In this document: positions 1-42,344 of the stretch, in pieces | Position numbering within the stretch: the stretch's first letter is position 1 | How the letters are laid out: every line of letters starts with the position of its first letter | IMG/VR virus record: IMGVR_UViG_3300033417_000023 | Coordinates: 1 to 42,344 of that record | Source: a virus | Lineage: Duplodnaviria > Caudoviricetes | Length of the DNA: 42,344 nt | Strand: one strand, 5' to 3' | Made by a program: the position numbers and the translations under genes | The notes under the pieces: generated by a model | The model's input: only the letters and a program-made list of their open reading frames with translations | Database searches by the model: none | What the model was told of the DNA's origin: nothing

Positions 1-1
1 A

Positions 2-469
2 CAACGAGGCGCGCGCCTCGTTGTGCCGCACGAGCAGGTAGTGCTGAACCGGGCCGACCCGGTAGGTCTCGCGTTCGATGGTCGCCATGATGGTGTTTCC
101 TCGCAGGAGATAGTGCCCGTCCGTCGCGGGGATGCGGTAGCTGACCGAGTTGAGGTTGCTGACCACGAGGTTGCCCACCTCGAGCGCGGGCATGGTGGAC
201 GCTTTGCTGAACTGGGCGCGCGCCTGGTAGTAGGCCTGGGGCGACAAGTGGGCCTTGAGCTCGTCGAGCCACAGCGCGCCACCGGGGCCAACGGGCTTGC
301 CCGGGCCCACCTCGAGCACGCGGGAGACGAACATGCGATCCCGCGCCGCCTCTCCGGTGATGCGGTAGTCGGTGCTCGCGATGAGGCTGGAGCCAGCCGA
401 GAAGTGGAGCTGCTGCTCGAATTCGGTATCTTCGCAGACCCGAACGAAGTCCTGGCAAACGCGCCTCAT
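2..469 (-). CDS. GroES/Cpn10-like co-chaperonin, probably tandem domains, truncated at window edge
   Basis: Not in the ORF track. ATG at 469 overlaps the scaffold stop (ATGA). Hand translation MRRVCQDFVRV...SRVLEVGPGK...ALEVGNLVV...YLLRGNTIMATIE matches GroES landmarks (GxVLAVGxG, VKVGDxV, LxxxDILAI); then RVGPVQHYLLVR resembles the start of a second GroES unit. Confidence 0.6.
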   Translation of the reverse strand, partial: MRRVCQDFVRVCEDTEFEQQLHFSAGSSLIASTDYRITGEAARDRMFVSRVLEVGPGKPVGPGGALWLDELKAHLSPQAYYQARAQFSKASTMPALEVGNLVVSNLNSVSYRIPATDGHYLLRGNTIMATIERETYRVGPVQHYLLVRHNEARASL

Positions 470-1656
470 GAGTTACCCAGCCTCGTGTTGGTGTTCTTCT
501 TGCGGAGGATGTCGTTGATGATGTCGTCGTTGCTCTCGGTCGGGGAACGCATCGACGTGCCCGGGCTGCGCGATTCGCCGCGCAACGGAGGCGTGCTCTT
601 CTTTCCCTTGGCTGGCGCGGCCGCCGGGGCCGGCGTCTTGGCGAGCGGGTGAGCCGCGATGCGCTTGCGCTCCGCGCGGAGCACGACGCGGGCAGCCTCT
701 TCCGGAGTCTGCGTCAGCCCCATGGGTCCCATGGTCTTCTTGAGCACGGTGTAAACGCGCTTCGCGAAGTGCGGGACCTTGGCCGTGTCCGCGTGGAGCT
801 GGCCATCCTTCACTGCGGCATACACGCGCGCCGTGATGATCTTGATATCGTTCGCCATGGCTGCCTCCGGGTCCACCGGCGGTGGCGCGGGCGGCTTCTC
901 CACGGCGCTCTTGAGCGCGGCAAGCTCGGCCTTGTACGTCGCGAGCTCCTCCTGCAGTCGGCGCTCCCCGGGCGTGCGCCGGTTCTTGTGGAGGATGTCC
1001 CGCTGCGCCTCGTCATATGGGCGTTTGGTGATGCCCTCGATGAGCGCCACCAGGTGCTTCGGATCGCCGTCCTTTTCGTAGGCGGCCTCTGCCTGCTCGT
1101 AGCGGGATACTCGCTCTTCGCGCCGGGTCAGGTCCGCGTGGTGCTGCTGCAGCTGGGCGTGATTCGCCTTGAGCTGCTGGTCCCACGCGCCAAGCCGCTG
1201 CATGGCGCCCTGCTCGTGGCCCTTGAGCTTCTTCCACTCCCGCGCGTTCGCCGCGCGCCACGCGCTCCACGCCTTGGGGTCGAGCCCCATGTCTTCGGGC
1301 TCGATGTCGAGGAGCTTGAACAGCTCCTTGTAATTCTTGGCCTTGACGAGCTCGCGCACCTTGGTGCGGTCCACGGCGCTCTTGGGTGCCGCGGGCGCGT
1401 CGTCGTCTTCGGGCTCGTCGTCTTCCGCCCCAGCCTCGACGTCGTCATCGGGAACGTCATCGTCCTCGGGCGCAGGCTCATCCTTCGGCGCGGGCCGCTC
1501 TTCGGGCTCGTCGCGCTCCCCGCGCTGGGGCGGGTTATCGCGCAGCAGCTCGTTGATGATGTCGTCGTCGCTCGGGCCATTGTCGGCCGCGGGCGGGGTG
1601 AACGTGGCAGCGGTGTTGGCTGCTGGGCTTTGGGGTCCGTCGTCGTCAGGCGGCAT
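466..1656 (-). CDS. putative capsid scaffolding protein
   Basis: 396 aa, very acidic disordered N-terminus, coiled-coil middle, directly downstream of the portal. Motif S(D/N)DDIIN(E/D) occurs near both termini. Confidence 0.7.
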   Translation of the reverse strand: MPPDDDGPQSPAANTAATFTPPAADNGPSDDDIINELLRDNPPQRGERDEPEERPAPKDEPAPEDDDVPDDDVEAGAEDDEPEDDDAPAAPKSAVDRTKVRELVKAKNYKELFKLLDIEPEDMGLDPKAWSAWRAANAREWKKLKGHEQGAMQRLGAWDQQLKANHAQLQQHHADLTRREERVSRYEQAEAAYEKDGDPKHLVALIEGITKRPYDEAQRDILHKNRRTPGERRLQEELATYKAELAALKSAVEKPPAPPPVDPEAAMANDIKIITARVYAAVKDGQLHADTAKVPHFAKRVYTVLKKTMGPMGLTQTPEEAARVVLRAERKRIAAHPLAKTPAPAAAPAKGKKSTPPLRGESRSPGTSMRSPTESNDDIINDILRKKNTNTRLGNS

Positions 1657-1660
1657 AGGC

Positions 1661-3628
1661 TCACATCGCAGGCGCGGGCGCCAGCATTGGTTGGGGGGGC
1701 GGTGCTGCGGCCGCGGCTGCTGCCGCTGCCATCGCGGCGCGCTTGGCCGCGTTGGATTCGAGACGCGCTAAGTAGTCCTTGAAGAGTTGCAGGCGCTCGC
1801 GCACCTCGCGATCGGCCATGTCTTCGATCATAGACGCGCGCGCGTTGAGGTAGGCGGCTCCGACGGCCAGCGTCATGCCACCATCCTTGTCCATCCAGAT
1901 CTCGGGGTCGACGGTGCGGGCCTTGGCGTCCGCAATGGGCGCGTACATCCAGTCGTCAATCATGCGCTCGGTCACGCGCTCTTCGGCTTGCGAGAGAGCC
2001 GTGCCGCCCTGCGCCGTGCCGTAGGTCTGCAGGATGCTGGCGTAGGCCTCACCGGTGATGATGCCGGTTTCCATCAACTCCTTGGCGAGCGCGACGTTAT
2101 CGGCGGGCGTATCCGTGGTGCCGCTCACCGACTCGGGCTCGGCCCGGTACTTGTGTTTTTCGAGGATGTCGAAAACGCCGGCACCAATCTCTTGGAGCCA
2201 CCCGCCATCTTTGCCGCCCTTCCACGTGGCAGAGAAACCACCCGCGCTCTTCTGCACTTCGCGAGCGCAGCGGATGATCTGCTTGGCCGTCTCGGGCCCC
2301 ACGCACCGGGTGAACTCCGCCTCGAAGGGTGAGAAGATCTCGTAGATCTCATTCTTCACCAGGCGCAACGCCACGCCGCTCATGGTTTTGCCCATGTCCA
2401 TGGTGGCGCTCGCCTCGTTGAGCCCGGGCAGGTTGTACGCGGCATCCCGGTGCGTATCGAGCAGGAATTGAATCGACGCGATGTCGAACGGCTTGGGCGT
2501 CATGTCGACGGGGAGCTGCGCCATCGACCCCGTGTGCGGCACGAACATCATGTCGTATACCTTCTTGAACGACGCGGGGTCGGTCGTCGAAGGGTCGTAG
2601 AAGAACATGCGGCGCGGGCTCAGCATCGTCGAGTTGTCGGCGCTATTCAGGATCTGGTTGTACTTCACCACGGCGGGCAGCGATCGCTCCAGGATCGTGC
2701 GCCCCCACTTGCCGGCAAGTTGGCGCATGGGATTGAAGATCACGCACGGCGGCTCCTCGCAATCGTACTCGCCATGATCGACCGTGGCGCCCGGGATCGC
2801 AAAACAGTACTTGCCGTCGTATCCACCGTTCTTCTCGCCGCCTGCATATTGCATCTTCCACGCTTGGATGAGCGGCACGCGAACGATGTTGGTGCTCGTC
2901 TCGTCCTGCTCGGCATTCCCCGCGAGCAGGTACTGAGACATGATGGTGTCCCACTTGTCCGCGGCCTGGTAGATCTGCAGCGCGTGGTCCGGGTAGCGCG
3001 CAGCGAGCTTCTCGGGATCCCAGAACGTGGTGCGACCGAGCGAGCTGTAGCCGTCGTAGGGAAGCCCGGTCGTGTCGAGGAACATGTCGAGCGTGTCGTC
3101 CAGCTCGGTGACTATCCGCCCCTGCTTGGAGTCGGACCAGAAGAACACCGCGGCGGTGCCCGTGGCTATCGTGGCGATGCGGGCTGCGTGGCGCCAAAGC
3201 TCCCACATGTCCTTGAAGCTGCCCTGCGGCTCGGACATCTGACCGTCGATGAAGCGCCCCGCCTTGACAGCCGCCGTCTTGACCTCCCACCCGCCGTCGC
3301 TCACCACGAAGCGGGTCTTCACGCGCTCGAGCGCGAAGATCTTCGCGTCGATGGCATCCATGACGCGCGCCCCGAGGTTGTGGGTCTGCTGGTAGGGGGG
3401 CGCCTTGTTCGCCCCGCCCCCGTCCTCGCTGAGGTCGTCGCCGTCCTGGACGGCGTAGTCGTACTCCTCGGGGTCCATGCTCGTGAGGGTCAGCCCCTCG
3501 TAGCTGGAGAGCTGTGCCGCGGCGCGTCGTTTGCGCCCCGAGGTCTGCGCCCGGCGGGTCATCGCGTGGGCGGTCAGGACCTGGCCCATGGCCTCCGGGG
3601 ACTCCTGCTCGCTCCACAGCGCGCGCAT
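1661..3628 (-). CDS. portal protein
   Basis: About 655 aa from ATG 3628; the longer track start overlaps TerL on the other strand. Lies between terminase and scaffold; has an SGVALR segment and helical C-terminal tail typical of podovirus portals. Confidence 0.75.
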   Translation of the reverse strand: MRALWSEQESPEAMGQVLTAHAMTRRAQTSGRKRRAAAQLSSYEGLTLTSMDPEEYDYAVQDGDDLSEDGGGANKAPPYQQTHNLGARVMDAIDAKIFALERVKTRFVVSDGGWEVKTAAVKAGRFIDGQMSEPQGSFKDMWELWRHAARIATIATGTAAVFFWSDSKQGRIVTELDDTLDMFLDTTGLPYDGYSSLGRTTFWDPEKLAARYPDHALQIYQAADKWDTIMSQYLLAGNAEQDETSTNIVRVPLIQAWKMQYAGGEKNGGYDGKYCFAIPGATVDHGEYDCEEPPCVIFNPMRQLAGKWGRTILERSLPAVVKYNQILNSADNSTMLSPRRMFFYDPSTTDPASFKKVYDMMFVPHTGSMAQLPVDMTPKPFDIASIQFLLDTHRDAAYNLPGLNEASATMDMGKTMSGVALRLVKNEIYEIFSPFEAEFTRCVGPETAKQIIRCAREVQKSAGGFSATWKGGKDGGWLQEIGAGVFDILEKHKYRAEPESVSGTTDTPADNVALAKELMETGIITGEAYASILQTYGTAQGGTALSQAEERVTERMIDDWMYAPIADAKARTVDPEIWMDKDGGMTLAVGAAYLNARASMIEDMADREVRERLQLFKDYLARLESNAAKRAAMAAAAAAAAAPPPQPMLAPAPAM

Positions 3629-3718
3629 GAAAGGGGAGGATTCGAGCGCGCGCGGTTTCTTCGTGGAGGCCACTGGCTGGCCAGTGTGCCCGGCCGTGTG
3701 CCACCATGCAAGTAGCCT

Positions 3719-5269
3719 GTGCTCATCGAACCTGACGCGGCGGCTCTGGAAACGGCGCTGCTTTCCAGCCGTCTCCCGTCCGGGGATGACTCCGCCTGGC
3801 AACGCATCTACCGGGACTTACACCCGAAGCAGCGTCGCGCGCTGGACGACCTGGACAACCGCAAGTGCATCCCGAAGGGGCGCCGCGGGGGCGGATCCTA
3901 CTGGGTGGCGGCCTGGCTCCTGGAAGACTTTCAGCTGTGGCCCGGGCAGACCTCGCTGTTCCTGGCGCTGAGCAAGGAGCACGCCAAGGCGATTCTGTGG
4001 AGCACGCTCGAGGAGTTTAACTCCAAGTATTCGCTCGGGGCGGGTTCCGACGGCAAAGAGTACAGCTGGACCTACCCGAACGGCTACCGGATCCTGTTCA
4101 GCGGGTCGAAGGACAAGGCCCAAGTGGAGCGCCTCCGCGGCGTCTCCCCCCACGGGCTGCGCCGCTGCGCGATCGACGAGTCGGGGTCGTTCGGGGCGTA
4201 CGACCTGCAATTCCGGTACATGATCTCGTCGGTCATCGTCCCGCAATTCACCGACACCCATCACCTCGGGGGCGGGCAGCTGGCGCTCATCGGCAGCCCA
4301 GGCGTGGATCCGGCCGGGCTCTACTACGAGCGGTGCACCGGGCGGACTCACGACGGCAAAGAGGCGCTGCAGTGGAGCACACACCGGTGGACGGCGCTCG
4401 ACAACCCGGCGATTGACGCGGCGGGTTACCTGCTCGAGGAGCTGGTCAACGGGGAGCACATCCTCGACGACACGCCGGCCTCGACCATCGTCGAATGGCT
4501 GGTCGCGCTCAAAGACGTCGAGCTTGACGACGAGCGATGGGCGCCGATCCTGGCGCGGCTCAGCGCGGAGTTTCGCCGGGAGTACCTCGCTGACTGGTGC
4601 AAAGACTCCGACTCCCTGGTGTACCTGCCCACTGAAGGGAACTACCTGGACGACGGCTACGAGCTCGACGAGGGCACGCCCTGGCGCGTGGTGGTCTCGG
4701 GAGACATCGGGTGGGGGGACGGCAACGGTTTCGCCGTGGCCGCCAAGTCGCTCCGGTCGAGGACCATCGTCCTGCTCGAGGCGTACTACCTGCCCGAGCT
4801 CAACGACGAGGAGATTGCGAACGAGCTCAAGCGCCTGAAAGCGGCCTACCGCGCCGGGGAGGTCTATATCGATTGCGCGGGCGAGGGGCAGCGGCTGCTC
4901 GCCAACATGGCCCACTTCGGGTTGCACTGCGAGGCGCAAGGCAAGGGCAAGAAGAAGCCGCGGATCGAGTACCTGCGCACGGTTATCGCCAACCGGTCGC
5001 TGCAGATCCGGCGGGACAAGTGCGCCGCGGTGCTGACCGAGTGGAGCGCGCTGCCGTGGAGCGCCGACCGTCAGAACCACCGCGAGTGGTTCGTGGACGA
5101 CGTGAGCGACGCGGTGCTCGGCGCCGTCAACCCGCTCAGCCAGCGCTTTCAGCCCGGCAAGGGGCTGCCCCCGAAGAAGGGGGAGCCGGGCTACGCGGCG
5201 CACCAGGCGAAGCTCGAACGGGCATCCGCCAACCGGCGCGGCCGGCGCATGGCGCGCAGCCGGACCTGA
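3719..5269 (+). CDS. terL: terminase large subunit
   Basis: LHPKQ adenine-binding motif, Walker A-like KGRRGGGS, Walker B CAIDE, coupling motif GSP, DNP...FRREYLA, RNase H-like nuclease acidic residues (SGDIGWGD, YID, DDVSDA). Confidence 0.9.
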   Translation: MLIEPDAAALETALLSSRLPSGDDSAWQRIYRDLHPKQRRALDDLDNRKCIPKGRRGGGSYWVAAWLLEDFQLWPGQTSLFLALSKEHAKAILWSTLEEFNSKYSLGAGSDGKEYSWTYPNGYRILFSGSKDKAQVERLRGVSPHGLRRCAIDESGSFGAYDLQFRYMISSVIVPQFTDTHHLGGGQLALIGSPGVDPAGLYYERCTGRTHDGKEALQWSTHRWTALDNPAIDAAGYLLEELVNGEHILDDTPASTIVEWLVALKDVELDDERWAPILARLSAEFRREYLADWCKDSDSLVYLPTEGNYLDDGYELDEGTPWRVVVSGDIGWGDGNGFAVAAKSLRSRTIVLLEAYYLPELNDEEIANELKRLKAAYRAGEVYIDCAGEGQRLLANMAHFGLHCEAQGKGKKKPRIEYLRTVIANRSLQIRRDKCAAVLTEWSALPWSADRQNHREWFVDDVSDAVLGAVNPLSQRFQPGKGLPPKKGEPGYAAHQAKLERASANRRGRRMARSRT

Positions 5270-5295
5270 ACGCGAGTGCAGCACCCTAGGGGTGA

Positions 5296-5323
5296 TTGCC
5301 TCCCATGCGGGACGGGCTATATT
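5296..5323 (+). promoter_or_regulatory. sigma70-like promoter of the small-gene operon
   Basis: TTGCCT-16 bp-TATATT, with an imperfect palindrome TCCCATGCGGGA in the spacer. Confidence 0.5.
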
Positions 5324-5371
5324 GATTGAGTGGGCAGCACGGAGCCGCCCCGACAAACAGGAGACACGACA

Positions 5372-5614
5372 ATGAAAGCTTCCGACTTGACCCGCAGCGA
5401 GATGACCCAAGCTATCGCCGAGCTGGAGCAGGAGGCGGCGCAAGCGGGCGACGCCGAGACCGTGCGTGATTGCGCCAAGGCGCTGCGTGGTGGCAAAGCT
5501 GCTCGGGCGCGCTGCGAGCGGATCATCAACGACAACCGCAAGGAGCACGCCGACGACCAGTGCGCATTCCACCGAGCGGGCGGCTCCGGCTCGTGCAACT
5601 ACTGCGAACAGTAA
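5372..5614 (+). CDS. hypothetical protein with C-terminal CxxH...CxxC
   Basis: AGGAG RBS before ATG 5372; 80 aa. Confidence 0.7.
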   Translation: MKASDLTRSEMTQAIAELEQEAAQAGDAETVRDCAKALRGGKAARARCERIINDNRKEHADDQCAFHRAGGSGSCNYCEQ

Positions 5615-5619
5615 CCCCT

Positions 5620-5795
5620 GGCCCTTCGGGGCCCCGCTCCGTTCCGTCAACACTCCCCGCGTGCTCCGCTTGCAGGCGGCCGGGGGAAAGGCTCTGCAAG
5701 GCCTGAGAGGCGACGGAACGGAGCGAGGCCAAGCAGGCCGACAGAGCGCGCCCACCCGGGCCGGCGACCCCTCAACACGCCGGCCCGGCTTTGGG
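5620..5795 (+). ncRNA. putative structured intergenic RNA
   Basis: C(UUCG)G hairpin 5620-5633; perfect 14-bp stem 5635-5648/5712-5725 enclosing a 7-bp stem 5669-5675/5694-5700; perfect 11-bp stem 5756-5766/5778-5788. Confidence 0.5.
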
Positions 5796-5819
5796 CCTTA
5801 CACGAAAGGCAGCCACACA

Positions 5820-6086
5820 ATGATGCGACCATTCACGACCGATCCGCTGGCCCACGCGCAATTCAACGCGCGCATCGCGGAGGCCGACGGCGTCGATCTG
5901 ATCGACCTCGGGCCCTTCGAAGTCACAGAAGCCGTGTGCGCGGCAGTCGATGCCGACGCTCGATACCAAACGCTGCTCGCCGCGGTCATGCGCGCCGTGG
6001 ACGAGCTCGAGGGGCAAGGCGCCCGCTCGGACCGCATCGCGCTCCAACTGCTCACGGCGGTTGCTCGACTGGAGGCGGGGCTGTAA
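5820..6086 (+). CDS. hypothetical protein
   Basis: GAAAGG before ATG 5820; TAATG coupling to the next gene. Confidence 0.65.
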   Translation: MMRPFTTDPLAHAQFNARIAEADGVDLIDLGPFEVTEAVCAAVDADARYQTLLAAVMRAVDELEGQGARSDRIALQLLTAVARLEAGL

Positions 6087-6235
6087 TGGCTCGCCGCGAA
6101 GAACGGCGTTTGGTCGAAGTGACCACCAACGTTGCGAAGAGGATAATCCTTACGGTGGGTGAGTCCTCGCTCTGGATGACGCCCGAAGAGGCTGCGGAAG
6201 TGCTCCGACTGCTAGCGGCAGAGGTGAAGCGGTGA
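6086..6235 (+). CDS. hypothetical protein (49 aa)
   Basis: GGAGG RBS; stop/start overlaps at both ends. Confidence 0.6.
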   Translation: MARREERRLVEVTTNVAKRIILTVGESSLWMTPEEAAEVLRLLAAEVKR

Positions 6236-6468
6236 CCCACCAGAACCGATTCGACACTCTCAAGCAGGACGCCGATCTAGATGCTGGATTCGCGATCTAC
6301 TGGCGACTCGTCGACATCACGGACGATGACTCGTCGCCGCCGAAGATCCTAGACGAGGGCGTCGCGGCATGGGCGGCGCTAGAATATCCAGAGGAGCATC
6401 GCGAACTAACCGCGTTGTACGAGGCCGCGAACGAGCGGGTTCTGCCGCGCATCAAGGTTAAGCCATGA
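6232..6468 (+). CDS. hypothetical protein
   Basis: GAGGT RBS; GTGA and ATGA overlaps with its neighbours. Confidence 0.6.
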   Translation: MTHQNRFDTLKQDADLDAGFAIYWRLVDITDDDSSPPKILDEGVAAWAALEYPEEHRELTALYEAANERVLPRIKVKP

Positions 6469-6740
6469 GCCACCGCTACGACTGGAGCAAGGCGTACCCG
6501 GTGCTGGGGCCGCCTCCACGCAGCCGCTACCAGTTTCCGGTCGACCTCCCGCCGCTCAGGATGACGCCCACGGGGCTCCGACGGTGCGGGGTGATGCTGC
6601 CCCCACCAAGGCGCCGCGACGGGTCAGCGGGCCTGCTGCGCGGCGTGCTGGTGTTCCTGTTCATGCTGGCCGTTGCCGCGCTGCTATCCGTGGACGATAT
6701 CGAGACGGGGCAGCGCGCGCCGGTGAGCGAGGGCCGGTGA
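6465..6740 (+). CDS. hypothetical single-pass membrane protein
   Basis: Hydrophobic stretch GVLVFLFMLAVAALLSV; translationally coupled to neighbours. Confidence 0.6.
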   Translation: MSHRYDWSKAYPVLGPPPRSRYQFPVDLPPLRMTPTGLRRCGVMLPPPRRRDGSAGLLRGVLVFLFMLAVAALLSVDDIETGQRAPVSEGR

Positions 6741-6952
6741 CCCACATCCTGATTGACCGCTTCGCTGCGGCGCTGGATTGCCGGTCGCGGGCGATGAGCT
6801 ACAGGATGCTCGGGCGCGCGGACTTCGAGCGCTCAGCGGATCTGCTGGCGCGCGACGAGATGGCGGTGCAGCTCGCGCAGTTTTGCGTGCATCTGGCGAC
6901 CGAAGAGCTGGGCGCGGCGCTGGACGACCTAAGTGGGAGTCGTGAAGACTGA
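6737..6952 (+). CDS. hypothetical protein
   Basis: GTGA overlap with the upstream gene; converges on 6929..7240. Confidence 0.55.
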   Translation: MTHILIDRFAAALDCRSRAMSYRMLGRADFERSADLLARDEMAVQLAQFCVHLATEELGAALDDLSGSRED

Positions 6953-7240
6953 CTCGCGCACGATGAACGGGCGCTCTTGTGCGGCGGCGACAACCCCGCT
7001 GCCCACGGAGCGCACCACGTGCCGGCCGGCGGCCGCCGCGATCACGTCGAAGTGGAACTCGCCCGTGGAGTCCTGGACGACCTCGCCGTCGACACCGAAG
7101 ACGTAGGTGGTTTCCGTGCCGTCCGGCTCGGCGTGGAGGAACTTGACCCCGGTCGGGTCGGCTGCCGTGCCCCCCGCGTTGCGGAAGCTCGCGCTTGAGC
7201 GGACCTGGTCTCCGATGTCGAAGGTGGGGGCGTTGGCCAT
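6929..7240 (-). CDS. small beta-rich virion protein (Ig/BppU-N-like)
   Basis: AGGAG RBS; pattern GD...F...G...DPT...PDG...TG.F...GR suggests an Ig-like fibre-associated domain; last gene of the late operon. Confidence 0.55.
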   Translation of the reverse strand: MANAPTFDIGDQVRSSASFRNAGGTAADPTGVKFLHAEPDGTETTYVFGVDGEVVQDSTGEFHFDVIAAAAGRHVVRSVGSGVVAAAQERPFIVRESVFTTPT

Positions 7241-7248
7241 GTGTGCTC

Positions 7249-8955
7249 CTACGACAGTACCATGGTCACGGAGCCGACGCGGCTGAGTCTTAGCGACACG
7301 GATCCGACGCTGGCCAGCGCCAGCTCACACGAGCCCACGGCGCCGATCCGAAGGCGGACGCTGCCCGGTGGGTCTAGGGGAAGGGCCACCAGCCCCGAGG
7401 CGTCCAGGCCACCGAGCTCCACCGCGCCGGACACCTGGACCAGCACCTCGACGGTTCCCGTGGCGTCCACGCCGGCGACAGAAACCGCCCCCGAGGCGTT
7501 CCGGTTGATGGCCACCACGGTTCCCGCGGCGTCGAGGCCAGCCAGCTGAGGCGAGCCCGAGACGCCCACATCCACCTCGACGATGCCCGCAGCATCGAGG
7601 CCCGCCAGGTCCACTGCGCCGCTGGCACCGGCGTGCGCCTCGACTGTACCCGCCGCGTCCAGGCCTGCCAGGTCGACCGCGCCGCTGGCACTCACATCCA
7701 CCGTGACGGTGCCCGCCGCGTCGACGCCCGCGACGTCCACCTCGCCCGAGACGAGGGTCTGGTCTTGCGTGGCCAGGTTGCCCGAGGCGTCCAGGCCACC
7801 GAGCTCCACCGCGCCCGATACGCTCACCTCCACGGTGACGGTACCCGCCGCGTCCAGGCCCGCCAGGTCGACCGCGCCGCTGGCGTCGTGCTCTGTCGTG
7901 ACGGTTCCGGCGGCGTCCACGCCAGCGAGCTCCGCCGCGCCGCTCGCCGCCAGGTTGGTGGCCACGACCGTGCCGGAGGCGTCCAGCCCTGCCAGGTCAA
8001 CGGCGCCCGAGGCGCTGGCCTCGACCGTGACGCTGCCCGCCGCATCGACGCCGCCAACATCCACGGCGCCCGAGACGGCGCGATTGATGGCCACGACGGT
8101 GCCCGCCGCGTCCACGCCGGCCACCTCCGCGGCGCCGCTCGAGTCCAGCACCGAGCCGAGCAGGCCGTCAATGCTGGTGACGACGATGTCCACGGCGCCG
8201 TCGGCGCTCGCCTCGACCTCGACGGTTCCTGCTGCGTCGACTCCCGCAACGTTCACCGCGCCGTCTGCGTTGGACTCGATGATCGAGTCAGGGACAGCAA
8301 TCGCGACCGCTGCTGCACGGTTGATCGTCCCGCTGAAGATGTGAGTCGTTACCTCGGTGCCAGCCGCCGCTGGCTCTTCGGTGGAGCCGCAATGCCCGCT
8401 CGAGGAAAGGTTCTGATCCCATCGCTCGGTTTGCCCTGTGCCGTGCGTCCAGGTGCCCGCATTGCCGCATGACGCGGAGCTCAGGACCAGCGAGTCGTCG
8501 TCGGCGACCTCGACCGACAGGCTCGGGTCAGTATCCGCCGTGACCTGGAAGAGCACGACGTCGGACACGTTCGCGGCCTGCGAGGCGTCCTGGACGACGA
8601 CGACCGAGACCGCGCCCTGATCCTGCTCCGGGCTGATCGTTGCGGTAACCGTGTGGCTGCTGCCGTCAGCGGGGAGGTCGTCCTCCAAGATCTCGTAGAT
8701 CTTGGTCCATATGCTGAAGCCGCCGCTCGTCGCGTGGGCTGCGGCGTTCACCGAGCCATCAGTGACGAGCGTTGCGGTTACGCCTCCGAAGGTCGGTCCC
8801 GCCGTGACGCTCGGGTTATCGGCTGCGCCGTCCTCGCCCTGGAGCACGACGAACAACCGGCGGTTCGTGCCGGCGCTCAGCGTGAACGAGGAAAGGCTGA
8901 TCGCCGTGAACGCGCCCGTCAGCTGGCGCGAGTCTGTCGATAGGTGGCCGGCCAT
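7249..8955 (-). CDS. repeat-containing fibre/adhesin-like virion protein
   Basis: 568 aa: about 225-aa beta-rich N-terminal domain, then about 14 repeats of SGAVDLAGLDAAGTV; acidic, Ala/Gly/Val-rich. Confidence 0.65.
   Translation of the reverse strand: MAGHLSTDSRQLTGAFTAISLSSFTLSAGTNRRLFVVLQGEDGAADNPSVTAGPTFGGVTATLVTDGSVNAAAHATSGGFSIWTKIYEILEDDLPADGSSHTVTATISPEQDQGAVSVVVVQDASQAANVSDVVLFQVTADTDPSLSVEVADDDSLVLSSASCGNAGTWTHGTGQTERWDQNLSSSGHCGSTEEPAAAGTEVTTHIFSGTINRAAAVAIAVPDSIIESNADGAVNVAGVDAAGTVEVEASADGAVDIVVTSIDGLLGSVLDSSGAAEVAGVDAAGTVVAINRAVSGAVDVGGVDAAGSVTVEASASGAVDLAGLDASGTVVATNLAASGAAELAGVDAAGTVTTEHDASGAVDLAGLDAAGTVTVEVSVSGAVELGGLDASGNLATQDQTLVSGEVDVAGVDAAGTVTVDVSASGAVDLAGLDAAGTVEAHAGASGAVDLAGLDAAGIVEVDVGVSGSPQLAGLDAAGTVVAINRNASGAVSVAGVDATGTVEVLVQVSGAVELGGLDASGLVALPLDPPGSVRLRIGAVGSCELALASVGSVSLRLSRVGSVTMVLS
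7375..8275 (-). repeat. coding tandem repeat, about 14 units of 63-69 bp
   Basis: 21-23 aa unit [AV]SGAVD[LV]AG[LV]DA[AS]GTV. Confidence 0.85.
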
Positions 8956-8968
8956 GGCTCAGCCGCGC

Positions 8969-9367
8969 TCAGTCCGTGATCACGATTGAGAGCGTATGGA
9001 TGACAATGTCCTGATTGGCCACGATAGCGCGGCCCGCCATCTCGATCTCTTCGCCCGAGCCAATGTCCCCGATGGCGCACTCTATATGGACGGTTCCGGT
9101 GCGTGCCGCGATGGCGGCGATCGCCACGGTCCCAGAAAACGCTGCAAGCGCGTGGATGACCGCCAGCCCCGGAGCCGCGAGCGCGGCCACCCCTCCAGAG
9201 GCGACGGCCCACGTTGGCGGACCTGACCCGATACGTAGCGTGCGAACGGCAGCTGGCGCCGAAGTGAACAAGACGATCAATGGCGTAATGGCAGCACCTC
9301 CCGTGTCGAGAAATGCGCCGATCGCATCCGCCACCGCGTTCTTGGCGGCCGTGCTGATGGCCGCCAC
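8969..9367 (-). CDS. virion structural protein, paralog of 9493..9864
   Basis: N-terminus MAAISTAAKNA vs MATLSTAARSA; C-terminus AIVANQDIVIHTLSI vs AIVSGQTVNLTSLVL. Confidence 0.6.
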   Translation of the reverse strand: MAAISTAAKNAVADAIGAFLDTGGAAITPLIVLFTSAPAAVRTLRIGSGPPTWAVASGGVAALAAPGLAVIHALAAFSGTVAIAAIAARTGTVHIECAIGDIGSGEEIEMAGRAIVANQDIVIHTLSIVITD

Positions 9368-9370
9368 GGT

Positions 9371-9496
9371 TCAGGCCGCCTGCTTGGGTGGCTCCGGGGG
9401 CGGCTCCTGCTCGAGCTGTGCCGGCGGGGGAGGCGGCTTTGGCCCGGTCGTGACCTTGCCGCGCACCTCGACCTTGATGGGGATGTTGATCTTCAC
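9371..9496 (-). CDS. small Pro-rich protein (41 aa)
   Basis: GTG overlaps the upstream TGA and the ORF exactly fills the gap: MKINIPIKVEVRGKVTTGPKPPPPPAQ... Confidence 0.5.
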   Translation of the reverse strand: MKINIPIKVEVRGKVTTGPKPPPPPAQLEQEPPPEPPKQAA

Positions 9497-9864
9497 GACG
9501 TGCGCACCGTGAGCACCAGGCTCGTCAGGTTGACCGTTTGCCCAGAGACGATCGCCGCGTTGTCGATGTCGATGTCGGGGGTTCCCGTGTCGCTGATCGT
9601 GCCAGTGACGACGGGGTCTGTCCCGTCTCGCACCTCCCAGTTGTCCGCCTCGCCGGTGCCCGACGCCGTGGCGCTGGGGACCGGGGAAACGTCCGCCGTC
9701 AGGACGCCGTTTGACTCGGTGAACGAGGGGTTCGCAAGCGCGATGTCGACCAGCACAGCGGCTCCGCTCGTCAAGATCCGAAAGTCGGCCGCAGTGGCAG
9801 CGTCGATCTCTCCAAGAATCGCCACCGCGCAAGCGGAGCGAGCAGCCGTTGACAGGGTTGCCAT
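9493..9864 (-). CDS. virion structural protein (fibre-associated)
   Basis: 123 aa, beta-rich; TAATG coupling with the upstream gene. Confidence 0.65.
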   Translation of the reverse strand: MATLSTAARSACAVAILGEIDAATAADFRILTSGAAVLVDIALANPSFTESNGVLTADVSPVPSATASGTGEADNWEVRDGTDPVVTGTISDTGTPDIDIDNAAIVSGQTVNLTSLVLTVRTS

Positions 9865-10175
9865 TAGCCGACCCCGGACGCGATGTTGAGGACCGTTCTG
9901 CGCTGGCAGTACAGAAGCTGGACCCGTTGCGTCGACGTGCTCTTGGCCATCACTTTGATGGGTCCGTCAATATCGAGCGACAGCTCCTCTCCAGCGCTCA
10001 GTGTCCAACCGAACTCGGCGCCGTCGTTGTTGGCGAGTAGCACAGGCGGTCCATCCTCCAGCCGCAGCACGAGGCGACCGGGAGCGATGTCGTTCAAGCC
10101 CTGGTTTGCGTGGTCCACAACGACCTTCCACGAGCCTGGTGTAACCTGGGCGCTGCCGGTGAAGAATAGGGACAT
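9864..10175 (-). CDS. hypothetical virion protein
   Basis: 103 aa, beta-rich; coupled at both ends. Confidence 0.6.
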   Translation of the reverse strand: MSLFFTGSAQVTPGSWKVVVDHANQGLNDIAPGRLVLRLEDGPPVLLANNDGAEFGWTLSAGEELSLDIDGPIKVMAKSTSTQRVQLLYCQRRTVLNIASGVG

Positions 10176-10246
10176 CAGTAACCGCCCTTGGACTTCTTGC
10201 CGCCCTTCGGCGCGGGCTTCGGTTTCGGCTTTGGCTTGCTCTTCAT
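10175..10246 (-). CDS. 23-aa basic microprotein
   Basis: MKSKPKPKPKPAPKGGKKSKGGY; ATGA overlap upstream and TGATG overlap downstream. Confidence 0.6.
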   Translation of the reverse strand: MKSKPKPKPKPAPKGGKKSKGGY

Positions 10247-10800
10247 GACTTGCCTTTCTGTGGGGGTGCGAGTGGGGGAAGCTTCGCGTTGCTCATCGAC
10301 TCCACCGCGCGCTTGGTGACGGCGTAGTCGGCGACGCCGCCCGCTACGCGGTCGAGAGTCTTGCTGAGGTTGTCGACGGTATCGGTGTAGCGCTTCACCT
10401 CGCCGCGGTAGTTGGCGACGTTGGCGTTGGTGGCCTCGATGTGGCGGATCAGGTCCGGGCGCGCGTCGACCATGCGCTCGTAGACCTGCGCCGACTCCTT
10501 GGCAGTGGTGGCCGCGGCCGTGGCATCCTTGAGCAAGAGCACCATGTCGGACGTTGCCTTGCGCGAGACGTCCTGCAAGTCGGTGAAGATGCGCCGCATC
10601 GACTCGAGCTCGGCGGTCTGCTTGCGCAGCGTCTCGCTCTGCTGAGCTACCGCTAGGCGCAGCTTGTCGAGCTGCTTGTCGTAGCTCTGGCGCGTGGCAC
10701 TGAGCGCCGCCTCCTGCTCGAGCTGGAAGCGGGTGACCAGCGCCGCGACGTCCGGGCTGTCGTCGATGGGGATGATCTCCCCTGCCTTGGGTTTGCTCAT
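10243..10800 (-). CDS. coiled-coil protein
   Basis: 185 aa from ATG 10800 (4 nt after the upstream stop); long heptad-like helical sequence. Confidence 0.7.
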   Translation of the reverse strand: MSKPKAGEIIPIDDSPDVAALVTRFQLEQEAALSATRQSYDKQLDKLRLAVAQQSETLRKQTAELESMRRIFTDLQDVSRKATSDMVLLLKDATAAATTAKESAQVYERMVDARPDLIRHIEATNANVANYRGEVKRYTDTVDNLSKTLDRVAGGVADYAVTKRAVESMSNAKLPPLAPPQKGKS

Positions 10801-10804
10801 GGGG

Positions 10805-11350
10805 TTATGGCGCGATGAGCGCGAATACCTTGTCGAGGTACACGCGGCAAATCCAGTTGGCGGGAACACCCGTGTCGCCGTCGAACTGGATGATCACCTC
10901 ATCGGATGTCACCTTGAACGCCGGGCTCACCGCCTCGGGTGCGAGCGTGGAGATGATCTCAACGCCTTGCGCGGGGATGATCTCGCCGGATGTGTCCACG
11001 GTAATCGGGCCAGCGCCGTTGACCACGACCGGGGTCGACGCGCCGATGATGAGCGCGTGACGCTCGGAGTAGTAGACGATATTGGTCGCGCCACGCCCAA
11101 TCAGTACGGCCTTGGCTTTCCACACGAGGCCCGGGGTAATGAAGCTGACGCCAAACGCCTCGAGCGCTTCCGACAGATTGATGATGTCCGAGTCAGCGTC
11201 GGTGGTGGTCGTCTCCGCGGTGTTCTCCGCGTCGCCGAAGCGGAAGACGCGGGCCACAGAGTCCGCGTTCTGCGCCGAAAACTCCATGAAGGCCGGGACG
11301 AGGTCACCTTGCGACCCCGGAGCTACTTGCGTGCCGATTGTGAGTGTCAT
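10805..11350 (-). CDS. hypothetical virion protein
   Basis: 181 aa, beta-rich, in the late operon, GC3-rich codons. Confidence 0.7.
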   Translation of the reverse strand: MTLTIGTQVAPGSQGDLVPAFMEFSAQNADSVARVFRFGDAENTAETTTTDADSDIINLSEALEAFGVSFITPGLVWKAKAVLIGRGATNIVYYSERHALIIGASTPVVVNGAGPITVDTSGEIIPAQGVEIISTLAPEAVSPAFKVTSDEVIIQFDGDTGVPANWICRVYLDKVFALIAP

Positions 11351-11383
11351 TGATTCTGCTTTCTGGGCGCGTGCGCCCGGGGA

Positions 11384-11695
11384 TTATGGGTTCTTGGCAA
11401 CGGTACCGTCGTCAGACCAGCCCGCAACCACGGTGAGGGCTGCGTCGCTGATCGCGCCCACCGACGCAAAGTCGCCGTCCAGCTCGATATACGTCTCGAT
11501 GGGCACCGTGATCGTGAAGTCGGTTCCGTCGCCGCCGTCCAAGACGACCGTTTGGGCAGTGGTCTCATGGCTGTTCATGAGCAGCACCGTGCTGGCCCGC
11601 ATGCCGAGCGGCAGCCCCGTGATGGTCGCGAGGTTAGTCGATGCCGCGACGTTGCGACGGATGTTGATTCGCCCGCCTCCTGCTGCTTTGCTCAC
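11384..11695 (-). CDS. hypothetical virion protein
   Basis: 103 aa; GTGA overlap with the 1811-aa gene. Confidence 0.65.
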   Translation of the reverse strand: MSKAAGGGRINIRRNVAASTNLATITGLPLGMRASTVLLMNSHETTAQTVVLDGGDGTDFTITVPIETYIELDGDFASVGAISDAALTVVAGWSDDGTVAKNP

Positions 11696-14600
11696 ATGGA
11701 CCTTTCCGCCGCGATCGAGCCGAGGCGAGTTGCTAACCGGGTGGATGATGACCCACCACCCCCAGAATTTCCACCCCCCGTTTCCCGGGCGGCCTGGTCC
11801 GCCGCCGCCTGCTGGTCGATGGCGGCCAGGATATGCCCCGTCATTGCGGGGCTCTGCATGCCGTCCAGGGCCCCGTCAAAGGCCAGGGTGCGGTCGAGGT
11901 AGCTGAGGCGCTCCGGGTCGAGCCCGCCGCCGTCTTCGGCCATCCTGGTGACCACGCCAGCCACACCCACCCGGACCTCGTTCCACAGGGGCTGCCAGGT
12001 CGCCGCGAAGGCCTCGACTGCGGGCGGGGGGGCAGTGCCCCGCCCGATCGCTTTGATGGTCGCCCTGGGCTGCGTGGTGCCCCGCACGCGTGCGCTCCAG
12101 TCCAGCAGCTCATCGTGGGTCGGGGGCAGCCCATCCGGGCGGCTCATGCTCCGCGCCACGGGCTGTGGGCGCACGGACGACAGGTAGGCGACCATCTGCG
12201 CCGCCTGCTGCACCAGGGCCCCGTAGACGCTCGGGTGGGTCCGGGACAGCTCGCCCGTCGATGCCGCCACCCGCTCGATGAGCGCCCTCGGGTCGGCGAT
12301 CAGCTCGTCCAGGGTCTTGCCCAGCGCGAGCGCCGCTTCCGCCGTCAGGGGCACGTCCTCGCGCAGCTTGCTGTCCGAGCGGTTCGGGCGCCGGGTGCCG
12401 ACGAGCTCAGCCACCGCCGCGGCGATCTCAGCCCGCCCGCCTCGAGCGTTCTCGACCATCGCGCGGCTGTAGGCCACCTCTGGGGGCAGCGCGTCGGGGG
12501 GAGGGCGGGGCGGCTCCTCCGCGGCTTGCGCGTCGCCGCCGAACGAGAGGAAGAGCGCGGTGCTGAGGATCGGAATGATACCCTTGACCGCGATAATGCG
12601 CTGTTGCATTGCCTCCGCCTGGCGCTTGACGGCCTCCGGCGATAGCGATGGGTGATGCGCGCGGATGAAGCCCTCCGGGCCGCCCATGCCGTCGATGACC
12701 GCCACGGCCTCGTCAAAGCCCTGCTGCACGACTGAGCGGAGCTGCCCCTTGTTCGGCGCGTAGCTGGCCAACAGCTCGTGGGGAGCGACCGAGCCAACCT
12801 GCTTGAACATGTTTTTTGCGGTGTTGACGTTGCCTCGCCCCTTGCCCTGCGAGACGGTGCGCTGGATGGCCGCAGAGGTCTGCTCGTAGTCGTTGGCGAA
12901 TGGCGAGTTTGCGCCAGCCTCGCCAGCGTCGACCATCAGCGTGGTTTTGCCGTCCGTCATGACGTTGCGCGCGTTGAGTTGCACGTCCCAATTGCCGAGA
13001 ATGATGTCCTTCGGAACCGTGCGCGCGTAGCTGTCGCGCACCGACTGGGGCAGCGTGGACCAGTCCTCGACTGCGTTTAGCTCGCGCCACTCCGGGCCGA
13101 GCCACTCGCTCGCCATGGCCTTGATGCCTGGGGTGTCGCTGGGGGTAAACGGCTCCATGGATCCCCACTCGGGGCCGGGGGTGACCATCTCGTGCTTGAT
13201 GTTGGGCAGGTCAATCTCGACCCACTCGGGTGTTCCTACTCCGAGCGCGCGGTACATGCGCGCGTTGCCGACCTCGATCGCGTTGTGGATGGGGTCCGCG
13301 TCGGCCTTCACGTAGCGGATTTTCCCGTCTTTCCCGCGGAAGAAACCGCCCTCCGTCTTGCCGAGTCTTCCGCTTAGGCGCTCGCTCAGGATGCCGTCAT
13401 GTGCTACACTTCCCACATGGGGCGTAAAGACATCGTTGGTGATCGGCGGGAGTTTGCTCGGGAGCCCGCCGCGAGATGGGACGGGGCTTGGAGCTTGACG
13501 CCCGGTAAACGGGGCAAGGTCTTCCTTGGCTCCCCCGACCGCACGTTCAATGTCCACTGCCTGGCTCGGGAGTTTTTTGCTGGGCTGGAGCAAGGCCCGG
13601 GCACTGGCCGCGTCGGTGGGGATGACACCTCCGAGTGACGCCTCGGCAATGGGGATCTCGCCCTCGTAGATCGGCTTCTTGCCCGGCGCGCGCTTGCCAT
13701 TGAAAACCTGACCATAGACGGTCGCCCTCCCCTGCTCGCGAGCGACCATGAGCCGGTGGCGTCCGTCACGGAGCAGCGGGCCCTTCGGGCCCATCTCGAT
13801 CTGTATGCCCTGCTCGACCTGCCCGGCCTGGTCAACGCGACCAGTCGCCCCGAAGTCGCGCGCGAAGTCGCCCCGCCCGCCCTTGCCCGTGCGCAGCGCC
13901 TCGAGCGTCTCCGGCTTGAACGAGCCCGGGTCGTCGAGCGCGCCGAGGTCCCGCAGGCTCTTGCCGGTCAGGTCGACGGGTGACTGCTTGCCAGCTGCTT
14001 TAGCCGCAGCCTTGCGCCCGCCCCTGCCCGCCAGCAGCGCAAGAGCTCCAGCGCTTGCCCCCATGGCGCCGCTCTCGTCGCCGGGTGCCAGGGCTGCCCC
14101 GAGCCCGAGTAGCCCGGACAGCACGAACCCCACTGGGGCGGCGCCCTTGGGGGCGGCTCGTAGCGTGACCTCGATGTGGCCGAACAACTTGCTTTCACTG
14201 CGCGCCACGTCCACGACCTCGAACGTCGCGCCCGGGGGCAAAAGCGCCTCCCGCTCGGACGACCCATATTGCTTCGAAAACCCTGCCGCCGAGAGTGGGG
14301 ATGCACGCTCGACCTTCTCGAACTTGAGCACCACGGGAACGTGCCCCATCTCACGCGCGCGTGCCGTGTCCGCGAACATGTCCTTTGCGTAGAACGCATC
14401 GAACGACGTGCTGGTAAGCTCGCCCGTCTCGACCGTCTGGGCGTTGACGAGGCGGGTCGCGTCTTCGGGCCTGAGGCTGAGACCGCGCCAGAGCGGACCC
14501 ACGGACTCGGTCAGACCCGAGCGCATCAGCTTCTCGGTGGCGCTCTCGAACGCCTCTAGCGAGTCGGCAAACCGCTCCTTGCCGGGTATGGGCGTGCCCT

Positions 14601-17127
14601 GCTGCAGCGCCCGGAACGCGGCGGCGCCACCGCCCTCGATATAGTCGAGGAGCGCCAGCTGCTCGTCGGGCTGCAAAGCCTTGATGTCTGCGCCGGTCTT
14701 GCGCGCTAGCGAGATGAGCGCCTTGCTGTTCGTGGGGATGGTGTCGAGACCACCGTGCGTGACCTTGCTAAAGCCTGCCTTGCGATCGACACGCGCCATG
14801 GCCAGCTCTGTGGCTGCGTCGTCGATCGCGGGCTTTACTTTGGGCGTGTCGATGCTGGCTTGGTATTCGTAGCGCGCGGTCCCTTGCGCGTAGCCCTTGT
14901 CGTTGATCGCGAAGGGGCGCCCGTCCGCCGTAACCCCGAGCCGGCTGGCATCGAACTCGCGTTCCATGCGGCCATTGCGCACCGGCACCTTGGCGTCGCG
15001 TAGCAACGTGTAGAGGTGCTCCTTGCCAGTCTCGCTCAGCTCCTTGGATATCTCGCGCTCAGTCTTGTAGCCCGACAGGCGACGCGCCACCTTGCGTCCG
15101 CCTCTGCCCGCCAGCAAAGCCAACGCGCCCGCGCTAGCTCCCATGGCGCCGCTCTCATCGTCTGGCGCCGCCGCTGCCCCAGCGAACAACGCGCCTGCTG
15201 CCACCTTGCCGCCGTGCTCACGGAGCGCGTTCTGCATCCACTCGGAGTAGTTCCGGCTGATGCTGGCCTCCGCCAAGTCGGGGTGCTTGGCGTAGCGACT
15301 GAGCCCGCGATCCCACACATCGGCGAGCCGCGTGCCGGCGGTGAGGCGCGTGCCTTCGGCGATGCGCCCCAGGTTGCGCGCCGCGCTGACTGCCCCGCCA
15401 ACGACGGGCGCCTGCGAGCCGATGTCGGCAATGAGGTTGGCCCACTTCTGCGGGTCGCGCCGCGCGTGCGCTGCTTTGTTCTTCGCGACACCGATCGTGC
15501 TCGCGAGGTTCCAATCCTCTTTGAGCGAGCGAATGTCGCCCGCCAGGTTGTCGAGGTTGTCCATGCGCGACAAGCCCCAGCGCTGGCGCGCCTCGACCAT
15601 GTTGGTCAAGCCGTCGTAGGCCTTGGCCAGGTGGCGCTGGAGCTCGACGTTCAGGCGCGGGTCTTCGCTCAGCGCCGACAGCGCCTTGCGCGTGGTGCCC
15701 TCCTTGACGATGCGCCCAGCGCCCGCGTGGTTGTAAAGCGTCTCGCCGGTCTTATCGAGGAACGTCTCCTCGACCTTGCGCCAGCTCTTGAGCAGCTGCG
15801 TCCAGCCCGCGTTCAGCTCCTTGTTGAGATGCGCGTTCCGCCCGAACTTGACCGGGTCCATGAGGCCCGTGCGGATGTCCTCCTGCAGCGGCTCAATCAG
15901 ATCCTTGAGCGCGGCGCGCGTGGGGTTGTCGATGCCGAACGAGGCGTCGATCTTGACCACCTGCTTTTGCAGGTCACGCTTGAAGTTGTCCGCCAGGTAG
16001 TTGCGGCGTGCGCTGTTGGGCGAGTTGGCGATCTGCCGCGTGTAGTCGTCGATGGTCTTGAGCGCGACCTTGCCCGCGTTGCCGTAGTCGATCGCGTCGA
16101 TGTCGCCCTTGGGCTTGCGGCGCAGCTCTTCGGCGACGCGCGCGCCCTTCTCTTCGAGGTCCACGAACCACTTCGCCTGAAGCGTCTCGGTGCCCGCGTC
16201 CCACTCCTTGGCGCCTTTCTCGAAGTCCTGGTATTTGACTGCGTTGCCCAAGTCCTCGTCGAGGCCGCGATAGAGGCGCGTGAAGCTGTCCGCGCTGTGG
16301 GTCGAGATGAGCTTGTAGTAGTCGTCCGAATCGCGATCGAGAATGACCGCGTCCCGGTCGCTCATCTCCTTGATGGCGGGCTCAAAAGCGTCGTCGAGGT
16401 CGCTGGCGCGCGCCGCGCCCACGCTGCCCGGGCGCTCGCCGATGGGGCCCGCCTTCTTGCGAAGCACCTCGTTCGCCTCGCTGACGATGTTGCGCGAGCC
16501 GCCCCCGAAGATGCTCGACAGCCCCTTTCCCACCCCGCGAAACAGCACGTCACCCAGGGCAAACATGCCCGTGTAGGTCGCGACGTTCTTGAGCTCGGCG
16601 GGTCGCTCCTCCAGCCACGCATTCTCGCCCTCCTGCGCCACGGCCTCGATGGCCGCCTCCGTGCCGATGGCCGCCGCGGTGCCCGCCAGCCCCGCGCCGA
16701 CCGCGCCAGCCGCAAGCGCTCCGCCCGCCAGCGCCACGGGGGTAGCCGTTGCGAGCTGGCCCGCCATGGCGCTGAACGGGTGAGCCTCCGCTCGCAGCCG
16801 CGCCTCGTCGCCGAAAGCATCCGGGAAGGCCTGCTCGGCAGAGCTCGTGCCCTCCCCCTCGAGCCCGGCGGGAACGGGCGCGCTAAGGCCAGTCGCGTCG
16901 CCGATGAGCCCCGCGGCGCGGCCCACCATGCGCTGCCCGCTCTCGAGCGCCGCTCGCCCGGAGAAGCCGCCCTCGTCAGCCGCCTTGACCGCCTCAGCCT
17001 GGTCGTGCTGGTCGAGGTCGCGTTGCGTCGCGGGCGCATAGCCCTGGCGCTGCAGCTCGGTCAGGTCTTCGGGGTGCGCGACGTCCGCCTCGACGAGGCG
17101 CCCCATCGAATCGACGAAGTAGGCCAC
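11692..17127 (-). CDS. large ejection/internal virion protein with ADP-ribosyltransferase, ParB-like and HipA/PI3K-like kinase domains (polyvalent protein)
   Basis: Third and largest gene after the nozzle, with Gly/Ala hydrophobic segments. ART R-S-E motifs LWRG / TSTS / EREALL; ParB-type LRDGRHRL; kinase motifs GGFF...YVK...E...GNWDV...N...VDAG. Confidence 0.8.
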   Translation of the reverse strand: MAYFVDSMGRLVEADVAHPEDLTELQRQGYAPATQRDLDQHDQAEAVKAADEGGFSGRAALESGQRMVGRAAGLIGDATGLSAPVPAGLEGEGTSSAEQAFPDAFGDEARLRAEAHPFSAMAGQLATATPVALAGGALAAGAVGAGLAGTAAAIGTEAAIEAVAQEGENAWLEERPAELKNVATYTGMFALGDVLFRGVGKGLSSIFGGGSRNIVSEANEVLRKKAGPIGERPGSVGAARASDLDDAFEPAIKEMSDRDAVILDRDSDDYYKLISTHSADSFTRLYRGLDEDLGNAVKYQDFEKGAKEWDAGTETLQAKWFVDLEEKGARVAEELRRKPKGDIDAIDYGNAGKVALKTIDDYTRQIANSPNSARRNYLADNFKRDLQKQVVKIDASFGIDNPTRAALKDLIEPLQEDIRTGLMDPVKFGRNAHLNKELNAGWTQLLKSWRKVEETFLDKTGETLYNHAGAGRIVKEGTTRKALSALSEDPRLNVELQRHLAKAYDGLTNMVEARQRWGLSRMDNLDNLAGDIRSLKEDWNLASTIGVAKNKAAHARRDPQKWANLIADIGSQAPVVGGAVSAARNLGRIAEGTRLTAGTRLADVWDRGLSRYAKHPDLAEASISRNYSEWMQNALREHGGKVAAGALFAGAAAAPDDESGAMGASAGALALLAGRGGRKVARRLSGYKTEREISKELSETGKEHLYTLLRDAKVPVRNGRMEREFDASRLGVTADGRPFAINDKGYAQGTARYEYQASIDTPKVKPAIDDAATELAMARVDRKAGFSKVTHGGLDTIPTNSKALISLARKTGADIKALQPDEQLALLDYIEGGGAAAFRALQQGTPIPGKERFADSLEAFESATEKLMRSGLTESVGPLWRGLSLRPEDATRLVNAQTVETGELTSTSFDAFYAKDMFADTARAREMGHVPVVLKFEKVERASPLSAAGFSKQYGSSEREALLPPGATFEVVDVARSESKLFGHIEVTLRAAPKGAAPVGFVLSGLLGLGAALAPGDESGAMGASAGALALLAGRGGRKAAAKAAGKQSPVDLTGKSLRDLGALDDPGSFKPETLEALRTGKGGRGDFARDFGATGRVDQAGQVEQGIQIEMGPKGPLLRDGRHRLMVAREQGRATVYGQVFNGKRAPGKKPIYEGEIPIAEASLGGVIPTDAASARALLQPSKKLPSQAVDIERAVGGAKEDLAPFTGRQAPSPVPSRGGLPSKLPPITNDVFTPHVGSVAHDGILSERLSGRLGKTEGGFFRGKDGKIRYVKADADPIHNAIEVGNARMYRALGVGTPEWVEIDLPNIKHEMVTPGPEWGSMEPFTPSDTPGIKAMASEWLGPEWRELNAVEDWSTLPQSVRDSYARTVPKDIILGNWDVQLNARNVMTDGKTTLMVDAGEAGANSPFANDYEQTSAAIQRTVSQGKGRGNVNTAKNMFKQVGSVAPHELLASYAPNKGQLRSVVQQGFDEAVAVIDGMGGPEGFIRAHHPSLSPEAVKRQAEAMQQRIIAVKGIIPILSTALFLSFGGDAQAAEEPPRPPPDALPPEVAYSRAMVENARGGRAEIAAAVAELVGTRRPNRSDSKLREDVPLTAEAALALGKTLDELIADPRALIERVAASTGELSRTHPSVYGALVQQAAQMVAYLSSVRPQPVARSMSRPDGLPPTHDELLDWSARVRGTTQPRATIKAIGRGTAPPPAVEAFAATWQPLWNEVRVGVAGVVTRMAEDGGGLDPERLSYLDRTLAFDGALDGMQSPAMTGHILAAIDQQAAADQAARETGGGNSGGGGSSSTRLATRLGSIAAERSM
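14011..14079 (-). repeat. linker repeat copy 2 (DESGAMGASAGALALLAGRGGRK)
   Basis: Amino-acid identical to 15091..15159 and exactly 1080 bp away. Confidence 0.95.
15091..15159 (-). repeat. linker repeat copy 1 (DESGAMGASAGALALLAGRGGRK)
   Basis: 12 of 69 nt differ from copy 2, all synonymous. Confidence 0.95.
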
Positions 17128-17130
17128 GGG

Positions 17131-19266
17131 CTATCGCCCCCGATTCGTGGGGCCGGTGACAGGGCGGACGTTGACCCCGCCCGCGATCGGGAACTGGTTC
17201 TGTAGCTTCCACGCGGCCCGCACGGGCGCCTGGGTGGACGACTGCACCTCGGTGCGCCGCGCCTCAATCTCGCGCCGGAGCTCGGCCAGCTTCTTCGGCA
17301 CGTCCGCGTCCAGCGTCGGCTGGTCGATGCCCGCGTACTCGTCTTGCTTGGGCGCGCTGTTGGGCTCGCTCTTCCAGCCCATGCGCGAATTGAGCTCCAC
17401 GGCGGTCCACGCCTGGCGGAGCGAGCGCGCCTTGGCGGCCGCGTCGTCGTCGCCGATCTCGTCGAAAGCATCGAATGGGTCGTAGCCCGTGGCGCTGCTC
17501 ACGTAGTCGGCGTCCTTGGGGTAGTTGCCCGCGGAATCCGGCTGGACGCCGTATGCCTGCTCCAGCGTGGCGAGGTCGCGCTCGAGCTGCCCCACCAGCG
17601 ACATGCCGGTTCCCATCTGCTTGAGCTGCTGTACGTGCGCGGGGTTGCGCGTGTCGAACTTCGCCGCCAGCGCGGCGCGCGTTGCCGGGTCGCGATCTTC
17701 GGTGCCGACCGGCGCGAGCTCGGTGCCGACCACCGGTGCCTCGACGGGCTTTGGCGGCTGGTAGACGATGCTGAGGCGCTGGTTCTCGCGGTCCACCAGG
17801 CCCTGCGCGAGCTGCTGCCCTTCGGCCATAATCTCTGCGGACGCGGCCAGCGCTTGCGCCTGAATGTCCGCGTTGTCGATCTGCGTGCGCGCCAGGTTGT
17901 CCACGCGCTTGGCGGTGACGATGCGCTGCTCTGCCCGCGCTGCGTCCACGCCGCTATCCGCGTTGTTGAGCACGCGCGTCCAGTGGGCGACGCGGTTCTC
18001 CTTGGAGCGCTCGCCGCGGTTGAGCGCGTCCTTCTGCGCGTCCACGTCCGCGTCTAGCGCCTGGTTTAGCATGTCGATCGCGGGGTTGCGCGCGCCCTTC
18101 GCTCCGCCAGTGACGAGCAAGCCTTGGCTGATGCCTCCAAGGATGAGCGCGATCGATCCCATGACGATGTCCCCGGTGCTCATGTTCTTGATGAGTCGGA
18201 TGGGGTCGACCTTGCCGACAGGCTCCGCGAAAGTCTCTTGGATCTTCTTGTTGGCCGCGTTGCGCACGGCGGTCTCGTGCTGGATGCGATAGGCCGCATC
18301 CTGCTCGAAGCGCTGCGCCTGCGCGTCAACCTCTGCCATGGCCTCGTTGCGCCCTGCCACGCGGCTTTGCGCGGCGTTCTGCACGAATGCCGCCTGCACG
18401 TTGGTGCTGTCCATGGTCTGCTGCTGGCGCTGGCGAACTTGCTCGGGGGTGAGCGGGACGCCTTGCGTAGTGACTTGCGCCGGCAGCATGCCGGGGATCT
18501 GTGGGATGACCGGGCCCGTCGCGCGGGGCTGACCTTGTGCGACGCGGGATAGCAGGCTGCCCGGGTCAGCCGTGGCGGTCTCTTCGCGCGAGCCCACGGT
18601 CGCGCCCGACTCCTGGCGAGCCATGGCTTGCGCCAGCTTGTCGCGGGGCACCTCCGAGAGCGGGGTGTCCGCTGACACGCCGGTGAAGCCCGCCACGTTG
18701 CTCGTGTAGCGCGCCACGTCGTTCTCGAACTCGGGCGCGTACTTGCCGATGAAGCTCCCGAGCGTGTGCCCGCGCTGCGCGTCCAGCTCAATCTGGCGCT
18801 CGAGCGCGGAGTAGCCGGCCTCCGGCGTCTCGAACTTGGCCCAGCTGCCCCCGCCCTTCTTGTCCTCGCCCCTCGTGGCGCCAGCCTGCCCCGCAAACAT
18901 CAGGTTGCCCGGGTTGTTGTGTACGTAGGCGATGCGGCTCGCCTCGGGGATGTTGATGCCCTGTTGCGGCTCGGCGCCTGGGGTCGACATGGCTTCCGTC
19001 TGGCGTTGCACGACGTCCGGCGTGATGGGAGCCTGCGGCACGACGGGCTCGGGCTCGGGCTCGGGCACTGGGGGCGGGGCCATCTGCGCGCCCGACTCGG
19101 CTTGCCACTCGTTAGCCTTGCGCAAGTCCGCGATGCGGCTCGCCTCCACGGGGTCGTAGCCGTACGTGGGGGTGCCGTCCTCGTCGATGAACTCGCCGAT
19201 CCCCCAGGTCTCGTCGTCGTCCGGGTCGTAGATATCCGGGTCGGGCAAGAAGTCTGTGTAAGCCAC
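17131..19266 (-). CDS. internal virion/ejection protein with NNPGN lysozyme-like peptidoglycan hydrolase domain
   Basis: HNNPGNL...F.TPEAGY.AL...TL..FI.KYAP..END...Y...AMARQESG (about 18605-18935); later hydrophobic segment IVMGSIALILGGISQGLLV and coiled coil. Confidence 0.75.
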   Translation of the reverse strand: MAYTDFLPDPDIYDPDDDETWGIGEFIDEDGTPTYGYDPVEASRIADLRKANEWQAESGAQMAPPPVPEPEPEPVVPQAPITPDVVQRQTEAMSTPGAEPQQGINIPEASRIAYVHNNPGNLMFAGQAGATRGEDKKGGGSWAKFETPEAGYSALERQIELDAQRGHTLGSFIGKYAPEFENDVARYTSNVAGFTGVSADTPLSEVPRDKLAQAMARQESGATVGSREETATADPGSLLSRVAQGQPRATGPVIPQIPGMLPAQVTTQGVPLTPEQVRQRQQQTMDSTNVQAAFVQNAAQSRVAGRNEAMAEVDAQAQRFEQDAAYRIQHETAVRNAANKKIQETFAEPVGKVDPIRLIKNMSTGDIVMGSIALILGGISQGLLVTGGAKGARNPAIDMLNQALDADVDAQKDALNRGERSKENRVAHWTRVLNNADSGVDAARAEQRIVTAKRVDNLARTQIDNADIQAQALAASAEIMAEGQQLAQGLVDRENQRLSIVYQPPKPVEAPVVGTELAPVGTEDRDPATRAALAAKFDTRNPAHVQQLKQMGTGMSLVGQLERDLATLEQAYGVQPDSAGNYPKDADYVSSATGYDPFDAFDEIGDDDAAAKARSLRQAWTAVELNSRMGWKSEPNSAPKQDEYAGIDQPTLDADVPKKLAELRREIEARRTEVQSSTQAPVRAAWKLQNQFPIAGGVNVRPVTGPTNRGR

Positions 19267-21582
19267 TTAGACGGCCCCGGCGGCGCGCAGCTTGCGGTGA
19301 ATCATCGCCACTGCCGCCAGCGCCGCCATGCCCGCGCGCGCGTCGTCCACGCCAAGGAACCCGTCGGGTCTGCGGACGACCATCGTTCTACCGAGCCGCG
19401 ACTGCTGGAGGTCTTGCGCCATGCCGCCGAAGAAGCGTCCCGCACCATGCGCCGACGGGTCCGCATACTCGAAGGTCTGCGGCTCGAACAACTCGAGCAG
19501 CTCCTCGAGGTCCGCGTCCGTGGCGTCGGCAATCTCGACCTTGGCGGCGCGGTCGGAAGCTAGTGCCGCCTTGGTGCCGGCAGAGCTGATGCCGCCGATT
19601 GCGCCGCCGGCCGTGTTGACGGCCAGCTGCTCCAAGAACGTCGGCTGGGCGTTGATCTGGTCGATGGTGTTCTGCCGGCTTGTGTCGCTCGCTTGGTTGC
19701 CCAGCGTCAGCTGCACGTCCCGGTTGGCGCCCTGGTTGTAGGTGTTCTGCGCGATGTTCTCGCCGGTGAGTGCCTGGTCTCCCGCTCGCCCCAGGAAGTC
19801 GAGGCCCTGGCCCATGGCCTCGTTGCCGAGTCGGCCGTATCCGAGCTGGCCCTCGAGCGCGAGTTGTTGCGCTTGCAGAGCCCGGTCCGCGTCGCTGGTG
19901 AGCGCGTTGATGTCCTGCCCACGGATGGTCGCGTTGGTGCCGGCTAGGCCAAGCTCCTGGGTGACGTCCTGGCCGCGGGTGCCCAGCGCGGTCGCCTGGT
20001 TTCCCTGCAGCGCGCTGAGGTTCTGCCCGCGCATGCCGAGCTGCGCCGACTGGTCCGCGGTGAGCCCCTGTAGGTTCTGCCCGCGGGCGCCAAGCTGGGT
20101 GCTCTGGTCGCCCTGCAGCGCCGACAGGTCTTGCCCTCGGGTCGCGACGCTCGTGTTGGCGCGTAGCCCCTCGAGCCCCAGCCCCGTGCTCTGGTCGCCT
20201 TGTAGGGCGCTCAAGTCCTGCCCCCGGGCACCGAGTGCCGTCTGAGCGCGGAGGCCCTCCAGCGCCGTCCTCGTGCTCTGGTTGGCCATCGCCCCCGACA
20301 GGTCTTGACCACGGGTACCAAGCTGCGTCGACTGGTCTCCCTGCAACGCGCTGAGGTCTTGCCCGCGGAACGCCAGGTCTTGCCCGCGCATCGCCGTGCC
20401 AAGCTCGCCGCCGAGCCCGATGGCGCTCAGCTGGCGGTTCTTGAGCATGTCCTCCTCTTGCGCGCGGAGGGTGGCCATCTGCCCCATGGTGTCGGAGGCG
20501 ATGGCGCCGCCCTCGGAGATGGCTCCGCGGAGCGCTTGCGCCTGCGAGCCAGCGCCTCCACGCCCGGAGCGAGCCGCGCCGATGAGCGAGGCCATGTTGT
20601 CGGCCTGGCCCTGCTGCAACTGGGCCTCCGCGATGCTGGGGCCCTGGGGTCCATCGAGGAATCCCTCGAGCCGCCCCATCATGCCTTGCTGGTTCTGCGA
20701 GGACAGCCCCAGGTTACCGAGCTGCCCCGCCACGTTGGCAGGGCCGGCTCCCATCCGGATGTCCCCCACGTTGCCCACCTGGGGCGCCGCACCGAGCCTG
20801 CCAGCGACGTTGGCGACCCCGCCAACCTGGTAGCCGCCGCCGAGCTGGCCCGCCACGTTGCCCGGCGCTCCGCCGAGCTGACCCATCACGTTGTTGACTC
20901 CGCCGAGCGACCCCGGGTCCACGTTGCCCACCCCGGCGTGCTGCTGCGCCTGGTTCTGGTAACCCAGGTTGAAAGCTGGCTGCCCAGCAGGCGCGCCTCC
21001 ACCTCCACCCTGCGGCGCGCCGTTCAGGATGCCGGGATCCAGGAACCCGCCCGATCCGCCGCGCGGGGCTGGTGCCGGGGGCGCGCCGCCGTAGGTCTGC
21101 GCTCCGCCCGTGATGCTCGGCGCGGTCGTCTGGTAGCCGGCGCCGAGCTGCTGAAAGTTGGACGCCGTGCCAGCCTGCGAGTCGTAGACGTTGCCGCCAC
21201 GAACGGCCATGGCCTCGCCGAGCCCGCGCGCGTTGTCCATCTGCCCGGAGCGGGACGCGGCGTACGCTGCTTGCGTCGCCGCTGTGGGCGCCCCTCCGTA
21301 GCCCTGTGGCGCGTTGGCTGGCGCCTGCGTCGAGGCCGTGGTCGGCAGCTGGCCCAGCTGCATGAACTGGTTCTGCTGCTGGTCCGTCCGCGGCGCGGCT
21401 TGCGCGGCAGCAATCTCGGCCGGCGTGCGCGGGTCCACGATGCCAGCGTTGGCGGCCTGGTCATACTGCTGCGTAGACGTCGCAGCGTTCTTCAGGATCT
21501 TTTTGAATGTGCCGCCGCCGCTCGGCGCCGGCTGCGACACGCCTCCCGCGTCCAAGTTGTATCGATCGAGCCTGCTCGTCAT
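19267..21582 (-). CDS. Gly/Gln-rich ejection (DNA pilot-like) protein with C-terminal peptidase S74 autocleaving chaperone
   Basis: RGQDLSALQGDQST repeats; C-terminal SDRAAK...FEY...GGMAQDLQ...V...DG matches the S74 intramolecular chaperone pattern. Confidence 0.7.
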   Translation of the reverse strand: MTSRLDRYNLDAGGVSQPAPSGGGTFKKILKNAATSTQQYDQAANAGIVDPRTPAEIAAAQAAPRTDQQQNQFMQLGQLPTTASTQAPANAPQGYGGAPTAATQAAYAASRSGQMDNARGLGEAMAVRGGNVYDSQAGTASNFQQLGAGYQTTAPSITGGAQTYGGAPPAPAPRGGSGGFLDPGILNGAPQGGGGGAPAGQPAFNLGYQNQAQQHAGVGNVDPGSLGGVNNVMGQLGGAPGNVAGQLGGGYQVGGVANVAGRLGAAPQVGNVGDIRMGAGPANVAGQLGNLGLSSQNQQGMMGRLEGFLDGPQGPSIAEAQLQQGQADNMASLIGAARSGRGGAGSQAQALRGAISEGGAIASDTMGQMATLRAQEEDMLKNRQLSAIGLGGELGTAMRGQDLAFRGQDLSALQGDQSTQLGTRGQDLSGAMANQSTRTALEGLRAQTALGARGQDLSALQGDQSTGLGLEGLRANTSVATRGQDLSALQGDQSTQLGARGQNLQGLTADQSAQLGMRGQNLSALQGNQATALGTRGQDVTQELGLAGTNATIRGQDINALTSDADRALQAQQLALEGQLGYGRLGNEAMGQGLDFLGRAGDQALTGENIAQNTYNQGANRDVQLTLGNQASDTSRQNTIDQINAQPTFLEQLAVNTAGGAIGGISSAGTKAALASDRAAKVEIADATDADLEELLELFEPQTFEYADPSAHGAGRFFGGMAQDLQQSRLGRTMVVRRPDGFLGVDDARAGMAALAAVAMIHRKLRAAGAV

Positions 21583-24515
21583 CGGGTGCCCTTCCGTGAT
21601 GCCTTGCGCCCACGAATCACCTCGAGCTGCAGGTGATTGAGGGTCTGCGCCTGGCTCGGCGTGTCGTCCGCGTCAGCGGTGATTCTGATCTCGATCACGA
21701 ACCGGTTCCCTTTTCTTCGTGGAGGGTACCACGGAAGCTCGATTGTCTCATTGATTGCGAGACCTTCCACGTCAAGCGGCTCGATCACGCAGCTGTGGAA
21801 GCTGCCCGCCAAGCCGTCGTCATAGCTCACGACCGCCTCCACTCTGTGGGAACCCTTGAACTTCCCGGTCGTGCTGAAGCCCTTGAGCCGAGCCCAGCCA
21901 TCGAAGTAGGCGCTGGCCGCGATCGAGCCCGTGCGCGCCGTCAGGGGAAGAAAGCTTGCGCCGGGGTAGGCGGTGTCCTGACGGTAGACGGTCGTTCCCA
22001 CCACCACGACGAGCCTCCCGAGGTGCTCAACCATGGCGCGGATGGGCCCGCCCCCGAGGTCTTCCAGCGTGTCGACGTACCAGACGCCCGCGCGCGTGTC
22101 GTAGCTCACGAGGCGCCCGTCCGTGCCCGCCGCGTTCTGCACGGCCCAGCTCACGGTGTTTTCGGTGGTGCTGATGGCCACCGCGGTCGTGACCGGGAAC
22201 TCGGTGAGCGTGTCGCGCACGGCCTGGCTGAGCCACTCCACCGACGCGCCGCCGCGGGGCATGAGCATCAGGCGGTCCGGCGCCGAGCGGAACCACGCGC
22301 CCTCAGCCGTGGCGGCGACGCTCCGCCAGTCGGTCACGCCCGTGTCGTTGCCGGGCAGCAATCGCGGCGGGTTGAATTCCCCGTCCCCCACGTCGTTCGG
22401 TCCCACCCCGCCGACCACGTAGAGCGCTTCGCGCGTGGCCACGATCTCGTTTTCGTCGATGGCAAACACCGCGGACACGAACCCGTTGACGTGGAAGAAG
22501 TGCCCCGGGAACTCGCTCCACTCCAGCGGCTCGTCGGGGAAGACGCGCTTGCTGCGCTGGACCTGGGAGCGGTTCGGCAGCCCGCCGTTGGTGATGCGGT
22601 CGCGCCCTGCCCAGAGGTATTCCGCGGGGTAGGGCGCCTCGTGTTGGAGCGGGCCCGAGAGGTTGCCCCGCGCGCCCTGGGTGTAGACGACCTCCTGCGT
22701 CAGAATCTCGCTATCGCTCGCCTGGTCATTGGTCGCGAGCGCCACCCCATCGACGGGGAAGCCGAAGACGGCGCGCCGCGGCACCCGGTCCGGCGCCGGA
22801 CGCGTGCGGTAGCCGATGGTCCTGACCGCTGCCCGCCGGGTGTGGGGCGAGGACAGCACGAGGTCTACCTCGTCCTCGCCGGCGCCCGTGGTCACCTGCA
22901 GGTCGGTGGACACCGGGCTCAGGTGCCGGTTATTTTGCGCGTCGCGCCAGTCCCACACGCTGGTGTAGCGGTAGACGGACTCCGGGGTCAGGTCGCCGTC
23001 CGTGCTGGGGGTGCCGCTCACCACGACCGGGGTCTCAAAGAACCCACTCTCCACCGTCTGGCTGCCGTCCCACACGGCCACGAAACCGCCCGCGATGTAG
23101 AGCAGATTGCCCATGGTCGCGGTCTGTCGGCGCTCCGGCGAGCAGAGCCGCATCTGCATCACGACCGGCGCGTTTGCGCAGTTGAGGTCGCTCACGGGGA
23201 ACACCGCCCAGTGGTAGGTCCCGTCCGTGGCCGTGCTCCCGAGCCAGGTGGAGAGCGCATCGACGGCAAAGCCCCGGTGGTGGGCGAGCTCGTAGCCCCG
23301 GGGCGCGATCAGGTCGATCACCCCGGTGAAGCTGGTTAGGCTCCCCTCACCATGGGGGCCGACCACCCCAACGAAGAGTCCATCCGAGCTCACCAGGTGC
23401 TTGCTCTGCTGGCTCAGTTCCCGGTGGGTGGCCGCGGTGACGGAGCTGTGGCTCGAGGCCACCCGGGTGTCGACCTTGAGCTGGCTGTCGATGGTGTCCG
23501 GGATTGCGGCGCTCACGATGACGTTCAGGCCCACGATCGAGATGGCTGGCGGCCTGGTCCCCGTGGAGCCACCAAAGAGCGCCGTGGGGCCCGTCTGGCT
23601 CGTCAACGTGGGGGTATCGAAGGACTCTAGCCCGTACCCGCCCCCGCTTCGCACGTAGGCCACGTGGGTCAGCCCGCCCGACACGCTGGCGACGCTCCCG
23701 GCCACCACGTCCGTGGCCGTCAGGGTGACCGAGTCCGTGACCGTGAGGGCGAGCGCGCAGCGCCGGAGCGTGGCCGTCCCGGTCGATTGAACCACGAGCA
23801 ACATGAACTCGGAGGCGCCGGCTACCGGCGCCAGGTCGATGCCGTCCGTGACGGTGCCCGTGCTGTGGAGGGTGGTCTCCCCGCTCAACGCCGTCGAGGT
23901 GCCTACGACGAAGGTCGAGGCCACCACGTTCGTCCCGTTGTGGAACGCGAACACGAAGGTCGAGCCCACGCCGGTGACGCGCGGCCGCGTGCGGGCCGCA
24001 ACGCGCGCGGCGAACAGCACGGCACCGGTCGCGGGCTCAAAGATGTGCACCAGGCTCGCCCCCGCGTTGTCTTCGTGGACCAGCGCCAGGTAGCCGGCGG
24101 CGTACGCCAGGTCGTACAGCTGCGCCTCGTCGGTGGCGGTGTAGGGCGGGCGGAACACCTGGCGGAGCTCGGTCACGGCGGAGAGCGAGCGCCGACCCGT
24201 GCCCACGTCCTCGCCGACCCACTCCCCTGACTCCTCGTCGAGCGCGAAGAGCTTCTCCGGGCCGCTCGCGTCCGCGTCGGTGGTGCCCATCGCCAGGAGC
24301 CGGTCCCCGTGGCTCACGAGGTCGAACGCGCGCAGTGTGCCGCCCCCGAAGACGTTCGAGCCCAGCTGCGTGTAGCTCAGCCTCACACCAAGCTCGCCCG
24401 TCTTGTAGAGGCGGCCGTTGGTGATGACGCGGAAGAGCCCTTCGGGGAGTAGCTTCTCGTCGAGGTCTTCCCTGGCACCCGAGTTAAAGGGAATCGGGAT
24501 GAGCTCTACGGGCAT
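21579..24515 (-). CDS. tail nozzle / tail tubular protein B-like
   Basis: 978 aa, beta-propeller-like composition; starts IPFNSG...D and ends with LVSYD...WY and terminal beta strands; immediately upstream of the ejection genes. Confidence 0.7.
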   Translation of the reverse strand: MPVELIPIPFNSGAREDLDEKLLPEGLFRVITNGRLYKTGELGVRLSYTQLGSNVFGGGTLRAFDLVSHGDRLLAMGTTDADASGPEKLFALDEESGEWVGEDVGTGRRSLSAVTELRQVFRPPYTATDEAQLYDLAYAAGYLALVHEDNAGASLVHIFEPATGAVLFAARVAARTRPRVTGVGSTFVFAFHNGTNVVASTFVVGTSTALSGETTLHSTGTVTDGIDLAPVAGASEFMLLVVQSTGTATLRRCALALTVTDSVTLTATDVVAGSVASVSGGLTHVAYVRSGGGYGLESFDTPTLTSQTGPTALFGGSTGTRPPAISIVGLNVIVSAAIPDTIDSQLKVDTRVASSHSSVTAATHRELSQQSKHLVSSDGLFVGVVGPHGEGSLTSFTGVIDLIAPRGYELAHHRGFAVDALSTWLGSTATDGTYHWAVFPVSDLNCANAPVVMQMRLCSPERRQTATMGNLLYIAGGFVAVWDGSQTVESGFFETPVVVSGTPSTDGDLTPESVYRYTSVWDWRDAQNNRHLSPVSTDLQVTTGAGEDEVDLVLSSPHTRRAAVRTIGYRTRPAPDRVPRRAVFGFPVDGVALATNDQASDSEILTQEVVYTQGARGNLSGPLQHEAPYPAEYLWAGRDRITNGGLPNRSQVQRSKRVFPDEPLEWSEFPGHFFHVNGFVSAVFAIDENEIVATREALYVVGGVGPNDVGDGEFNPPRLLPGNDTGVTDWRSVAATAEGAWFRSAPDRLMLMPRGGASVEWLSQAVRDTLTEFPVTTAVAISTTENTVSWAVQNAAGTDGRLVSYDTRAGVWYVDTLEDLGGGPIRAMVEHLGRLVVVVGTTVYRQDTAYPGASFLPLTARTGSIAASAYFDGWARLKGFSTTGKFKGSHRVEAVVSYDDGLAGSFHSCVIEPLDVEGLAINETIELPWYPPRRKGNRFVIEIRITADADDTPSQAQTLNHLQLEVIRGRKASRKGTR

Positions 24516-24736
24516 TATCTCCCCTTCGGAGTCGTGGCGCGCTTGATCTGGTCCTGGATGTCCACAACGTTCTGATGCGTCAGCGGCTTGCTCGGTGGCG
24601 CCGCGGGCTTGAGCAGGCCCAGCTTGCGCGCGAGCTTGCGCCCTGCAATGTAGACGTCGTCAGCCCGCTCCACGAGCATCGCCGCGCCGGTCAGCACGGT
24701 GGATGCCCCCTTGAACGCTGCGCCCCAGAGGCTCAC
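24515..24736 (-). CDS. hypothetical lysis-cassette protein (73 aa)
   Basis: GTGA overlap with the endolysin stop; TAATG overlap with the nozzle gene. Confidence 0.55.
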   Translation of the reverse strand: MSLWGAAFKGASTVLTGAAMLVERADDVYIAGRKLARKLGLLKPAAPPSKPLTHQNVVDIQDQIKRATTPKGR

Positions 24737-25182
24737 GATGCACCCATGAAGTGGATGAGCTCCAGCGTCCGGCGCTTGAGCAAGCCCGGGTGGAACTTGC
24801 CGCCCGCCTTGTTCCACACGGTGAATTGCGCCGCGGCCTCGGGGCGCATGCCCCTATTCAAGAGTCGACGCAGCGTGGACTTCCCGAATGCGCCGAGCCC
24901 GATGTTAAAAGCCAAACTCACCAGCGCATCAAACTCGTTCTGAGTCACCTCGACGTCGAGCAGGCTCGACACGCCGTTCTCGAAGCGGACCAGGTCCGTG
25001 GCCAGCAGGCGGTCCGCCTCCGCGCGAGTGATCTCTTTGCGCGCCGTCACGTCGGCCCGCGTCACGTCGGGGCCCGTGTGGCCGTAGCCGATCGTCGGCA
25101 CGCCAGCGGGGCAGAGGTAGGCCTTCAGCATCAGCCCCTCGAAGGAGCCGATCATGTCGACCATGCGCGCGGAGGTATTCAT
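24733..25182 (-). CDS. endolysin, GH24 phage lysozyme
   Basis: FEG...AYLCPAGVPTIGYGHT, QNEFDALVSLAFNIG, GLLKRR..E. Catalytic triad reads E-x8-C-x5-T. Confidence 0.95.
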   Translation of the reverse strand: MNTSARMVDMIGSFEGLMLKAYLCPAGVPTIGYGHTGPDVTRADVTARKEITRAEADRLLATDLVRFENGVSSLLDVEVTQNEFDALVSLAFNIGLGAFGKSTLRRLLNRGMRPEAAAQFTVWNKAGGKFHPGLLKRRTLELIHFMGAS

Positions 25183-25439
25183 CAGTCAGCGCCTACGAAG
25201 TGAGTCAGGAACGCCAGCACCTGGTCCCACGGGACCTGGCTGAGCGCCGTGAGTACCGTGAGCGCAATCGCCACGATGCCGCCCTTCTTCGCGTTCCCCA
25301 TCGGCTTGTGGGGCGGAGGCAGCGTCGTGGCGCGCAGCCTGGACCGCTCGTCGGCGATGACCTGCGCGTAGGAGCCTGGCTCCAGCTTGGGCTTGCGGGG
25401 CGGGGGAAAGCCGGGCTCTGTGTCGTCGGTTGCGCTCAT
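25182..25439 (-). CDS. membrane protein, holin-like candidate
   Basis: C-terminal hydrophobic helix GIVAIALTVLTAL preceded by KK; TGATG-coupled to the endolysin. Confidence 0.55.
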   Translation of the reverse strand: MSATDDTEPGFPPPRKPKLEPGSYAQVIADERSRLRATTLPPPHKPMGNAKKGGIVAIALTVLTALSQVPWDQVLAFLTHFVGAD

Positions 25440-25789
25440 TGGATCCTGCTGTTGTGGTTGGCCATGGTCGCTAGCACTGCGGTCTTTATGGTTTGAGACT
25501 CCAGTCGTCGTCGATATTCTCGACCAAGTCTCTCAGCGTGGGCTGCCCCCCGCGCACGAAGCTCTGCAAGAGAATCTTCATGGTCTCGTTTTGCTGCCGC
25601 AAACTCGAGGCGCGCTCGAGGCGCAAAAGCTCGCCTAATGAGTCCTCCTTCGTCCAGCTCCGATAGAGCACGAGGGCGAGCACGATCACGCACAAGGGCC
25701 CATCGAACGCGACTAAAAAGTCTAGCAATCGGGGCAACCAAGGTGGCATGAGCAGGGTCCTTCGCGGCTGTATGGGTAGCGGTGAGCAT
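25436..25789 (-). CDS. possible overlapping gene enclosing the holin candidate
   Basis: GGAG RBS before ATG 25789; its stop forms an ATGA overlap with the next gene. Codon third positions are atypical for this genome. Confidence 0.35.
   Translation of the reverse strand: MLTATHTAAKDPAHATLVAPIARLFSRVRWALVRDRARPRALSELDEGGLIRRAFAPRARLEFAAAKRDHEDSLAELRARGAAHAERLGREYRRRLESQTIKTAVLATMANHNSRIQ
25486..25749 (-). CDS. holin-like protein with N-terminal TM helix
   Basis: AAGGA RBS; GPLCVIVLALVLY hydrophobic helix followed by a charged coil; heads the lysis cassette. Confidence 0.6.
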   Translation of the reverse strand: MPPWLPRLLDFLVAFDGPLCVIVLALVLYRSWTKEDSLGELLRLERASSLRQQNETMKILLQSFVRGGQPTLRDLVENIDDDWSLKP

Positions 25790-25877
25790 TGGCGGGTCTC
25801 CGGGGGATTCGGTGGGTTACGCGCCCCGCGGATGCCAAGGCGCCCCGGTAGGGTGCACCTCCGAGGCGATTCTGTCG

Positions 25878-25958
25878 AGCGTACCACGCTGGTGGGACAC
25901 TGCCCACGCGTGCAGCACCCTGGGGGTGAGCGCCGCAGCGCGTGATCCGTGGTACGGT
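25878..25958. promoter_or_regulatory. divergent extended -10 promoters
   Basis: CGTGGTACGCT on - (hexamer 25878-25883) and CGTGGTACGGT on + (hexamer 25953-25958, 6 nt before ATG 25965). Confidence 0.55.
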
Positions 25959-25964
25959 AAGGGC

Positions 25965-26537
25965 ATGATTCGCCGTCAATTCCAGAGGCCCGCGCTTTCC
26001 CGCTGGCTTTTCGGGGCCCACCTTGTAGGTTCTATTTGCGTGAGCGCCTGCTCCGGCGATGGTTCACCCCCCCTCGCCACGCCGGAGCAGGCTGTTCCCA
26101 TTATGGCGGCTGCCGCTTTGAGCCCGGCGCCTGAGCTGCTCAGCGCCACGCTGGCGGCTGCCGCGCGATGGTCCGCGGCGACTGGTCTCGACTTGCCCGT
26201 GGGGGTTGGCGGTCTGCCCGTGCAGCTTAAGCCCATCGTGGTCCGCATGCCTGACGGCACGGCGGCCGATGTTGATCCCCAGCTGCGCGGCACGCCCACC
26301 TGCGGAGCCCTGACGACCGGCGGCGAGATCTGGATGAGCGAGGCCATGACCGAAGCTCATGGGTGCGCGCCGATGGCCGAACTCGTAGCCCACGAGTTGG
26401 GCCACGCCCTCGGGATCCACTCCCACTTGGGAGGGCTCATGGCATCGCCACAAGCGCCCGGCGGCCTCATCGATTCCGATGCGCTCGAAGCTGTCTGCGT
26501 GGCTCAACCGTGCTCGGTGTTCAACCCCGAGCTTTAG
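25965..26537 (+). CDS. lipoprotein zinc metalloprotease (metzincin/matrixin-like)
   Basis: Basic N-terminus, lipobox-like VSAC, HELGHALGIHSH zinc motif, Met-turn GLM. Confidence 0.8.
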   Translation: MIRRQFQRPALSRWLFGAHLVGSICVSACSGDGSPPLATPEQAVPIMAAAALSPAPELLSATLAAAARWSAATGLDLPVGVGGLPVQLKPIVVRMPDGTAADVDPQLRGTPTCGALTTGGEIWMSEAMTEAHGCAPMAELVAHELGHALGIHSHLGGLMASPQAPGGLIDSDALEAVCVAQPCSVFNPEL

Positions 26538-28723
26538 AGCACGGCTCGCACCGGGCGCCACAGCGACGAGGTTACATCATACCAAGCCAGGGTAGTGTCG
26601 CCGGGCTCGATGGTCATGTCTTCGCTAGCTCCACCGATCTGGTTGGCGGCACTAGATGAGCCGTTACCGGTGCTGATGATCAGGTCGTTTGTGCCGGCGT
26701 TTACCAGTAGCACGAATTGACCACTGCTCGTGGCCACCATTCCCGTGAGCGTCTTGGATGCGCCCGTGAACCTCACGACGTTGACATTGCCGATGGCTAG
26801 ATTGTTGATTGTTCCCGTGGCGCTCGTGGTGAAGACGCCTCGCAGGCGGAAGTCGCTCTCAAAAGCGTTTGCACCAGTAAACACCTGCGTCGCTGACAGC
26901 CGCGCGAAGTCCGAGCCATCGGCGAGCTTGCTCGTGGCGATGGCGGCGCTCGCGTTGATGTCGTTGTTGACGATGACGCCCGCGGATATCGCGGCGCTGT
27001 TGCTGTTCTGCGAGATGGTGATGTCGCCCGAGATGGCCGCGCGCTGAAACGTGCCACCGCTCACCACGACGCTCGTCGAGTCGAGGTCGTTCGGGTCGAC
27101 GCTGAACGTGGTTCCGGCGAGGTTCAGCCCGGAGCCAGCGCTGTACGTCGTGTCGGTGTCCGTCGCGCTGATGGTGACGTCCACCTCCTCGTTGCCCGCG
27201 TCGTCGTTGACGGTGAGCGACACGTTGGCACCTTCTATGAACGAGATGCGTCGCCGCAGGAACGTCGTGCCCGTGGACTCTCGCACCCCGACGCGCGCGT
27301 TACTGTCTAGGCTCGACTGCACGAACAGCGCCGAGCCGCCGCCTCCACCGAGCCCGCCGCCGGCGGCGCTCGTGGCAATGCGGAGGTTGTTGGCCCCATC
27401 GTCCTCGATGCCAGCCCCTGCGAAGTCGCTCACGTCGACCGCTACGCTGTCCGCGGCCACGTCGATGCCATCGCCTGCGCCCACGTTGAGGACAGCATTC
27501 GCCCCGCCGGTGAGTCCCGCGCCCGCCAGCGTGCTGAGTGCCACGCCGACCGGGGCAGCCACGCCGCCGCTGATGTTGGCCAGGAACTGATCATCCGCCA
27601 TGGTGTCGAGCTGGACGTCGTTCGCGTTGACCGTGATGCCGGCGCCAGCGCCCACCGCAAGCGCGCTCCCACCACCACCCGTGAGCCCAGCCCCAGCGGC
27701 GGACGCTGCGATGCGTAGGTCATTCGCGCCGCCGTCTTCGAGCCCCGTGCCCGCGAAGTCGCTCACGTCCACGGCGAACTCGTTGCCTACCAGGTCGAGC
27801 CCATCGCCAGCCGTGTAGGTGACGCTCGTCAGGTCGACGCTCGGGGTGATGGTCGCGACCCCTGCGGCCACGGTCGCCGCAATGTTGACGTTGGTGCCCG
27901 CCACGAAGTTGAGCGCGAAGGCGTCGCCCTGGTCGGCGCCGGAGTCTCGCACCTCTACGGGGTTGCCCCACTCGAGCGCGGTGCCCGCGTCGTTGTTGCG
28001 GAGCACCTGGCGCGCTGCTGTGGCGGTGATGGCCGCCATGACCCCGGAGCTGTTGGCGGCCCTCCCAAGCACCGAGAGCCCCGTGAGGTCGGCGAGCTTG
28101 GCCAGGGCCACGCTGGCCACGTTGAGCACCCAGCTGATGGCCGTGGGGCTCGTGGTGACCGCGTCGATCTCGGTGGTGTCCGTCGTGGTGAGCGGCACGA
28201 CCGTGCCCGCCGTGGCCTCGTTGCGTCCGAGCAGCACCGGGCCCGTAACGCCCGTGCCGATCGGCGAGCTGTCCCCCGGCGGCTGCTGGAATCCCGAGAT
28301 GTCGTCGGGAAAGAACGTGTAGACGCCCGCCACGCCGATCTCGGTCTGCGTGCCGTCCGTCTCGCCCGTCGCGGGGGGCAGCGCCACCACCAGCGGGTCG
28401 CTCACAGCGGTGAGGATGAAGACGACCGGCTCAGTAGAGCCTCCAGGGACAGACGGAAGGAGAGTGACCGTCTGTCCCGAGGCCACCCCTTTTACCACGC
28501 TCCCCGGGCCCACCGTGAAGTCTTCCCCGTGCAAGGGGATGATGGCCGGGGTCGCGAATCGGGTCTGCTCCTCGAGGTAGATGCCGGAGAGCACCTCGAG
28601 CAGCTGGCGCCGCATCTCGAGCGGGTCTTCGCTGAGGTAGCTCGGCACCTGCCAGGCCAGCTGAGCCGGCGTTTTGCGGGGCAGGTTGAGTGGCGGCCGC
28701 GGGTGATCGCAGTCAATCGCCAT
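26534..28723 (-). CDS. tail fibre protein
   Basis: 729 aa, Gly/Ala/Thr-rich with AGxGL shaft repeats (YTAGDGLDL, YSAGSGLNL), an internal duplication DVSDFAG.G.ED.GAN.LRIA.SAAG, and a C-terminal beta tip domain; follows the adaptor gene. Confidence 0.75.
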   Translation of the reverse strand: MAIDCDHPRPPLNLPRKTPAQLAWQVPSYLSEDPLEMRRQLLEVLSGIYLEEQTRFATPAIIPLHGEDFTVGPGSVVKGVASGQTVTLLPSVPGGSTEPVVFILTAVSDPLVVALPPATGETDGTQTEIGVAGVYTFFPDDISGFQQPPGDSSPIGTGVTGPVLLGRNEATAGTVVPLTTTDTTEIDAVTTSPTAISWVLNVASVALAKLADLTGLSVLGRAANSSGVMAAITATAARQVLRNNDAGTALEWGNPVEVRDSGADQGDAFALNFVAGTNVNIAATVAAGVATITPSVDLTSVTYTAGDGLDLVGNEFAVDVSDFAGTGLEDGGANDLRIAASAAGAGLTGGGGSALAVGAGAGITVNANDVQLDTMADDQFLANISGGVAAPVGVALSTLAGAGLTGGANAVLNVGAGDGIDVAADSVAVDVSDFAGAGIEDDGANNLRIATSAAGGGLGGGGGSALFVQSSLDSNARVGVRESTGTTFLRRRISFIEGANVSLTVNDDAGNEEVDVTISATDTDTTYSAGSGLNLAGTTFSVDPNDLDSTSVVVSGGTFQRAAISGDITISQNSNSAAISAGVIVNNDINASAAIATSKLADGSDFARLSATQVFTGANAFESDFRLRGVFTTSATGTINNLAIGNVNVVRFTGASKTLTGMVATSSGQFVLLVNAGTNDLIISTGNGSSSAANQIGGASEDMTIEPGDTTLAWYDVTSSLWRPVRAVL

Positions 28724-28726
28724 GGG

Positions 28727-29470
28727 CTACCCCCGGTGGACGCGGCGCGACGTGGTTCCCGCCCTCGTGGGCAGGATGGGTCCCCGGCTCACACGGTTGA
28801 TGTTGACCCCCATGCGCGCTCCGACCATGGCCCGCTCGCGAACGGCCTTGGCGTCCTGGCTCGGGTCGGCCTCGTCGTCCTTGAAGTGCACCTTGATCGC
28901 CGCATCCCAGATGGCCCACTCGAGCCAGTCACCGTCGAATCCAGCGACAAGCTGGCTGTTCTTTGTGAGCTCGGGGTGCGGGGCGAGGTAGATGAGCCGG
29001 TAATCCAGGCCGAGCGTGCTCGCCGGGTAGATCTGGATGATGCCGTCGTCGAGGGCAGCCGCCGCGGTGAGCGCGGTGCGGGGCAGGCGCTGCACGAGGT
29101 ACGCCGCCGGGCGCTGGCCCTGCCTGCATTCGTACTGGCGGCGCTCTTCGGGCTGGATCTTGTCGAGCGAGTACCACCGCGTGGTGTTGTGCACGTCGAC
29201 CCCGAAGATCTGGCAACCGGGCACGGGGAAGTCCACCTCGAGGTAGCTCTCGTCTCCGCCGTCAGCCGCCACGATGGGCAGCGCGGTCGCGGCACCCCAG
29301 GTCAGGTGCTCGGTGTAGCCGGCTCGCACGAGCTCGTTGAGGCACGCGCGAAGCGACTGCGTGAGGTACACGCGTAGTCGCTCGTCGGGGTGCCGCACGT
29401 CCATCAGCTCGATGTCGGCGCGGTCTCGTAGGTCCCCAATCAGGTCGCCCACTGAGCGGGTGACGCTCAC
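28727..29470 (-). CDS. head-tail adaptor / tail tubular protein A-like
   Basis: 247 aa; helical start L..DLRDRAD...L..YL, IQIYP...Y...P.L, closing helix W..WAIWDAAIK; lies between the capsid and fibre genes. Confidence 0.7.
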   Translation of the reverse strand: MSVTRSVGDLIGDLRDRADIELMDVRHPDERLRVYLTQSLRACLNELVRAGYTEHLTWGAATALPIVAADGGDESYLEVDFPVPGCQIFGVDVHNTTRWYSLDKIQPEERRQYECRQGQRPAAYLVQRLPRTALTAAAALDDGIIQIYPASTLGLDYRLIYLAPHPELTKNSQLVAGFDGDWLEWAIWDAAIKVHFKDDEADPSQDAKAVRERAMVGARMGVNINRVSRGPILPTRAGTTSRRVHRG

Positions 29471-29473
29471 GGT

Positions 29474-29686
29474 TCAGCCCCCGTCAGGCTGCTCGGCGGG
29501 CGCGGTCTTGCACTGCCTTACCGCACTGACGAGCTGCACCGCGTCACTGAGCGTGACGAGGTTCGGGTCTTCGGGCAGCGCGTCGAGCGCGCTCAGGCGG
29601 CAGCGTAGCCCCTGCTGAGCAGCGGGGGTGCACGCCACCAGGGCGAACAGCACGAGGGCCTTACAGGTCTTCTGGAACGAGCGCAT
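29474..29686 (-). CDS. small lipoprotein (70 aa)
   Basis: AGGA RBS; MRSFQKTCKALVLFALVA|C lipobox; two further Cys residues. Confidence 0.65.
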   Translation of the reverse strand: MRSFQKTCKALVLFALVACTPAAQQGLRCRLSALDALPEDPNLVTLSDAVQLVSAVRQCKTAPAEQPDGG

Positions 29687-29954
29687 CGACTGGTCCTGCT
29701 CCTGCCTGCTCCTCGAGGATGGTCTCGATGGCGCTACGCAGCGCCGCCGATCGCTCCTCGGGAGTGGCCTCTGGGTTGAATGCCGTATCTGCGTAGGACT
29801 CGAAGGCTCCGCCCATGGGCATGTCCTCATCGAGCCCCATGTCGTCGCCCATGCCCATGCCAAGGTCGTCGAACTCCTCGTCGAGGAACTCGTCGTCTTC
29901 GGCCGGGGCCTCCTCCGCGGAGAGGAGGCCCATCATTCCCTTGCGTGCTGCCAT
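29661..29954 (-). CDS. small acidic protein
   Basis: 97 aa, D/E/M-rich, within the capsid operon. Confidence 0.65.
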   Translation of the reverse strand: MAARKGMMGLLSAEEAPAEDDEFLDEEFDDLGMGMGDDMGLDEDMPMGGAFESYADTAFNPEATPEERSAALRSAIETILEEQAGAGPVDALVPEDL

Positions 29955-29964
29955 GGGGGTCAGC

Positions 29965-30381
29965 TTAGAGGGTGCTGGTCTCCACGTCGAGCGTCAGGTG
30001 CACCACCGTGCCGTCGACCGGCGCCAGCTCGCCACCTGGCGTGGTGCCGATGCGCCGCACTTGGAATGTGAGAGTACCCGCGCCTGGGTTGAGCGAACCC
30101 GCTTGTACTGTCGCGATGCACGGGTCGACCGTGCCATCGGCCAGCAGCAGGTTGCATCCCACCACGTGGTACTGGCTGCCCCGCGGTAGCCCCGCGACGT
30201 CGTAGTCCCCCGACGCACCGGTGATGGTGACGCCAGGGTGACTGGTCCGCGCGGTCGTGGCGACCGTGACGGTTGCTCCCGAGGCGCTGAACGTGCCGAC
30301 CACGTAGCAGCGCAACGGGTTGAGGTAGAGGGTCCCTACGGGCTCATCCCGATAGAACCCCTGTCCAGTGACGTCAGTCAT
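29965..30381 (-). CDS. putative capsid decoration protein
   Basis: 138 aa, beta-rich, directly after the capsid gene. Confidence 0.55.
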   Translation of the reverse strand: MTDVTGQGFYRDEPVGTLYLNPLRCYVVGTFSASGATVTVATTARTSHPGVTITGASGDYDVAGLPRGSQYHVVGCNLLLADGTVDPCIATVQAGSLNPGAGTLTFQVRRIGTTPGGELAPVDGTVVHLTLDVETSTL

Positions 30382-30388
30382 GCTCAGC

Positions 30389-31726
30389 TCAATCCAGGGG
30401 GCATTGGGCCGTCATGGCCGGGTTGCGGGTGCGGATCGAGGGGTACGCGCTGTACTGGAGCACGTAGGTGTCGTTGTCCTTGTCGCGGATCCACTTGAGC
30501 CCGTCGATGTCGGACACGACCTGCGGGAACCCGTGCGAGGAGTGGATGTTCCAATCCTCGGGATTCGTCATGCGGCAGATCGTCGGGTCGTACATCGGGC
30601 ACTCTTCCAAGACGATCTTGGCTCCGATGCAGATGATCTCCACCCAGTCGTAGCCGGTCTCGGCCTTGCCTGCGTTGCCCATGCGGTAGCCCGCCTGACG
30701 CACGTCCTCGCGCTGCAAGAGCGTGGTGGCCGCGTGGAACTGCGTGGTGTGCACGTAGGCGTGGACCGCTCGACCCTGCTTCCAGCCGGCGCGAGACCGA
30801 CCGAGCACGGCCAGCTTGGCCAGGCGCTGCAGGATGTTGAGGTTCGCCACCTCCGGGTCCGACAGGAAGAGCCCGCCGAGCAGGTCTTCGGTCGTCCGGA
30901 TCATCGTCTTGAACGGGGTTGCCGTGACGCCTGCCGCCGGGTTCCACGACTCGATGGTGTCGAACACAAAGCCCGAGGTGTCGCCGTCCACGCCCGCGTC
31001 AATGCCCGCGCCGCCGTTTGCCGGGGCGTAGGTCTCGTACATGAAGATGTGGAGGGTCGTGGCCTCAGTCCAGCCCGCGGGGGTCGCGATGGCGCCGCCG
31101 CTCGTGGGAGAGACGCTGATGGTCGGGGCCGCTCCGAGCCGCTGCACGCGCTGGACGTAGCCAATCGAGCCACCTCCGACGAGTGAGCCGCTGGTGCCAG
31201 CCGTTAGGCTCGCGACGAGCAGCATGTCCTGACGGAGCCGGGTGACGTGCTCGACGTGGCTCGTGATGGTGATGACGCCCGCAACGATGGTGCCCGTGCA
31301 CACCCGCATCGAGACGTTGTCGCCCATGGCCATCCACTCGACCATTTGCCCGAACTGGGCGAGATGGCCGTCGACCGTGGCCGCGATGGCTCGGAGGGCC
31401 GCCGCGTCGCCCGCGTCGCCTCGAGCTACGTCGCGCTCTCGGACCTCGCACTCACCCTTGAGGGCGCCTGCGCTGTTCTTGATCTGCTGAAAGGAGCCGT
31501 TGCCCCTGCGCCCTCCCTGACCTGCGATGGCTCGTGCGCCTTGCCGGGTGCCTGCCCAGCCGACGCCGCCAGAGATCTGGATGAAGCTCGTGAAGGATTC
31601 CCCATCAGGTCCCACCGTGCGGGGCACCTTGTGCAAGAAACCGGTGTCCACCAGCGCCAGGTTCTCCACCTTGGTGCGGTTGTCATACTTCCTCTTGAGC
31701 ATCTGCTCGGGATACGTGTTGGCCAA
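30389..31726 (-). CDS. major capsid protein
   Basis: 445 aa, first gene of the structural run; start LKRKY and end Y...RNP are typical of podovirus capsids; GGAGG RBS and TTG start. Confidence 0.75.
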   Translation of the reverse strand: MANTYPEQMLKRKYDNRTKVENLALVDTGFLHKVPRTVGPDGESFTSFIQISGGVGWAGTRQGARAIAGQGGRRGNGSFQQIKNSAGALKGECEVRERDVARGDAGDAAALRAIAATVDGHLAQFGQMVEWMAMGDNVSMRVCTGTIVAGVITITSHVEHVTRLRQDMLLVASLTAGTSGSLVGGGSIGYVQRVQRLGAAPTISVSPTSGGAIATPAGWTEATTLHIFMYETYAPANGGAGIDAGVDGDTSGFVFDTIESWNPAAGVTATPFKTMIRTTEDLLGGLFLSDPEVANLNILQRLAKLAVLGRSRAGWKQGRAVHAYVHTTQFHAATTLLQREDVRQAGYRMGNAGKAETGYDWVEIICIGAKIVLEECPMYDPTICRMTNPEDWNIHSSHGFPQVVSDIDGLKWIRDKDNDTYVLQYSAYPSIRTRNPAMTAQCPLD

Positions 31727-31880
31727 TGGCCCTCCGGAAAAGGTGACGGCAAGCCTTGTGTGGGCTCGCGGATCTGCTCTCTTCTCCGGGGATGGGGCTC
31801 CGGGCGCCGCCTCCGACTATCGCTATCGGGCCGGCGTGTGTTTACGCCCTACACGCTAGGGCTCCCACGGTGCGCCGTGG
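31727..31880 (-). promoter_or_regulatory. capsid operon promoter and structured 5' leader
   Basis: Palindrome CCACGG-N4-CCGTGG 31865-31880, -10-like TAGCGT 31853-31858, then four stems, the last overlapping the RBS. Confidence 0.45.
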
Positions 31881-31888
31881 TGCGTGGG

Positions 31889-32185
31889 TCAATGATGACC
31901 GGGGGGCGGTCCGGTGTCAAACAGTGTCAGGATCTCCTGGATGGTCTCGACCCTCGAGGGCGGGTCGCCGCGCCAGCCGTCGCGCCACTTGCGCTGCCCC
32001 GGGCGGAGCTTGCCGCCGGGCGCCTTGACCTCGATGAGCACGTTGCGCCCTCGCCACCCGAGCAGCGCGTCCGGCTTGCCTTCGGCCTCGCCCCCGTCCT
32101 TGACCAGGTTCGTCCAGCTGATGCCGAGCTTGGCGCACTGGGCGCGAAGCTCGGCGTGGTTGCGGTCCTTGCGCTGGAATCTCAT
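31889..32185 (-). CDS. VRR-NUC / PD-(D/E)xK nuclease
   Basis: GKPDALLG...LIEVKAPGGKL...Q..W. Confidence 0.85.
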   Translation of the reverse strand: MRFQRKDRNHAELRAQCAKLGISWTNLVKDGGEAEGKPDALLGWRGRNVLIEVKAPGGKLRPGQRKWRDGWRGDPPSRVETIQEILTLFDTGPPPGHH

Positions 32186-32760
32186 GGCACCAAGAACCCC
32201 GCCTTTCTCGCCCTACCCTTGGCCTCCGCGGGGAGCTCGGCCAGGATGCGCCGGACCTCCGCCTTGTGCTCGCCCTCGATGCCCTCGATTCGCTGGGTGA
32301 CGACCTCCGCCACAGACTGGCCACCAACGCGCCCCTCCTTGTCTTCCTGCCAGAGGAACTGGAAGCGCTTCTGCAGCAGCCACTTGGCGTCTTCCGCGCT
32401 GGGGCGCAGCATGTCCTCTTCGGGCGGTCGGGTGCGACCGAGCGCCTTGTCCATGATGACGTCCACGAGCATCTTGGACAGCTCCGCCTCGACGCTCACC
32501 ACCTCGTCGGCGAACTCCCGGTAGGCGGACGGCGCGTCCGGGTCGAGCCCCTTGAGCACCCACTTAAGCATGGTGTTGGGCGCGATGCCGTTCCGCAGGG
32601 CCACCATGGCAGGCCAGTCGCCGCCCCTCAGCCCCACGATGATGGCCGCGTGCCGCGCCGGGGTGATGGGGCAAGGCGGGTGCGAGCTCGGCCCCTCGAG
32701 CGCGTGTGGCTCGGTCTTCGGGTCCCGCTCGCGCGAGCGTCGGCGACGCTTAGCGGCCAC
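32182..32760 (-). CDS. terS: putative terminase small subunit
   Basis: HTH (AIIVGLRGG...NGIAPNTMLKW..KG), YREF.DEV..VEAE helix and AKWLLQKRF motif, an arrangement typical of HTH-type TerS. Confidence 0.65.
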   Translation of the reverse strand: MAAKRRRRSRERDPKTEPHALEGPSSHPPCPITPARHAAIIVGLRGGDWPAMVALRNGIAPNTMLKWVLKGLDPDAPSAYREFADEVVSVEAELSKMLVDVIMDKALGRTRPPEEDMLRPSAEDAKWLLQKRFQFLWQEDKEGRVGGQSVAEVVTQRIEGIEGEHKAEVRRILAELPAEAKGRARKAGFLVP

Positions 32761-32893
32761 CTGGGAACCCCGCCAGCAGCCCCAGCATTATGGCCAGCGC
32801 CCCGAGCAGCTGGCGCGGGGTCCCCCCAAGGCGGGCGTCCTTGAGCTCGAGCGGGGGTGGGTCAGGCCTTACCCAGGCTGCGGGGTCGGTCAT
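32750..32893 (-). CDS. 47-aa membrane peptide
   Basis: Hand translation MTDPAAWVRP...QLLGALAIMLGLLAGFPGGR; preceded by CGTGG-TAATAC-6 nt-ATG. Confidence 0.45.
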   Translation of the reverse strand: MTDPAAWVRPDPPPLELKDARLGGTPRQLLGALAIMLGLLAGFPGGR

Positions 32894-32914
32894 GCTAGAG
32901 TATTACCACGCCCT

Positions 32915-33121
32915 ATGGCCAAACGACCATCCCGCCATCCTGACTTCGAACTCGGCCGCCTGCTCGGCAAGCGCCTCAAGTTCATGACAGCCGCAACCCT
33001 CTGCGTCCGGCTCGACCGCAAAGCCGTGGATGCCTTGCGAACCATCATGGACTCCGAGCAGTGCAAGGCCAGTGACGCGGTGCGGCGCGCGCTACGGGCA
33101 ATGGCCGCGAAGGCGCGGTGA
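32915..33121 (+). CDS. ribbon-helix-helix (CopG/Arc-like) regulator
   Basis: TLCVRLDRKAVDALRTIMDSEQCKASDAVRRAL fits the RHH strand-helix-helix pattern. Confidence 0.7.
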   Translation: MAKRPSRHPDFELGRLLGKRLKFMTAATLCVRLDRKAVDALRTIMDSEQCKASDAVRRALRAMAAKAR

Positions 33122-33224
33122 CCGCTGATGTCAGGATCTTGTCAGTTGTCAGGCTTGACACCCGGGCGCCAGACTGAACACCAGTCCCCTTCCCCGACGA
33201 CGACACGTGGTGGCGGCGGGAGTG

Positions 33225-33653
33225 TCACTTCCCCTCCGGGTCCACGACGGTGGACATGTCCACGTGCTCTCTGTCTGGCGAGGCCACATCGGGTGCGCCG
33301 TCCCGCAGTGCATAATGCCAGATGAGCATGTACTGCGCATTTGGCAGGACCCTCTTAGCGGCCCTGACGAACTTCCTCGCATCACTCGCGTCGCCGACAC
33401 TAGCAAGCTGGATGTTGGTTGCTTTTCTCACCCTGCGCCTCTTTGCCTGCTCGGCCATTACCTCCCGAATGGCCTGCGTCGATCCATCGATAGCTGAACA
33501 AGTCGTAGCCCACCACTGGCGTTCCGCTGGAACACCCGACCTGGCGCGCACTGCGACCGCTTTGGCGCGAGCGTTTTTTAGCTCTCTCAGCTGCTTTTCC
33601 AGCCGGAGCTTGTGCTCCGCCAGAGCGTCGTCATCCATGTGCCCGAAGTTCAT
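33225..33653 (-). CDS. hypothetical protein
   Basis: ATG 33653 overlaps the upstream stop; basic coiled coil. Confidence 0.65.
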   Translation of the reverse strand: MNFGHMDDDALAEHKLRLEKQLRELKNARAKAVAVRARSGVPAERQWWATTCSAIDGSTQAIREVMAEQAKRRRVRKATNIQLASVGDASDARKFVRAAKRVLPNAQYMLIWHYALRDGAPDVASPDREHVDMSTVVDPEGK

Positions 33654-33790
33654 CCACTTCCCTCTTTCTGTTGTCTCTCTAAAGCCCACTGAGCCCGGCA
33701 CTCCTGCGCCCACTTGGCATAGGCCCGCGTCCCTACCGCGTTGCGGAACGCGAGCTCCTTTTCGGTCAGCGCCGAGCCGTCGATGCTCAT
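33650..33790 (-). CDS. hypothetical protein (46 aa)
   Basis: ATGA overlaps at both ends. Confidence 0.5.
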   Translation of the reverse strand: MSIDGSALTEKELAFRNAVGTRAYAKWAQECRAQWALERQQKEGSG

Positions 33791-34206
33791 GATGGGTCCA
33801 GCCACAGCTCGAGCGGGCCAAGGCTCACCCGGTAATGGTGATGGGCATCGCTCCCGCACAGCTTGCAACACGGGCACTCGATTCGCTCGCCCTCCCGCCG
33901 GGCCAGTTCGGCCTTGACGATGGCGTACTGGTCGTCGCACAGTGCCATCGCCGCGCACGCATCCAGCACGGCCTTGGCAGACTCCGCGCGTGTCTCGACC
34001 ACGATGCGCCGATAGTGGTCCCGCTCCGCAGTCAGGCCTTCGAGGAGGGCCGCCTGCTCTGCCTTCTCCCGCGCGTCGACGAGGTGCAGGCCTTGCTCGG
34101 CGAGCAGCGCGCGGAGCATGGGCAGAGACACGCGCTGCAGTCTGGCTCTTTCGCCGGTGCTAACCCAGAACACCCACCCGTCCACCGGCTCGCGTTCACT
34201 TGCCAC
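33787..34206 (-). CDS. hypothetical protein with C-terminal Cys/His cluster
   Basis: 139 aa, CPCCKLC...HHH; overlaps its neighbours in the operon. Confidence 0.6.
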   Translation of the reverse strand: MASEREPVDGWVFWVSTGERARLQRVSLPMLRALLAEQGLHLVDAREKAEQAALLEGLTAERDHYRRIVVETRAESAKAVLDACAAMALCDDQYAIVKAELARREGERIECPCCKLCGSDAHHHYRVSLGPLELWLDPS

Positions 34207-35839
34207 GGAGCACCTTCAGAGCGGCTAGGATGCGTCGGTACAGATAGCGGCCATCTTCGTCTGCCAACTCCTCCGCGTTCCCGTCGTGTAGCTCCTCCAC
34301 AGCCCGCTGGATTCGGTCCTCGGCTGCGTCGCGCTCCTCACACAGCTCAGAAACCCGGGCGTTAGCTGCGGCCAATGCAGCCTGGCGGTCATAGTGACCG
34401 TGCAAATCGTCTTGCAGCTTCGCAATCCGCGCGTGCAGCGTTGCATGGCCCTCGCTCATAATCTCGGCGTGCTTCTCCGCCGCGTCGGCGCGGTCCTCGG
34501 CTGCGGTCGCACGCAACTCCAGGTCGTCTTTTCCCTCTAGCGCCTTGAGCGCGTTGTCGAACCCTCGCTCCGCCGCGTCGGCGCGGGCGTTGGCCTCCTT
34601 CGCCTGGTTCCAGAGCTCCAGACGATTGGATGCGTACAGTGTGGCGTCGGAATGCAGCTCCGCCTCCAGCTCCAGGGCGCGCTTCTCCGCTGCGTCGGCG
34701 CGGGCGTTGGCTGCGTTCACCTCCTGGACCCGGATCGCCAACTCTTCGGCGTACTCCGCAATCCGGGCGTTGGCTGCATCGCGCTCTTCCTCGCACGTCT
34801 CGAGCGTTTCTGAAGCCATGATTGCTCGCCCACGCTCACGGGCGCACTCTCGGGCCATGCTAGCACCCTGTTGCTCCAGCTCAGCAACCTTGGCGTTGGC
34901 TGCTTCCAGCTCGGCCAGCGTGGCAAGGTGTGATTGCTCCTCTCTGGACAGCGCTACAGTCATGCGCTCGTGGCCGGCAAGCATCCGCTCCAGATCCGCA
35001 ATCCGGGCGTCGGCTGCAAGCAACTGCCGCGCAGCTGAGTAGCATTTTTCGGTCAGCCCCTCGATGCGGGCGTTGGCTGCGTCGAGTAAGCCCTGCAACC
35101 GCACAAACTCCCCCGACAGCTGTTGCGTGGCACGCTCCTGCATGCGCAACTCCCTGAGCTTGGCCTTGCCCTCGGCGATGGCCGCCTGCTCCGCCTGCTC
35201 CGCCGTCTGCGCCGGGGCGGGGTCAGACATGGGGAAGTCTCTCAGCTCTAGCGGCTTCGCCGTATGGGTCGACGCGGGCTCTGGAAATACATCCGTAATC
35301 CACTCTGGCTCCGCCGTCTGCGCCGGGGCGGGCATCCCCACCGTGGTGTACTCGGCTGGCTTGAACAGATGTCCGCAACCCAGGCACAGGTGCGTCTTGT
35401 GCGGGCGCGTTGCCCAGTCGATACCTGTCATCGCGTCCAGCGTGTCCACGTGATGTAGCCCGCACTTCGGGCAATCCAGCTGCATCGGCACGGGGTTCGC
35501 CGTCTGCGCCGGGGCTGTGCCTCCTACCTCCGGGCAATCCGGGTCGTGATTGAACCCGCGCGCGTCGAACGTAGTTGTGACCCCGCACTTGTGGCACGTC
35601 TTGGCGCTGAGGGTCTGCGCCGGGGTGGGCTCGGTGAGGGCATCCACCAGCGCTACCGCCATATCCTTGTACGTAGGGGCATACTTGACGATGTCCCGCA
35701 CCCGCTCCAGCGCGTCGCGTTGCTCGTCGTGGATGCGTAGGAGCTTGAGCAGCAACGCTTCATCCTTGTAGCTCAAGTCAGCATCGGACCGGATCCTATC
35801 CAGTCGCGCCCGGTCCTCTGATGTTAGTTGTTCGGTCAT
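34196..35839 (-). CDS. modular Zn-ribbon and coiled-coil repeat protein
   Basis: PAQT-delimited modules (CHKC, CPKC...HLCLGC) followed by AANAR coiled-coil repeats; AAGGGGG RBS and ATGA coupling. Confidence 0.8.
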   Translation of the reverse strand: MTEQLTSEDRARLDRIRSDADLSYKDEALLLKLLRIHDEQRDALERVRDIVKYAPTYKDMAVALVDALTEPTPAQTLSAKTCHKCGVTTTFDARGFNHDPDCPEVGGTAPAQTANPVPMQLDCPKCGLHHVDTLDAMTGIDWATRPHKTHLCLGCGHLFKPAEYTTVGMPAPAQTAEPEWITDVFPEPASTHTAKPLELRDFPMSDPAPAQTAEQAEQAAIAEGKAKLRELRMQERATQQLSGEFVRLQGLLDAANARIEGLTEKCYSAARQLLAADARIADLERMLAGHERMTVALSREEQSHLATLAELEAANAKVAELEQQGASMARECARERGRAIMASETLETCEEERDAANARIAEYAEELAIRVQEVNAANARADAAEKRALELEAELHSDATLYASNRLELWNQAKEANARADAAERGFDNALKALEGKDDLELRATAAEDRADAAEKHAEIMSEGHATLHARIAKLQDDLHGHYDRQAALAAANARVSELCEERDAAEDRIQRAVEELHDGNAEELADEDGRYLYRRILAALKVLRGK

Positions 35840-36090
35840 GTATCCCCCTTATCCAGCTCGAGTTGCCCCGCCCTGTTGACGGCCCACCCGCCGACCACGG
35901 TCTGTCGCGGCGCGCTCATGTAGCCGCGTCGGTGGCACTCGAGCAGCTGATAGCGCGCTCCCGCCTTACCAATGCCGAGCTGATTGCCCACCTCCCGCTC
36001 GGAGGGTGAGCGGCCAAGCCGCTCGGTGAGCAGCGCTACCGCCTCGAGGGCTCGACGCTGCCCGGGTGTCAGTGGTCGTCGTTTCTTCAT
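35836..36090 (-). CDS. LexA-type winged-helix DNA-binding domain protein, no peptidase domain
   Basis: LTPGQRRALE...GRSPSEREVG..LG...A...L....RRGY matches the LexA N-terminal domain; 84 aa. Confidence 0.8.
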   Translation of the reverse strand: MKKRRPLTPGQRRALEAVALLTERLGRSPSEREVGNQLGIGKAGARYQLLECHRRGYMSAPRQTVVGGWAVNRAGQLELDKGDT

Positions 36091-36239
36091 GTGCAATTCG
36101 GGCTCACGAGAGAGAAGCTCGTCGAGGTCCCGCGCGCTGACAGGCCTTGCTCGAGCTGCCCGAGGTCCGTGTCTTCGGCCTCCCCGCCGCAACCGAGCGA
36201 CAGAGCGATTGTGAGTGCAGTCGTGATGAGTGTTTTCAT
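36087..36239 (-). CDS. 50-aa lipoprotein
   Basis: Not in the ORF track: MKTLITTALTIALSLG|CGGEAEDTDLGQLEQGLSARGTSTSFSLVSPNCT; ATGA-coupled to the LexA-like gene. Confidence 0.7.
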   Translation of the reverse strand: MKTLITTALTIALSLGCGGEAEDTDLGQLEQGLSARGTSTSFSLVSPNCT

Positions 36240-36248
36240 GTGGGCGTA

Positions 36249-36342
36249 CCCCTATCCCGAATGCATGCCGCACGCAAGAGGAATCGCATGTGGCGCTTTT
36301 CTGCGTGGCGAGGTTGACACGCCCGTCACGGCGTGACATCCG
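36249..36342. promoter_or_regulatory. divergent early promoters
   Basis: Leftward TTGCGT(36277-36272)-17-TAGGGG; rightward TTGACA(36314)-17-CATCCG-6 nt-ATG, with palindrome GTCACGGCGTGAC at 36325-36337. Confidence 0.55.
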
Positions 36343-36348
36343 TGGCGC

Positions 36349-37224
36349 ATGAGTTTCGTCAAACTTGACTGCGCCATCTTGCGCTCGACCACGTGGCTCG
36401 ACCGGCCAGCGCGAGAAGTCTTCATCACCGCTCTTCTGCTCGCTGAGCCGCGCGAGTTTTCAGAGCCCATTCCCCAGCTAAAGGTGGGAGTTATAGAGGA
36501 AACCGGGTGGGTGGTGCCGCCTGGCTGGTACGGGTTCGTGCCTGCCTCTGGCCCTGGCATCGTCGGCGCCGCCGTGGGGCTCCCTCATGACGAGGGCATG
36601 GCAGCGCTGACCAGGCTTGGTGCTCCGGAGCCGGAGAGCCGGTCACAGACCTTCGAGGGGCGTCGCATGGTCCGCATAGATGGCGGTTACCTGATACTCA
36701 ACTACATGAAACATCGAGAAAAAGACCATACGAGCCCGTTGCGTTCGGCTCGCTACCGCGAGCGTCTCAAGGTGGCGCGTGAGACACGGACAGACACGGA
36801 CACGTCACGGAATCACGCCGTGACATCACATACACGCGTTATGCCTAATCGATCTGCCTTCTGTGATCTGCCTTCTGGATCTGATCCGGAGGGGGTGCAG
36901 GGGGAACCCAAGAAACCGAAGCGCTCCAAGCCGCGCCGGGTACTGCCCGCGGACTTCGCACCGAACGCAGGCCACCGCTCGCTGGCGCTCGAGCTCGGGG
37001 TCTCCCTCGACGAGGAGTTTCCCAAGTTTGCCGAGCACCACCGCTACAAGGGCACTCTGGGGGCCGATTGGGACGCCGGGCTCCGGACGTGGCTCCGGAA
37101 CGCAAGGTCGTTCTCCGGTCAACGTCGTGCCAGCAATCGGCATCCAGCCTACAGCCAGCAGCAGGCCACCCAGGACCATCTAGCCGCCATGTACCGAGAG
37201 GCCGTGGCCAAGGAGGCGCAGTGA
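36349..37224 (+). CDS. replication initiator / replisome organizer
   Basis: FVKLD..IL.ST.W N-terminus, basic R.ARYRER helix, low-complexity repeat linker, DnaT-like C-terminus F.EHH...DWDAGLRTWLRN. Confidence 0.75.
   Translation: MSFVKLDCAILRSTTWLDRPAREVFITALLLAEPREFSEPIPQLKVGVIEETGWVVPPGWYGFVPASGPGIVGAAVGLPHDEGMAALTRLGAPEPESRSQTFEGRRMVRIDGGYLILNYMKHREKDHTSPLRSARYRERLKVARETRTDTDTSRNHAVTSHTRVMPNRSAFCDLPSGSDPEGVQGEPKKPKRSKPRRVLPADFAPNAGHRSLALELGVSLDEEFPKFAEHHRYKGTLGADWDAGLRTWLRNARSFSGQRRASNRHPAYSQQQATQDHLAAMYREAVAKEAQ
36781..36840 (+). repeat. putative origin iterons inside the initiator gene
   Basis: AGACACGGAC twice in tandem, then GTCACGG, TCACGCCGTGACATCAC. Confidence 0.5.
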
Positions 37225-37874
37225 CCAAGGTAGAAGCAATCCAGATCGTCGCCATGCTCAACGCGGCGTTCGGCCACTCCAGGCTGACCGCTCAAGGGTG
37301 CGATATCTATGTGGATATGGTCCAGGACCTGGGGTTTTCCCCGGCCAAAGAGGCCGTCCGGAGGCTCCTGTCCAAAGCCCGGTTCATGCCGACCATCGCC
37401 GAGATCCGAGAGACGGCTGCCGACGTGACGCTCGGCCCCGCCCGTTCCGGCGAGGAGGCCTACGCGATTCTGCTCCGGGCCATCGCGGCGTGTGGGTGGT
37501 GCTCGCCCCCGAAGTTCCGTGACCCGCACATCACCCGGGCCCTCGGGGTGTGGGGCTCGTGGGTGGACGTGTGTGCCTCGCCGGCGGACGACGCCGCCGG
37601 GCGCGCCCGGTTCATCGAGCTCTACGAGCAGAGCGCCAAGCGCGAACGGGCTGACGTGGTCGCCGGCAAGCCACTGCCCGCGCCTCGAGCGGGGCTGCGC
37701 GAGTTTGGTCCCCAGACGCCACCGGCGGCAAGAAAGCGTGCGCCAGAGCCGGAGCCCAGCGGCGCCGCGGCAATGGTCGTCGTGCCCGCTGCGCCGCGCC
37801 AGCGACAGGAGTCCCCGATCGCCGGCAAGCGTCTGTCTGCGGCTGACATCGACGCCGCTCTCGAGGGCCCATGA
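37221..37874 (+). CDS. replicative helicase loader/inhibitor (G39P-like)
   Basis: MTK.EA..IVAML.AAF...FMPTIAEIR motif; GTGA-coupled to the initiator. Confidence 0.75.
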   Translation: MTKVEAIQIVAMLNAAFGHSRLTAQGCDIYVDMVQDLGFSPAKEAVRRLLSKARFMPTIAEIRETAADVTLGPARSGEEAYAILLRAIAACGWCSPPKFRDPHITRALGVWGSWVDVCASPADDAAGRARFIELYEQSAKRERADVVAGKPLPAPRAGLREFGPQTPPAARKRAPEPEPSGAAAMVVVPAAPRQRQESPIAGKRLSAADIDAALEGP

Positions 37875-38125
37875 CCACCGCCCCCGCTGGCGATGGCCTC
37901 GCCGAGATGATCGAGACGGCAGCGTTCTGCTACGCAAGGCGCGAGCGCCTGGTGTGCGAGGACGGAACGATCGTTTGCCGAGCTTGTCGCGACCGCGAAG
38001 CGCTGCTGCCGAGTCTTCACTGCGGCGGGTGCCTGGGTGGGCACTACGCCGCGAAACGAATCACGAGCCCATCAACCCCCAACCGAGCACAGACCGCGGC
38101 TGACAAGAGCCGCGCCAAAGGATGA
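37871..38125 (+). CDS. small Cys-rich protein
   Basis: CRAC...CGGC; translationally coupled. Confidence 0.6.
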   Translation: MTTAPAGDGLAEMIETAAFCYARRERLVCEDGTIVCRACRDREALLPSLHCGGCLGGHYAAKRITSPSTPNRAQTAADKSRAKG

Positions 38126-38286
38126 CCATGGACACCAAAGCAAAAGAAGACGAGTTGGCCCGGCGAGCCAAAGTTGCCGAACGCGTGCGCGCATTGGAGG
38201 CGGCGAGCGCCGTCGGCACGGAAGCCGAGTTGCGCGTGCTGTCCAAAATCCTGGAGGAAGAAAAGCGTGCGCACTCCGCCGAGTGA
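38122..38286 (+). CDS. hypothetical helical protein (54 aa)
   Basis: Hand translation MTMDTKAKEDELARRAKVAERVRALEAA...; ATGA overlap. Confidence 0.5.
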   Translation: MTMDTKAKEDELARRAKVAERVRALEAASAVGTEAELRVLSKILEEEKRAHSAE

Positions 38287-38542
38287 CCTGGTGGATCGTT
38301 GCGACGCTGACCATGGCGGATGCGACGCGGAGCACGAAGTGTGCTTCTTTAACCGGCACATGCGCCTCTACGTCGCAGGGTGGATGCTTGGAGGCGACGA
38401 GGGCAGCGTGCGGCGCGCGCTCGAGCTCTACGAGGGATGCGGGCGAGCGCTGCTCGACAGGCCCGGGCGGCTCTCCACGGCCATGATTGCGGCTGAGGTC
38501 ATGCGGTTGCTTCCGCCGGATCCCGAAGGGGATGGGCGGTGA
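38267..38542 (+). CDS. hypothetical protein
   Basis: GGAGG before GTG 38267; C...GC...C..H motif. Confidence 0.5.
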   Translation: MRTPPSDLVDRCDADHGGCDAEHEVCFFNRHMRLYVAGWMLGGDEGSVRRALELYEGCGRALLDRPGRLSTAMIAAEVMRLLPPDPEGDGR

Positions 38543-38706
38543 GGGGGGCCCCAGCCCCGAAGGGAACCCGCTACCCGAGCGAGGCGGACACCGCCAACGC
38601 TTGCGCGCGGCGTGGCTGCTCGGCGCGCTGCCCCTGGTATCGCCTGCACTGCGAGCGCCACAGAGAGCCGGAGCAAGAGACCATGCCGTGGAGGGGTGAT
38701 GAGTAA
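38539..38706 (+). CDS. small Cys/His protein (55 aa)
   Basis: GTGA overlap; CARRGCSARC...HCERH. Confidence 0.5.
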   Translation: MRGAPAPKGTRYPSEADTANACARRGCSARCPWYRLHCERHREPEQETMPWRGDE

Positions 38707-38986
38707 GCATTCTCCAGAAACGCCACGTTCGCGCAATGCGCGTAATACGGGCACGCGCTGTCGTCACGCCAAGCTCGGTGAGGAGCCCAAGCGCGTCGCG
38801 TCCTACGGATGCATGACGCTCTATCAGTGCGCGGAGGCGCTTGGGGTCAGCCACGGCACGGTGGCAAACATCGAGAAGAGCGCGCTCGGAAAGCTGCGCG
38901 CGGCGCTGCTCACCGAAGAGGAGCGGGTCGAGCTGGTGCGTGCGTTGGGCTCGCTGGCTCGGCGCGGGCGAAAGGCCATGCGTTAA
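38699..38986 (+). CDS. stand-alone sigma70 region-4 HTH protein
   Basis: MTLYQCAEALGVSHGTVANIEKSALGKLR parallels the region-4.2 pattern TLEEVG..FGVTRERIRQIE.KALRKLR; GGAGG RBS. Confidence 0.75.
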   Translation: MSKHSPETPRSRNARNTGTRCRHAKLGEEPKRVASYGCMTLYQCAEALGVSHGTVANIEKSALGKLRAALLTEEERVELVRALGSLARRGRKAMR

Positions 38987-39001
38987 GACGCAACCCACCC
39001 C

Positions 39002-39030
39002 TTGACCGCGCGCCCTATGCGGGATAGGGT
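39002..39030 (+). promoter_or_regulatory. promoter of the recombination operon with overlapping operator
   Basis: TTGACC-17-TAGGGT-6 nt-ATG; inverted repeat CCCTAT-N5-ATAGGG at 39013-39029. Confidence 0.65.
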
Positions 39031-39036
39031 TATTGC

Positions 39037-39225
39037 ATGGAGTTTTTCTGCGACGCCTGCGGGGACATCTCGGCCGACATAACTCAGACCGGGAACATGA
39101 GCCGGTTGGACAACGTGCCGCACCGGTGCGACTCGTGCGGCGCGCCGGGGCACTTCAGCGTCGACTACGACCACGAGCAGGGATTCATTACCTGGGTTAA
39201 CGAGGGAACAAGCAATGAACAATGA
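39037..39225 (+). CDS. Zn-ribbon protein
   Basis: CDACG...CDSCG. Confidence 0.65.
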   Translation: MEFFCDACGDISADITQTGNMSRLDNVPHRCDSCGAPGHFSVDYDHEQGFITWVNEGTSNEQ

Positions 39226-39391
39226 TAGCACGACGCGCGAGCGTCAGACGATTCGCCCCCCATCGGGGCAGTGCATCAGCGCGACCGAACTGGACGCGCT
39301 GGCGGACCAGATGCAGCGGGACGGCTCGCGACTCATCGCCCGTGCGGCTGACTGCCGTGAGGTGGCGCGCAAGCTGCGGGGTGAGTCGTGA
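39215..39391 (+). CDS. hypothetical protein (58 aa)
   Basis: GAGG RBS; GTGA overlap with the nuclease gene. Confidence 0.55.
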   Translation: MNNDSTTRERQTIRPPSGQCISATELDALADQMQRDGSRLIARAADCREVARKLRGES

Positions 39392-40479
39392 CCAACCTGG
39401 TAACCATCCGCTGCTCGTCGCTGCCCATCGCCTTCAAGTGCCCCGGCGCGGTGCGACCGGCGGAGGTGCTCATCAACCCGACGAGCGACGCGGCCGAGAT
39501 GGGTACGGCCGCGCACGAGGTCTTGGCGGCGATGGTGCTGACCGGGTCCGTCGACTGGGATCTGGTCGGCGAGATCTCGCGCGTCAACGGCGTGGACCGC
39601 GCCGAGCTCGGGATGCTCGTGGCCAACGGCGCCAAGCTGTGGGAGCAGGTCAAGGGCAGCTTCCCCGAGCCTGACGTCGAGGTCGAGCTAGAGCACGGAA
39701 AGCTCACGGGGCACGCGGACATCATCGGGCACAGCCCACACGCGGTGCATGTTGGCGACTGGAAGACGGGCCACAAGGATGGGGACTACTCGCACCAGCT
39801 GCGCGGCTACGCGCTGCTGGCCCTCGCCGCGGACCCTGACGCGAAGTCCGCTACGGCATCGGTGCTGTGGGTGAGAGACGGGGAGGTCGAGCACTACGAG
39901 ATGACGCGCGCGGAGGCGGCCGACTGGGAGCGCCGGCTGCACGGCTCGGTCATCAATTGGGATGGCACCTACCGCCCCGGCTCGCATTGCGCGCACTGTC
40001 CGCGCAACCACGAGTGTCCCGCGGTCAACGCGATGGTGCGGCGCGACGTGGCGTGGATCGCCAACCTCGACGTAACGGAAGCGCTGGCACGACGGACGCC
40101 GCAAGAGAAGGTCGCGCTACTCGAGGTGGCCGACCACGTGGCAAAGGTGGCCGCGCGCGTCCGTGATGCTCTAAAGTCGGAGGTGCTCACGGGCGGCGAT
40201 ATCGTCGGCGAAGAGAAGTACCTCACGATCGTCTCCGAAGAGCGCCGCATGGTCGACACGCTGGCCGCGTTTCCGGTGCTGGAGGCCGCGGAGTTTGACG
40301 ATAAGGACTTCGCGGCGTGCATCACCATCAGTGGCAGCAAAGCCAAAGACGTGGTAGCGAAGCGAGCTGGCCGGGGGAAGGGTGCTGCGGCCGTGAGAGA
40401 GCTGGATGCGGCTCTCGATGCGGCGGGCGCGTACACGACGACGACGATCGAAAAACTAACTATCAAGAGGGTAACATGA
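39388..40479 (+). CDS. Cas4-like PD-(D/E)xK exonuclease
   Basis: CPG, GT.AH, E...GHAD...DWKTG, QLRGY, CxxCP...C (four-Cys Fe-S staple pattern); adjacent to recT. Confidence 0.85.
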   Translation: MTNLVTIRCSSLPIAFKCPGAVRPAEVLINPTSDAAEMGTAAHEVLAAMVLTGSVDWDLVGEISRVNGVDRAELGMLVANGAKLWEQVKGSFPEPDVEVELEHGKLTGHADIIGHSPHAVHVGDWKTGHKDGDYSHQLRGYALLALAADPDAKSATASVLWVRDGEVEHYEMTRAEAADWERRLHGSVINWDGTYRPGSHCAHCPRNHECPAVNAMVRRDVAWIANLDVTEALARRTPQEKVALLEVADHVAKVAARVRDALKSEVLTGGDIVGEEKYLTIVSEERRMVDTLAAFPVLEAAEFDDKDFAACITISGSKAKDVVAKRAGRGKGAAAVRELDAALDAAGAYTTTTIEKLTIKRVT

Positions 40480-41591
40480 GCGAACTAGCGAAGCGTGACG
40501 CGGGCCTGCTGGGCCTGCTCGAAAAGATGAAGCCGGCCATCGCGCAAGCGCTGCCCAAACACATATCGGCGGAGCGTATGGCGCGCATCGCCATGACCGC
40601 TGTGAGGTCCAACGCGCAGCTCGCGAAGTGCTCGCCGGTATCGTTCCTGGGTAGCCTGCTGCAGGCCAGTCAGCTCGGTCTCGAGGTGAACACGCCGCTC
40701 GGGCACGCCTACCTGATCCCATACAAAGACGTGGCAACCCTGGTCATCGGCTACCAGGGGATGCTTGACCTGGCGCGGCGCAGCGGGCTGGTCAAAGCCA
40801 TCTACGCGCACCCGGTCTTCGAGGGCGACGAGTTTGACTACGAGCTCGGCTTGGAACCCAAGCTCCGGCACAAGCCGAAGGAGCAGAGCGACGTCTTGAC
40901 GCACGTCTACGCCGTGGCGCGGCTGCTCACCGGTGAGCCAATCTTCACCGTGCTCACCCGAGCTAAAGTCGAGACATTCCGCGCGCGCTCGCGCGCCTCC
41001 GGGTCCGGGCCATGGGTGACGGACTTCGATGCGATGGCTATGAAGACGGCTGTGCGTAGGTTGTGGAGCTGGCTGCCAAAGAGCGCCGAGCAGGCGGTAG
41101 CGCAGCGCCTTGACGAGGCGCTAGAACGGGACGTTGACCAGCGCGAGCAATTCTCACCCGAGGTGCAAAGCGTGCTGGACACAGTATCCGAGGCGCCGGA
41201 GCCGACCCCAGCGCCCTCCCCCGTGCCCACCGGAACACCCGAGGGGCGCCGGGTGAAGATGCCCGGGCGGGCCAAGCCAGCGCCAGCAGCGGCAACTCCC
41301 GCCGGTGATCAGCCTAAGCAGGCGGATTCGTGGGGCAAAGCCCCAGAAACACCCGCTCCGTCGATCACCCCGCCACCCGTGGACGTGGCCGAGCTGCACC
41401 AGGCGCTCGGGGAGGTCGACCCCGACTGGGAGAGCGTGGGCACGGCGCGGATCGTCGACTGGAGCCAGGAACAGCAGCGCGCCGCCCTGCACTGGGCGCG
41501 AGCCGTGCTGCTGAACGCGCCGGGCACGATGAGCATCCAGGCGAACCGGCCGCCGTTTACGGTGCTCGGTCGCCAGCCGGGGGAGGACTGA
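40476..41591 (+). CDS. recT: RecT single-strand annealing protein with C-terminal extension
   Basis: ALPKH...QLGLE...GHAYLIPY...IGYQGMLDLARRSG, PW.TDFDAMA.KT..RRL...LPKS. Confidence 0.92.
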   Translation: MSELAKRDAGLLGLLEKMKPAIAQALPKHISAERMARIAMTAVRSNAQLAKCSPVSFLGSLLQASQLGLEVNTPLGHAYLIPYKDVATLVIGYQGMLDLARRSGLVKAIYAHPVFEGDEFDYELGLEPKLRHKPKEQSDVLTHVYAVARLLTGEPIFTVLTRAKVETFRARSRASGSGPWVTDFDAMAMKTAVRRLWSWLPKSAEQAVAQRLDEALERDVDQREQFSPEVQSVLDTVSEAPEPTPAPSPVPTGTPEGRRVKMPGRAKPAPAAATPAGDQPKQADSWGKAPETPAPSITPPPVDVAELHQALGEVDPDWESVGTARIVDWSQEQQRAALHWARAVLLNAPGTMSIQANRPPFTVLGRQPGED

Positions 41592-41595
41592 GCCC

Positions 41596-41814
41596 ATGAA
41601 ACCAGGATGGGCGGACCAGTTTGGGCGCGAGCTCGCCAGCACCTACAAGGGCCCAAAGCGGCGCGGCCAGAAGCCGGTGGTCTTCGAGTGCCTCTTTGCG
41701 CCGAGCACCAAGGAGCGGGTGGACGCCTCGCACCGGGGAGCGCGTAAGAGCGCGCGCACCAAGCAGATGGGGCAAGCGCTGGACCGGGCGCTAGGAGCGA
41801 TTGACGAGGACTAA
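41596..41814 (+). CDS. hypothetical basic protein
   Basis: GGAGG upstream; fills the gap after recT. Confidence 0.5.
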   Translation: MKPGWADQFGRELASTYKGPKRRGQKPVVFECLFAPSTKERVDASHRGARKSARTKQMGQALDRALGAIDED

Positions 41815-41848
41815 CCAGCGCCTGGCGCTGCAAACGAAAGGGAGAAAT

Positions 41849-42148
41849 ATGGCAACCAAGAAGAAGACAGCCCGCAGAATCGTTCTCGTGCGCTCGCGTG
41901 ACTCCGGTGTCTGGATGGGTGTGTTTCGTGGCTACCACGGATCTGGCGAGGTGACGTTGTCCAGCGCGCGCAAGATCTGGCGATGGCGCGGAGCGCATAC
42001 TACGAGCGAGCTAGCCCTACACGGATGCGTGCCCGAGTACTCGCGCGTAGCGGAGCCCGTTGACACGACCGTCTACGGGTGCTGTGAAATGATTGAGAGC
42101 AACGAGGCGGCCTTCGCCGCCGTGAACGCTTGCGGGTGGGCACCGTGA
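41849..42148 (+). CDS. conserved phage protein (DUF6948-like)
   Basis: GGAG RBS; VLVRS..SGVW.G...ARKIWRW.GA...SELA..G pattern. Family name is recalled, not searched. Confidence 0.6.
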   Translation: MATKKKTARRIVLVRSRDSGVWMGVFRGYHGSGEVTLSSARKIWRWRGAHTTSELALHGCVPEYSRVAEPVDTTVYGCCEMIESNEAAFAAVNACGWAP

Positions 42149-42344
42149 ACGGGTACGGGTACGGGGACGGGGACGGGTCCGGGTCCGGGTCCGGGTACGG
42201 GTACGGGTACGGGTACGGGGACGGGTACGGGTACGGGGACGGGTACGGGGACGGGTCCGGGTCCGGGTCCGGGTACGGGTACGGGGACGGGTCCGGGTAC
42301 GGGTACGGGTACGGGTACGGGGACGGGTACGGGTACGGGGACGG
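42145..42344 (+). CDS. Gly-X (GY/GD/GS) repeat protein, truncated
   Basis: GTGA overlap; MNGYGYGDGDGSGSGSGY... stays open to the window end. Confidence 0.6.
   Translation, partial: MNGYGYGDGDGSGSGSGYGYGYGYGDGYGYGDGYGDGSGSGSGYGYGDGSGYGYGYGYGDGYGYGD
42151..42344 (+). repeat. hexamer tandem repeat GGG(TAC/GAC/TCC)
   Basis: 32 complete units up to the window end. Confidence 0.95.

Follow-up and report, generated by a model that had tools for sequence, protein, structure and literature searches.

Described systems similar to the locus

Phage-type polyvalent proteins are large proteins of the late region that mix ADP-ribosyltransferase (ART), kinase, ParB-like and GNAT domains. They are thought to be injected and, as virion proteins, to need a peptidase of their own for splitting (Iyer et al. 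2017, PMC5512222). The 1811-aa phage protein analyzed here is similar in that several disparate conflict domains are present in one late protein, with an architecture that varies across its family. It differs in that the cargo is placed at a single hot spot, with a fixed chassis domain on either side, and its kinase-like module keeps the C-terminal lobe and is HipA/PI3-4K-like, whereas the kinases of PMC5512222 are truncated. The terms "transmembrane" and "signal peptid" are absent from the main text of that paper. A Pfam search of 44 family proteins reveals no MPTase or LPD marker domain above the cut-off, apart from which an LPD23 match with an E value of 0.13 is seen in P0004 only; these markers are frequent among polyvalent proteins but do not occur in all of them. 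No description of the protein family was found in the literature searched.

The ejection proteins of podoviruses (P22 gp7/gp16/gp20, T7 and epsilon15) are mutually unrelated in sequence, and P22 gp7 provides a precedent for processing by a host protease, OpdA, which trims an N-terminal leader (PMC8402733). The locus shares with these systems three adjacent large genes after a putative tail gene, one muralytic domain and hydrophobic stretches. There is no significant sequence or fold match to them, however, and the portions of PMC8402733 drawn on here describe neither a cassette of enzymes that can be exchanged nor a signal-peptidase site within a protein. T4 Alt (PMC9503650) and MuF-fused effectors carry an R-S-E ART in the virion that acts early, as is proposed here, and a further likeness is that the family draws on the same cargo pool as L018, a large phage protein to which it is unrelated. 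The cargo here is internal and not C-terminal as in MuF fusions, with predicted membrane helices on its borders. The Bxa prophage polymorphic toxins of Bacteroides combine a conserved phage-encoded N-terminus with variable enzymes, ART included, and have cognate immunity genes (PMC11699363). They conserve the N-terminal domain, whereas here both ends are conserved and there is no evident immunity gene.

The joints resemble two kinds of signal peptide (PMC9360617), i.e., Sec/SPI signal peptides with an n/h/c layout and Ala-X-Ala, and prepilin signal peptides, where cleavage follows Gly at the n-h border and which a second type of joint (A-type, see below) recalls. Both differ from the joints described here, which are internal, with over 640 residues ahead of them.

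The gene and its neighbourhood

The DNA analyzed (the window) is 42,344 nt in length. The gene is located at positions 11692–17127 on the minus strand according to the ORF call, and is the largest and last of three adjacent putative ejection-protein genes. The open reading frame in the initial annotation was confirmed, as were the positions of all three quoted linkers, both RGGRK segments, DGRHR, PLWRG/STS/ERE and the kinase-like motifs. The upstream neighbour (17131–19266, minus strand) encodes 711 aa with a lysozyme/transglycosylase-like domain that matches PHROG 873 (E 1.3e-13) and PHROG 7182, "tail injection transglycosylase" (E 6.3e-12), and provides a putative context for an ejection operon. 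The second upstream neighbour (19267–21582, minus strand) encodes a Gly/Gln-rich protein of 771 aa with a weak C-terminal match to an S74 chaperone domain (PF13884, E 9e-4, under the cut-off). The trio, one member of which has a muralytic domain, is downstream of putative tail genes, where the 978-aa tail protein is assigned from position only. The putative portal, tail and capsid have no profile support in PHROGs, nor do the putative tail and portal in PDB profiles. From this gene context we infer that the protein may be located in the virion and may act before phage gene expression.

A gene of approximately 100 aa is directly downstream in seven of the eight loci listed. It appears alike by eye in the window, L001, L002 and L008 although the cargo differs, and no cargo-specific gene or evident immunity gene is seen downstream in the loci listed. 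No GenBank phage matches the chassis, terminase, putative capsid or putative tail, and RecT matches at 50% point to no particular host. Two short matches in a GTDB scan (L012, L013) were judged to be chance. The terminase gene is at 3719–5269 on the plus strand; an antisense ORF at 3818–5755 was rejected as terminase.

The protein may alternatively be a late product that is never ejected, inserted by Sec/YidC and cut in the producing cell, with a role in lysis timing, superinfection exclusion or host control. The last joint resembles a Sec/SPI signal well, SRP or SecA can target helices within a protein (PMC9360617), and known virion proteins do not match the chassis. The gene order of related loci nevertheless speaks against it, in that a putative tail gene, a transglycosylase-bearing gene and a gene of the 1811-aa type follow one another in a conserved order. 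The same kinase-like and ART modules also recur in L018, a large phage protein of no relation to the family, which a common pool of virion cargo would lead one to expect. We consider such a role improbable.

Conserved ends and exchangeable cargo

A comparison of 91 sequences reveals an unannotated phage family with 74 non-redundant members that have both ends, at identities of approximately 20–65% between members. The N-terminal chassis (residues 1–640, positions 15208–17127, minus strand) is conserved, with 64 matches, and contains a Gly/Ala hydrophobic stretch at residues 125–155 (16663–16755, minus strand). The C-terminal chassis (residues 1536–1811, positions 11695–12522, minus strand) is conserved in 74/74 members and represents the predicted periplasmic piece. 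The C-terminal toxin typical of polymorphic toxins is therefore not found, as the cargo is internal. Between the ends there is no cargo in 27 members, and 47 carry ART, kinase-like, ParB-like, GNAT-like or unassigned modules. Members with sister chassis carry different cargo (P0022/P0023, P0006/P0010, P0060/P0013 and P0062/P0064). Variable cargo between conserved ends, as the initial annotation had anticipated for homologs, is thus directly observed.

The fold of the chassis was modeled with AlphaFold on a cargo-free relative, P0036 (pLDDT 78). The N-terminal part of the model is mostly helical and the C-terminal part is helical. It gives generic helical-bundle matches only (best Z 10.5, rmsd 2.7 over 104 residues), with no Foldseek E value below 0.001; this does not demonstrate a new fold. 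Comparison with solved or predicted ejection proteins by sequence, fold and PDB profiles shows no match for the chassis, and neither the whole protein nor its single domains have a meaningful match in Pfam, PHROGs, NCBIfam or PDB. GlgX_C and D-amino-acid oxidase rows in the direct family searches were treated as chance.

The joints between chassis and cargo are 25–40 residues long, and their predicted helices follow a parity pattern, helices being called by a hydropathy rule. At three thresholds, the last cargo is followed by a single helix in 36–39 of 43 proteins, and the first is preceded by either none or two in 34–36 of 43. Where any helix precedes the first cargo there are two in only 16/23, 16/23 and 18/27 proteins. 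The last helix is undetected in 12 of the 74 members, three of which have sub-threshold A-type helices. L003 breaks the parity rule, since hairpin, cargo and AxA are present without the last helix.

Enzyme modules

The ART module is at residues 810–992 (positions 14152–14700, minus strand). Its motifs are intact (R881, S906-T-S908 and E958-x-E960) and are in register with those of 28 other family ART domains. A profile seeded with two Pfam-passing relatives, and trained without the 1811-aa protein and its three closest ART relatives, matches residues 816–973 at an E value of 4e-21. A six-sequence profile that includes the 1811-aa protein matches solved R-S-E ARTs with a best E value of 1.4e-14, a score that may be driven by the row of L018, a canonical ART. 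The domain taken directly has no Pfam match and reaches only PHROG 3895 at E 0.2, so the family match is transitive. Judged from the held-out profile and the motif set, the module is a member of the R-S-E ADP-ribosyltransferase family, as had been claimed. The ART is preceded by a segment missed in the earlier reading, Module X (residues 682–770, positions 14818–15084, minus strand), which looks helix-turn-helix-like by eye only. Module X has no Pfam match, is found in four members and always precedes the same ART type (4/4).

The ParB/Srx-like module is at residues 1051–1161 (positions 13645–13977, minus strand). The superfamily motif, (D/N)GxHR after a strand, is represented by (D/N)GRH in 10/10 family copies, with Arg as the next residue in 9/10. 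Atlas neighbours at 0.90 include ParB_N (26%), and only five of ten named matches agree; there is no Pfam match. The HipA/PI3-4K-like kinase module (residues 1235–1510, positions 12598–13425, minus strand) has K1274, E1285, D1381, N1388 and D1400 invariant in 7/7 family copies and also in L018. We take these to be the Lys, the Glu, the catalytic Asp/Asn and the metal Asp of kinases. An insertion of about 24 aa is present in this copy only. Atlas neighbours of the module at 0.93 are clusters with HipA_2 (21%) and PI3_PI4 (12%). The module has no Pfam or PDB kinase match; its family profile found no solved kinase, and a search for kinase homologues of 155–496 aa found none. The sole return of the kinase PDB profile, a beta-propeller repeat, was rejected. 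A single-sequence fold of the cargo region (pLDDT 40.6) gave no structural match. The motifs conserved in ten and seven members and the weak Atlas matches thus suggest the ParB and kinase identities given in the initial annotation, although Pfam and PDB do not return them.

The earlier reading placed three hydrophobic linkers at the domain boundaries. The linkers are real at their positions, but the ParB-like and kinase-like modules are separated by a Pro-rich spacer (residues 1162–1234, positions 13426–13644, minus strand) that has no hydrophobic helix.

Linkers 1 and 2

Linker 1 (residues 641–679, positions 15091–15207, minus strand) consists of a hydrophobic helix, a PDDE loop, a return helix and RGGRK, and is predicted to form an uncut membrane hairpin. 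Linker 2 (residues 999–1039, positions 14011–14133, minus strand), also a predicted uncut hairpin, combines a formerly terminal ART helix with a copy of the loop and return helix of linker 1. The two represent one duplicated unit of 96 nt with 79% identity. A core of 23 aa is identical in both while the codons differ at 11/23, which indicates that the core is under purifying selection. An assembly artefact was rejected, as the copies differ at synonymous sites. Repeated hairpins of their own are also present in P0021 and P0012.

In P0002, L010 and P0012 the counterpart of the first helix of linker 2 is the terminal helix of that ART module and ends in xASA↓AE (the arrow marks the predicted cut); in linker 2 this site is replaced by the return-helix copy. 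In linkers 1 and 2, Pro comes directly after the A-x-A, and relatives do not conserve this A-x-A. A Pro at +1 would block signal peptidase I (SPase I), and a conserved A-x-A without a following Pro is not found at either linker. An acidic loop and a basic exit, with the enzymes on the cytoplasmic side, agree with the helix and charge patterns, which support the hairpins proposed in the initial annotation as predictions. Since the helices are short and Gly/Ala-rich (helix 1 of linker 1 has 14 residues, 21% LIVFM), their spontaneous insertion into a membrane is doubtful.

Linker 3

Linker 3 (residues 1511–1535, positions 12523–12597, minus strand) is a single hydrophobic helix ending in DAQA↓AEE, with a predicted cut between positions 12523 and 12522. 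It has the layout of an SPase I substrate, i.e., a basic n-region, a hydrophobic h-region and an A-x-A c-region. Last helices in the family are preceded by basic residues in 37/61 cases (acidic in 3) and followed by acidic residues in 47/61 (basic in 2). A generic AxA rule is satisfied by 37/42 last helices that are not A-type, compared with 17.9 in shuffled sequences (0/2000 shuffles as high). It is depleted in first hairpin helices (4/25 against 10.0), and is found in 2/24 return helices (2.8 shuffled) and 4/19 A-type last helices (3.5 shuffled). The strict motif is present in 0/46 non-final helices. The site profile has Ala at +1 in 30/38, Glu at +2 in 28/38 and Gly at -5 in 19/38. These counts come from the same related sequences in which the AxA and QxG motifs were noticed. 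One AxA match, in P0047, is probably chance. The basic, hydrophobic and AxA↓AE order is also present at the cargo joint of many empty members, and AxA↓AE, which could have been inherited along with the C-terminal chassis, is located behind several unrelated-looking helix sequences.

The initial annotation had proposed that the linkers may be cut and release the effectors; in its full form, with signal peptidase or a different protease of the membrane acting at each of the three, the enzymes would be freed separately. An A-x-A before acidic residues is indeed seen at all three, although the conserved AxA↓AE is confined to linker 3, the only linker with a predicted signal-peptidase site. The return helices are Gly/Ala-rich, as are the substrates of intramembrane proteases. 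The depletion of AxA in hairpins and the Pro that follows it there do not fit the release of each effector; nor do the replaced site in linker 2 and the absence of a linker between the ParB-like and kinase-like modules, and a periplasmic cut would leave the cargo tethered by the return helix. Separate release is quite improbable for this protein, yet it may hold in A-type relatives, where QxG flanks the cargo on both sides. With the conserved AxA↓AE at the last linker only, the protein is likely to be designed for a single cut that leaves its enzymes anchored at the cytoplasmic face.

Cutting by a phage protease, which had also been suggested, may be modeled on maturation during assembly as in T4 Alt or MPTase polyvalent proteins, for which PMC5512222 provides a precedent. 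The window ORFs that were scanned have no protease family match, and none of the other ejection genes, nor the putative scaffold, capsid or portal, contains AxA↓AE. Such a protease would also have no need of the hydrophobic helix or the asymmetry of charge. This explanation is very unlikely.

A second type of joint

The A-type cassettes lack AxA. Within 32 aa before the helix, in most cases not directly adjacent to it, they have a prepilin-like (Q/E)xG↓ motif in 19/21, compared with 1.9 in shuffled sequences. The motif is often also present before the cargo in A-type relatives and is absent from the joints of the 1811-aa protein. In contrast to prepilin signal peptides, the A-type sites listed do not follow the GFTLIE consensus with Glu at +5, and joints before the cargo have no membrane helix behind them. 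A QxG match in P0010 is probably chance. Two loci fetched later, L015 and L026, fit the two joint patterns.

The joints may also belong to a scaffold that is never cut, where the helices anchor the ejected protein or serve in docking and AxA↓AE and QxG are inherited joints. Some members have no such helix, and the N4 virion RNA polymerase is packaged unprocessed (PMC5512222). An inherited, uncut joint does not readily explain why AxA↓AE persists behind a variety of helices at identities of approximately 20–65%, is lost where a QxG cassette replaces it, and was removed where a terminal helix became part of a hairpin. We regard an uncut scaffold as unlikely.

Proposed mechanism and evolution

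On balance, we think that the protein is probably an ejection protein of a short-tailed phage with an exchangeable cassette. Its hydrophobic joints are predicted to insert in the inner membrane of the host, whereby the enzymes would face the cytoplasm, and host SPase I would cut the protein once, at the last joint. It would be packaged in the virion, ejected and enter N-terminus first. Linkers 1 and 2 would remain uncut as hairpins, whose acidic loop would lie outside and whose RGGRK would lie inside. Linker 3 would be a stop-transfer/signal helix, and a cut at DAQA↓AEE would release the C-terminal 276 aa into the periplasm. The ART, ParB-like nuclease/NTPase and kinase, tethered to the membrane, may then modify host targets at the site of entry, in takeover or counter-defence. 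This explanation gives no account of how the producing cell would spare the protein from export and cutting.

The cargo may have been inserted at an ancestral single signal helix, either before it or behind a duplicated helix and a return helix; the duplicated helix plus return helix would keep the cargo on one side. In the second cassette type, (Q/E)xG↓ before the helix would replace AxA behind it.

A broader reading, which we hold to be possible although doubtful, is that sites for host membrane proteases are hidden in the ejected protein and provide its maturation step in the new host, with SPase I and prepilin-peptidase cassettes interchangeable and linked to cargo. One cassette type would be cut outside by signal peptidase I and the other inside by prepilin peptidase, whose additional sites would also free each cargo enzyme. 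The helix-parity rule would keep every added enzyme cytoplasmic, and the envelope conduit would double as a polymorphic effector-delivery device that has no need of a phage protease.

Biological implications

The family suggests an alternative to carrying a peptidase, in which topology is written into the joints and host membrane proteases process the protein after ejection. Such a solution would reveal which end of the ejection protein enters the cytoplasm. It would also show how a conduit protein can gain enzymes without breaking, and how effectors act at the site of entry ahead of gene expression. The 27 empty and 47 loaded members represent a natural catalogue of early host-takeover or counter-defence domains, several of which are still unnamed.

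Protein family and exchangeable cargo

The ORF at 11692..17127 (-) of this viral record (42.3 kb, 99% completeness) encodes an 1811-aa protein, P0001, and all motifs quoted in the initial annotation were found at the positions claimed. Family searches returned 15, 14 and 64 proteins (the query counted in each), and six locus ORFs were added. Conserved N-terminal and C-terminal domains (the chassis) are both present in 76 of the 91 sequences; removal of two duplicates left 74 members. Empty members number 27; the other 47 are loaded, with cargo modules between the two ends. Cargo was assigned by profile in 43 loaded members and is without assignment in 4. Counted by protein, it comprises ART (28), ParB-like (10), kinase-like (7), X (4) and GNAT-like modules (3, labelled by eye). 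In a chassis tree built by a quick method, near-identical or sister chassis bear different cargo or none. Cargo has thus been exchanged between conserved ends, as had been proposed, and the architecture is not invariant. The cargo of P0016/L009, L005, P0057 and P0076 and the inserts of P0011, P0034, P0037, P0038, L007 and P0023 have no match to the profiles or to Pfam. The protein at L029, 14585..16687 (-), is a 701-aa form without most of the N-terminal helical domain.

Cargo domains

The 1811-aa protein, whole and in parts, has no meaningful match in Pfam, PHROGs, NCBIfam or PDB sequences. Its ART domain is supported transitively, via relatives and profiles. Three relatives, P0012, P0032 and P0049, score above the cut-off for PF03496, and a profile seeded with P0032 and P0049 (P0001, P0002, P0012 and L010 left out of training) matches residues 816–973 with an E value of 4e-21; R881, STS and E958xE960 are in register. 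A profile built from six ART domains matched solved R-S-E enzymes. The fourth module, X (residues 682–770), precedes ART in 4 members. The kinase-like module, found in 7/74 members, has invariant Lys, Glu, Asp, Asn and Asp residues; among the named clusters of the Atlas it lies nearest to HipA_2 and PI3_PI4 (0.93), and no kinase match was found in Pfam or PDB. It is also present in L018 (6323..11479 (+)), an unrelated 1719-aa phage protein that bears a Pfam-positive ART. The N-terminus of L018 appears head-morphogenesis-like by eye; a Pfam scan gave no MuF match. The ParB-like module (10/74 members) has (D/N)GRH and a weak Atlas lead, and in P0001 it is joined to the kinase-like module by a Pro-rich spacer rather than a helix.

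Joints and linkers

Many empty members have a single joint that consists of basic residues, a hydrophobic stretch and AxA|AE. In one empty clade (P0072, P0075, P0077, P0079) the joint has no hydrophobic helix, but one lies about 80 residues upstream. Loaded members display three forms: cargo before an AxA|AE-type helix; hairpin-cargo-helix (21 proteins including P0001, by hand labelling); and A-type cassettes (21), which end in a Ser-Pro-Met/Leu/Ile helix. The number of helices beyond the last cargo is exactly one in 36–39 of 43 proteins; ahead of the first cargo it is 0 or 2 in 34–36 of the 43. There are exceptions, L003 above all.

A last helix was found in 62/74 members. Proline at +1 generally blocks signal peptidase I. 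The generic rule applied was A-x-A shortly after the helix with +1 not Pro, compared with shuffled sequences. It is satisfied by 37/42 last non-A helices (17.9 shuffled), 4/19 A-type last helices (3.5; the four include P0012, wrongly placed in this group), 4/25 first hairpin helices (10.0; the group includes a few non-hairpin spacers) and 2/24 return helices (2.8). A stricter motif, composed after the sequences had been inspected, is present in 22/62 last helices, 0/46 inner helices and 2/157 chassis helices. None of the eight further proteins of the window that were checked has AxA|AE. L015 and L026, two later additions that are both kin of counted members, agree with the AxA|AE and A-type patterns. 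Signal peptidase cutting, initially suggested for the linkers in general, is predicted by the contrast between last and first hairpin helices at one joint, the last; the idea that all joints are cut is probably wrong. Cutting at every linker is quite unlikely, the opposite case, an anchor with no joint cleaved, is rather unlikely, and cutting of joints by a phage protease is very unlikely.

Linkers 1 and 2 are probable membrane hairpins, as first described, and charge asymmetry around the helices fits the positive-inside expectation. The two represent a duplication (79% identity over 96 nt). Over 32 codons there are 15 synonymous differences and 3 amino-acid changes, and a 23-residue core is identical despite 11 changed codons, which implies that the amino-acid sequence is being maintained. 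In P0002, L010 and P0012, the helix that forms the start of linker 2 ends the X-ART module and is followed by xASA|AE; in P0001 this motif has given way to the loop and return helix of the duplication. On addition of cargo, an end predicted to be cleavable thus became a hairpin predicted to stay uncut.

A-type joints originate at 11 places on the chassis tree. The motif (Q/E/D/T)xG|(F/A/S/H/M)(V/A) occurs within 32 residues before the A-type helix in 19/21 cases (1.9 shuffled), and the QxG-like motif is also frequent before cargo (44 matches, 11.8 expected). It resembles prepilin peptidase cleavage after Gly (PMC9360617). However, the joints do not fit GFTLIE, and the motifs before cargo have no following helix.

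Gene neighbourhood

Upstream are genes for 711 aa (17131..19266 (-); transglycosylase-like domain), 771 aa (19267..21582 (-)) and 978 aa (tail by position only), an order kept in related loci. The 771-aa product is Gly/Gln-rich, with many short repeats and a weak match to a C-terminal S74-like chaperone motif, which suggests self-cleavage. The 711-aa ejection-like gene also swaps a module, by eye: the window and L008 share a muralytic domain, whereas L003, L010 and L011 have a different, SLT-like domain at this position. The 1811-aa gene and the 711-aa and 771-aa genes form a trio similar to podovirus ejection genes (PMC8402733), and the label "ejection protein" derives entirely from this resemblance. 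A chassis model of the cargo-free relative P0036 (67 sequences, pLDDT 78) gave no specific match.

The terminase large subunit gene (3719..5269 (+)) is inverted relative to all structural neighbours, here and in 7/7 other related loci having a match (L001–L003, L005, L008–L010), and is distant from the putative small subunit at 32182..32760. There are weak scaffold and small-terminase matches, and a lysozyme gene (PF00959) flanked by small hydrophobic genes (24515..25439 (-)). A small gene between putative head and tail genes (29474..29686 (-)) has a lipobox-like N-terminus by eye, which suggests a two-membrane host. Replication-initiator, Cas4-like exonuclease and RecT genes are at 36349..41591 (+); no integrase was found among the window ORFs scanned. 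A DUF6948 gene (E 3e-18) is followed by a Gly-Tyr/Gly-Asp dipeptide-repeat ORF that runs past the contig end (41846..42342 (+)).

Proposed mechanism and relation to known systems

For packaging, insertion, cutting and targets of the protein, which we infer, the most likely reading, favoured by a little over even chances, is the following. The protein would be ejected and thread N-terminus first, uncut hairpins would hold the enzymes at the cytoplasmic face, and a single signal peptidase I cut would free the C-terminal domain outside. This reading is weakest on three points: the hairpins have low hydrophobicity, some members have no helix, and the protein would need to escape export during assembly. 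A rival reading, in which the protein is exported in the producing cell, is quite improbable.

The protein would work like phage polyvalent proteins (PMC5512222, PMC9503650), and its chassis is probably that of an ejection protein. It is not a C-terminal toxin of the MuF/Bxa type (PMC11699363). The terms "transmembrane" and "signal peptid" are absent from the main text of PMC5512222, and "transmembrane" from PMC9503650. The literature searched (few subscription papers, no supplements) held no published account of the family, and the architecture lists of PMC5512222 could include members. The family is real, has a clear grammar of joints and is a variant of virion-borne polyvalent proteins that apparently had not been described; its unmatched cargo modules are candidate new early effectors.

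Follow-up and report, generated by a model that had tools for sequence, protein, structure and literature searches.

Alt of phage T4 is an injected ADP-ribosyltransferase (ART) released from a precursor, and the T4 head protease gp21 cuts internal head proteins after Glu. The procoat of phage M13 consists of an apolar leader, an acidic periplasmic loop, a second helix and a basic tail, and is cut by leader peptidase. Polyvalent proteins of phages and conjugative elements are large multidomain virion proteins (Iyer et al. 2017, PMC5512222), whose effectors include ART and ParB-like domains; injection followed by cutting into active pieces has been proposed for them, with release ascribed to built-in peptidase domains. 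MuF polymorphic toxins are virion proteins with exchangeable C-terminal toxins, ARTs included, and a proposed entry with the DNA (PMC5576092); the same source mentions T4 ART injection but neither cleavage nor signal peptide. The T7 gp16 and P22 ejection proteins are large, follow tail-tube and transglycosylase genes and have predicted membrane helices; P22 gp20 possibly needs cleavage by a host enzyme, and the accessible text describes no variable cargo slot or signal-peptidase site (PMC8954989). In pestivirus-type polyproteins, host signal peptidase separates the parts at internal membrane segments (PMC8002126).

Here we analyzed a 42,344-nt window (the whole stretch of DNA under study), a GC-rich, uncultured, podophage-like genome in which one protein, P0001, carries a 23-residue peptide twice (Table 1). 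The upstream gene order is a 978-aa gene, in what is probably the tail-tube position, a 771-aa gene with an S74 domain, a 711-aa transglycosylase-like gene and then P0001, and this order is conserved at related loci. P0001 thus stands in the tail-tube/internal-protein cluster, as T7 gp16-like proteins do, and its position suggests that it closes the set of ejection proteins of a short-tailed phage, likely as a T7-gp16-like protein with a cargo slot. Its scaffolds gave no match to PHROG, Pfam or PDB sequences. Relatives were absent from GTDB genomes and deposited phages, and no host is therefore assigned. Among the data sets listed as carrying the sequence, none was RNA.

Table 1. Features of P0001 and of two other genes in the window (positions in nt of the window; arrow, predicted cut).
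Feature	Position	Strand	Remarks
RecT-family annealase	40317-41591	(+)	PF03837, E 3e-44; recombinase of the original prediction
711-aa neighbour, lysozyme/transglycosylase-like domain, likely ejection protein	17131-19266	(-)	Matches phrog_7182 tail injection transglycosylase
P0001, 1811 aa	11692-17127	(-)	Closes tail-tube/ejection gene cluster
N-terminal scaffold, aa 1-640	15208-17127	(-)	Common to family
Apolar segment h1, aa 641-655, Lys in front	15163-15207	(-)	Placed and built like the lone junction helix in cargo-free relatives
Repeat copy 1, aa 657-679: acidic loop with candidate cut site, return helix h2, basic RGGRK	15091-15159	(-)	
Unnamed domain, aa 680-800, co-travels with this ART	14728-15090	(-)	40% identity to P0004, 55% to L013
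R-S-E ADP-ribosyltransferase fold (predicted); R881, S906-T-S908, E958-x-E960	14152-14700	(-)	
Apolar segment h3, aa 999-1016, end helix of ART cassette	14080-14133	(-)	
Repeat copy 2, aa 1017-1039: loop, return helix h4, basic RGGRK	14011-14079	(-)	
Second cargo, presumably ParB-like	13633-13986	(-)	73% identical to P0090 cargo
Third cargo, presumably kinase-like	12592-13440	(-)	12 relatives at E <1e-4, best 46-50%
Terminal apolar segment h5, Lys before, Ala-Gln-Ala↓Ala-Glu after: signal-peptidase-I-like site	12520-12591	(-)	
C-terminal scaffold, aa 1537-1811	11695-12519	(-)	Common to family

P0001 shares traits with each of the described systems and departs from each of them. Like polyvalent proteins, it joins several disparate effector domains (an ART and two motif-labelled domains) in one polypeptide; Pfam LPD, MPTase and other polyvalent marker domains were found neither in P0001 nor in 35 relatives, and in place of a built-in peptidase domain it has membrane-segment junctions with host-peptidase-like sites. 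The main text of PMC5512222 does not mention signal peptide, prepilin or transmembrane, and its supplements may list the P0001 family. As in MuF toxins, the cargo is exchangeable and includes ARTs, but P0001 gave no MuF domain match and its cargo lies between two scaffolds rather than at the C-terminus. T7 gp16 and P22 proteins resemble P0001 in gene position, size and predicted helices; sequence searches with the scaffolds yielded no link to them. The parallel with T4 Alt is an injected ART from a precursor; unlike in T4, no head protease of this kind was recognised, and the S74 chaperone domain was the only protease-family hit in the window and the scanned genes of L004, L006, L007, L009 and L013, where unnamed genes remain. 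A protease candidate, the conserved gene after the scaffold gene, turned out to be GroES-like. M13 procoat is a small N-terminal precursor made in the cell, whereas the P0001 hairpin is an internal, repeated module of a tailed-phage protein. Pestivirus processing, which is eukaryotic and co-translational, offers an analogy only. In the open-licence literature searched, we found no report in which an ejection protein is cut by a host signal peptidase or prepilin peptidase.

Searches returned 97 distinct family proteins, and in 91 of these an N and a C scaffold enclose a variable slot; the 6 without one scaffold were dropped from the slot counts. Alignment searches gave 7 loci in viral contigs and 6 in metagenome contigs (one of the 6, L008, is the window's own contig and was excluded as a relative; P0098 equals P0001 except for the first residue and is not counted as a variant), and single-sequence scans of the viral contigs with both scaffolds found nothing. 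Trees (quick and FastTree) comprise 77 proteins, 3 more having been dropped because they had no N bound. With cargo classes assigned by our own motif patterns, the slot is empty in 21 of these, holds an ART in 31, a kinase-like cargo in 9, a ParB-like cargo in 6, another cargo in 7 and multiple cargo in 3. The original prediction had suggested a look for relatives with different cargo, and such relatives exist: at least 25 cargo changes map to the tree of 77 scaffolds. For example, near-identical scaffolds differ in cargo and in punctuation in the pairs P0016/P0027, P0077/P0090 and P0020/P0038.

The claim that the repeat flanks an ART cassette was borne out by AlphaFold, Foldseek and a family profile. 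Specifically, the ART domain was modelled at pLDDT 87 and matched R-S-E ARTs at a Foldseek E of ~1e-8, with 146 PDB structure matches at E <1e-3, the top ones listed all being ARTs, and the family profile reached E 2e-19 to Vis. The domain carries the ART motifs Arg, STS and E-x-E (the last as E958-R-E960), and the R and E are invariant across 29 aligned rows. By predicted fold and motifs it is an R-S-E (C2/C3-like) ADP-ribosyltransferase, with putative activity. Pfam gave no match on the window's own ART domain, nor did phmmer with the ART alone against PDB, and a two-row AlphaFold model of the whole cassette stayed at pLDDT 40. We take the second cargo to be ParB-like from its DGRHR motif, and the third to be kinase-like from a glycine-rich loop and Y-x-K, D-x5-N and D-A-G-E motifs; neither matched Pfam or PDB.

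The two repeat copies lie 360 codons (1080 bp) apart and agree at 23 of 23 residues, with 12 of 69 bases differing across 11 codons, all synonymously. Direct comparison confirms the original prediction on each of these points; the unchanged 14-nt core that it described is also present, but sits inside a 17-nt identical run (15140-15156 / 14060-14076), the longest between the copies. Likeness reaches 17 codons further upstream, at about half identity. The prediction had also placed the exact peptide under selection as a recognition, processing or topology signal, to be doubted if homologues lacked the motif and cargo boundaries fell elsewhere. The exact peptide is indeed unconserved: the best ungapped match among 96 other proteins is 13/23, the sister protein P0002 shares only 14/23 between its own copies, and a search of viral contigs with the back-translated first 12 codons gave 0 matches. 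Cargo boundaries do coincide with the repeat, and its build suits processing or topology.

Between the copies there are 0 changes in ~50 replacement sites at pS 0.65, a tighter constraint than on the same cassette compared with L013 (pS 0.50-0.56, omega ~0.2, hairpin 54% identical, no identical run >15 residues). An omega of 0.05 would give P 0.02 for fully identical copies, a value conditioned on run ends picked after the fact. Full identity at this pS goes beyond family need, given the P0002 copies. Both peptidase rules discussed below fit the start of the repeat, offset by a single residue (S-G-A↓M and E-S-G↓A), a possible further source of constraint; the complete protein identity of the copies is only partly explained. 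Three read runs in which the phage makes up a small share yielded only short, scattered pieces, none with a joint at the repeat; neither reads nor contigs carried the 1080-bp deletion, at a cover too thin to detect it.

The peptide is not kept, but the junction design is: two apolar segments with an acidic loop between them, followed by basic residues. Among 58 cargo-bearing proteins, the slot opens in 26 with such a hairpin, preceded by Lys/Arg, in 21 with a basic [QE]xG-apolar leader (two doubtful by eye) and in 11 with neither. The 26 hairpin loops contain 74 D/E vs 15 K/R, and the 10 residues past the return helix contain 81 K/R (26 forced by the pattern) vs 20 D/E. The terminal helix has more positive charge before than after it in 66 of 80 proteins, and the charge asymmetry of the junctions is compatible with exposure of the predicted site on the periplasmic face. 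Counts of apolar segments in the slot are mostly odd (75 of 85 proteins, or 69 at a stricter threshold; 6 proteins with unreliable bounds were left out): 51 have one, 22 three, 2 five and 10 an even number, the three-helix forms coming mostly from one clade. Odd counts of 1, 3 and 5 point to apolar segments being added in pairs. The segments are short and marginally apolar, with summed insertion scales of +2.0 to +3.4.

Two motifs tend to replace each other around the terminal helix (n = 80, after dropping 6 proteins without a helix and 5 whose picked run was not the junction helix). Ala-x-Ala follows the helix alone in 47, [QE]xG precedes it alone in 13, both occur in 7 and neither in 13 (Fisher P 7e-4, for patterns written after viewing the sequences); the controls gave 55 of 156 for other apolar runs and 41 of 1438 for scaffold windows. 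Once kinship is taken into account, this exclusion becomes borderline (6.5 vs 0.7 independent pairs, median P 0.07). At the 54 Ala-x-Ala sites position -2 varies, while 41 have Ala at +1 and 37 have Glu at +2, matching the -3/-1 rule of signal peptidase I (PMC9360617). Basic n-region, apolar h-region, polar c-region and small -3/-1 residues are found at h5 and in 54 of 80 terminal helices; h1 fits by eye, and past h3 only S-G-A↓M fits. Every site is internal (aa 640-1536), rather than N-terminal as in a classical signal peptide, but such sites may work like one.

Prepilin cleavage falls at the cytoplasmic face, after the Gly that precedes an apolar tract, and reportedly does not require Glu5 (PMC4471445). 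A hydrophilic leader ending in Gly ahead of a full apolar tract occurs in the cargo-free P0049, P0061 and P0080, where the likeness is strongest, and a spacer intervenes in others. At cargo starts, [QE]xG is followed by 4-5 apolar residues, compared with ~21 in prepilin; read as a prepilin-type site, the window repeat has 14 apolar residues and an acidic leader. The +5 residue is mostly Gly or Ser in 33 sites, not Glu. The design also varies: P0030 keeps its Ala-x-Ala site without a preceding helix, P0055 and P0097 have the C scaffold directly after the hairpin, no helix was detected in P0071, P0087 and P0094, and seven kinase-type proteins have no clear start site.

The origin of copy 2 can be read from relatives. 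In P0004 and L013, the end helix of the same ART cassette leads through Ala-Ser-Ala↓Ala-Glu-Pro directly into the C scaffold, which indicates that h3 belongs to the ART cassette. In P0001, h3 is joined instead to a copy of the junction-1 loop, return helix and basic tail, with no clean Ala-x-Ala after h3, and further cargo follows. P0002 is built likewise, with a copy pair of its own flanking a different ART, and in the distant P0097 an ART lies between two hairpins (the first by eye). Multi-cargo proteins repeat their own mark, with two hairpins in P0001 and P0002 and repeated leaders in P0046, P0050 and P0096, and junction-mark identity is 0.64 within proteins (5 pairs) vs 0.43 between proteins (131 pairs). 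P0001, P0002 and the leader-type proteins suggest that whenever a cargo is added, the junction mark already used by the protein is repeated with it.

From the observed repeat, slot, cargo exchange, odd helix counts, charge asymmetry and mutual replacement of two motifs, we consider it on balance probable that the repeat makes up the second half (loop, return helix, basic tail) of a hairpin predicted to span the inner membrane between swappable cargo, where host membrane peptidases would cut after injection and free the ART and the other cargo on the cytoplasmic side. A P0001-type protein would be packaged and then ejected, being soluble in the producer cell because its segments are only marginally apolar, and would enter the inner membrane upon ejection. 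Cargo-free forms would cross the membrane once, N side in and C side out, with signal peptidase I cutting behind the helix or a prepilin-type peptidase cutting in front of it, so that one helix and one host-peptidase site would separate both scaffolds. The upstream cut site of a cargo would come from a cytoplasmic [QE]xG leader or from a hairpin made of an out-helix, an acidic loop in the periplasm and a return helix, the hairpin acting as a topology-neutral module that supplies a periplasmic site upstream of cytoplasmic cargo. An ART cassette with its own out-helix ahead of a second cargo would require a return helix, and this could have been copied from junction 1 as copy 2; the return helix of copy 2 would keep the next cargo cytoplasmic, and the ART, which needs NAD, would finish on the cytoplasmic side. 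The copies would afterwards have drifted to synonymous saturation under purifying selection. Counter to this model stand the deviating proteins listed above (P0030, P0055, P0097, the three without a helix and the seven kinase-type ones), the short, marginally apolar segments, the brief apolar stretches at cargo-start leaders and the lack of a clean Ala-x-Ala after h3. In addition, 13 of 80 terminal helices have neither site, and about ten hairpin loops end in Q/E-A-G, which counts against the model since a cytoplasm-facing peptidase could not reach a periplasmic loop. More broadly, and more tentatively, a family of soil podophages may inject an ejection polyprotein that uses two host inner-membrane peptidases, signal peptidase I (portable procoat-like hairpins) and prepilin peptidase ([QE]xG leaders), interchangeably, inert in the producer and releasing its swappable effectors only in the newly infected cell.

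The chief rival to cutting by host membrane peptidases is a phage or soluble host protease that cuts after [QE]xG at particle maturation, with the apolar stretch an unmasked leader or docking tag and site plus tag copied per cargo; we regard it as rather unlikely. The repeat does open with E-S-G and then turns apolar, Q/E-x-G closes many of the hairpin loops, and the cargo-start leaders contain no full membrane helix; a lineage-specific reader would, moreover, account for identity within one genome. For polyvalent proteins, cutting by their own peptidases has been proposed, and P1 DdrB undergoes cleavage ahead of packaging (PMC5512222). Against this stand the lack of a recognised protease gene in the window and the scanned loci named above, unnamed genes excepted, and the absence of the leader pattern from the window's head genes and from the L009 scaffold protein, although L009 has a [QE]xG leader at both cargo ends. 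Maturation cutting also leaves the odd helix counts, the charge asymmetry and Ala-x-Ala↓Ala-Glu in 54 of 80 proteins without account. Less probable again is an uncut state, in which the segments serve as membrane anchors or as channel helices in the ejection conduit; the repeat would then only hold cargo cytoplasmic, and the motifs would be relics. Membrane helices are predicted in gp16-like proteins, which insert into liposomes (PMC8954989), parity and charge are compatible without cutting, and the Ala-x-Ala rule fires after 35% of other apolar runs too; without a protease, however, the kept -3/-1 Ala, free -2, Ala-Glu at +1/+2 and replacement by [QE]xG are hard to account for.

Two further readings concern the DNA of the repeat. 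The original prediction held that DNA divergence may limit RecT-mediated loss while the residual core allows in-frame exchange, i.e. that a recent perfect duplication had its synonymous sites driven apart, which we now consider improbable and the least supported part of that prediction. Random synonymous codons for the same peptide (four usage tables) differ on average at 13.9-15.2 positions, so the 12 seen are at or below saturation (14-15) and nothing requires recoding. Identical runs of at least 17 nt arise in 9-17% of such draws; the longest run is longer than typical, though selection of this kind should break it first. The absence of replacement changes at pS 0.65 suits recoding, as does the slightly low codon adaptation seen in the copies (P 0.047 and 0.19 against a matched null) beside ordinary values for the single hairpins of L004, L007, L011 and L013, and a RecT is encoded; phage annealases work on 78%-identical DNA (PMC3945230). 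A 1080-bp deletion would also yield the hairpin-plus-kinase-like build of P0016. The AT-rich codon choice noted earlier is a weak signal: A/T third positions number 11 of 46, vs 5.1 expected from the scaffolds alone (P 0.01), 6.8 from the gene (P 0.07) and 8.7 from the cargo region (P 0.24). Cargo is swapped, as the prediction had it, but most relatives swap without any repeat, and the 17-nt core falls short of the 23-27 nt reported as the minimum for Red-beta pairing (PMC3945230). Recoding is not supported; a weak trace remains compatible with the slightly poor codons, and the differences do not exceed what is expected of ordinary synonymous drift. An internal translation start at the repeat Met (Met662, Met1022), which would produce cargo separately, is very improbable and was rejected. 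The unchanged run spans the ATG and 12 bases before it, and a Met lies nearby in P0002 copy 1 and P0053; anti-Shine-Dalgarno pairing is weak, at -3.4/-3.0 kcal/mol, mid-range among 33 internal ATGs, compared with -8.6 at the gene's own start, and Met is absent from most hairpins.

The delivery and activation of injected effectors by tailed phages is a poorly known area. Should the cutting model fail, the family would remain a clear example of polymorphic cargo placed internally, between junction marks copied from the protein itself. If it is true, P0001 would be a bacterial counterpart of signalase-cut viral polyproteins, with essential host secretion peptidases as activators of phage cargo, and such proteins would follow a reading rule of helix pairs and two exchangeable site types. 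The family would then represent a naturally occurring modular scaffold for delivery, available in alleles with no cargo, one cargo or several.

Two members of the family of the 1811-aa likely ejection protein (P0085 and P0088) carry a ParB-like cargo within the N scaffold, the shared N-terminal region, which makes this a second insertion site, and no junction marks (the apolar segments and site motifs of cargo borders) are visible around it. The middle of the N scaffold is missing in P0082 and P0083, and P0083 is also devoid of any junction helix. A further cargo type, found in P0046, P0053, and P0096, is presumably acetyltransferase-like judging by its motif; a Pfam search of this cargo returned no match.

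Outside this family of proteins, the S74 domain of the likely ejection protein at 19267-21582 is the sole peptidase-like domain found in the genes scanned (Table). Library searches with the 568-aa repeat protein produced no match, and the gene was not found in the related loci compared. The six-base repeats are located behind the DUF6948 gene and continue past the end of the window.

Table. Features of the window and of related loci on other contigs (L004, L007, L009, and L013)
Feature	Location	Strand	Remarks
GroES/Cpn10-like gene	window 1-469	(-)	incomplete, truncated by window edge
GroES/Cpn10-like gene	L004:17717-18469		
GroES/Cpn10-like gene	L007:20135-20836		
GroES/Cpn10-like gene	L009:18946-19674		
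GroES/Cpn10-like gene	L013:19514-20221		
Large terminase gene	window 3719-5269	(+)	
568-aa protein	window 7249-8955	(-)	21-22-residue tandem repeats, 63/66-nt period
Likely ejection protein	window 19267-21582	(-)	18-residue (54-nt) repeats, C-terminal S74 intramolecular-chaperone domain
Six-base tandem repeats	window 42096-42344		frame: Gly-Tyr/Asp/Ser low-complexity
Integrase	L009:21274-22650		
5'-3' exonuclease fused to RecT	L013:20477-22447		single frame

The large terminase gene is on one strand, and the scaffold gene, the gene in the portal position, and the ejection genes are on the other; the same layout is seen in relatives. Directly 3' of the scaffold gene (distinct from the N and C scaffolds), a GroES/Cpn10-like gene of ~240 aa is present family-wide, with the GroES/Cpn10 match covering two stretches of the gene in L004 and L013.

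Contigs of the phage family measure 42–44 kb. Neither a tblastn search of four genes against 50,697 deposited phages nor GTDB genomes revealed a relative of the family. The integrase encoded by the L009 relative suggests a temperate life style for this phage.
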